Source: a virus (lineage: Duplodnaviria > Caudoviricetes). From it: a DNA stretch of 37,895 nucleotides. Positions 1 to 37,895 of this stretch are shown here, piece by piece. The stretch covers positions 1-37,895 of the IMG/VR virus record IMGVR_UViG_3300010398_000009; one strand, 5' to 3'. The notes under the pieces were generated by a model. The model was not told the DNA's origin and searched no databases. It saw only the letters and a list, made by a program, of their open reading frames with translations. Position numbers and translations under genes: made by a program. Each line of letters opens with the position of its first letter. Positions within the stretch are counted from its first letter, which is position 1.

Positions 1-123
1 ACGTCTGCGCGGAATCCGGGTTCGTCCTTCGTCGCCGCGCTCGCGTGTCCGTTGGTCGCCGCTCCCGCGATGCCGTGGCTCAGTTCGTATTTCTTGTCCT
101 CTTGCCAGCGCTTTCGGACATGC
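1..123. repeat. Terminal direct repeat, copy 1 (circular assembly overlap)
   Basis: Bases 1-123 are identical to 37773-37895, and the integrase ORF is continuous across the junction. Confidence 0.95.
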
Positions 124-245
124 GCTGGCGTGTTTGCGTCGAAGGATCGTCCTCCGCCCGGAGGAATTTTCCCGTTGACGACGACGAAGGTCCGGATCTT
201 GTCGCCGGACCAGCGTTCGTTAGTGCCGAGTGTCGGTTTACTCAT
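1..245 (-). CDS. int: Tyrosine recombinase/integrase, N-terminal part (continues across the circular junction at 37772 to 36893)
   Basis: ATG at 245 overlaps the stop of the upstream HTH gene. The frame MSKPTLGTNERW...GFRADV/ERYIRTVG... stays open into the 229-aa ORF: 245+880=1125 nt, 374 aa. Confidence 0.85.
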   Translation of the reverse strand, partial: MSKPTLGTNERWSGDKIRTFVVVNGKIPPGGGRSFDANTPAHVRKRWQEDKKYELSHGIAGAATNGHASAATKDEPGFRAD

Positions 246-450
246 GGTCGGTTGATGCCTCTGTCTGGTTGGTCGGTTGTGTCGTCTTCGTCGTGAAAAG
301 TTCGAAGAACGCCGGATGCATCCGGCGTTCTCCCAGTTCCCAGCCTTGCCATGTTCGCAAGGTCGAATAAATCAGACGCGCGGCTGCGGTTTGCGTCAGT
401 CCCGCGCACTCGCGAGCGCGGCGGATGTCCTTCGGCGTTGGCGTCGTCAT
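238..450 (-). CDS. Small Xre/Cro-type HTH transcriptional regulator (70 aa)
   Basis: MTTPTPKDIRRARECAGLTQTAAARLIYSTLRTWQGWELGERRMHP is a classic HTH_3 pattern. The gene is translationally coupled to the integrase. Confidence 0.85.
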   Translation of the reverse strand: MTTPTPKDIRRARECAGLTQTAAARLIYSTLRTWQGWELGERRMHPAFFELFTTKTTQPTNQTEASTDHE

Positions 451-656
451 GGTCACTTCGCTCCGCGCGCGGCGACGCGCTGTCGCTCGCGCGGCCAGTA
501 CGCCGCGCGGCACTGGTCGCAACCTCCGCCCATCGGGTAATGGTTATATGGACCGCACGCGGTGGACGCTCGAACGCTGGAATGGGTCCGAGTGGCACAC
601 GCTGGTGCTGCCCCATGACGCGAGCCCGTCGTGGGTGCAAGGCTGGGCGGATCAGA

Positions 657-899
657 TCACGGGACGGGTCGAGGACTGAGATGGGCTGGACGCTGGGCCG
701 GGCGGACGTCCGCCACCAACCCCTGCGCCTCGGCCAGCTCGATTAGGCGAGCGCGGATGACTGACGCGAAGAGCCCTGTCGTCATCGCCTCTGGACGCAT
801 ATCCTCCTCAGATAAGCGCGCCAACATCTTGCGGACACAGTTCCCTGCATCTCCCAAGTTCTCGTCACTCAGCACCCGCGCCAAGTCCGCCTTCGTCAT
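657..899 (-). CDS. Hypothetical protein (80 aa)
   Basis: ATGA overlap with the upstream gene and a GGAGG RBS. Confidence 0.6.
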   Translation of the reverse strand: MTKADLARVLSDENLGDAGNCVRKMLARLSEEDMRPEAMTTGLFASVIRARLIELAEAQGLVADVRPAQRPAHLSPRPVP

Positions 900-1333
900 C
901 TCACGCCTCCCGGTCGTCCCGGACGTTGCTTGCTATTCATCCAGTCGCCGTCTCCGACTAGTCGCGTCTGAAAGCCAAACGGCAACTTGTAATTGCGGAA
1001 GACGAACAGATGGTATTGATTCGCGGTGTCGACGAGTTTGGACTCAGCTGGGTAGATCTCCACGGCGTCATACTCGACGCCGCAAAGTTCGTTCTTGATG
1101 CGCTGGAGATCTCTCCAGTCGTGATGCGGTTGCCGGTCGTGCGTCTTGATCGACAGATGCGCCGTGAGTCCGAATGGTTCGGACTCACGGCGATAGTAGA
1201 TCACGACCTGATAGCGCGAATTCAGGAAGACGGCAGACGGCGGATCAACCGCGTTCATCGCGTCGGCTGGCAGTGCTGCGCTCTTAAACGGGGTCCAGGG
1301 AATCCGCTCCCACTTCGTTTTCTTGCGCTTCAC
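896..1333 (-). CDS. Conserved phage protein (DUF7694-like)
   Basis: Motif HLSIK...WRDLQRIKNELCG.E.DAVEIYPAESKLVDTANQYHLF, recognised from a widespread small phage family. Confidence 0.75.
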   Translation of the reverse strand: MKRKKTKWERIPWTPFKSAALPADAMNAVDPPSAVFLNSRYQVVIYYRRESEPFGLTAHLSIKTHDRQPHHDWRDLQRIKNELCGVEYDAVEIYPAESKLVDTANQYHLFVFRNYKLPFGFQTRLVGDGDWMNSKQRPGRPGGVR

Positions 1334-1806
1334 TGGGCATCCGCCTTTCTGCGCGCCTTGCGGGTCTTCCGGCTGCGACGCTTACGCGTCTTGCGGCGCT
1401 TCGGAGCGTCTTGGTTCTCCAGTTGTTCCTTGCGCGCTTCGCGTGCTTTGGCGAGCGCTTCGGGATTGCCGAGAGATTCGCCGCGCGCGAGACGGTCTTC
1501 GACGACGCGCTGGGCGGCGTTGCGGCGAACGCGGGCGATGAGTGTCGCCCGCTGGCGATCAATCGTCTGGACGATGCGCGCGGGAATCACGATCCGCGCG
1601 AGGTATTCTCCGCCGCTGGGATGCGGGAGTTCCGTCTGTAGCAGGATCGTGTCGGCTCCGCTTTCGCGGACTACCTGGACGATGTAGACGGCCGTTCCGC
1701 CGACGTTCAGGATGTTTGCGGTGTCTCGGACGATCTGCGGCTCCGTCAGCATGTTTGCGGTTGCGAGCAGACGATCAAAACGGTCGGGCATCAATGTTTC
1801 GTTCAT
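1330..1806 (-). CDS. Hypothetical protein with basic C-terminal tail (158 aa), first gene of the leftward operon that ends in the integrase
   Basis: GGAG RBS, coupled overlap with the next gene, and a K/R-rich tail. Confidence 0.7.
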   Translation of the reverse strand: MNETLMPDRFDRLLATANMLTEPQIVRDTANILNVGGTAVYIVQVVRESGADTILLQTELPHPSGGEYLARIVIPARIVQTIDRQRATLIARVRRNAAQRVVEDRLARGESLGNPEALAKAREARKEQLENQDAPKRRKTRKRRSRKTRKARRKADAQ

Positions 1807-1854
1807 GGTCGGTTGTCTCTCCGTTCAGTCAAAGTCAAAACAAGTCGAGTCACT

Positions 1855-1883
1855 AGTATGTTAGATGAGCGTAAAGTTTGCAA
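1855..1883 (-). promoter_or_regulatory. Sigma70-like promoter for the leftward (integrase) operon
   Basis: Minus strand TTGCAA-N17-CATACT. The -35 box overlaps a TTGCAAGTTT repeat. Confidence 0.5.
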
Positions 1884-2176
1884 GTTTTTTGCAAGTTTTA
1901 GTTCCACTTTGATGGACTTCGTTCGACGTGGAGCCGGTTGGGAGCGGATCGAGTTTTAACGAAAAGCCTAGCGTTTTTACTCGAAAAACGGCGGAAAAGC
2001 GCGGAATCTGGTTGACGCCGGAACGTGCTTGATTAAATCTCGCTGAGCATGTCCAGGTTGGCCGCTTTCCTTAATGTTTCTCGCGATTCCTGAGATTTTT
2101 GCAAGTTTTTTGCAAGTTTCGTCGCTCTGCGCAGCCAAGTAAGTCCAACAACGTCCAACAACGTCGAACTAACGAC
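1877..2176. other. attP-like noncoding region with arm-type repeats
   Basis: TTTGCAAGTTTTTTGCAAGTTT occurs in direct orientation at about 1877-1898 and 2098-2119. 10-bp-periodic GTC(C/G)AAC repeats lie at about 2143-2169. The region is AT-richer and sits between divergent operons. Confidence 0.5.
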
Positions 2177-2282
2177 TTTAAGCGAAAACGCTCGACTTTT
2201 TGCGGAAATCGTTAGATTTCTGTCACTGAACGGCGTTAGAATCCGCGTGCCTCTGTCGGTTCTCTGACGCTGGAAAGCCTGT

Positions 2283-3572
2283 ATGCAAATGCGTCCGGAT
2301 GGCGTCGTGGTCGCCGGTCATGGCGGACCAGGAGTCTTCGTCGACGGTCGCCAGATCGTCCCTCCGACTGCCGGGAACGACCCGTCCTGGATCGCCGCTG
2401 GACGCGTCCTCTGCAACGACGAGCACTCCCAACTATCGACGCTCGACGCGGACGGTTCTAATCGCGTCCTGGTCGATCCGCGTGGCGCTTCTCGCGTCGC
2501 GACGGATCCGGATGCGCCAGACGCGACGTTCTGGGCGGCGTTCCTGCAGGACGGTAAGACCGGCATCTATTCCAGCTGGGGTCTGTCGGTTCCGGCTGGC
2601 GAACTCTACGCGATGCGCGCGGGAGCGCTGTTTGGGCGTCAAAACTTTCAGAGTCCGGGCGGATTGTGCGCGTGGATTGTTGGCGATCCTGATCCGTCGC
2701 GGCTGCTCTGGGATGAACCGTCCGCCGTCGTCGTCGAGTTCTCCGCCTTGTCCGCTCAGGAAGTTCTCTGGACCGACAACGCGCGGCAGCTTCGCACGCA
2801 TGGCCTTCCAGCGCCACAGCAGACGGCTCCGAGTTTCGGTCCGCGCGTCTTCCGCGTGCGGAACGCGCTCTATCTGCTGGAATGGCGTGACAGTCTCGGA
2901 CTGGTCTTGCGTCCCTGGATGGATGCGTCGCACGGCTGGATCGTCGATCCGGGCGAAGCGTTCGGACCGTGCGGACGCGTCGACGATGCGCGCGTCCTGC
3001 TCGCATGGTCTCCAAACATTGCGGAACAAGGACCCGTCAAGCGCGGCGTCGTCGACACGACGTCGAAGATGTCGGAACTCGTTCCGGTTCCGGAACCCAT
3101 TCCGCCCGATCCCGTTCCGCCCGATCCGGAACCGCCACAGCCAGAACCTCCGGATCCAACGCCGCCCGATCCGGAGCCGATTCCTCCGCAACCTGAACCG
3201 CCGCAACCGGGAGGACGCGTCGTGGAAATTTCTTTGTCATCGGTTCAAGCGTTCGACAGTCCGGAGACCGTTACCGAAGTTCCGCATCCAGACGGTCAAG
3301 GACTGGTCGCCTTGCAGACTGCCGCTGGACTCTTTAAGTCCATGGCTCCAGGTGGAATCTGGGACGACGACAAGCCATCCGCGGGAGCATGGGAACGTTT
3401 CCTCCCGTATGGCGGCGTCTATCTGCACTATGACGGCGACACGCAGACGACTTACAGCGTCGCGCTGATCAGCGTCGTGATCCCGTATTCGCAGTCGACG
3501 CAGACGCAGACCGCGCATGTCACGCACGCGGGACCGAAGGTCCGCGCGCACAAAGCGAGCGCGGCGCGATGA
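2283..3572 (+). CDS. Multidomain protein: beta-rich N-domain, Pro/Glu/Asp linker, fascin/beta-trefoil-like C-terminal repeat
   Basis: 429-aa ORF with a PEPIPPDPVPPDPEPPQPEPP linker. VALQTAAGLFKSMAPGG...AGAWERF resembles a fascin repeat. Confidence 0.7.
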   Translation: MQMRPDGVVVAGHGGPGVFVDGRQIVPPTAGNDPSWIAAGRVLCNDEHSQLSTLDADGSNRVLVDPRGASRVATDPDAPDATFWAAFLQDGKTGIYSSWGLSVPAGELYAMRAGALFGRQNFQSPGGLCAWIVGDPDPSRLLWDEPSAVVVEFSALSAQEVLWTDNARQLRTHGLPAPQQTAPSFGPRVFRVRNALYLLEWRDSLGLVLRPWMDASHGWIVDPGEAFGPCGRVDDARVLLAWSPNIAEQGPVKRGVVDTTSKMSELVPVPEPIPPDPVPPDPEPPQPEPPDPTPPDPEPIPPQPEPPQPGGRVVEISLSSVQAFDSPETVTEVPHPDGQGLVALQTAAGLFKSMAPGGIWDDDKPSAGAWERFLPYGGVYLHYDGDTQTTYSVALISVVIPYSQSTQTQTAHVTHAGPKVRAHKASAAR

Positions 3573-4780
3573 CGCGACTAGTCCAAGCGGCTGCGCGCAG
3601 TAACTTTTGGTTCGGCGGACACAAGAAGCCGCTACCGCCGACGTCGTATCCGGTCTGGCCGCAACCAGCGCGCAGTCCGCTACCGTCGATTCCGTCTGCT
3701 GATATTCCGGACTGGAGTCGGCATCCCAGCGGCACGCCGGGGGTCTGGGTTCAGGCTGGCCACACGTACGACAACGTCTGGCCGCAACTACCGCCGACAC
3801 AACCAGAACTCAAATGGCTGCGTGGCGATTACTTCGGCGTGAGAGTCCCAGGGATTCCGCTTCTCCCGAACATGGCCGGATACACGGTGTCCTCGCCGCC
3901 ATGGAATCAGAATCGCGAACCCTATTGTCCGCCGATTATGGCCATGGACGTCATCCGGTATTACAAAGCCGGAATGCTGGACGTCGTCGACGAGATCATG
4001 AACGCGCACATTGCCAGAAGTTATACCCATTTCCAGTTGTCCATCGGCCATTGCAATTCGTTCGGTCTGACCATTGATCAGACCGTTGAACTCGCGATCC
4101 GCTTGCGTCTGAAGATGCGGTATCTCGATTGCTGGTTCCTCGGAGGGAACTGGGGGAAATACTGGGACGACGGATCGCAGCACGAAGAAATGCGCGATAG
4201 AGATCGCGACTACTGGTCTCCGATCTTGTTGCCCTGGATTCAAGCACTCCGGAGCAATGGCGTGATGTCGATGGCCTGTAAAGGCTGGCAAGTCGACAAC
4301 TGCAATACGCAGAGTCCGCGCAGCAATAGCAAGTATCCGAATCCCTGGTTGTCGATTACGCAGTTCTTCGCGGAAGAAATTACCGCGCATAACATTCCGC
4401 TTGGCTGTCACTACATTAACGAAGCCGGAATGGTCTTGACGGACGACGGCAGTATCAGTCGGCAGCAAGCATGGAAGATGAAGCGCGGCATGGTGTCACA
4501 CTGGCATCATCAAGGCGACGTCTATTGTCCCGTCGACGAATACCAAGCACGTCTCGTCGATTCGCTGAAAATGTTTGGGGATGGCAGTTGTGGCCAGTAT
4601 GCGGATGGCCAGCCGTTTCAGTTAGTCGTCTGCGAACACAGCGCACAGTCGCAGTTTGATCTCTGGTGCCATGAAAACGAAGCCACGGTCAAAGGTCTCC
4701 GGCTCACGCAAACCCACGCCGCGACGACGAGTCCCGGCTATAGCGGCAGCGCCAGCCAAGTCGACGGTACGGCTGCGTAA
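3569..4780 (+). CDS. Hypothetical alpha/beta enzyme-like protein, possibly glycoside hydrolase-like (403 aa)
   Basis: Long coupled ORF, rich in Trp and other aromatics, with a Pro-rich N-terminus. The fold call is inference only. Confidence 0.65.
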   Translation: MTRLVQAAARSNFWFGGHKKPLPPTSYPVWPQPARSPLPSIPSADIPDWSRHPSGTPGVWVQAGHTYDNVWPQLPPTQPELKWLRGDYFGVRVPGIPLLPNMAGYTVSSPPWNQNREPYCPPIMAMDVIRYYKAGMLDVVDEIMNAHIARSYTHFQLSIGHCNSFGLTIDQTVELAIRLRLKMRYLDCWFLGGNWGKYWDDGSQHEEMRDRDRDYWSPILLPWIQALRSNGVMSMACKGWQVDNCNTQSPRSNSKYPNPWLSITQFFAEEITAHNIPLGCHYINEAGMVLTDDGSISRQQAWKMKRGMVSHWHHQGDVYCPVDEYQARLVDSLKMFGDGSCGQYADGQPFQLVVCEHSAQSQFDLWCHENEATVKGLRLTQTHAATTSPGYSGSASQVDGTAA

Positions 4781-4805
4781 GCTGCAGTCTGCAGGAGCGC
4801 GCGCG

Positions 4806-5000
4806 ATGGAACAGGAACGACGCGAACATCAGCGGCGCGACTTTGGCGGCACCTCCGCTGTCGTCGTGCCCTCGCTGAAGGAACTGCGCGAGCGCGCGAC
4901 GAAGGACTTCGGCGCGACGGCTGCGGCCAAGTTGGACGATGTCTCGATTCGGGCGTATTTCCAGACGCGCGAATGGCAACGGCTCCAGGAGCGCAAGTGA
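4806..5000 (+). CDS. Hypothetical protein (64 aa)
   Basis: AGGAG RBS upstream of ATG 4806. Confidence 0.55.
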   Translation: MEQERREHQRRDFGGTSAVVVPSLKELRERATKDFGATAAAKLDDVSIRAYFQTREWQRLQERK

Positions 5001-5715
5001 ATCCGTGTGGGTCTTCCGATGGATCTTCCGGCGCAAGCGACGCTGGTATGTCGTCGTCGCGCTGGTCGTGCTCGGACTGGCCCTGCTATATCTCAAATGG
5101 GCGGCGACGATGAGGGTTCACGCCAACGATCCGGCGATTGAAAACTACTCCGACAGCGACTGGAGTCACACGGGCCGGAGCGCGCTGGAGATTCCGACGC
5201 TGACCGAGATTCGCGAACTGTTTCGCGAGGAACGGCTGCGCACGGGTCTGCAGATTCTGTCGCCCGACGTTGGCGCGCGCAGTCTCGGCGCCTTCGTCCA
5301 TCAGCCGAACTTCGACGGACGCTTGTCCAAGCGGCGATTGTCGCCAGCCGAACAAGTCCGCGCGGACCAGCAAGCGGAACGTAATCGCTGTCTGGCACAA
5401 CAGCGACGCCGCGACCGTGAACAGACCGCACGGCTGGCCCGTCAACGCCAGAGCACGCCGCCCAAACCGCCCATCGTCGATCTGGCGGTGCAACTGCTAT
5501 CGAACGTCGAACTGCGGCAGATGCGACGCGTCCTGCTCTGGCTGGCCGCTCCCGGCGTGACGTTGACGGAGAGCGAAGAGCGGCTGAAGAACGAATGGTT
5601 CCATCCGTGTCTGCGCGAATGCGCCAGACGCCAGATTTCCGAGAGTTTCGACGCGAAGAGCGACCAGACGAACGAACCGCCATGGCATCCCGACGCGCTT
5701 TCCTCCGGCTGCTGA
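4939..5715 (+). CDS. Hypothetical protein with N-terminal transmembrane segment (start uncertain, probably near 5005)
   Basis: RRKRRWYVVVALVVLGLALLYLKW is a TM helix followed by a soluble helical region. Confidence 0.55.
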   Translation: MSRFGRISRRANGNGSRSASESVWVFRWIFRRKRRWYVVVALVVLGLALLYLKWAATMRVHANDPAIENYSDSDWSHTGRSALEIPTLTEIRELFREERLRTGLQILSPDVGARSLGAFVHQPNFDGRLSKRRLSPAEQVRADQQAERNRCLAQQRRRDREQTARLARQRQSTPPKPPIVDLAVQLLSNVELRQMRRVLLWLAAPGVTLTESEERLKNEWFHPCLRECARRQISESFDAKSDQTNEPPWHPDALSSGC

Positions 5716-5936
5716 CGCTCACAGCCGCGTCGTCGGTCCTGGACCTGGATCGGCTCCTCTGGGTTTCAGGACGAACTACGTACTTTGACATCCAACAAGC
5801 GTCAACAACGCCGTATCTGATTCACAGTCCAACGCTGTCAGAAATCCTCGCGACCGTCTGGCAAGACGTCATCAAGACGCATCCGCTCGACAACGTCTTC
5901 CACAGCAAGGCACTGCTCTACTCGCTTGAAGTGTAG
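5682..5936 (+). CDS. Small protein: twin-arginine-like N-terminus plus major-capsid N-arm homology segment (84 aa)
   Basis: Starts MASRRAFLRLL. Its C-terminal PTLSEILATVWQDVIKTHPLDNVFHSKALLYSL aligns with MCP PNLGQVVATVWEAVIGDKPTDAVFNARALLFAL. Confidence 0.75.
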   Translation: MASRRAFLRLLTLTAASSVLDLDRLLWVSGRTTYFDIQQASTTPYLIHSPTLSEILATVWQDVIKTHPLDNVFHSKALLYSLEV

Positions 5937-6045
5937 AAAAAGATTGCAATGGCGATAGGAGCGTCGATCTCTGGTCCCAGCCGTCTTACTACCCGCGACG
6001 CGCGTTCGTCGCGCTGAGACCGTTTAATCGCCTTGTGACGTGCTC

Positions 6046-6420
6046 ATGCGAACAACTGACACACTGATCAACGTCGCGCACTTGCCAGATGCTCCCATCT
6101 GGCCAGCCATCGTCCCATATCTACGGGTCGAACTCCCCAAACGTCCGGCCCCACACCGAATCGAAGTCGCCTTACCGGAAGACAGGTCTAGCAACGCTTA
6201 CCGACAACTAACCACGCTGATCGTCGGCTGCGCGCGCTGTCATCGTCCCATCCATCCAGTCCGCCAACGTAAAGGCTGGCAAACGTCCTGCCTCTCCGTC
6301 AGTTGCGACCTAGACACCAACATCAGTTGTTCGCGCTCCGCTCAGGCGACCAGAGCGGTTAATCGACTCATCAAAGCGATCCAACAGTGGCACAAGGCAC
6401 AAAACCCAACGCTCCTATAG
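6046..6420 (+). CDS. Hypothetical Cys-containing (possible Zn-binding) protein
   Basis: CARC...C...C...C pattern in a roughly 124-aa ORF. Confidence 0.6.
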   Translation: MRTTDTLINVAHLPDAPIWPAIVPYLRVELPKRPAPHRIEVALPEDRSSNAYRQLTTLIVGCARCHRPIHPVRQRKGWQTSCLSVSCDLDTNISCSRSAQATRAVNRLIKAIQQWHKAQNPTLL

Positions 6421-6431
6421 TAGAAACCGGC

Positions 6432-7064
6432 ATGCGCGTCCTGGTCGGCTGCGAATCGTCCGGCATCGTCCGCCAAGCGTTCCGCCACGCCGGACACGAC
6501 GCATATTCCTGTGACCTGGTCCCAGCCGCCGATAACCAGACGTTCCACTTGCGCTGCGATGTCCGCGACGCCATCCGCCGCGACTCTTGGGACTTGCTGA
6601 TCGCGCATCCGCCCTGCACCTATCTGTGCCGCTCGTCCGTCTGGGCGTTGCACCGCACGTCGGCAAACCCGACTCCCGGCATCCTCTACAGCGACGCCAG
6701 ATGGTCCGCCATGCGCGACGCGGCGACATTCTTCCGCGACCTTCTGGACGCTCCAATCCCGCGAATCGCTGTCGAAAACCCCGTCCCGCACGGCTACGCA
6801 CGCACACTCATCGGTCCCTACCAGCAACTGATTCAGCCCTACCAGTTCGGAGACGACGCCAGTAAAGCGACGTGCCTTTGGCTCAAAGGACTACCGCCGC
6901 TCATCTCGACACGTCTGGCCTTCCCACGACTGGTCAACGGACAACCGCGCTGGCAGAACCAAACCGACTCCGGCCAGAACAAACTTGGCCCATCAAACCG
7001 TTCCGCCAGACGCTCCCAAACATTTCCCGGCATCGCGGATGCGATGGCCCAACAATGGTCCTAA
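6432..7064 (+). CDS. Phage DNA cytosine methyltransferase-like protein
   Basis: MRVLVGCESSG (motif I variant), DLLIAHPPC (catalytic PC, motif IV) and AVENP (motif VI). Confidence 0.85.
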   Translation: MRVLVGCESSGIVRQAFRHAGHDAYSCDLVPAADNQTFHLRCDVRDAIRRDSWDLLIAHPPCTYLCRSSVWALHRTSANPTPGILYSDARWSAMRDAATFFRDLLDAPIPRIAVENPVPHGYARTLIGPYQQLIQPYQFGDDASKATCLWLKGLPPLISTRLAFPRLVNGQPRWQNQTDSGQNKLGPSNRSARRSQTFPGIADAMAQQWS

Positions 7065-7225
7065 CTTAAGCGCGCGAGCCGCCGATGAAGCCGACAGATC
7101 GCACAGCCGCCCCAAACGGTCCGAAATGTCAGCACTCCCGCGCTCCACAAACCTCCAGAACGCTCCAAGACACACGAACGCGCGTCTAATCGCGTCCTGT
7201 CAGCTAAACATTAAAAGATAGAGAA

Positions 7226-7603
7226 ATGCCGAGACAAAACAACGAACAATTGGCTTCGCCTTCAGTAGGTCCGACAGAGGAACCGTCAAAGCCATTCAGG
7301 ACGAAAAACCGTCTGGGAGTTCCAGGTCGCATCAGTAGCGAAGCGCGCGCTATGGCTCGTAAATTCATCAGTTCTGCGAAGTATCGCAAGTCGTTGAAAC
7401 AGCGCATCTTAGACGGACACGCGCAGCAGCTAGAGATCGTTCTGTGGCATTACGCGTATGGCAAACCGCGCGAACAGGACGCGACGCCAGCCGCGCTTAT
7501 TCAAATCAATATGCCTGGAGTCGACGGCCGTTCTGGGCCGTTGCCGGAAGTGCTGATGCTACCGAAAGAGGCGAAAGTCTTAGAGGACGACGAAGACGCG
7601 TAA
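7226..7603 (+). CDS. terS: Putative terminase small subunit (DUF5681-like)
   Basis: F..KNRLGVPG...EARAMAR...LWHYAYGKP pattern typical of terS-like proteins, followed by an AT-rich noncoding region. Confidence 0.55.
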   Translation: MPRQNNEQLASPSVGPTEEPSKPFRTKNRLGVPGRISSEARAMARKFISSAKYRKSLKQRILDGHAQQLEIVLWHYAYGKPREQDATPAALIQINMPGVDGRSGPLPEVLMLPKEAKVLEDDEDA

Positions 7604-7623
7604 AATCCTTAGGAAAAACGTCA

Positions 7624-7651
7624 ATGTCCGATAATGTATATTATGTCGCTT
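7624..7651 (+). other. dif: dif-like XerC/XerD recombination site
   Basis: ATGTCCGATAA-TGTATA-TTATGTCGCTT versus E. coli dif GGTGCGCATAA-TGTATA-TTATGTTAAAT. The 16-bp core ATAATGTATATTATGT is identical. Confidence 0.75.
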
Positions 7652-7666
7652 TGGCATTGCCTTTAG

Positions 7667-7679
7667 AATCAATAACTTA
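7667..7679 (+). promoter_or_regulatory. IHF binding site
   Basis: AATCAATAACTTA matches the consensus WATCAANNNNTTR exactly. Confidence 0.5.
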
Positions 7680-7988
7680 CCACAATTCGACTCTCTCAAG
7701 GTAACTTACTCTCCAGGGTCCGGCCGGAGCCTGTCCAAGACGCCATCTTTAGACGTGGTCACACTGTATATACAGCGCTCGCAGACACGACTTAGGCCAG
7801 TGCCACTTAGTTACGATTCGTTAAATTCATTGAATGATTTTGCAGAAAATTGCAGAACATAACGTTTGGAGGGTGATGGCACAGCCTATGCCCTATCCGG
7901 CTTTCGGGCGGACCGATCCCGGAAGGATCCTAGGACCTTTCACGGGGGGCGAAGCGGTCTCTCTCCGCGAAGATGTCCTTATATAGGA

Positions 7989-8046
7989 GTGTCAGTCTCG
8001 CTGGTGTCAGGGTGTCGGTCTGGTGTCAGTGGGGCGAGTGCTGACA
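7989..8046. repeat. Cluster of GTGTC(A/G)G direct repeats plus one inverted copy
   Basis: GTGTCAG at 7989, 8004 and 8023, GTGTCGG at 8012, and inverted CTGACA at 8041. Confidence 0.6.
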
Positions 8047-8102
8047 GGAGAAGAAAAAAAAAGAGCAAAGAGATCTGGCCGCATGTCCGGTATCGGACAG
8101 TG

Positions 8103-8336
8103 TTAGTTGTCTGGGAGTGCGAGCAAGAACGAAGTAACGCGATACGGGCCGTTACAGGCGAGACCTGGGAATCCGTAGACCGCTTGTCCTCCTGTTAGTT
8201 GAGCGAATGCGGAGCGCATGGCGAGATCGGTTGCGGTTCTGAAGTCTCCTGGTTCGGTGTCGACGAAGCCGGATGCGGTCCAGGTTTGTCCGTCTGCGGC
8301 GGTGCCTGAGATAGAGAAGCGGTATCGGATGGACAT
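8103..8336 (-). CDS. Hypothetical protein (77 aa)
   Basis: Natural-looking ORF, last gene of the leftward early operon. Confidence 0.65.
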   Translation of the reverse strand: MSIRYRFSISGTAADGQTWTASGFVDTEPGDFRTATDLAMRSAFAQLTGGQAVYGFPGLACNGPYRVTSFLLALPDN

Positions 8337-8342
8337 ATGGTG

Positions 8343-8693
8343 TTAGTCGTCATCATCTGGGGACCAGCGGTCGGCTTTGAAGGGGGAGCGGATGGCGTGG
8401 CGTGGCAGATAGGCGTTGATGAAGAGGACGGCGATGGATTTAAGGAGCGCGTCATTTTGGAGGTCGGGATCGGCCAACTGCGTCAAGTGGTCGACGGGGA
8501 TATTCAGGGCGGCGGCGATCTGGTGGAGGACGTTGATTGTGGGGCGGCGGAGACCGGATTCGACGGAGGAGAGGAAGGACGCGGACAGTTTGGCTTTCGC
8601 GGCGACGTCGCGGATTTTTTTGTTCTGCGCGATACGGTACATGTGGATGGCGGGACCGTAGAGCAAGCGTCGTGACAGACGTTGGTTGGCCAC
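8343..8693 (-). CDS. Xre-family HTH transcriptional regulator
   Basis: IRDVAAKAKLSASFLSSVESGLRRPTINVLHQIAAAL is an HTH_3 motif. Confidence 0.85.
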   Translation of the reverse strand: MANQRLSRRLLYGPAIHMYRIAQNKKIRDVAAKAKLSASFLSSVESGLRRPTINVLHQIAAALNIPVDHLTQLADPDLQNDALLKSIAVLFINAYLPRHAIRSPFKADRWSPDDDD

Positions 8694-8718
8694 GCGGGAG
8701 CGGTTGTGGGAGCGCGCG

Positions 8719-8931
8719 TTAGTTTGGCCAGTCGGACGGCCGGTCGCGCTCCTGCGACAGGAGGAACGAATTCATCAGATCGTGGAGGGTCGGCAGTGGC
8801 ACGGACGTCGCGCATTTGACGTGTCCGCCGTCTTTCGGGAAGACGAAACAGCGCGAAGCCGAACGGGTCCGGGATCGAGCGCGAGGAGGAGATCGCCAAA
8901 GAACTGGACGATGAGTTCGTCGGGCTATCAT
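8719..8931 (-). CDS. Small phage protein, apparently internally frameshifted
   Basis: 70-aa ORF with ATGA coupling. The middle reads more naturally in alternative frames (see findings). Confidence 0.45.
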   Translation of the reverse strand: MIARRTHRPVLWRSPPRARSRTRSASRCFVFPKDGGHVKCATSVPLPTLHDLMNSFLLSQERDRPSDWPN

Positions 8932-9326
8932 GCGGCATCCTCCGGGTCGTCATCGTGGGTCTTGTCGCCGGTCGCCAGTTGGAGCGCGAACGTATGGCCG
9001 CGCTCCGCGTCGTGCTTCGACTGGTAGCGACGCTGGTACTGATCATGCGGTCCGCCGAAGATCATCGTCTCCCACAGATCCCCGTCGAACGACAGACCAA
9101 GGAAGACCGTCGAGACAAAGACGTCTCCGATCCTGTCTTGGGCCACGATGCGCGAGCCGTCTTTCTGGGACCGCTCCATCCATTGCGACCAGCGATAGAC
9201 GTTCGGCTCCGGATGCGCGAAGTCGTTCGCGTCCAGGACGAACGTCCATTCTGGCAACGCTGGGAGTCCCAGCTTGCGCGCCAGATCGTCTAGGTCGAAG
9301 GACAACGGATCGTCGTCGTCGGTCAT
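8928..9326 (-). CDS. Conserved phage hypothetical protein
   Basis: Motif VSTVFLGL....ETMIFGG..DQYQRRY.....AERGH, seen in phage proteins. Confidence 0.75.
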   Translation of the reverse strand: MTDDDDPLSFDLDDLARKLGLPALPEWTFVLDANDFAHPEPNVYRWSQWMERSQKDGSRIVAQDRIGDVFVSTVFLGLSFDGDLWETMIFGGPHDQYQRRYQSKHDAERGHTFALQLATGDKTHDDDPEDAA

Positions 9327-9613
9327 TTTCTAAAGCGTCCAGACGGATCGTTTTCTGATGTCGGCGGATCGGTGCCGACGATATGCGGTTCCGACTGACG
9401 CTCCAGTGTACGGATCGTCAACAGGTCCGCGACGTCGCGCACCAGCTTGCGCCAGCCGTCCGCGCGGTTGTGTCCCGTGACGTGTCCCAGCGCGAGCGTT
9501 TCGAGCCCGAACGGTTGTCCCGTCGATACCGTCCGCGTGCTGACCACGCGGACGGTATAGTTCGCGGACTGATCGGTCCCGGTCTTGTCGTTGACGATCT
9601 CGATCAGCAGCAT
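9323..9613 (-). CDS. Hypothetical protein (96 aa)
   Basis: IVND.TG....NY...G.V.GH.R..GW..LV pattern and a GAGG RBS. Confidence 0.7.
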   Translation of the reverse strand: MLLIEIVNDKTGTDQSANYTVRVVSTRTVSTGQPFGLETLALGHVTGHNRADGWRKLVRDVADLLTIRTLERQSEPHIVGTDPPTSENDPSGRFRK

Positions 9614-9614
9614 G

Positions 9615-9932
9615 TTAGTTCCTCTGCCGTTCCAAGTCCGCCTTCATCAGAACGCGTCGCTGGCGTGCGACCGCGCAGCGGATACAGATCTTGACCGGAC
9701 CGTCTGGCATACAGGGACGCCAGACGATGTCGACGCCGCAGTCCGCACACTGGCCAGCGATGTTATTCGTAAACGACTTCGCGATCTCCTCCGACGCACG
9801 AATACAGATCGCGTATTCGATCTCTGTGAGATCGAGATCGAGATCGAGATCATCCGAGAAACCGACCGTGAGCTTTCCGCCCAGCAAGCGCGCGTATTCG
9901 CGCAAGTAATCGCTGTCGGTTTTCGCTTTCAC
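9615..9932 (-). CDS. Hypothetical Zn-ribbon-containing protein
   Basis: CADC...CIRC motif, with an in-frame (GAGATC)4 repeat encoding DLDLDLDL. Confidence 0.65.
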   Translation of the reverse strand: MKAKTDSDYLREYARLLGGKLTVGFSDDLDLDLDLTEIEYAICIRASEEIAKSFTNNIAGQCADCGVDIVWRPCMPDGPVKICIRCAVARQRRVLMKADLERQRN

Positions 9933-11362
9933 GACTTCACCGTAAAGACAAAGAATCGCGGCATTATCGTGTAATTGCGCGCGTAGCCGATCCGCTGAAC
10001 GAGCGTCACGGTTTGATCAACCGGATCGAAGACGCACGCGGAGACCGCCGACGTGCAACCGGCATACATGCCGGTCTCCGGACAGATCGTGTTCCACAGA
10101 AATTCCTCTGTCGGCAGCACGCTTTGTGCGCTCCGGAGACGTCGACCAACCGGCATCAGCGCGTCCGGATCGAAGAACTGGCCGATAACAGCGACGCATC
10201 CGGCTCCTGGTCCGGTCGCTTCCCACGACCGATCCGTCTGGCCATGCGCGCACGGATTCGCGCCGTACCATTGATGCGAGCGCGGCGATCCGGGCGGCGT
10301 CAGATTCGCTTGACCGCAGAACAAGACGCCGCGCTTGGTCGGCGTGTCAATCCAGCAGCAACCGTCCAGGAAATCGACGCACGACGCCGCAGCCGGTTTA
10401 CTGCCGGAAAAGAAGGGCATCCCTGGTTGGATGGGTCCGCCTTGCGCGGAATCATAGATGCCATTGCAACCGGCTGGCGGACCAGGAAGCGCGCAGTTCC
10501 AGTTACACAGATCGGTCTCCGCGTTCTGCGGACGCGGTTGCGGGTTTTGCATGTCGTAGTCCAGCAAGGACAGCGCATGGAAACTCGCGTGCTGATCCGG
10601 ATAGAGCGCGTCGCACGGTGTCGACGGATCCGGCAATGTAATCGCGTGCAAGCCCGCGCCGATATTCCCCCCGTCAATCTGCGAATGCGTTTTCCCTCCG
10701 CTGATCCATTGTCGTCCGCCGAGTGCAGCGTGATAGCGCGACGGAATCGGCGCGATGAAGGAATTCACCTTTTTGCTGTGCAGGTCGCAACGCCACGGAC
10801 CGAACGGACGCGACGTCCCGTCATCGCGCAGTTCCGTATAGCCCAAGACTGGGTTCGACAGATTCCCGTTGTAGATGCCGGAGTATTGCCACATCAGCAG
10901 TGACATATCCGGATGCCAGACAATCGGATACATGATGGCCGCTTCGCCATGTGCCACCATGACACCTGTGTCGTACGAATGCGGCTGTCCTCCGGTAATG
11001 GAATTCGGCCACACCTTCGCGAGCGCACACGATGCCGGAGATCCTTTCGTCGGCTCCGGAACTCTCCACAGACAGAGACTGGGCCAATCCGGCCAGCCGG
11101 AGATCTTTTCGGAGGGACCGCGCAGATACATGTATTTGACGCCATCGATCCAGCGAAACGCGGGAACTCCCCAGGAGTACGACGCGTAATTCTGGAGTCC
11201 TTCGCTGGTCGCATCTGGCACGTAGGAGCCGACGTAGTCCAAGTCGTTCGCCGTGAGCATCGCCGTTTGACCGCTGGGCGGTTCGGGCGGTTGCGGCTCC
11301 GGCGGTTCGTCGTCCTGAATGAAGATCTTTCCAACAAAGGTCGCGTCATAGACACGGGCCAT
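9929..11362 (-). CDS. Large beta-rich accessory protein with N-terminal PEP linker (477 aa)
   Basis: GGAGG RBS. EPPEPQPPEPP is followed by LTANDLDYVGSY, resembling extracellular beta-propeller-like proteins. Confidence 0.75.
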   Translation of the reverse strand: MARVYDATFVGKIFIQDDEPPEPQPPEPPSGQTAMLTANDLDYVGSYVPDATSEGLQNYASYSWGVPAFRWIDGVKYMYLRGPSEKISGWPDWPSLCLWRVPEPTKGSPASCALAKVWPNSITGGQPHSYDTGVMVAHGEAAIMYPIVWHPDMSLLMWQYSGIYNGNLSNPVLGYTELRDDGTSRPFGPWRCDLHSKKVNSFIAPIPSRYHAALGGRQWISGGKTHSQIDGGNIGAGLHAITLPDPSTPCDALYPDQHASFHALSLLDYDMQNPQPRPQNAETDLCNWNCALPGPPAGCNGIYDSAQGGPIQPGMPFFSGSKPAAASCVDFLDGCCWIDTPTKRGVLFCGQANLTPPGSPRSHQWYGANPCAHGQTDRSWEATGPGAGCVAVIGQFFDPDALMPVGRRLRSAQSVLPTEEFLWNTICPETGMYAGCTSAVSACVFDPVDQTVTLVQRIGYARNYTIMPRFFVFTVKS

Positions 11363-11382
11363 TAGTCAGTCCTCCGGCAATA

Positions 11383-11523
11383 GTGCAACGTTTGTACTCA
11401 TTATCCGGATTCGCGCTGGGACCGCTGGAGCGCGCGCGCTATGCGTTGCCGATGTCACGCGCGTCCAGGATCGCGCAGCATCCGGAGCCGACCATGTCTC
11501 CGGACAACGGAGTACACTAGCAC
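11383..11523 (-). ncRNA. Candidate structured RNA leader (multi-branched stem-loop)
   Basis: Minus strand GTACTC-CGTTG-TCCGGA pairs with TCCGGA-TAAT-GAGTAC. Internal stems are GATG/CATC, TGCGCG/CGCGCG and CGCGCT/AGCGCG. G-U pairs form only on the minus strand. Confidence 0.4.
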
Positions 11524-11552
11524 ATTCTTTCGTACATATCTTTCGGCTTTTT

Positions 11553-11921
11553 TTAGTGCGCGCGCATGGTGGCCGGACGTGTCCGTCGTGTCCGTCCGTG
11601 CGGCTCCGTCAATGCGTCCTGTCCGTCCTCCGGCAACCTGAACGAGCGCATAGCCGCGCGCGTCGGCTCGAACCGCTGGACGCAGACATCACTGTCACCA
11701 GGAGCCGTCGCATACGCGATCTCCAGGTAACCGTCGATCTCGCGTCCGACCAGTCCGTAACACGGATCGAAGGCGACGACGAAGCCAGCCGAACAATCGT
11801 CGAGCGGATGGACGACGTGTCCATACTTCGGCGTCCAATACGCGATCCAGGGAAGTCGGTTCGGATCGGACCGTTCAATCAGCGCGCTCTGTAATGGTCT
11901 GCCGAGTAGTTCACATCGCAT
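11553..11921 (-). CDS. Hypothetical protein, paralogous to a domain of the 2283-3572 protein
   Basis: GGAGG RBS. YWTPKYGHVVHPLDDCSAGFVV...YGLVGR aligns with EWRDSLGLVLRPWMDASHGWIV...FGPCGR. Confidence 0.65.
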   Translation of the reverse strand: MRCELLGRPLQSALIERSDPNRLPWIAYWTPKYGHVVHPLDDCSAGFVVAFDPCYGLVGREIDGYLEIAYATAPGDSDVCVQRFEPTRAAMRSFRLPEDGQDALTEPHGRTRRTRPATMRAH

Positions 11922-11931
11922 GGACCCTCCC

Positions 11932-12285
11932 TTAGGCGGCTTTGAGCCATCCGCCGCGCTCCAGAAAGCCGACGACGTTGTCCAGGTCTCCCCAGACGTG
12001 AGACATGCCGGTCGATTCGCACAGGTCCGCAAAGACCTGTTGAGCCGGACGCATTCGTCCTCCGGGCGTTTTCACTTCGATCCACAGATGCCGCGCGGCA
12101 ATCTCACCGCGCGCGGGCAGCACGACATACAGATCGGGAATACCGGGCGTCTGATTGGTCCCCTGGAAGTCGCCGCGACGTCGTCGAGTGCCCAGCACGT
12201 AGACGGCAGCGCCGATGGACTCCAGCATCCGGACAATGTCCGTCTGGATCTGCTTTTCACTTGGCGAGCGTCGAGGTATACGCAT
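11932..12285 (-). CDS. VRR-NUC domain nuclease (PD-(D/E)xK)
   Basis: SEKQIQ...PGIPDL...WIEVKTPGGRMRPAQ. Confidence 0.85.
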   Translation of the reverse strand: MRIPRRSPSEKQIQTDIVRMLESIGAAVYVLGTRRRRGDFQGTNQTPGIPDLYVVLPARGEIAARHLWIEVKTPGGRMRPAQQVFADLCESTGMSHVWGDLDNVVGFLERGGWLKAA

Positions 12286-12808
12286 ACGGGTTCAGTTTCG
12301 GATTGCGCTGGCGACAGTCGCATCGCCGCGCGTAGGAATGCGCGGGATGCGCGTTGGGCCGGTCACAAGCGCGCGTCTTCAGCGTGCTATTACGGTCCGA
12401 CGACTTCGCGCGCGTCTCGGCGTGCGTTCCAGGACACCATAGCGTCTGCCAGCCGTTGTCCTCGCAGTCGCGGCAGTAGATCCAGGAACGCGGATCGTTG
12501 TCGGCATCGTCCGGCATCGGCGCAACCAACGCGCGACGATCCTGCTCGGCGTATTCCTTCGCAATGATCTCGACACGTTCGCGAATCGTGCCGACGCTCG
12601 GTAAAACCGGCTCATATGGTTCGCGCTTGATGAGACCCAGCGCGCGACAGGCACGTTCGACCAGATGCGGGTCTAGGTCGATCAGTCCCTCCAGGTAGAC
12701 GCGAGACTGAAGCGCGTCGTCAATCAGCGAGCCGCGCGCGATGGCCAGATGCGCGAGCGCGTTACCGATGATCTCGGACGACTGCTGGAGACTGATTTTG
12801 TGATCCAT
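12257..12808 (-). CDS. Putative helicase loader/inhibitor (lambda P/G39P-like) with C-terminal Zn finger
   Basis: Lies downstream of the initiator. VYLEGLIDL...RAC.....P..GTIR is followed by CRDCEDNGW...RCDC. Start uncertain (12808 or 12826). Confidence 0.6.
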   Translation of the reverse strand: MDHKISLQQSSEIIGNALAHLAIARGSLIDDALQSRVYLEGLIDLDPHLVERACRALGLIKREPYEPVLPSVGTIRERVEIIAKEYAEQDRRALVAPMPDDADNDPRSWIYCRDCEDNGWQTLWCPGTHAETRAKSSDRNSTLKTRACDRPNAHPAHSYARRCDCRQRNPKLNPYAYTSTLAK

Positions 12809-12936
12809 ATGGCCTTTCGCGTCCATTCGCCACAATGGTCATTCGGGGCCACACGGACCCCGTGGAACCAACAAATCCCGGAAGACGTATCCCGACGCTT
12901 CCAGTGTAAACAACGCGCGCACATGGCAGATGTCAC
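12724..12936 (-). CDS. Small Cys-rich hypothetical protein
   Basis: CARCLHW...GIC...DHCGEW pattern common in small phage proteins. Confidence 0.55.
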   Translation of the reverse strand: MTSAMCARCLHWKRRDTSSGICWFHGVRVAPNDHCGEWTRKAIWITKSVSSSRPRSSVTRSRIWPSRAAR

Positions 12937-13772
12937 TTGCGTTTACTTTCCAGAAACTCCGCAATGCCACGATTGACCGCGTCGACTGTGCGCTGTCCCT
13001 TGCCGTAGGTTGTCGGTCCGTTCGGCGCTGGTAATGGCGCATCCGTCGCTCGCGTCATCCAAGCGACGAGGTAGCGCATCATGCCGCGCGGCGTCTTCCG
13101 CCGATCCGGATTGCCGATAAGCCACGCGTGCGCGCGTCGGCATTGATCCGCGATGTCCAGCGCGGGGAAATCCGTCTGCAGTTGCTTATAAGCCGATTCT
13201 GTCAAGATCCAGTCTTGCGATCCGCCAACGGTCGGAAAACTCATAATTGCTGGGGATTTGTCGATTTCGCGTTTCGCGGGTTTTGCCGTTTTATGCCTCA
13301 CCGCAATACGTTGACTGGGAGTAGAACGTAGATCTTTATGATCAAGAAAGATCTTAAGATCTTGATCAAGATCTTGAAGATCTTTAGGAATAAGATCTTG
13401 ATTGCATACGGTCGTATTACGGTCGTAATACGGTCGTATTACGGTCGTATTTTCTTTCTTGCGTTTCTTCCATCGTTGTTCGACGTTTTCGCGGTTCTGC
13501 TGGCCGATAGCCTGAGTCGCCGCGCGGAGCGTTTCGAGCGGCGGACTCCGCCAACCGTCGTCGTATCGGACGAACTTCGCCGCGATCCCTCGCCAGACGC
13601 GCGTCGCTTGCAGCGACGTTCGCAGTCCCATGATGCGCGCGCGCTCGGCATCGTCGAGCGGAATTGCGCCATGGTCGACGCTGTAGAGAACGAGCCGCAG
13701 ATAGCCGCCGATTTGTTCTACTGACATTTTCGCGATTCCATCTGACAAGAATTCCGTTGGTAGTACTTTCAC
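12933..13772 (-). CDS. Replication initiator (YdaU/DUF1376 N-domain, O-like)
   Basis: EFLSD...MSVEQIGGYLRLV...GAIPLDD at the N-terminus, AWLIGNPDRRKT.RGM.RYL..W at the C-terminus, and internal iterons. Confidence 0.8.
   Translation of the reverse strand: MKVLPTEFLSDGIAKMSVEQIGGYLRLVLYSVDHGAIPLDDAERARIMGLRTSLQATRVWRGIAAKFVRYDDGWRSPPLETLRAATQAIGQQNRENVEQRWKKRKKENTTVIRPYYDRNTTVCNQDLIPKDLQDLDQDLKIFLDHKDLRSTPSQRIAVRHKTAKPAKREIDKSPAIMSFPTVGGSQDWILTESAYKQLQTDFPALDIADQCRRAHAWLIGNPDRRKTPRGMMRYLVAWMTRATDAPLPAPNGPTTYGKGQRTVDAVNRGIAEFLESKRK
13330..13450. repeat. Replication origin: four 11-bp iterons plus an AT-rich AGATCT cluster
   Basis: TACGGTCGTA(T/A) x4 at 13407-13450 and about six AGATCT copies at 13330-13400, all inside the initiator gene as in lambdoid origins. 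Confidence 0.75.
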
Positions 13773-13987
13773 GTTCGATACTCGCCAGTCAGTCCCTGGT
13801 GATGTCGTCCGCGTCCATCGATCCCGTAGATTTCGAGTAACACTCCGTCATCGTGAATTGTCACTCCCAGATCGCATCGCTTCACAGCCGCGCGGCACAA
13901 GTCGCAACAGATGACATCGCGCGGCAGTCCATTTAATGGCCGCGTTGTTCTCTTAGCCTCCTGTCCTCCGCAGATCTCGCACGTCAT
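13769..13987 (-). CDS. Small Zn-finger-like hypothetical protein
   Basis: CEIC...CDLC, coupled to the initiator start. Confidence 0.6.
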   Translation of the reverse strand: MTCEICGGQEAKRTTRPLNGLPRDVICCDLCRAAVKRCDLGVTIHDDGVLLEIYGIDGRGRHHQGLTGEYRT

Positions 13988-14057
13988 CGCCAGATTTTCG
14001 AGTGCCAGACGTCAACCAACCGTTCAATCCAGTTGCCATAATGTCGTGGCGGAAATG

Positions 14058-14501
14058 TCAGTGCCAACCGGGATCGACGATCTTGGAGAAATCGACATCT
14101 TCCGGACGACGAATCCAGCAACCAGGAATCGACGTCTCCGCGTACGTAATCACCTGATCGATGTAATGCGACATTTCCTCTTGCGACAGATCGTCCTTGC
14201 CGGTCGACCGTCGTCTGGGTTCTCCGAAGTTTCCATCGGGCAAACGAAGAAACTTCCATGCCATTCCCTCATGGACGGATTCGTAGTCGTCCGGATCGAC
14301 ATAGCCGGATGCCAGTGCGACATCCGGAATCACGACGCCACGGTAATACCGCATGGACTGAGACCCTTGGCGATACGACCGTCGTTTAATGGTAAAGATG
14401 AGTTCCTGTCCCTTGAATTTCTGGAGATACGCGCGGAAGGCGCGCGCTTCGTCGAACGCGTAATTGCCCGCGTCGTCGACGAAGACGATCCAGGACGTCA
14501 T
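14058..14501 (-). CDS. NinB/Orf-like recombination protein
   Basis: R...S.RYY.GVV...HE.M...FL...STGK..LSQEEMSHYIDQV pattern, next to ERF and the exonuclease. Confidence 0.65.
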   Translation of the reverse strand: MTSWIVFVDDAGNYAFDEARAFRAYLQKFKGQELIFTIKRRSYRQGSQSMRYYRGVVIPDVALASGYVDPDDYESVHEGMAWKFLRLPDGNFGEPRRRSTGKDDLSQEEMSHYIDQVITYAETSIPGCWIRRPEDVDFSKIVDPGWH

Positions 14502-14680
14502 CGCTGGTCCTCGCGCTTCTCCGCTGGTCGGATCATGACTCGCCAGCGCGGTTGATCGTTAGGATCCGTGTCTGGCACGCGATGACAGACGACGCGTTGT
14601 CCGTTGATCTCGCCAACCAACCGCGCTTCCGACGCGCGGACCAGATGGCCGATTTCTGCGGGATCGTGGTGTTTATTCAT
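14498..14680 (-). CDS. Hypothetical protein (60 aa)
   Basis: MNKHHDPAEIG..., with ATGA overlaps at both ends. Confidence 0.55.
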   Translation of the reverse strand: MNKHHDPAEIGHLVRASEARLVGEINGQRVVCHRVPDTDPNDQPRWRVMIRPAEKREDQR

Positions 14681-15318
14681 GCGGCGCGACTCCGTCGCAA
14701 CTGCTCCAAGGCTTCCAGTTCCCGGTCGACTTCGTCCAGGAACGCGAGCGCGCGCGTTTCGAACTCCGCGACAGCGGCATCGTTGCGTTGGACGCGAATA
14801 TGGAACGTCTGCAGGTCCAGCGGGAGCCTGTCGTCGAACGACAGGAAGTCGTACGTCTGTGCGCCAGTAATCCAGAGTTCGCACAGCATCTGCGGCACGT
14901 ATTCAGGCGGAAATCTGTTCGCGCGCAGATACCCGATATGCGTCGTCGTCTTCGGTACCTTCAGCGATAACAGACCCTGGAAGTCGTCGAAGTAACCGTC
15001 CGGCGAACAACCAGCCATGATCTCCGAATGCGCGCAGAAGCCGACGCGCTGGACGATCTGGCCGGTCAAGGCTTCATACGCGGCGAAGGCGACCGGCTCC
15101 AGGTCAACACCGCGAATCATCGCCGCCGACATGAACGTGTCTTCGTAGGTCTGGCCGGTCAAGCGCTCGCAGACCAACCGCATCCGCAGATCGCGTCGCG
15201 CAGCCGCTTCGCCGCTCTTGATCGTCGCCAGCATGTCGTCGGCATACGATCCGGTCAGACGTCCCAGCCGTGCCTTGAACCAGTCTGGTGTCCGTTGTTC
15301 GACGTTGATGACGTTCAT
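14677..15318 (-). CDS. YqaJ/lambda-exonuclease family alkaline exonuclease
   Basis: QRTPDWFKARLGRLTGS, RGVDLEP.A, GCSPDG, LKVPK, Y.PQ. Confidence 0.9.
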   Translation of the reverse strand: MNVINVEQRTPDWFKARLGRLTGSYADDMLATIKSGEAAARRDLRMRLVCERLTGQTYEDTFMSAAMIRGVDLEPVAFAAYEALTGQIVQRVGFCAHSEIMAGCSPDGYFDDFQGLLSLKVPKTTTHIGYLRANRFPPEYVPQMLCELWITGAQTYDFLSFDDRLPLDLQTFHIRVQRNDAAVAEFETRALAFLDEVDRELEALEQLRRSRAA

Positions 15319-16076
15319 TCGTGCTCCCTCGGCGTCTGTCGCGCTTTCGCGTGCGCTTTCATCGCTTCCCAGCGCGAATTATCGAATGTCACCAGATGTC
15401 GCCGGTAATCGTTCGACGATTCCCTCCAAGCGCGGTGTAAGGCTTCCGTTCCTTCGTCCGCGACTAGCTGGAGTTCCGCCAGCCAGTCATAAAAGCCTTC
15501 AGGAGTCGTCTGGACCGGCGACTGCTGGACCGGACGTCCTGCAGCCGCTCCGTCGTCGTCTTCGTCGCTGGTAACGATTCCCAACAGGCTATTGGTCGTA
15601 TATCGCCGCCCATAGGTAATCGCGGAACCCAGTGACTGGATCGCGTTCTTGCTGCCAGACGTGTCCGCGACCGACAGGAATTCCGTGTCGATCTGGTGTC
15701 CGTCCTGATGCGCCAGAATGCCGATGACCTTGACCACGTTCGGCTGCGGCCATTCGGTTCGGTGCGAGAGGGAAAATCCGTGACGGGTCAAAACTGGGCG
15801 GATCGTGCTGATGATCTGCTCCAGCGTCGCAAACCGGCCGTAATTCGTCCGCCGGTCTTCGACGACGGTTGGGAGATCGCCTTGCATGGCGGAAAACGCG
15901 GTATCGAAGGACGTCTTCGCCGCTTGCGCGACGATCCGTTCCCGCATCGCGATCAGACGCTCCAGCTTGGCGACGTCGACGTCTGGATTCGTCGCCAGCC
16001 GTTCGAACATCAGCACCAGGTTGTCCGCTGGGACGGTCTCTGGGACAGCGGACGGAACAAGCGACGTCTTGGTCAC
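15315..16076 (-). CDS. erf: ERF family ssDNA-annealing protein
   Basis: FATLEQII..IRPVL..HGFS and QSLGSAITYGRRY...GI...EDDDG. Confidence 0.9.
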   Translation of the reverse strand: MTKTSLVPSAVPETVPADNLVLMFERLATNPDVDVAKLERLIAMRERIVAQAAKTSFDTAFSAMQGDLPTVVEDRRTNYGRFATLEQIISTIRPVLTRHGFSLSHRTEWPQPNVVKVIGILAHQDGHQIDTEFLSVADTSGSKNAIQSLGSAITYGRRYTTNSLLGIVTSDEDDDGAAAGRPVQQSPVQTTPEGFYDWLAELQLVADEGTEALHRAWRESSNDYRRHLVTFDNSRWEAMKAHAKARQTPREHE

Positions 16077-16084
16077 GGCTCCTC

Positions 16085-16204
16085 CTACCGGAGAATCAGC
16101 GACACGATCCAGTCCAGCGCTTTGGCGGACAGTCTGGAGACCAGGGCTCCAGCGACCAGGAGCGCGAGGACGAAGGCAGATACTTTCAGCAAGGCAACGT
16201 CCAT
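16085..16204 (-). CDS. 39-aa membrane peptide (not in ORF track)
   Basis: MDVALLKVSAFVLALLVAGALVSRLSAKALDWIVSLILR with a GGAG RBS. It fills the gap in the operon. Confidence 0.55.
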   Translation of the reverse strand: MDVALLKVSAFVLALLVAGALVSRLSAKALDWIVSLILR

Positions 16205-16238
16205 TGTCAAGTCTCCGTCCGTGCTAGACTCCGGGCCA

Positions 16239-16478
16239 TTACGTTCCTTGCGTTACCGATGCGGATCGCGCTCGCGGCTCCAGACACTTTTCCAGGTCTT
16301 CGCGATAGACCAGCAGCCGTCGTCCGCCCATCGTCACGATCCGAAGCCGATAGGACTCCTGGTTCAACAGATGCCGCACGGCTTTCAGGTCCAGCGATCC
16401 GTCCTCACGGACAAACCGGAATTCCCGCGCAATATCGCGCGTTGACATGTATTTCTGATCATCGGCGGAGGTCTTCAT
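16239..16478 (-). CDS. Excisionase-like (HTH_17/MerR-type) DNA-binding protein
   Basis: KYMSTRDIA...GGRRLLVYREDLEKCL pattern. Confidence 0.65.
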   Translation of the reverse strand: MKTSADDQKYMSTRDIAREFRFVREDGSLDLKAVRHLLNQESYRLRIVTMGGRRLLVYREDLEKCLEPRARSASVTQGT

Positions 16479-16489
16479 CGTCGGTCCCT

Positions 16490-16714
16490 CTACGCGTATT
16501 CGTCGAGAAATCGCCGGATGCGATACATCGTGGTCGCTCGCGCGCAGCGTTGTTTGTCTTCAACGATCCGGAACAACGTGGGTCCGGTCATTCCGCCGAT
16601 GCGTTCCGCCATTTCCGTATAACTCCAGCCGCGTTCCAGCCGGATCAGTGTCAGGACTTCGCGGTCCCGCTGGGTTATCGGGGCGGCGTGCTTCCTTTCC
16701 GTCAGTGATTTCAT
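16490..16714 (-). CDS. Cro-like HTH regulator
   Basis: IRLERGWSYTEMAERIGGMTGPTLFRIV, divergent from the cI-like gene. Confidence 0.75.
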   Translation of the reverse strand: MKSLTERKHAAPITQRDREVLTLIRLERGWSYTEMAERIGGMTGPTLFRIVEDKQRCARATTMYRIRRFLDEYA

Positions 16715-16721
16715 TGCAGTC

Positions 16722-16749
16722 AATATACGCCGCTTGAACCGGGAGTCAA
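16722..16749 (-). promoter_or_regulatory. Early promoter for a probably leaderless cro transcript
   Basis: TTGACT-N16-TATATT, then 7 nt to the ATG at 16714. Confidence 0.6.
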
Positions 16750-16756
16750 GAACCTG

Positions 16757-17443
16757 ATGACAGAAATTTCATTCAGCAACGAATCTCTCCAGAACTGGAA
16801 ACGTTTTTTGACACTGTTAATCGGTCCGGACGCGCGCTTCCGCACGCAACGCGCGCTCGCGGACGCCATGGGATTGCCGGAATCCGTCATCAGTCGGATC
16901 TTTCGTCCGGAGTATCGCTACCGCGTCGAGATCGAACCGTGTTTGCGGCTCGCGCTGGCGACTGGACACGATCCGCTCGACGTCCTCCGGCTGGCTGGCC
17001 AGACGGACGCCGCCGATCTGTTACTCGCGATCTTCGGTCCCGCGCGGCAACTGGAACCGCTGTCGACGCTCGATATTCTCTGGATGGCGTTGTCCGACCA
17101 GGAGAAGGACGCACTAATCCGCGCGCATACTGCCGTGAAAATTTCACTACAGTTGCAGTCGCGAAACGTCTCAGAACGGATGCTTAGACCAAAGAGTACC
17201 GGCAACGTTTCCGTGACGTCTGATATACAGACAAGCGCTCCCAAGGATTCACGGAGTCGTCGTCGTGTCACACCTGAAACGCCAGATCGCGCCAGTGTCG
17301 AATCCGTGCCACGTTCTCCGGCCGAAATTCGGAGACAACTTATCCAGGAACTTGACGATCTCGGACAGCGTTCGACGGGATTGGAACCGGCTCGCGCTGC
17401 TCGACGAAAGTCTGGCGCTCCGGTTCGCAAGATGGCTCGCTAA
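16757..17443 (+). CDS. CI-like repressor (N-terminal HTH, no evident S24 peptidase domain)
   Basis: TQRALADAMGLPESVISRI HTH, divergent from cro. Confidence 0.7.
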   Translation: MTEISFSNESLQNWKRFLTLLIGPDARFRTQRALADAMGLPESVISRIFRPEYRYRVEIEPCLRLALATGHDPLDVLRLAGQTDAADLLLAIFGPARQLEPLSTLDILWMALSDQEKDALIRAHTAVKISLQLQSRNVSERMLRPKSTGNVSVTSDIQTSAPKDSRSRRRVTPETPDRASVESVPRSPAEIRRQLIQELDDLGQRSTGLEPARAARRKSGAPVRKMAR

Positions 17444-17481
17444 CGCGCGGCACTGTGCCGAAGCGCGCGCGGCGACGCGGG

Positions 17482-19167
17482 TTAAGCGAACTTCGCCCGG
17501 AGATCCTGGAGGGTCCGACCGATAGCCTGTTGCGGCATCTGCTCCGCTTTCCGTCGCGTCGGACTCGGACGCGAATTGCAGAAGTATCGGAAGTCGTCCG
17601 CCGCGTGATCATCGCCCGTCGTGTCCAGATCGTCCGGATCGTTCGGACTCTGTCCCAGCATCGGGACCGTTCGCAGAAAATACTTACAGCGCGGATTTAC
17701 GCTGATCCAGGGACGTCCGTCCGGAGCCGGTCTCAACAGATCGTGGCATTGCTGCCAGCCGTTCGCACCGCGCGTATTGTCGCCGCGTCGCATCGGCAGA
17801 CGACAGCGCGACAACGTCTCCGCGATAGCTTCGCCGCGTCCATGTCCGGACTTGTTCCACATGGACGGATCCGCGACGATGTAACGGAGCCGTGCGGATT
17901 CTGGAATCATCGCTTTAATCAGCTTCCAGATCTGCGTCGCGACGACTGGCGCTGGCGTCTGGGAAAATTTCAGTTCGACCGCCCGATGGTAGTGACCGTC
18001 TTCCAAACAGGCCCAGAGCGCGAAGACTCCTGGAGCATTGAATCCCCAGTCAAGCGATCCGACCCAGTCGCATTCGGCCGGAATGATTGGATCGTCGACG
18101 TGCCACGGTTGTTCGTCGACGGTCGAACGCCATTCCGAGAAAAACCGTCCGTCCCATGCGGTCCAGTCGCCTTCCAGCAGTTGTCGCCGTCGTTCCTCGC
18201 GCAACTGTTCCAGCGTGGATCGGTAGTTCTGATCCAGATACGGATTGTCGTCGAGTCTGGCACTGACGAACGCGTAATCATCCGCCCGATAACGCGGATA
18301 CGTTTCGGGATCCGGCTCCCGGTCGACAAACAGATCCTTAACCCAGCGCGCATTTTGTCCGCCCGGATTGGTCGCCGCCCAGACTTTCGCACCGCCAAGC
18401 GCGGTATGCACGGACGGATTACTGGTCCGCGCGCGGCTCATGATCTCCAGCGCTGGTCCTTCTGGGAATGTCACCAGTTCGTCAATGACAATGACGTCGT
18501 ATTCGGTCGACAGATACGCGATGACATCCGAGTCGGTCTCACAATGGCCAGCGGAGATCTTCGCGCCGTTCGGAAAGACGGCGGACCGATCCGACGTCCG
18601 GAAGACGCCGCCGATAGTCGGCAGTTCCCGAATCATCCGCTCCAGGTGCGTCTTATCCAGTTCTTTGTATGTGCGTCTGAGCAACAAGCCGGAGAAATTC
18701 GGGATCGCGAGCGCGTAGCGATACAGACCCCAGCGGAGCGTATGCGACTTCGCACCGCCAGCCGCTCCGCCGTAGAGCACGCGCATTGTCTTTAATTGTT
18801 GTTCGAAGAAATCGACCGCGCGCGGTGTCGGGACATAGACCGCCGTCGGCGGATGTCCTGGTTCGGTCGATGGACGCCACATGGACCACGCGTTCTGTCT
18901 GGCCGTGCACGCTGGCGACGAGCACAACCAGACATCGAGCGCGTTCCAGAAGCGTCCTCCACACCAGCAACAACGTGCGTGCGGATGCCATGTGACCGTG
19001 TTCGGATGGAGGAGTCGTTCGCGCTCGACGTGCTTGACGGCGGCGTCCATCGCGCGCGCGGACGCGTCCTTCGCGGCTTTGACGCGCAGCCAGTAGCGCG
19101 CGGTGTCGCCGCCGAACTCGTTGTTGGGATCGGCTAGTGCGTCGTGGGTTTTTGCGCGCCTTGCCAC
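17482..19167 (-). CDS. terL: Terminase large subunit with N-terminal Cys-rich extension
   Basis: Walker A YGGAAGGAKS, Walker B IVIDEL, ATNPGG coupling motif, LDWG and DHAADDFRY nuclease motifs. The ORF opens at 19218, and GTG 19167 is the more plausible start. Confidence 0.92.
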   Translation of the reverse strand: MARRAKTHDALADPNNEFGGDTARYWLRVKAAKDASARAMDAAVKHVERERLLHPNTVTWHPHARCCWCGGRFWNALDVWLCSSPACTARQNAWSMWRPSTEPGHPPTAVYVPTPRAVDFFEQQLKTMRVLYGGAAGGAKSHTLRWGLYRYALAIPNFSGLLLRRTYKELDKTHLERMIRELPTIGGVFRTSDRSAVFPNGAKISAGHCETDSDVIAYLSTEYDVIVIDELVTFPEGPALEIMSRARTSNPSVHTALGGAKVWAATNPGGQNARWVKDLFVDREPDPETYPRYRADDYAFVSARLDDNPYLDQNYRSTLEQLREERRRQLLEGDWTAWDGRFFSEWRSTVDEQPWHVDDPIIPAECDWVGSLDWGFNAPGVFALWACLEDGHYHRAVELKFSQTPAPVVATQIWKLIKAMIPESARLRYIVADPSMWNKSGHGRGEAIAETLSRCRLPMRRGDNTRGANGWQQCHDLLRPAPDGRPWISVNPRCKYFLRTVPMLGQSPNDPDDLDTTGDDHAADDFRYFCNSRPSPTRRKAEQMPQQAIGRTLQDLRAKFA

Positions 19168-19169
19168 GG

Positions 19170-19208
19170 CGTCAAAATATTGACACGGATCAAGGTCGCC
19201 GGTAAACT
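19170..19208 (+). promoter_or_regulatory. Sigma70-type promoter for the portal, with GTCAA-N4-TTGAC inverted repeat
   Basis: TTGACA (19180-19185)-N17-TAAACT (19203-19208). Confidence 0.65.
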
Positions 19209-19226
19209 GCGGCAGCACAACCGGCT

Positions 19227-21260
19227 ATGGCGTCGACCTTGTTCCCGTCGCTGGCCGCTCCGCCGACTGCTCCATCCATCGATCCGACTGCCGCTCCGCT
19301 CGTCCGTCCGCTCCCTGAAGGCGACGGAGTCGGCAGCCTGAAGTTCTGGCAGTCAGAAATCCAAGCGGCGAAGGACGGGATTACCCGCGAACTCGCGAAA
19401 TGGCAGACGAACGTTGAACGCTATCGCGGACAGCCGTATACCATCGCGACGTTCCCGCAAGCGGAATTCATCCAGGTCAACGTCGACTTTTTCAAGACCG
19501 AAGCGAAGCGCGCGCAACTGTTTTTCAGAACGCCAACCGTTGTCCTCAGTCCGAAACGGCCGGACTGTGCAGCCGCTGTCCCCACGTTCGAAAGTGTCCT
19601 GAATGAAATGCTGGGACCGCATGGCGTGAACAGCAAAGTCGCTATCGACGAAGTCCTCACCGATGTCCTCATGACCGGGATCGGGTTTGTGGAAGTCGGC
19701 TTCGAAGGTCATGTCCTGCCAGCGGCTCCGGCTCCGCCAATGGCACCAGGAGCCGTCTTCGGACTGTCGACGCCGCCCGCGACGCCGCCCCTGGTCCAGT
19801 ATCCGCGCTATTACGTGCGTCGCGGGACTCCGGCGAAATTACTCGTTCCGGAAGATTTCACGGGTAGCAATTACGACGATGCGGACTGGTTGGGTTTTCA
19901 GTATTACGTTGATGATTCTGCGTTGGATCTGCCGGAAGGGACGCGCGCTGGTCGCGGACCGATCAATATCCTGGACGATGATCGATTGATTCGTCGTCCG
20001 TATACGACGTCGCGACGACAGGGACGCCGCTGTACGAAGATCTGGTATCGCGCCAGCAAGATCGATTTGACCGAACCGAATCCAGACAAATTCCGGCTGC
20101 TGGTCCTGGTCGACGGGATCGACGATCCATACAAGCACGAGGATTCGCCGTGGCAGCAATTCGACCAGGACGGCGAACAGATCGCGGGAGTGCGCGGTAA
20201 TCCGATCAAGGTCTTGACGCTTCGCTATACGTCGGACTGGCATTTTCCGGCTAGCGATACGCAGATGTCGCGCTTTCAGACGGACGAGTTAAGCAAGATC
20301 AGAACTCTCCAGATGATGCAAAAGGCCAGATCGATTCCGATGCGCTGGGTCGACAGGAATCGAATGGATCCAGCGGACATCGCGAAGATCGCAACCGGAG
20401 AAATGCAAGCGATCATTCCGCTCGACGGACCAGGAAACGAATTGATCGGTGTCGTCGCACAAGCCGCGCTCCCGCGTGAGACGTCGACATACGGCGACAT
20501 GATCGAGAACGACATTAACCAGACGTGGGCACTGGGAAGCAATCAACAGGGAGTCACAACCGACACGACGAAGACTGCGACGGAATTGCAGTTGATCCAG
20601 TCGAATACTGACGTTCGCATGGATGCGGAGCGCGGACGCGTCCTGTCCTGGTTTGTGACGATTGCGGAGGGAATCGGCGGACTACTTCAGCAATTCGCGG
20701 ATCTGCCGCAGTACACAAAAGTCGTCGGACCGAATGCGGCTCAGGAACTCCAAGCATGGGACAAGACGACGATTGCTGGTCGATACGTTTATGACGTCAA
20801 GCCGGATTCATCGGTCCGCGTCGACGTCGCGGCAGAGAAAAAGGAAGCGCTGGACTTCTACCAGCTAACCGTCCGCGATCCGGGATTCAACGCGATGGAA
20901 TCACGTCGACATCTGGCGACCGTCTATCGGCTCGATCCCGCGCGCATGGTCGTTCAACCGCCGCAACCTCCGCCCGATAAGCCGTCGCTGTCGCTGTCGT
21001 TGACAGCCGTCGATCTCACGAATCCGATGGTCGTGTCGATCCTGGGACAGTGTGGATTCAAGATGGATCCGCAAGCGCTCCAGCAAACAATCGCGATGCA
21101 AACACAGCACGCGGGTTTAATGGCGAACGCGGTCCACAGTCCAGCCGCTCCAGGACAACCGCCACAACTGCCAGCCGCGCAGCATCCAGGTCCAGCCTTG
21201 GAACAGTCGCCGCTCAATCAGCACGCCGCCGACGCGACGGAAGCTGGAGGACATCGCTAA
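19227..21260 (+). CDS. Portal protein (podovirus/P22-like)
   Basis: 677 aa, first gene of the head module, with KTATE motif and a Pro/Gln-rich tail. Confidence 0.85.
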   Translation: MASTLFPSLAAPPTAPSIDPTAAPLVRPLPEGDGVGSLKFWQSEIQAAKDGITRELAKWQTNVERYRGQPYTIATFPQAEFIQVNVDFFKTEAKRAQLFFRTPTVVLSPKRPDCAAAVPTFESVLNEMLGPHGVNSKVAIDEVLTDVLMTGIGFVEVGFEGHVLPAAPAPPMAPGAVFGLSTPPATPPLVQYPRYYVRRGTPAKLLVPEDFTGSNYDDADWLGFQYYVDDSALDLPEGTRAGRGPINILDDDRLIRRPYTTSRRQGRRCTKIWYRASKIDLTEPNPDKFRLLVLVDGIDDPYKHEDSPWQQFDQDGEQIAGVRGNPIKVLTLRYTSDWHFPASDTQMSRFQTDELSKIRTLQMMQKARSIPMRWVDRNRMDPADIAKIATGEMQAIIPLDGPGNELIGVVAQAALPRETSTYGDMIENDINQTWALGSNQQGVTTDTTKTATELQLIQSNTDVRMDAERGRVLSWFVTIAEGIGGLLQQFADLPQYTKVVGPNAAQELQAWDKTTIAGRYVYDVKPDSSVRVDVAAEKKEALDFYQLTVRDPGFNAMESRRHLATVYRLDPARMVVQPPQPPPDKPSLSLSLTAVDLTNPMVVSILGQCGFKMDPQALQQTIAMQTQHAGLMANAVHSPAAPGQPPQLPAAQHPGPALEQSPLNQHAADATEAGGHR

Positions 21261-21275
21261 TCAGAGGGACATCGC

Positions 21276-21455
21276 ATGATCCCGATTTTCACACTGCTAT
21301 TCTGGTTCGTGATTCTCGGCGTCGTCGCGTATCTGATCGAAACCTATCTGCCGATGCCAGCGCCGTTTAAGATCGTGATCCGCGTGATCATTGTCGTCGC
21401 GGCGATCTGGTTGCTTCTAAGTTTCATCGGTGTTCCTCCATTGCGGCTGCGATGA
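21276..21455 (+). CDS. Small two-TM membrane protein (Thivi_2564-like, 59 aa, not in ORF track)
   Basis: MIPIFTLLFWFVILGVVAYLIETYLPMPAPFKIVIRVIIVVAAIWLLLSFIG with a GAGG RBS. Confidence 0.75.
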   Translation: MIPIFTLLFWFVILGVVAYLIETYLPMPAPFKIVIRVIIVVAAIWLLLSFIGVPPLRLR

Positions 21456-22177
21456 AAAAGCACGATGCGCCAGCCGTTCATACCGACGCGCTCTGGGACG
21501 GTCCGCGCTGGATCGAACACACGGGAAACACTCCCGTCTATGTCGAGACGAAGTCCGAATACTGGGACTTGCTGAATCGGACCGGCCATCGCATGAAAGG
21601 CCAGCAGGAGTCGTCCACTGGTCCAGAGCGCGATCCGTCTGACATCCAACGCGACGTCATCCCAGAGTCGACGCCAGTTGTCCATCCGCTGTCCTATGAC
21701 GAAGCGACGCTATTCTTCGCGTCCGGCGTCGTCTGGAACAATCTCGGACTCCGCGAAGCGCTGTCATGCGAGATCTGTTTTGCGCTGGGACGTCATCCAG
21801 GAATGCGCGTCATTGTCGGGAGCGCGTCGATCTCCGTGCGCTGTCGTTGCGGAGATCGGAATTACGTCGGTCCGCGCGGGACGACGGACTTACCGACGAA
21901 GCTAGCGAATACCGCGCGCGTACTCGGAGACTCGGGAACAGGTCTCATCTTCGACGCGAACGGACAACCGGCAAACCTGCCGACGATCCGACTGTTGCCA
22001 GAGGAAACGAAGATCCTTCAGCAATATCAACGGATGCTGAATGCGCGTCGCATAGAACCGCGCGTCTTTTGTGTCGGCTGCTGGAATGGTCGGACGACGG
22101 AAGGCCATCAAGCCGAACTCTCCATTACGTCAAACGGCGTCATCGTTACGTGCCGCTGTCGGCTCCGCGTCAGTTAG
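21452..22177 (+). CDS. Hypothetical protein with two Zn-ribbon-like repeats
   Basis: CEIC...CRC and CVGC...CRC. Confidence 0.7.
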   Translation: MKKHDAPAVHTDALWDGPRWIEHTGNTPVYVETKSEYWDLLNRTGHRMKGQQESSTGPERDPSDIQRDVIPESTPVVHPLSYDEATLFFASGVVWNNLGLREALSCEICFALGRHPGMRVIVGSASISVRCRCGDRNYVGPRGTTDLPTKLANTARVLGDSGTGLIFDANGQPANLPTIRLLPEETKILQQYQRMLNARRIEPRVFCVGCWNGRTTEGHQAELSITSNGVIVTCRCRLRVS

Positions 22178-22204
22178 CCGCCCAGTCGGTTTTCTGACAC
22201 CGTC

Positions 22205-22243
22205 CGTCAATTTCTTGACACCGAACCGCTTTTCCCTTATTCT
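22205..22243 (+). promoter_or_regulatory. Sigma70-type promoter for scaffold/capsid genes, with GTCAA-N4-TTGAC inverted repeat
   Basis: TTGACA (22215-22220)-N17-TATTCT (22238-22243). Confidence 0.65.
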
Positions 22244-22258
22244 CTCGGCGTTTACGTC

Positions 22259-23245
22259 ATGGCCGAGACGTCAACGCCAGCGACGACGACTCCCGCGACG
22301 AGCGCGCCAGCCGCTCCGTCTCCGGCTCCGTCGTCGACGCCAAGCACTCCCAGCCAGTCGCCGTCGACATCGTCCAGTCCCGTTCCGTCGACGCCAGCGG
22401 CGAAGCCGTCTGGCGGTTGGTTCAAGCAGGAACTGTCGAAAGCGTTCCAGCCGCCCGCGACGACGCCGCCGACGACGCCGCAGATCGATCCGGCCATCCG
22501 CGACCAATGGATGAAGGAAGCGCGGACGAAGTTCGAATCGGACTTCGCGCCGTATATCCAGATGGCCGCGAGTGTCACGCCAGAGGACTTTCGCGTCGCC
22601 GCTCCGTATCTACAAGCACTCGCGCGCGATCCGCATCAATTCTTTCTCGCGCTCGCGCAGCACTACGGATACCAGGTCAGCCGTCCAGGACAGCCACAGC
22701 AACCGCAAACAATCGCCGCTCCGCAGGATGACGAACCTCCGCCCGATCTGAGAACCGCAGACGGACAATTGCTGTATTCGAATACGCAACTGGCGAAGCG
22801 CGAAGCGTGGCGCGAAGCGCGCTTGATGCAAAAGATCCGCGCGGACTGGAACAAAGAGATCCAGCCATTTCGACAGGTCCAGCAGGAAGCAGCCAGCGCG
22901 CAATTCATGAAGCAGATCGAGTCCAAGGCGTTCGCGCTCATCAAAGAAGCGGAGACTTGGGAAGGCTTCACCGATCTGCGCGGTCATATCGCGCAACTGA
23001 TGAAGCAGGACAAGCGCGTCACCCTTCACAGCGCTTACCAGCGCGCCTATCGCGACCATTACGCACCAGGACGCGACGAAGCCTTGAAAAAGCAATGGAC
23101 GGAGGAACAGGCGACGCGTTCGCGCGCGGCGTCGACTGGCGGATCGCCGGGAACAACCGTCCAAGGACGAACGACAGGTCCGATCAACGGATCAACGCGG
23201 GACGCATTCCGTCGCGAACTCGCGGATCGCTTGGGGATTCACTAA
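22259..23245 (+). CDS. Capsid scaffolding protein
   Basis: Low-complexity N-terminus and helical/coiled-coil body, directly upstream of the MCP. Confidence 0.75.
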   Translation: MAETSTPATTTPATSAPAAPSPAPSSTPSTPSQSPSTSSSPVPSTPAAKPSGGWFKQELSKAFQPPATTPPTTPQIDPAIRDQWMKEARTKFESDFAPYIQMAASVTPEDFRVAAPYLQALARDPHQFFLALAQHYGYQVSRPGQPQQPQTIAAPQDDEPPPDLRTADGQLLYSNTQLAKREAWREARLMQKIRADWNKEIQPFRQVQQEAASAQFMKQIESKAFALIKEAETWEGFTDLRGHIAQLMKQDKRVTLHSAYQRAYRDHYAPGRDEALKKQWTEEQATRSRAASTGGSPGTTVQGRTTGPINGSTRDAFRRELADRLGIH

Positions 23246-23262
23246 CACCAGGAGCGTAAGCC

Positions 23263-24237
23263 GTGGCAGATCCTAATCTGGGCCAAGTCGTCGCGACTGT
23301 CTGGGAAGCCGTCATCGGAGACAAACCGACAGACGCCGTCTTTAACGCGCGCGCATTGCTATTCGCGCTCAAAGGCGAAGGGTATCAAGAGGAAGTCTCA
23401 GGTGGACGATTGTTCGAACTGCCGATTGAGTACGCCGAAAATACGAATTTTCGGCAGTATGGCGAACTGGAACAGTTGGACACCGTTCGCGTCGACACCT
23501 TCGACGCGGCCAGATACGACCAGAAAATCAACGCGGGAACCATTGTCATTTCCAAGCTGGAAGAAATCCGGAATACCCCGTCCGGCCGGAAGCTGGATGT
23601 CATTTCCGCGAAGCTGGAAAATGGCAAGAATTCAGCGCTGGCCACGATGAATAGGAACCTCTGGACTGGCGACGGCTCCGGCAATAACTTCGACGGTGTC
23701 ACGCGCATCATCTCCAGCACGCCAACGACTGGCATTGTCGGCGGTATTGATCGGTCGCTCTGGTCGTTCCATCGGAATCGACAAGTCTCCGGAACGAAGA
23801 CCTCGCAGCCGTTTGACAATCTGACCGCAGCCGCGCGCTCCTGCTACAACCTGTGTTCGCTTGGCGGCGTCGAGATGACGCCAACCGCGATTATCTCGGA
23901 TCGCGCGAGCATGGAAGGTTATGAGTCGACGCTCACGCAGATCGAACGGTTGGTCCGCGATGACGGGAAAGCGGCTCCTGGTGACAGCGGCTTCTTGAAC
24001 GATGCCATTAAATACAAAGCGGCTGGCTGGTTCTATGACGAGGACGCCGTGGCTGGCGAAGCGCGGTTCCTAAATCCGAAAGCGCTGAAGTTTATGTATC
24101 TGTCCGGCGCATGGCTCAAAATGGAACCCCCCGTCGATCCCGCGAACCAGTTGGTTAACGTGACGAAAGTCTACACGTTTGGCAATCTTGGCACTGGCGG
24201 ATCGCGTTACCTTGGCGTTGTAACTGGCATTAACTAA
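23263..24237 (+). CDS. Major capsid protein (HK97 fold)
   Basis: 324 aa after the scaffold, AGGAG RBS, and SGG..F..PI.Y..N and VGGIDR..WS..RN motifs of a podoviral MCP family. Confidence 0.88.
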   Translation: MADPNLGQVVATVWEAVIGDKPTDAVFNARALLFALKGEGYQEEVSGGRLFELPIEYAENTNFRQYGELEQLDTVRVDTFDAARYDQKINAGTIVISKLEEIRNTPSGRKLDVISAKLENGKNSALATMNRNLWTGDGSGNNFDGVTRIISSTPTTGIVGGIDRSLWSFHRNRQVSGTKTSQPFDNLTAAARSCYNLCSLGGVEMTPTAIISDRASMEGYESTLTQIERLVRDDGKAAPGDSGFLNDAIKYKAAGWFYDEDAVAGEARFLNPKALKFMYLSGAWLKMEPPVDPANQLVNVTKVYTFGNLGTGGSRYLGVVTGIN

Positions 24238-24255
24238 CACTGAGGCGATGTCATC

Positions 24256-24996
24256 ATGGGAATCTCTGCTCCAGTTACAGCATTCGGACAAGGTCTCTAC
24301 GCCGCGAAAGCGACGAACAGCGCTGGTATTGCGCTCGGCTCGCTAATGGAAAATTCCGGCCGAACGTATCGCTTCGGTCAGGCTGGCGCTGCCGCGTTGG
24401 TCGCCGGACAAGTCCTGCAGATGGCAGTCCCGGTCGCGAACAATGTCAATCTGGCGGTTGTCATTGCGGCTCCGGCGACGCAGACGAATATCGGAGATCG
24501 CACGGTCACCGTGACCCTTGGCGCGAGTCCGCTGACAGCGAACCAGTATGCGGGCGGATACGTGAATATCTCGACGGGTCCTGGGAACGGTTACGTCTAC
24601 CAGATCGCCAGCCATCCAGCGGCATTGTCAGGCAATGTGACGATCAACCTGAATGAGCCGATGCAAGTTCCGTTGACCAGCGCCAGCAAGGTCGATCTGG
24701 TCGCGAATCCGTATGCTGGCGTCATCGCGACTCCGGCGACGACGCTTACGGGCGGCGTCGTTGGCATTGCGACGTCGCCGTGTCCGGCGAACGGGTTTGA
24801 CTGGTTCCAGGTGGGCGGCTCGGCATCTGTGCTGATTGCCGGGACTCCGGCTGTCGGTCAATCCGTCTCCGCTCCGTCTGCTGTCGCGGGAGCGGCAGCG
24901 ATTAACTCAGGAACGCTCGCCATTATCGGCCAGATGCTGGCGACTGGCGTTGATACGAAGAATTGCCCGGTTCTGCTGACTGGATTCGTGTCGTAA
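24256..24996 (+). CDS. Capsid decoration/cement protein 1
   Basis: Follows the MCP, Gly/Ala-rich, with GRTYRF.Q and W.QV.G motifs. Confidence 0.7.
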   Translation: MGISAPVTAFGQGLYAAKATNSAGIALGSLMENSGRTYRFGQAGAAALVAGQVLQMAVPVANNVNLAVVIAAPATQTNIGDRTVTVTLGASPLTANQYAGGYVNISTGPGNGYVYQIASHPAALSGNVTINLNEPMQVPLTSASKVDLVANPYAGVIATPATTLTGGVVGIATSPCPANGFDWFQVGGSASVLIAGTPAVGQSVSAPSAVAGAAAINSGTLAIIGQMLATGVDTKNCPVLLTGFVS

Positions 24997-25001
24997 ATGC
25001 A

Positions 25002-25787
25002 ATGGGATTCTCAGGTCCAGCGACAGCGTTTCCGCAAGGACTCTATAGTCCAGCGCTCACTAATCCGGCTGGTATTGCGCTCGGAACGTATATGCGTTTA
25101 CCGGATGGCCGCGCGTTTCGTTTTGTCCAAACGGCCGTCTGGACTGCTGGCGGCTTTGATAGCTGCGGACGACTGGTCCAGGGACCAGTCAATAACTTCG
25201 GACATCGCGCGTTGCAATTAGTTGCGCCAACCGCTATAGGAGACCGCACGATACTGCTATTCACGACGTCAACGCCGATCAGCGCGAATCAATACCGGAA
25301 CGGATACATCAGTTTATATTTTGCCAGCGCGTACCAACCGCAAACGCAGACCAGTATGATTTTGCCCCTATCATCGGATCCGCATCCGGCATATGCAGGA
25401 TTGACGATGGCGACATTTACACTGCGCGATCCGATGGCGTCTGCGGTTGGACCTGGGTCTTACTTCATGGCCGATCTCTTTCCGAATCCTTATAGCGGCG
25501 TCGCGCTCTATGCGGCTGGGAGCGGTATTTGTATCGGCGTTGCTGTCGGACGTCCTTGGAGTGTCACGACGCCGATGTATGACTGGATCCAGGTCGAAGG
25601 GATCGCGCCTGTCGTTGTCCAAAACGGTAGCACGCCGCCAGCGGCCGGAGAAATGGTTGCAGCCGGAGCGAACGGGATCGCAGTGCCGTACGCGATAGGG
25701 TCTCAGTCGATAGGGCATTCTCTTAGCACTATAGCCGGTCTCGCTGGGCCGACATATACGACGCCAGTGTTATTGTCAGGACTTTAA
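25002..25787 (+). CDS. Capsid decoration/cement protein 2 (paralog of previous gene)
   Basis: MGFSGPATAFPQGLYSPALTNPAGIALG versus MGISAPVTAFGQGLYAAKATNSAGIALG, with shared ANQY, NPY.GV and DW.QV.G. Confidence 0.75.
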   Translation: MGFSGPATAFPQGLYSPALTNPAGIALGTYMRLPDGRAFRFVQTAVWTAGGFDSCGRLVQGPVNNFGHRALQLVAPTAIGDRTILLFTTSTPISANQYRNGYISLYFASAYQPQTQTSMILPLSSDPHPAYAGLTMATFTLRDPMASAVGPGSYFMADLFPNPYSGVALYAAGSGICIGVAVGRPWSVTTPMYDWIQVEGIAPVVVQNGSTPPAAGEMVAAGANGIAVPYAIGSQSIGHSLSTIAGLAGPTYTTPVLLSGL

Positions 25788-25791
25788 GAAC

Positions 25792-26421
25792 ATGGCGCAG
25801 TCCTTTTCGGACGAACAGTTCGAGCGGTTGATGTCCGTGCTTCAGGCGCAACCGCGACAGCACGACGGATCCGTCTCGCCAGAGATCGGCCAGATCTGCG
25901 AAGCGATTACCGCTGGCAATAAGGCCATGCTGGAAGTCGCCAACGCGCAAGCGCGGACGGTCCGCCATTCGAACGCGTTCCATCCAGGGATCTCCGTCTT
26001 CAGCTATCCGGAAGGCGACGAAGCGCGTCCGAAGCCGTTTCTGGTCGACAAGTTCGGCAATCCGCGCGAATGCTATTTCTGCGGAACGCGACAGGAGCGC
26101 GAGTCTCTGACGCCGCGCGAAATTATTTTGTTCAATCAGATCATCCAGTCGAAGTTGTCGCGTAATGGCGCATGGCGCGCGGACATTCTGTCGCTTGGCG
26201 CGAGCGGCGAACGGCTGCTCCTGCAGATTCCCGTCAAGACGATCAATGACCGGGCGGCGTTTCCGCCGTCGCTGGAAATCTGTCTGCTGGAATTCATCGG
26301 CGGACGCGACGCGGTCGATCCGACCAAACTGACGGAGGAAGTCCAGTCCCTCCGCGACACGATCAGCAGACTTGCGGCTCAGTTCCCAGCCATCGCGGAC
26401 GCGCTGAAACAGGCTGCGTAG
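25792..26421 (+). CDS. Hypothetical morphogenesis-region protein
   Basis: 209-aa ORF within the structural operon. Confidence 0.7.
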   Translation: MAQSFSDEQFERLMSVLQAQPRQHDGSVSPEIGQICEAITAGNKAMLEVANAQARTVRHSNAFHPGISVFSYPEGDEARPKPFLVDKFGNPRECYFCGTRQERESLTPREIILFNQIIQSKLSRNGAWRADILSLGASGERLLLQIPVKTINDRAAFPPSLEICLLEFIGGRDAVDPTKLTEEVQSLRDTISRLAAQFPAIADALKQAA

Positions 26422-26442
26422 TCGTGGCGAACGGATTACGCG

Positions 26443-27411
26443 ATGACGCTGTCACAACTGCTCGCTGCGGCGTTTTCTGATCTCGGCTTCCAAGCGTCGC
26501 CGCCAACAGACGTCGTTACGCGAATCACGCGCTATGTCAACGAAGGTTATAGCGCGGTCATGCGGACTCCTGGTCTCCAGGGTCTCCGGCTCGCGACGCT
26601 AACGGTGTCATCGGTCGCCGGACAGAAATTCCTCCAGTTGGGACCAGCGATCCAGCAGATTCAGCGGATCGTCGATCAAGCGCATAACGTCGCGCTTCGG
26701 AAGATGACGGATGACGAATTCAGGAAAAGCGATCCGCAAGAACTCCAGACCGGAACGCCGTGGCGCTGGGTCGATATGGGATTCCATCCAGTCGCCAAGC
26801 AACCGAACGGATCGAGTATCTGGGCGGTATCGACCAGCGCGTCCGATACGCAGTCCATCGGCGGAGCCGGAGTCGATCTGAATGGCCAGTATATCCCGTT
26901 CGGCGCGACGTTGACCGGAACGACGCCGGTCCGTCTGACGACGGCGACACTGTCTGTCCTCACGGTCTGCAATCTGATCAGCGGCGCGAATGGGATCGTA
27001 TCGTTGATGGATGGGACGACGACTCCAGGGCCGAATACGCTCGGAACAATCTCGCAAGGGGCGACGACGACGATGTATCGGAGCGCGCGGTTGTGGCCAA
27101 CCGCGTCGCAGTCGTCGCCGTATACCGTCGACGTCATCGTCCCGATTCTGACGCTGGTTGGACAAGGCGATACGCCGTTCATTCCGGACGATTTCCATGA
27201 TGTGCTTGTCGAGTACGCGCGGATGCGGGAATACGAACGCCGCGACGATACACGCTTCGGTCAAGCGACGCAGTATTACCAGGACTCCATTAAGCGACTT
27301 AAGGATCGGGTCTGGAACGATCCGGACTACCGCCCAGCCGCGCGCGCGTTCGGCGTCAACGGGACTCCGTCGAATCTTGGTCCGGACTTTCCGGCGACTG
27401 GTCGCTGGTAA
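26443..27411 (+). CDS. Head-tail adaptor (tail tubular protein A-like)
   Basis: MTLSQL...I.RYVNEGY, LWPT and DTP.IPDDFHDVLVEYA pattern. Confidence 0.75.
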   Translation: MTLSQLLAAAFSDLGFQASPPTDVVTRITRYVNEGYSAVMRTPGLQGLRLATLTVSSVAGQKFLQLGPAIQQIQRIVDQAHNVALRKMTDDEFRKSDPQELQTGTPWRWVDMGFHPVAKQPNGSSIWAVSTSASDTQSIGGAGVDLNGQYIPFGATLTGTTPVRLTTATLSVLTVCNLISGANGIVSLMDGTTTPGPNTLGTISQGATTTMYRSARLWPTASQSSPYTVDVIVPILTLVGQGDTPFIPDDFHDVLVEYARMREYERRDDTRFGQATQYYQDSIKRLKDRVWNDPDYRPAARAFGVNGTPSNLGPDFPATGRW

Positions 27412-29435
27412 TGGCAGGGAAACAGCTTCGTCCCTGGACCTGGAGCGCGTGTCTCGGGCGGAACGGTTGGGACGAACCGACGAACGTTCCGGACGATATG
27501 GGACAGGAAGCGTTAAACGTCGAATTTCTCGACGGCTCGCTGGGACAGAAGCGACGCGGGACGACGGTTGTCGTTCCGGCTGGCGTCACTCTGTCGTCTG
27601 GGATCTATCAGCTTTTCAGCTTTACGCCGTTCAGTGATCTGACGCAGGCGCAACTATGGATTCTCACAGCGGAGACGCCGCCGAAGTTTTACGCGGTTGG
27701 TCCGGCGACGAACATTCCGCCGATGACGGATCCGCTCACGGGCCATCCGAACGACGTGTCCGCCGTGGCGATGAATGGAAAGCTATTCATCGCCTATCAG
27801 TCCGGAATCAATCGCTTACATGTCCATGATCCGCGCGATGGACTGGCGAGTCCGATTCGTCAATGCGGCATGGCATCGCCAGCGGCTCCGACTGTCGCGG
27901 CGGACACTACTGTCGGCACGTCGACGCTTCGCTATTACCGGATCGGAACATTCGTCGAGAATGCCAGCGGTGTCATTACGCGACGCTCGCAACTGGGACC
28001 GTCGGTCGCGTTTACCCCGTCGAACACTGGTGCGATTGTGACGCGTCCGGCGACGTTCCCAGATGGCGCGACACACTGGCAAGTCTACGCGTCGACTGAT
28101 GACGCTGTGTATTACGAACTCAGTCCGATTCTGCCAGTCGCGACGACGACGTATCAGGACGACGTCGATCCAGTCAATTACAACGCTGGCGATCCGGCTC
28201 CGCTGGAAGGCGACTTTACGCCGTTTCCGTCTGTGCGCTACGTGGCATCCGATGGAATCCATCTGTTCGGACTCGGCGTTTGGGAGACTTCCGCTGGGAC
28301 GTCCTTACCGCCGATCTCTGGTCGCGTTTATTTCTCGCCAGCTATCGGAACGTCAGACTTCGGAGATGACGAACGCGTCCAGAACACGGTCGACACGGAA
28401 GGCTATATCGACGTCGCGCCGAATGGCGGAGGGATTGATCGTGGCATTGCAGGACCGTTGAATGATCGGATGTTTGCCTTTCAAGCGAACATGATTGTGA
28501 TGCTGGTTCCGACTGGACAAGCCAGCCAGCCATTCGCGCGCATCGTCTTATCGCGCGTTGATGGAGCCGTATCGCATCGCTCGATCATCATGGGCGAAGA
28601 TGAATACGGACAGCCGTGTCTGTATTTTCTGAATCCCAGAGACGGTCCGCGACGGATCGCGCTCGGACGGACGATTGAATGGCTGGGACGCGACGTTAAC
28701 GACATCTGGCGGACGATCAATCTGGACTCTGGATCGTCCATGCATGGGACATACGACGCCGCGCGCAAGCTGGTTCTTTGGTTTGTTTGCACGACGGCGG
28801 CTGGTACTGGTGCGAATCAGGTTCCGGACATGATGATCGTTTATAACGTCGCGCTCGGACGTGCGTCGACGCAAGGTATCCGATACGGTTGGGCAAAGTG
28901 GAACGGGAATCTTGCGTCCTCCGGAGCGTCGGTCATGTTCTCGACGGTCATAGCCTCAGGCTCCAACCGTTCGGAATGGCTGTCACTCTATGCGTCGTGC
29001 GCGAATCATACGCTTCTCAGACAAGACGGTCCGCCGAATGCGACCGATTCCTATAATCCTGGAGTCGATACGACTGGCGCGCCGTATCAGACCTTGATCA
29101 AATCTCGCGTCTGGCCGCGCGGAGCGTTGCTGTATCTGACGCGTCAGATGCGCGCTGTGATCGCCGGAAGGAACACTGGCGCGAATCTTCAGATTACCGT
29201 CGAAAAGGACTGGGGAGCCGTCGTGCGGACGGATATTGCGGTCATGTCGCCGCCGACAGGAACGACGCTGAATACGCCAACGCATGTCCGCGTGAATCTC
29301 GATGCTATCGACGTCGCAGACGCAGCCGCTGTCGCGATTCAGATTACCGACATTAATACGGGACTCCAGCCGATTACGCCGCTGTCGCTTGACACCTGGA
29401 GCGCGGCGGACGAATTGGAAGCTGGGACGCGCTGA
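27411..29435 (+). CDS. Tail nozzle/stabilisation protein (P22 gp10/T7 gp12-like)
   Basis: 674-aa beta-rich protein after the adaptor, with N-terminal ..ALNV....GSL..KR.G. Confidence 0.7.
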   Translation: MAGKQLRPWTWSACLGRNGWDEPTNVPDDMGQEALNVEFLDGSLGQKRRGTTVVVPAGVTLSSGIYQLFSFTPFSDLTQAQLWILTAETPPKFYAVGPATNIPPMTDPLTGHPNDVSAVAMNGKLFIAYQSGINRLHVHDPRDGLASPIRQCGMASPAAPTVAADTTVGTSTLRYYRIGTFVENASGVITRRSQLGPSVAFTPSNTGAIVTRPATFPDGATHWQVYASTDDAVYYELSPILPVATTTYQDDVDPVNYNAGDPAPLEGDFTPFPSVRYVASDGIHLFGLGVWETSAGTSLPPISGRVYFSPAIGTSDFGDDERVQNTVDTEGYIDVAPNGGGIDRGIAGPLNDRMFAFQANMIVMLVPTGQASQPFARIVLSRVDGAVSHRSIIMGEDEYGQPCLYFLNPRDGPRRIALGRTIEWLGRDVNDIWRTINLDSGSSMHGTYDAARKLVLWFVCTTAAGTGANQVPDMMIVYNVALGRASTQGIRYGWAKWNGNLASSGASVMFSTVIASGSNRSEWLSLYASCANHTLLRQDGPPNATDSYNPGVDTTGAPYQTLIKSRVWPRGALLYLTRQMRAVIAGRNTGANLQITVEKDWGAVVRTDIAVMSPPTGTTLNTPTHVRVNLDAIDVADAAAVAIQITDINTGLQPITPLSLDTWSAADELEAGTR

Positions 29436-30517
29436 TGGCCTTTCCCTACTTGACCAATCCGGCGATCCTTCCGGCTGGGACGGCTCAGGAACTCGATTCC
29501 CTGGTCGCGCTGCTGAATGCGTATCTGGCGAAGGAACACAATCCAGACGGGACACATGGAGCGGTGCAAGCTGACAGCCTGATCGTCAATGGCGATGCGG
29601 AATTCCAGGACGGTCTGCGCGCGGCGAAGCTGGAACTTCCGGATGAAGACGACAAGATCGCGACGCTCTATCGGACCGTTGCCGGAAATGTGCTGCTCGA
29701 CATTGAAACGAATACGCGGTCTTGGACGTTCGGCGCGCTGACAATCCGGTCACTCTATGGCGGAGCGCTAGGAACGCTTCGCAAGGTGATTGCTATTGGC
29801 GGACTCGAGTCCAGCGGACCATACATCATTGGTCCAGGTGTCCGTCTGATGCCGGAGCCGGACGTTCCGCACAACGTCAAATCATGGGACGTCGCCGTCG
29901 CCAGTCCTGGATCACCGAACTATGCGCCAGCTATCGCGTTCGGAGACGTCGCCGGACAAAAGATTCCGCTTCTCATTCGCGATGATAGCGCGACGTCTGG
30001 AAATTACGTCATTGGACCTGATGACGCCGTCGTTGCGAATGTCCAACTGGGACGGAGTCCGACGAATCAGCGCTTCGTCACGATCTATCTGCGGACTGGC
30101 GTCTATGAACGGAACCGAACCGTTGCCATGGGCGAATGGACGGATGTGCCGTTCAACGCTGCTGATTTTGGTGGCAGCGGATCGTTAACCTGGACTGTTA
30201 CTGCTGGAAACATCATCACGCGTCGTTATGCGCTAGTCGGAAAGACCATGGTATATAGCGCGTATATTCAGGGTTCGTCGGTCGGCGGAACGCCGAATAA
30301 CGAACTTCATATCGCCATTCCGTCGCCGTTCACAGCGGCGCATCATGCGATCTGCGGATTCGTGGCGTCGCAAGACATCGGTGCAGCAATCCAAGGGAAC
30401 TATACACAGGTCACGCCGGGAGCAACTTACGTAATTCTGACGCGTCCCGGTAACGTGAACTGGAGCGTTGGATCTGGCACGGCAGTCTATTTCACGGCGA
30501 CGTTCGAAATTTCGTGA
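29435..30517 (+). CDS. Tail fibre/receptor-binding protein
   Basis: EHNPDGTHG at the N-terminus and a C-terminal WT.VPF...RY.LVGKT fibre-tip-like domain. Confidence 0.65.
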   Translation: MAFPYLTNPAILPAGTAQELDSLVALLNAYLAKEHNPDGTHGAVQADSLIVNGDAEFQDGLRAAKLELPDEDDKIATLYRTVAGNVLLDIETNTRSWTFGALTIRSLYGGALGTLRKVIAIGGLESSGPYIIGPGVRLMPEPDVPHNVKSWDVAVASPGSPNYAPAIAFGDVAGQKIPLLIRDDSATSGNYVIGPDDAVVANVQLGRSPTNQRFVTIYLRTGVYERNRTVAMGEWTDVPFNAADFGGSGSLTWTVTAGNIITRRYALVGKTMVYSAYIQGSSVGGTPNNELHIAIPSPFTAAHHAICGFVASQDIGAAIQGNYTQVTPGATYVILTRPGNVNWSVGSGTAVYFTATFEIS

Positions 30518-30524
30518 GGCACGT

Positions 30525-31331
30525 ATGGCGTATCTCACTGGCGCGACCGACGACAACCAGACGGACGATCAGAACGACGACGTCCGGAACTCGATTCTTC
30601 AGCAGTTACAGCAAGGAATCGGCTCGGCGTCCAATCAACCATTTCCGACGACGCCAGCGACTCCGGCTCCGGCAATGGGATTGCCGACTCCGGCTCCGGG
30701 CGGAGGGATGCGAACGCCGCAACCTATCGGCGGAGCATTTACGGATAGCGCGGCGTCTGACATTGCGGGAGCCGCTGGCGGAATGATGCGTCCGCAAGTC
30801 CAGGACGCGTCCGGCCGGTCTCCCAGTGATCCGAACTACGGACAACCGGCGACGGGAACGGCGACGACAAAGACTGGCGACGCGAGCGCGCCAGCGGCAA
30901 CCGGCGATGATGCGATCCGGCAATGGTTGCAGGGATTCGCTGGCAAGCAAGGGATTGATCCGTCCTCGCAGTCGGATCCGAACTACTGGATTGGTGTCAT
31001 TAACCAGCATGGCGGATTGACACCTGAGAATGCTGGTTATTTCGGAGATCGGATTCAGAATCCGCAGAATTATCATGAGGGTTCGAAGACGAATCCGTTC
31101 AGCGCGATAGGGTCTGGCATGGGACAACTGGGACAGACCGATCCGGGACAGTCGCAGACGTTCCAGCAGATTCTTGCGGAACTTGCAGCCGCGCAAACCG
31201 GCCAGCAATCACCAGCGATGCGGCAGACGTTGATCAAGGCGCTCCAGACGCCGCAACCGACAGGCGGACTCGGCGGAACGGCGGCGAATACACTTCGGAG
31301 TCGACTTGGCGGAATCATCAATAGGTTCTAG
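30525..31331 (+). CDS. Putative internal virion/DNA ejection protein
   Basis: Low-complexity G/A/Q/P-rich sequence located after the tail genes. Confidence 0.55.
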   Translation: MAYLTGATDDNQTDDQNDDVRNSILQQLQQGIGSASNQPFPTTPATPAPAMGLPTPAPGGGMRTPQPIGGAFTDSAASDIAGAAGGMMRPQVQDASGRSPSDPNYGQPATGTATTKTGDASAPAATGDDAIRQWLQGFAGKQGIDPSSQSDPNYWIGVINQHGGLTPENAGYFGDRIQNPQNYHEGSKTNPFSAIGSGMGQLGQTDPGQSQTFQQILAELAAAQTGQQSPAMRQTLIKALQTPQPTGGLGGTAANTLRSRLGGIINRF

Positions 31332-31333
31332 CA

Positions 31334-32650
31334 ATGGCGACGAAGAATCCGAACGATCTGAGCGCGCAAGATCCGAATACCATTGCGACCGGCGATCCGC
31401 GCGATGCGCCGTATGGCGGTATTCATGAAGGCGCTGCGCCACCAGGAGCGCATCAAAACCCAGACGGATCATGGGACTGGGATACGCCAGCGACGCCGCC
31501 AGTGTCAACGGCGACGCCAGCGCCAGCGGCTCCAGCGGCTCCAACCGCGTCAGGATATGCGCCGCCGACTGCAACGCAGCAATGGGGGGCGACCGTCATG
31601 TCGTCCGATCCGCGCGATGCACCGTATGGTGGACGCCATATAGGTGCGGCTCCGCCCGGAGCACATCAGAATCCGGACGGTTCTTGGGACTGGGATACGC
31701 CGTCGCCAGCGGCTCCAGCAACGCCAGCGGCTCCAGCGGCTCCAGCAACGCCAACGGCTCCGACTGATACCAGCGCGACGTCTACTGGAAGTCCTGTCGG
31801 CTCGACGACGACTGGCGTTCAGGGAAGCAATCCGGGCGGTGCGATCTCGACGACGGCTCCGACAGGTCCACCGCAGACGGTTAATGATGTTTTTCGACAG
31901 TCGTTGTTGACACAGCTACAAGGTCCGACTCCGGATCAGGTTGCGGCTGGAGCGTCTGACTCTGGAGCCGTGCGCGCGTATAACACGACGCTTGCGCGGC
32001 AGTATGACCGGGACCGCGCGCAAGCGGCGGAGTCTGCGGCGACTGGCGGTTATACCGGATCTGGCGCGCAGAATACACAGCAAGCGGGACTGAACCAGCA
32101 ACGCGCGGAGAATGCGGCAGCGTTTACCGGACAGGTCTCGCTTCAGTTAATGAACGCGCGTCGACAGGATCTCCAGAACGCGTTGACGATGGCGCAATCG
32201 GCCGGACAGTTCGACGCCGCCCAGTCGCTCCAGCAGCAATTAGCACAACTGGACGCCGCCGTGACGAAGCGCGGACAGGATCTGGGATTGACGGAAGCAC
32301 AGATTCAGCAAGCGACAACCGAACGCGGACAGGATCTGGGATTGACAGCGGAACAGATTCAGCAAGCGACAACTGAACGCGGACAGGACATCGGCGCGAC
32401 GACAGCGGCCAACCAGGTCGCCGCACAGTTGCAGCTTGGAACTGGCGATCTCGCGCTCCGACAAGCGCTGGGAGAACGCGGACTTGACGTTCAGCAGTTG
32501 GGACTAGAACTGCAAAACCAACAGGCCATGGGACAGTTGGGACTCGGCTACCAGAACGAGTCCGACGCGATGAATCAATACATTGCGGACTATCTCTGGC
32601 GAGCGTCGCAAGGGACAGGCGGAACGACGACAGCAACCGGAGGAGCGTAG
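31334..32650 (+). CDS. Putative DNA ejection/pilot protein with internal repeats
   Basis: Duplicated DPRDAPYGG...NPDGSWDWDTP, three RGQD repeats, and a Gln-rich coiled coil. Confidence 0.65.
   Translation: MATKNPNDLSAQDPNTIATGDPRDAPYGGIHEGAAPPGAHQNPDGSWDWDTPATPPVSTATPAPAAPAAPTASGYAPPTATQQWGATVMSSDPRDAPYGGRHIGAAPPGAHQNPDGSWDWDTPSPAAPATPAAPAAPATPTAPTDTSATSTGSPVGSTTTGVQGSNPGGAISTTAPTGPPQTVNDVFRQSLLTQLQGPTPDQVAAGASDSGAVRAYNTTLARQYDRDRAQAAESAATGGYTGSGAQNTQQAGLNQQRAENAAAFTGQVSLQLMNARRQDLQNALTMAQSAGQFDAAQSLQQQLAQLDAAVTKRGQDLGLTEAQIQQATTERGQDLGLTAEQIQQATTERGQDIGATTAANQVAAQLQLGTGDLALRQALGERGLDVQQLGLELQNQQAMGQLGLGYQNESDAMNQYIADYLWRASQGTGGTTTATGGA
31394..31701 (+). repeat. Intragenic direct repeat of about 95 bp (2 copies, 213 bp apart)
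   Basis: Copies at about 31394-31488 and 31607-31701. Confidence 0.8.
32270..32389 (+). repeat. 54-bp tandem repeat encoding RGQDLGLTxxQIQQATTE
   Basis: CGCGGACAGGA at 32270, 32324 and 32378. Confidence 0.8.
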
Positions 32651-32654
32651 AACT

Positions 32655-33794
32655 ATGGCAGATAACACGCTACCGCCCGGACTGGATCCGGAAAACAATC
32701 GGATGATCAACGGGAAAGTCTATACGCGCGTCCAGCCGACGACGAATCAGGACAGCTTTAATTATCTCGGGACCAATTCCGGATTCAATTCGCTCGACGA
32801 CGCGAAAGCGGCAGACGATCAAGCGGCTCCATCGTGGCAACTGGCGGATCTGTCTCCCGGTTATTCATGGGGAGACATCGCGACAAAGATTCTGCTTCCA
32901 ATGGCGGCTGCTGGCGCTGGCGGTTCCGCGCTGGCTGGACTTGGCGGCGTCGCTGGCGCTGGCGATGCGGCCAGTGCAGGACTCGACGCGTCGACGCTCG
33001 GACTCGGGACGGGCGTTGGTGTCGGCGGCGATCTGGCGGCTCCGGCGACGTTCGGAAGTCTGGTCAGCGCTCCGTCTGTCGCCGGACTGTCCGGAGCGGC
33101 GTCCGTGCTCCCTAGTGCCGCTCCCGCGCTCGCCGGAGCCGCTGGCGGCGTTCCTGGAGGACTGGGCGGACTGGTCTCGGCTCCGTCTGTCCCGACTGGC
33201 GTGGCGTCGTCGACACTGCCGTCCGCCGCTCCGAGTCATCTGCTGGGAACGCTGTTCGACATCGGGAAAGCCGTTGGACAGGCTGGACAGATCGCGGGAC
33301 AGGCCGCGCAGTCTGGCGCGACTGGACAACTGGCGCAAGCACAGTACGAACTGAATCGCGACCGACAAGCGGAACAGAACAAGGTCGACGCACAGAACGC
33401 CGCTGTGAACGCGGCCAATCAGCAGATGAAGAACACGCAGTTTACGAACGCGGCGAATCTGCTGGCCGCGCGTCAAGGCATGTTCGGAAACATGCTGGGA
33501 TCCGCGAAAGGGTATACGCCAACGAATCTCCCGGCTGGCGTGCGCGTGCCAACGGCTGGACCGCTCGGAGACATTATCGGATCGATGGCCGCGTCCGCGC
33601 CGACGTATGCGGATCTGGCCGCGAAAACCGCCGCGTCGACCAGCAATCTTCCGACGTTGCCGAACTTCGTTCCGGCTCCGATGACGCCAGAACCGCAAAC
33701 CTCCGGCATGCAAAAAGCGCTGGGCATCATGGGACAGATCGCGCCGTATGCCAGCATGGTTCCGTCCGTCGTCAAAGCGTTGTCCTGGTTGTAG
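32655..33794 (+). CDS. Putative DNA ejection protein (Gly/Ala-rich hydrophobic segment)
   Basis: AGGAG RBS. A Gly/Ala-rich membrane-like region is followed by a coiled coil. Confidence 0.6.
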   Translation: MADNTLPPGLDPENNRMINGKVYTRVQPTTNQDSFNYLGTNSGFNSLDDAKAADDQAAPSWQLADLSPGYSWGDIATKILLPMAAAGAGGSALAGLGGVAGAGDAASAGLDASTLGLGTGVGVGGDLAAPATFGSLVSAPSVAGLSGAASVLPSAAPALAGAAGGVPGGLGGLVSAPSVPTGVASSTLPSAAPSHLLGTLFDIGKAVGQAGQIAGQAAQSGATGQLAQAQYELNRDRQAEQNKVDAQNAAVNAANQQMKNTQFTNAANLLAARQGMFGNMLGSAKGYTPTNLPAGVRVPTAGPLGDIIGSMAASAPTYADLAAKTAASTSNLPTLPNFVPAPMTPEPQTSGMQKALGIMGQIAPYASMVPSVVKALSWL

Positions 33795-33803
33795 GGAGCA
33801 GGT

Positions 33804-35258
33804 ATGGATCTGGGTTCCGCTTACGCAGCCGGAGGAGCGGCGGACGCGCTCCAGGAAATCGTCAAGCAACGGCTTCTGGAACAGCAGCAAGCGAACCAGG
33901 AAGCCCAGCAAGCCTTTGAGCGTCAGATGCGGACGCAAGAGAACGCGCGCGCGGAGAAGGAACAAGCGGATCGCGAAGCGTCGACCAAATGGCAGCAAGC
34001 GAAGGACCAGCGCGACGCGGCGTTGAAGCAGTTCGAATATATGTCCGGCCAACCGCTGTCCGCGTTGGAGGATCCGTCGAAGCCGGGACAGATGAACGCG
34101 CAGACGGGACTCGGCGGACTGGCGAACGCGCTTCCAAATACCGATCTGTTCGCGCATACGACGACGGCTCCGACCGCGGTCCAACCGCAAGCGGCGACAG
34201 GTCCGGCTCCGGTCGTTCTCGCACGGAAGACGGTCACCGTTCCAGGGATCGGATCGGTCGCTCCTATGACGCTGACTCCGCAGAGCGCGGAGGACATCGC
34301 GAGCGCGAAAGCGTCGGACGAATATACGAAGGCGAAGATCGCGGAAAGCGTTAAAGATTACACGCTGGCACCAGGAGCGAAGCTGGTCAATGCGGCCGGA
34401 ACGACGCTCGCGACAGGCGGCGAAAAGGAAGAAACGGATCGCCTGAGTCGCTGGCTGGCGGCGAAGGCGGCTGCCAAAGGGAGTCCGCTTACGCCGCAAG
34501 AGACTCAAGCGGCCATCGCGGAGGATGCACGACTGAGTCAAGATCCGAATTACAAAGCGCTCCAGGAAGCCGTCTTAGGTTTGACGTTCGCGCAGAAGAA
34601 TCGCGAATTGGCGAACGCTCCGAGTGATGCCGACGTCGAACGCTGGAGCGATATGCTGGCGGATCCGAATCATCCGGCATCGCTGAACGACGTGCGTCAA
34701 GCGATGTCGCAAGCCGGGAAGATGGGCGAAGGGATCTACAACCAAATCATCATGCGGACGCGACAGAAAAATCCGTCGTTCAATCTGCAAGCGGCGGAAG
34801 CGCAGTCGCGGACGAACCTGTCGCCGGAGACGCAGCAGAAAATAGAGAATCTGAACCAGTTGGACACGGCGTTGACGAACCTGGAGACCGCGTCGAAGCA
34901 ATTTCCGCGAACGCCATGGAGCACGCCCAACCAGCTATGGGGATGGGCGGCGAACACGTTTGGCAACGAAGGCGCGGCCAAACTCCAGTCCGATACAGAA
35001 ATGGTGCGCGGACTCATTCCGACGCTGGGACTCAAAAACCAGAAGGAAATCGATCAGACGATCAGTTCTGGAATGGGCGGAGCGAAGATGCAAACGGCGA
35101 TTGATACGCTCCGCGCGCAGTCGAAAGCGATGCGGGACGCGATCTCCAAAGCGTCCGGCCAGACGTCTGCGGGTCCGGCTGGCGGTTCCAGCGGGACCGC
35201 TGGCGGATCGGTTCAGCGCGTCAACGGACGGTTGGTCTGGGTTCCAGACGGGAAATAG
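33804..35258 (+). CDS. Putative DNA ejection protein (coiled-coil)
   Basis: GGAG RBS and a Q/E/A-rich helical sequence. Confidence 0.6.
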   Translation: MDLGSAYAAGGAADALQEIVKQRLLEQQQANQEAQQAFERQMRTQENARAEKEQADREASTKWQQAKDQRDAALKQFEYMSGQPLSALEDPSKPGQMNAQTGLGGLANALPNTDLFAHTTTAPTAVQPQAATGPAPVVLARKTVTVPGIGSVAPMTLTPQSAEDIASAKASDEYTKAKIAESVKDYTLAPGAKLVNAAGTTLATGGEKEETDRLSRWLAAKAAAKGSPLTPQETQAAIAEDARLSQDPNYKALQEAVLGLTFAQKNRELANAPSDADVERWSDMLADPNHPASLNDVRQAMSQAGKMGEGIYNQIIMRTRQKNPSFNLQAAEAQSRTNLSPETQQKIENLNQLDTALTNLETASKQFPRTPWSTPNQLWGWAANTFGNEGAAKLQSDTEMVRGLIPTLGLKNQKEIDQTISSGMGGAKMQTAIDTLRAQSKAMRDAISKASGQTSAGPAGGSSGTAGGSVQRVNGRLVWVPDGK

Positions 35259-35261
35259 GTC

Positions 35262-36338
35262 ATGCCGGATCCCACGACAAAGCTAGTCCCTGGTCCGGAC
35301 GGAAAAATGTATCCGTTTCCAGCCGACGCGACACCTGATGAGATCGTCAAGTTCTTTCAGGATCGCGAAGGACCAGCGCCAGTCCCAGCGACGCGGATTC
35401 CGCTCGCGTCGTCCATGTTCGGCTCGACGGGGATGTCCTACGATCCAGCGAAGCCATACGAAAACTTAAAGACGGCCGTTCGCGGTGCGCCAGTCGTCGC
35501 CGGAATCATGGCGGCTCCGTTGACGGCTGGCATGTCGGTTCCGGCATCAGCAACCGTCTCAGGCGGACTCGGCGCGCTGTCCGGACTGGCGGACGAAGCG
35601 ACGAGCGATAAGCCGACAGTCGCTGGAGCCGCTGGCAAGGCGACGCTGAGTGGCGCGCTCGCAGCCGGTATTGACGCGTTGACGCACGTTCCCGGAACTG
35701 GGAAGACGGTAACGGAAGCCGTCGAACAGATCGGACCGAAGATCGAGAACATCGCGGAAAAGCACTGGGCGGACATCGTCAAGCCAGCGGAGGGAGTCGC
35801 TAAAGACGTCGCGAGTCCAGAAGCCGTCGCCAAAACGACGCTGGGATCCGGTCGTGGCTGGGTTCAGATTCCTGGAACGAATGCGGCTGGGATTCGCGCG
35901 GGACTAAGCGACACTGATCAGGTCTTGGCGGACGCACTAGCGAGCGGTCAGAAGACGATCCCGCTAGAGACCCTCCATCCGGGAATGGGTCTGACTGGCG
36001 AGATCTCGACGCTCGACGCGGTCAAACAGTACGCGCAGAATCCAGCGGATATCGCCGCCAGCGCGACCGCCGCGACTGCGAAGCCGGGGAATCTCAAAAC
36101 GGCCGGACGTGCTGTCGGCTGGACCGCGCTCACGGGACATCCGCTGGCGGCTATCGCCGCCTATCTGAAGTCGCCAGCCGGACAGACGCTGGCCGCTCAG
36201 GGACTCCATACCGCCGCTCCCGCGCTGGCGGCGATGACGCCATTTGTCAATCCGTCTGGCGCGCTACTGCGCGCCTATGTCCTCAACGCGCTCCAAGGCG
36301 GACAGGCTGGCAACCAGGACGACGGCTCCAAGGACTGA
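35262..36338 (+). CDS. Putative DNA ejection/transfer protein
   Basis: N-terminal GPDGKMYPFPADATPDEI motif typical of podoviral internal proteins, plus a G/A-rich hydrophobic segment. Confidence 0.6.
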   Translation: MPDPTTKLVPGPDGKMYPFPADATPDEIVKFFQDREGPAPVPATRIPLASSMFGSTGMSYDPAKPYENLKTAVRGAPVVAGIMAAPLTAGMSVPASATVSGGLGALSGLADEATSDKPTVAGAAGKATLSGALAAGIDALTHVPGTGKTVTEAVEQIGPKIENIAEKHWADIVKPAEGVAKDVASPEAVAKTTLGSGRGWVQIPGTNAAGIRAGLSDTDQVLADALASGQKTIPLETLHPGMGLTGEISTLDAVKQYAQNPADIAASATAATAKPGNLKTAGRAVGWTALTGHPLAAIAAYLKSPAGQTLAAQGLHTAAPALAAMTPFVNPSGALLRAYVLNALQGGQAGNQDDGSKD

Positions 36339-36341
36339 CGT

Positions 36342-36536
36342 ATGTATAAGTCCACAGCGCAACAGGGTCTATTCCATTCGAAGAACTCTCCGGTCGATCC
36401 GGCGACGGTCAACGAGTTCGATCAAGCGACGAAGGGCCACTTCGCCAAGCTGCCGGAGCACGTCAAAAAGCGTCGCGGGAAGGAAGTCTTTAAGGCGCGA
36501 CTGAAGGACGCGACAGAAGGCAAACCGGCCAAGTAA
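36342..36536 (+). CDS. Small conserved phage protein
   Basis: MYKS.AQ...FH...V.EFD.ATKG...LPEHVK pattern. Confidence 0.7.
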   Translation: MYKSTAQQGLFHSKNSPVDPATVNEFDQATKGHFAKLPEHVKKRRGKEVFKARLKDATEGKPAK

Positions 36537-36580
36537 CGCCATTCTGCAAGCTTTTTCTACAGATTTCTCCTGGTAGCGCG

Positions 36581-36610
36581 TTGACGCTTGCGCGCGCACT
36601 GGCTTAGAGT
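36581..36610 (+). promoter_or_regulatory. Promoter for the RHH gene
   Basis: TTGACG-N18-TAGAGT. Confidence 0.4.
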
Positions 36611-36675
36611 GTGCCTGTAAAGCGCCGTAATAAACGGCACAAAACACGGTCAACGCTTCCCAGCAGGAGACCCCT

Positions 36676-36867
36676 TTGCGATCCCCACGACACCGTCAGA
36701 TCGCGCCACGGTTAGCAAACGGCGATCCGCGCGTCGGCTTCGGTCATGGCTTACCGCCAGACGTCAAGGACGCGCTTCGCAAGATCGCGTATAAGCAGAA
36801 TCGAAGCATGTCTTGGATGATGGAGGAACTCATCATTAAACATTTCCGGATGCGAACGCCCGATTAA
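36676..36867 (+). CDS. Ribbon-helix-helix (Arc/CopG-like) regulator
   Basis: AGGAG RBS with TTG start, and LPPDVKDALRKIAYKQNRSMSWMMEELI. Confidence 0.7.
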   Translation: MRSPRHRQIAPRLANGDPRVGFGHGLPPDVKDALRKIAYKQNRSMSWMMEELIIKHFRMRTPD

Positions 36868-36892
36868 GCCTTTTTTTGTGCGCGAGTGCGCG

Positions 36893-37895
36893 TTATAGCT
36901 TGACCTTCCAGAGCGTATCGACGTCCAGGGACATCTTCGCGACAGCTTTTTGCATCCGGATCCGTGTCGCTTGTTCGGTGTAGTGCCGCGTCATCTGCGG
37001 CGTTGAATGGAGCATCAGTTCTTGGAGCGCGCGTTCGTCTTCCGTCAACAAGGCCATCATCGTTCCGCCCGTGTGTCTGGCGTCATAGGCGCGCATATGG
37101 CGGATCGTCGGCTTGCCGTGCGCGAGTCTCCAAGCGTTTTCTTTGGCAATCGCGCGCGTCAAACTGTCGTGCGGTCCGTTATAGCCGAACCAACCGAACG
37201 CGTTGACGCGGATGAAATTGCGGAGCGCGGCCACAGCCGGAGGGAGCACGGGAATCCATCCGCCGCGATGTCCGCCTTTGCCCTTGTGTCGATCCGCGAC
37301 ACGGATCCGCGCGTTGTCGAGATCAATGTCTCCAATAGTCAACGCTTGAAGTTGCTTCATCGGGAGCGCGGTCCACAGCATGACGCGGAGCCGCGCGCGG
37401 GTTTTTCCGTCGCGCTCCATCCGCGCGAGGACGCGATACCAGTCGCGCAATTCATGAAAGCGGATCACTTTGACGACGCGAAAATGCTTGATCGTCTTGG
37501 CCGGGTTTGGCGCTCCGTCGCCGTCGAGAATCGTCCAGATATGCGCGAGGACGTTCCGGTAGTGATTGAGCGTCGCGGGCATTAGGCCCAGTCCCTTATT
37601 CGGCGTTCTCGCGTGTCCTCGGAACGTCTGGAGGGACCGCAGACGCGTAAATGCTTCGCGGATGTCCAGGTGCGTGATCTCGGTACGCGGACGGTCTCCG
37701 AACTCATCCGCCCAGCGACGCGCGATGAATGACCGATTGGCGTTCGCGCCAACGGTCCGGATGTAGCGCTCGACGTCTGCGCGGAATCCGGGTTCGTCCT
37801 TCGTCGCCGCGCTCGCGTGTCCGTTGGTCGCCGCTCCCGCGATGCCGTGGCTCAGTTCGTATTTCTTGTCCTCTTGCCAGCGCTTTCGGACATGC
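36893..37895 (-). CDS. int: Tyrosine recombinase/integrase, core-binding and catalytic domains (starts at 245 across the junction)
   Basis: PATLNHYR, NPA, YDARHT and LQELMLHST.QMTRHY (catalytic Tyr). Box I is atypical (TALPMKQL). Confidence 0.88.
   Translation of the reverse strand, partial: HVRKRWQEDKKYELSHGIAGAATNGHASAATKDEPGFRADVERYIRTVGANANRSFIARRWADEFGDRPRTEITHLDIREAFTRLRSLQTFRGHARTPNKGLGLMPATLNHYRNVLAHIWTILDGDGAPNPAKTIKHFRVVKVIRFHELRDWYRVLARMERDGKTRARLRVMLWTALPMKQLQALTIGDIDLDNARIRVADRHKGKGGHRGGWIPVLPPAVAALRNFIRVNAFGWFGYNGPHDSLTRAIAKENAWRLAHGKPTIRHMRAYDARHTGGTMMALLTEDERALQELMLHSTPQMTRHYTEQATRIRMQKAVAKMSLDVDTLWKVKL
37773..37895. repeat. Terminal direct repeat, copy 2
   Basis: Identical to 1-123. 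Confidence 0.95.

Follow-up and report, generated by a model that had tools for sequence, protein, structure and literature searches.

A phage mini-protein family that places copied pieces of head proteins behind a twin-arginine-type leader

Why would a phage carry, 17 kb from its major capsid protein (MCP) gene, a small gene whose product begins like an export signal and ends like its own capsid? The question is raised by P0001, an 84-residue protein encoded in the window, that is, the whole stretch of 37,895 nucleotides analysed here, which is a complete circular phage assembly with a 123-nt terminal repeat. An earlier note on this DNA had described P0001 as a membrane- or Tat-targeted mimic of the capsid N-terminal arm that might serve as an assembly tether, a poison for competing phages or a decoy. 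The features on which the argument draws are the following.

5682..5936, plus strand: whole gene of P0001, an 84-aa mini-protein made of a leader and a capsid segment; top match of the family profile, with a start that fits the M-x-RR start of the family
5682..5741, plus strand: residues 1-20, SRRAFLR twin-arginine motif and a 14-residue mildly hydrophobic stretch; predicted helix 2-19
5742..5786, plus strand: residues 21-35, conserved family core, consensus DPERLLWVPGxKTIF, here DLDRLLWVSGRTTYF; predicted short helix 22-25
5787..5828, plus strand: residues 36-49, variable linker, of low confidence in the model
5829..5927, plus strand: residues 50-82, copy of MCP residues 4-36; predicted helix 52-66, loop, helix 76-83
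23272..23370, plus strand: source segment, MCP residues 4-36, the inferred N-terminal arm (by position)
23263..24237, plus strand: MCP, 324 aa; phrog_9953, NF033394, weak PDB 6j3q match
17485-19218, minus strand: terminase large subunit
22259-23245: putative scaffold
36896-37894, minus strand: integrase

The translation of P0001 begins MASRRAFLR. It matched no family in Pfam, PHROG or NCBIfam and gave nothing significant against 50,697 GenBank phages; a single-sequence search returned only P0001 itself, among 2 candidates, and the ESM Atlas matches are unnamed clusters at about 0.9 or lower. The identity of the MCP is supported by phrog_9953 (E 2e-33) and NF033394 (163.8 bits, cut-off 80), with a weak match to the major capsid protein of PDB 6j3q (E 2.4e-4).

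Several other features of this genome were observed. The terminase large subunit gene (17485-19218, minus strand) lies head to head with a probable portal gene (19227-21260, plus strand), and both have homologs 47-55% identical in the MCP relatives. The ORF between the probable portal and the scaffold (21452-22177) has a zf-UBR-like Pfam match (E 7e-7) and is conserved, with homologs in 10 related contigs. The two ORFs after the MCP (24256-24996 and 24963-25787) are adjacent paralogues, 35% identical, and probably serve in capsid decoration; the tail of one family member (P0145) matches the cluster formed by their homologs. Two large ORFs, 2299-3468, which contains a proline-rich linker, and 3569-4780, share a plus-strand block with the P0001 gene and match no family, while ORF 31334-32650 (438 aa) contains an internal repeat of 159 nt, 75% identical (31393-31548 versus 31606-31758). 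An Erf/YqaJ recombination pair is also encoded. Long palindromes or inverted repeats, possibly operators or terminators, are found at 306-331, 1143-1207, 9526-9558, 13347-13385 and 13406-13449, and no sigma-70-like promoter was found in 1800-7700.

The resemblance to the capsid protein was examined from the protein and the DNA side. The alignment of residues 50-82 with MCP residues 4-36 given in the earlier note is correct, being ungapped with 16 of 33 residues identical. Its Smith-Waterman score of 90 was reached by none of 5,000 shuffles against the MCP (maximum 48), nor by any of 150 shuffles compared with all six frames of the window (maximum 66), and tblastn gave an E value of 1e-8. The separation of 17 kb likewise stands (17,327 nt from gene to MCP, on the same strand), and the gene does end where the homology ends, with the stop 2 residues past the last aligned identity. 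At the DNA level, the match of 5848-5873 with 23291-23316 was reproduced at 23 of 26 nt; over the whole copied segment 61 of 99 nt are identical (blastn E 0.029), and the degenerate codons of identical residues are the same in 9 of 15 cases against 6.1 expected from codon usage. Because shared codons barely exceed this expectation, the DNA match adds little to the protein match. A recent DNA duplication was rejected; the P0001 tail is a diverged protein-level copy.

The tail alone missed phrog_9953 (E 0.1), and its link to the MCP therefore rests on the direct alignment and on local profiles. With 33 of the 324 MCP residues copied, the full-length capsid fold is absent from P0001, and the structure model predicts no compact fold (pTM 0.32, pLDDT 66). 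We infer from their position that residues 4-36 form the N-arm helix, the AlphaFold2 model of the MCP having a pLDDT of 39.8. Against its own MCP the P0001 tail scores 91, slightly less than the 98 reached with the MCP of L281, a 73% identical relative, and it keeps an N and an S that are typical of most related MCPs and lost from its own. A similar segment occurs in 13 other proteins, and the hydrophobic helix face is well conserved over 14 aligned tails.

P0001 belongs to a large family. Four viral contigs share its first 60-75 residues, and a degenerate pattern for the core motif retrieved 45 viral loci, each of which encodes a short protein that shares the leader but differs greatly from the others in its tail. 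A leader profile matched 3,452 clusters at 50% identity with E values up to 0.001 (1,460 at 1e-10) and 2,382 of 7,995 scored candidates at 90% identity, where the weaker matches may include ordinary Tat signals. The family matches listed are 46-174 aa long; the members listed from the 90%-identity search are without a Pfam domain and carry only the name "hypothetical". No longer fused forms were present among 7,992 scored candidates, which is weak evidence. In 401 genomes of one bacterial phylum the leader profile gave a single match, on a phage-like contig, and a genome scan located the family at 2 loci, one in a bin titled Bryobacteraceae and one in a bin titled Armatimonadota, the binning of phage contigs being unreliable. 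By tblastn of the leader alone and of whole members against the 50,697 GenBank phages, a search of low sensitivity with such short queries, no leader-bearing cultured phage was found.

Within this family the leader module stays constant while the cargo is exchanged. Conservation is far higher in the leader core than in any tail, identical leaders are joined to different pieces (P0091, P0078), and one member (G041) has a tail of only 2 residues. The proteins with a segment similar to that of P0001 are scattered on the leader tree (13 changes against 13.3 for shuffled labels), and tail types are not clustered on it; this tree has 37 columns and few supported branches, and was used only for the lack of clustering.

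The leader has several marks of a Tat signal. The earlier note had compared it with the Tat consensus, and SRRAFLR (residues 3-9) indeed fits, with R replacing K. A motif of the form RR-x-hydrophobic-hydrophobic lies 10-18 residues upstream of the core in all 41 distinct leaders (background 1.1%), which were retrieved by a pattern for the core motif alone, blind to the arginines. Among leader-ranked members, F occupies position +3 in 149/149 and N, S or D directly precedes RR in 133/149 (150 minus 1 not parsed), with the caveat that the ranking profile itself contains RR. Tat targeting is well supported at the level of the motif; no transmembrane helix is predicted from the P0001 sequence. A transmembrane anchor, uncleaved and of the Rieske type, was rejected, as the highest 19-residue hydropathy sampled was 1.22. 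The hydrophobic stretch is short, with 14 residues from F to D and a family mean hydropathy of 1.9.

The predicted layout of the leader resembles that of a known Tat signal. The helices predicted at 2-19 and 22-25 of P0001 correspond to those at 2-20 and 22-26 of the TatBC-bound MdoD signal, and what TatC reads in that structure is the set of features seen in the family, namely the consensus motif, a helix-capping residue and the invariant F (PMC13323110). Tat is described, in the available text of another study, as tolerating unstructured cargo of small size (PMC6708511), and 236 of 241 family tails (≤120 aa) fall within the size range given there. TatC is encoded in both bins that hold a family member and in 46/46 genomes of one of these bins' phyla, including one unpublished genome (G086). 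Together, motif and predicted helix layout make it likely that the leader binds TatBC.

The hallmarks of a cleaved signal are less evident. Small-x-small triplets occur in P0001 only at 13-18, near RR, and at 28-30, and no clear peptidase site was found after the c-region helix in the leader family. P0001 matched neither TIGR01409 nor PF10518; among relatives, only 2 of 10 (ids P0002-P0096) passed the TIGR01409 cut-off, and PF10518 gave weak matches in 14 of 44, none above its cut-off. P0001 resembles what is described for Tat signal peptides and hitchhiker co-export (PF10518/TIGR01409; PMC13323110, PMC6708511 and PMC4273604, in their available portions) in the SRRxFL motif, the helix-capping residue, the long plus short helix and the small cargo. 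It differs from them in that its leader is phage-encoded and runs into a near-invariant DPERLLWVPG core (found in 1 of the 401 genomes of the one phylum), in that its cargo is a capsid fragment, and in lacking a clear peptidase site and scoring below the HMM cut-offs.

Where a source can be identified, the tails are drawn largely from head proteins. For 150 members ranked by leader score alone, the tails were compared with a database of 9,460 six-frame ORFs in which MCPs make up 0.93% of residues. At an E value of 0.01, 35 of the 150 tails found a match, and 32 of these 35 matches are MCPs; the remaining three are another capsid-fragment ORF, a probable portal and one without assignment. Three sets of shuffled tails gave 1, 0 and 0 matches and reversed tails gave 0. 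The other 115 tails are without a match and hence without an identifiable source. With the null threshold set to 1%, two local MCP profiles recognized 108 of 241 tails; this set includes 120 proteins chosen by a profile holding the tail of P0001, a bias that inflates the count for the MCP class of P0001 and not that for the P22-like class. In both MCP classes the copied hot spot is the first 45-60 positions, where conservation is no higher than elsewhere, and the middle of the MCP is almost untouched. Some tails join pieces out of order, for example an N-terminal plus a C-terminal piece in G002.

When 316 tails were compared with 36 protein families common to the contigs, five families were matched: P22-like MCP (69 tails), the MCP class of P0001 (16), portal (5) and two with single matches. 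None matched the polymerase, helicase, Sak4, exonuclease, scaffold or terminase profiles, and 0/316 matched either of the two scaffold-labelled families. A terminase Walker A piece was recognized in 2 tails, by motif and PHROG. Annotated capsid proteins in GenBank, for example those of the phages Mx8 and PAE2, are also matched by tails. By eye, the tail of a leader-bearing protein in a bin titled Armatimonadota (L243:1730-2170) resembles joined terminase motifs, with a BLAST E value of 0.67, which is not significant. A short ORF like the capsid C-terminal-type tails (G028 49796-50116, L086) has no leader score and may be a capsid fragment gene without a leader.

A further twin-arginine leader family, distinct from the first, was found at 82 loci with a search motif, and the RR motif is present in 75/75 of its members. 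Two of its proteins (L181, L192) carry the same MCP segment as P0001. Its tails match MCP, portal-like and tail-fibre families, and its cargo is not limited to head proteins, because four tails (L161, L222, L183, L224) match tail collar and tail-fibre domains. The second leader ends in an A-x-A-like c-region; A-x-A is the typical signal-peptidase cleavage site. Twin-arginine leaders without the DPERLLWVPG core were also seen at G036 15997-16290 (L101) and L002:9913-10137. The G036 protein carries an MCP N-terminal piece (E 6e-14), and the design therefore extends beyond the two leader families.

The earlier note had proposed to ask whether the tails of homologs follow the MCP of their own phage. 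They do: the capsid class matches in 10/10 tails, and the mean relative rank of the own MCP is 0.13 (p 2e-5, relatedness ignored; 10 tails). The own MCP is ranked first in 5/10, while in the other 5/10, P0001 included, the MCP of another phage outscores it. These 10 tails were selected by their score against the MCPs of other genomes, and those below 55 against every one were dropped, as were G045, whose "MCP" is the gene itself, G019 (a twin of G008), G005 (a doubtful MCP) and five near-duplicate MCPs. The clearest case came up blind: L291 had been retrieved because its MCP is 50% identical, and it proved to encode a leader protein. The tail of this protein reaches a score of 142 with the MCP of L291 itself, the next-best MCP giving 98.

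Neutral evolution, which the note had named as an outcome that would count against a function, was not seen in close relatives, where the tails are under purifying selection. The dN/dS values are 0.03/0.39 (G008 versus G019) and 0.04/0.23 (G044 versus L003), a ratio of 0.08-0.17. For the L291 tail against its own MCP dS is saturated and dN is 0.34, and for the P0001 copy against its own MCP dN is 0.58 and dS 0.68 over 37 codons (a ratio near 0.85), values that by themselves show no selection. Among 15 records, 13 of them MCP relatives and 2 that matched the pattern by chance, one contained the leader gene; it is absent from 5/5 complete relatives with MCPs 57-58% identical, and the gene is accessory. 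Of 29 family genes, 24 lie on the MCP strand. Many members adjoin terminase or portal, another group adjoins DNA polymerase, and the P0001 gene itself, 17 kb away from the MCP, is not part of the head operon.

The reading that we tentatively favour, without giving it an even chance, is that P0001 is a Tat-engaged decoy for a capsid-binding antagonist. The twin-arginine leader would dock on the host TatBC translocase, the tail would bind an antagonist that recognizes the capsid, and the bound antagonist would be held at the membrane or carried out of the cytoplasm. The target would probably be either a sensor of the host or an assembly inhibitor encoded by a prophage or satellite, binding free capsid monomers at the N-arm or on their P-domain side. 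Since an exact mimic would set off a sensor, a tag that pins or exports the partner would give the fusion a logic. To judge by gene position in relatives, the protein would be produced during lytic growth, and the placement on the MCP strand near terminase or portal fits a decoy made with the capsid. Being apparently made with the capsid, copied from it, dispensable and fast-turning, the protein looks like a counter-measure.

This decoy reading gains from the enrichment of MCP tails, the tracking of the own capsid, the purifying selection in relatives and the same segment behind a second leader. It also gains from what the copied surfaces are reported to contact. Scaffolds and the satellite factor CpmB both dock on the N-arm helix (PMC12749128), and the contacts predicted for CapRel lie in the adjacent P-domain, on its sheet and on the spine helix (PMC9712102), parts that other tails copy. 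The main point against it is that Avs7, Avs8 and Avs10, as far as their report is available, bind the MCP A-domain via large shape-matched interfaces (bioRxiv 10.64898/2026.01.04.697583); the A-domain, placed by position, is the middle MCP stretch that the tails avoid. The decoy idea of the earlier note thus stays the best guess, although not for these three sensors. Further points against it are that a peptide of 33 residues can only poorly imitate a fold and that no tails matched replicative proteins, which Avs sensors also detect. The short hydrophobic stretch of P0001, with no TIGR01409 or PF10518 match and no clear peptidase site, weighs in the same direction, as do the dN/dS of its copy, its better score with L281, its location outside the head operon and the 115/150 sourceless tails. 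A modular removal device, in which a constant Tat tag with swappable bait from the phage's own head proteins, in at least two leader families, would expel capsid-sensing defence proteins by hitchhiker export, is an idea that we regard as unlikely.

Half of the tracked tails prefer the MCP of another phage, which is what a poison for co-infecting kin might show. Its tail would insert into the capsid monomers of a related phage or take its scaffold, and the leader would drag them to the membrane or out. The kept hydrophobic helix face is as expected for binding in a capsid groove, and the N-arm is a scaffold docking site. However, the own MCP comes first in the other half and near the top overall, and most of the genes share the MCP strand and have head genes nearby, a position from which the phage itself would be hit first; we hold this explanation to be unlikely.

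The conservation of the core over the tails, the identical leaders with different pieces and the 2-residue tail of G041 would fit a leader that is itself the effector, occupying or jamming TatBC or binding another membrane target, with a tail that only stabilises or tunes it. Such an account is quite unlikely, as it leaves unexplained both the origin of 32/35 identified tails in MCPs and the tail dN/dS of 0.08-0.17.

Since genes often sit in the head operon, tails track the own MCP and the copied arm is a scaffold contact, the protein might instead help the phage's own head assembly by tethering procapsid precursors or scaffold at the membrane or by tuning their free concentration. An essential assembly factor was rejected, the gene being found in 0/5 complete relatives. 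This absence, together with pieces that differ widely (N-terminal, middle, C-terminal, portal, terminase motif), makes an assembly tether that the phage needs unlikely, and several members adjoin DNA polymerase instead; a helper of any kind is improbable.

Export of a small cargo by a Tat-like leader, with the A-x-A-like c-region end of the second family, would suit a periplasmic role outside the cytoplasm, such as superinfection exclusion or bait for an envelope factor. In the established assembly pathway, however, it is in the cytoplasm that capsid N-arms, portal pieces and terminase motifs find their partners. No clear cleavage site was found in the leader family of P0001, and we see little chance for this role. 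Neutral duplication debris behind a mobile leader, to which the P0001 ratio near 0.85 and the fast turnover of tails on the leader tree could be ascribed, is highly improbable, and for the family as a whole largely refuted, given in-frame matches confined to head proteins, enrichment of an MCP N-terminus that is no more conserved than the rest, and purifying selection in relatives.

The decoy reading has partial counterparts among known systems. In the accessible portion of its report (PMC11087589), the phage DSR2 inhibitor DSAD1 competes with the virion trigger for the sensor site, a likeness to the decoy proposed here; unlike P0001, that account gives neither a copied trigger piece nor an export leader, and DSAD1, unlike the P0001 family, has a known sensor. 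SaPI1 CpmB and the scaffolds concern the same capsid interface. CpmB, in the available text (PMC12749128), competes with scaffold for the N-arm and is satellite-encoded, whereas P0001 copies the arm and is phage-encoded; a CpmB-like character was not found, as the P0001 tail copies the arm and 0/316 family tails resemble scaffold. CapRel-SJ46 (PMC9712102, PMC11578894, both in their accessible parts) and Avs7/8/10 show free capsid monomers to be an immune trigger, which would give a decoy its purpose; they are host sensors, with contacts to the A-domain (Avs7/8/10) or predicted contacts to the P-domain sheet and spine helix (CapRel), not to the N-arm found in P0001. No description of such leader-capsid fusions was found in the literature searched, which comprised titles and abstract openings and few subscription papers.

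The P0001 family is a real, selected and undescribed modular family, for which a mechanism is proposed only. Across a family of thousands of small phage proteins, segments of head proteins have been copied again and again to follow an export-type tag. Should these proteins be decoys, such segments would map the capsid surfaces that are attacked in uncultured hosts, and would point to the N-arm, for which the examined parts of the literature name no immune sensor. Removal or pinning of a target by way of Tat, if true, would add a new principle of counter-defence.
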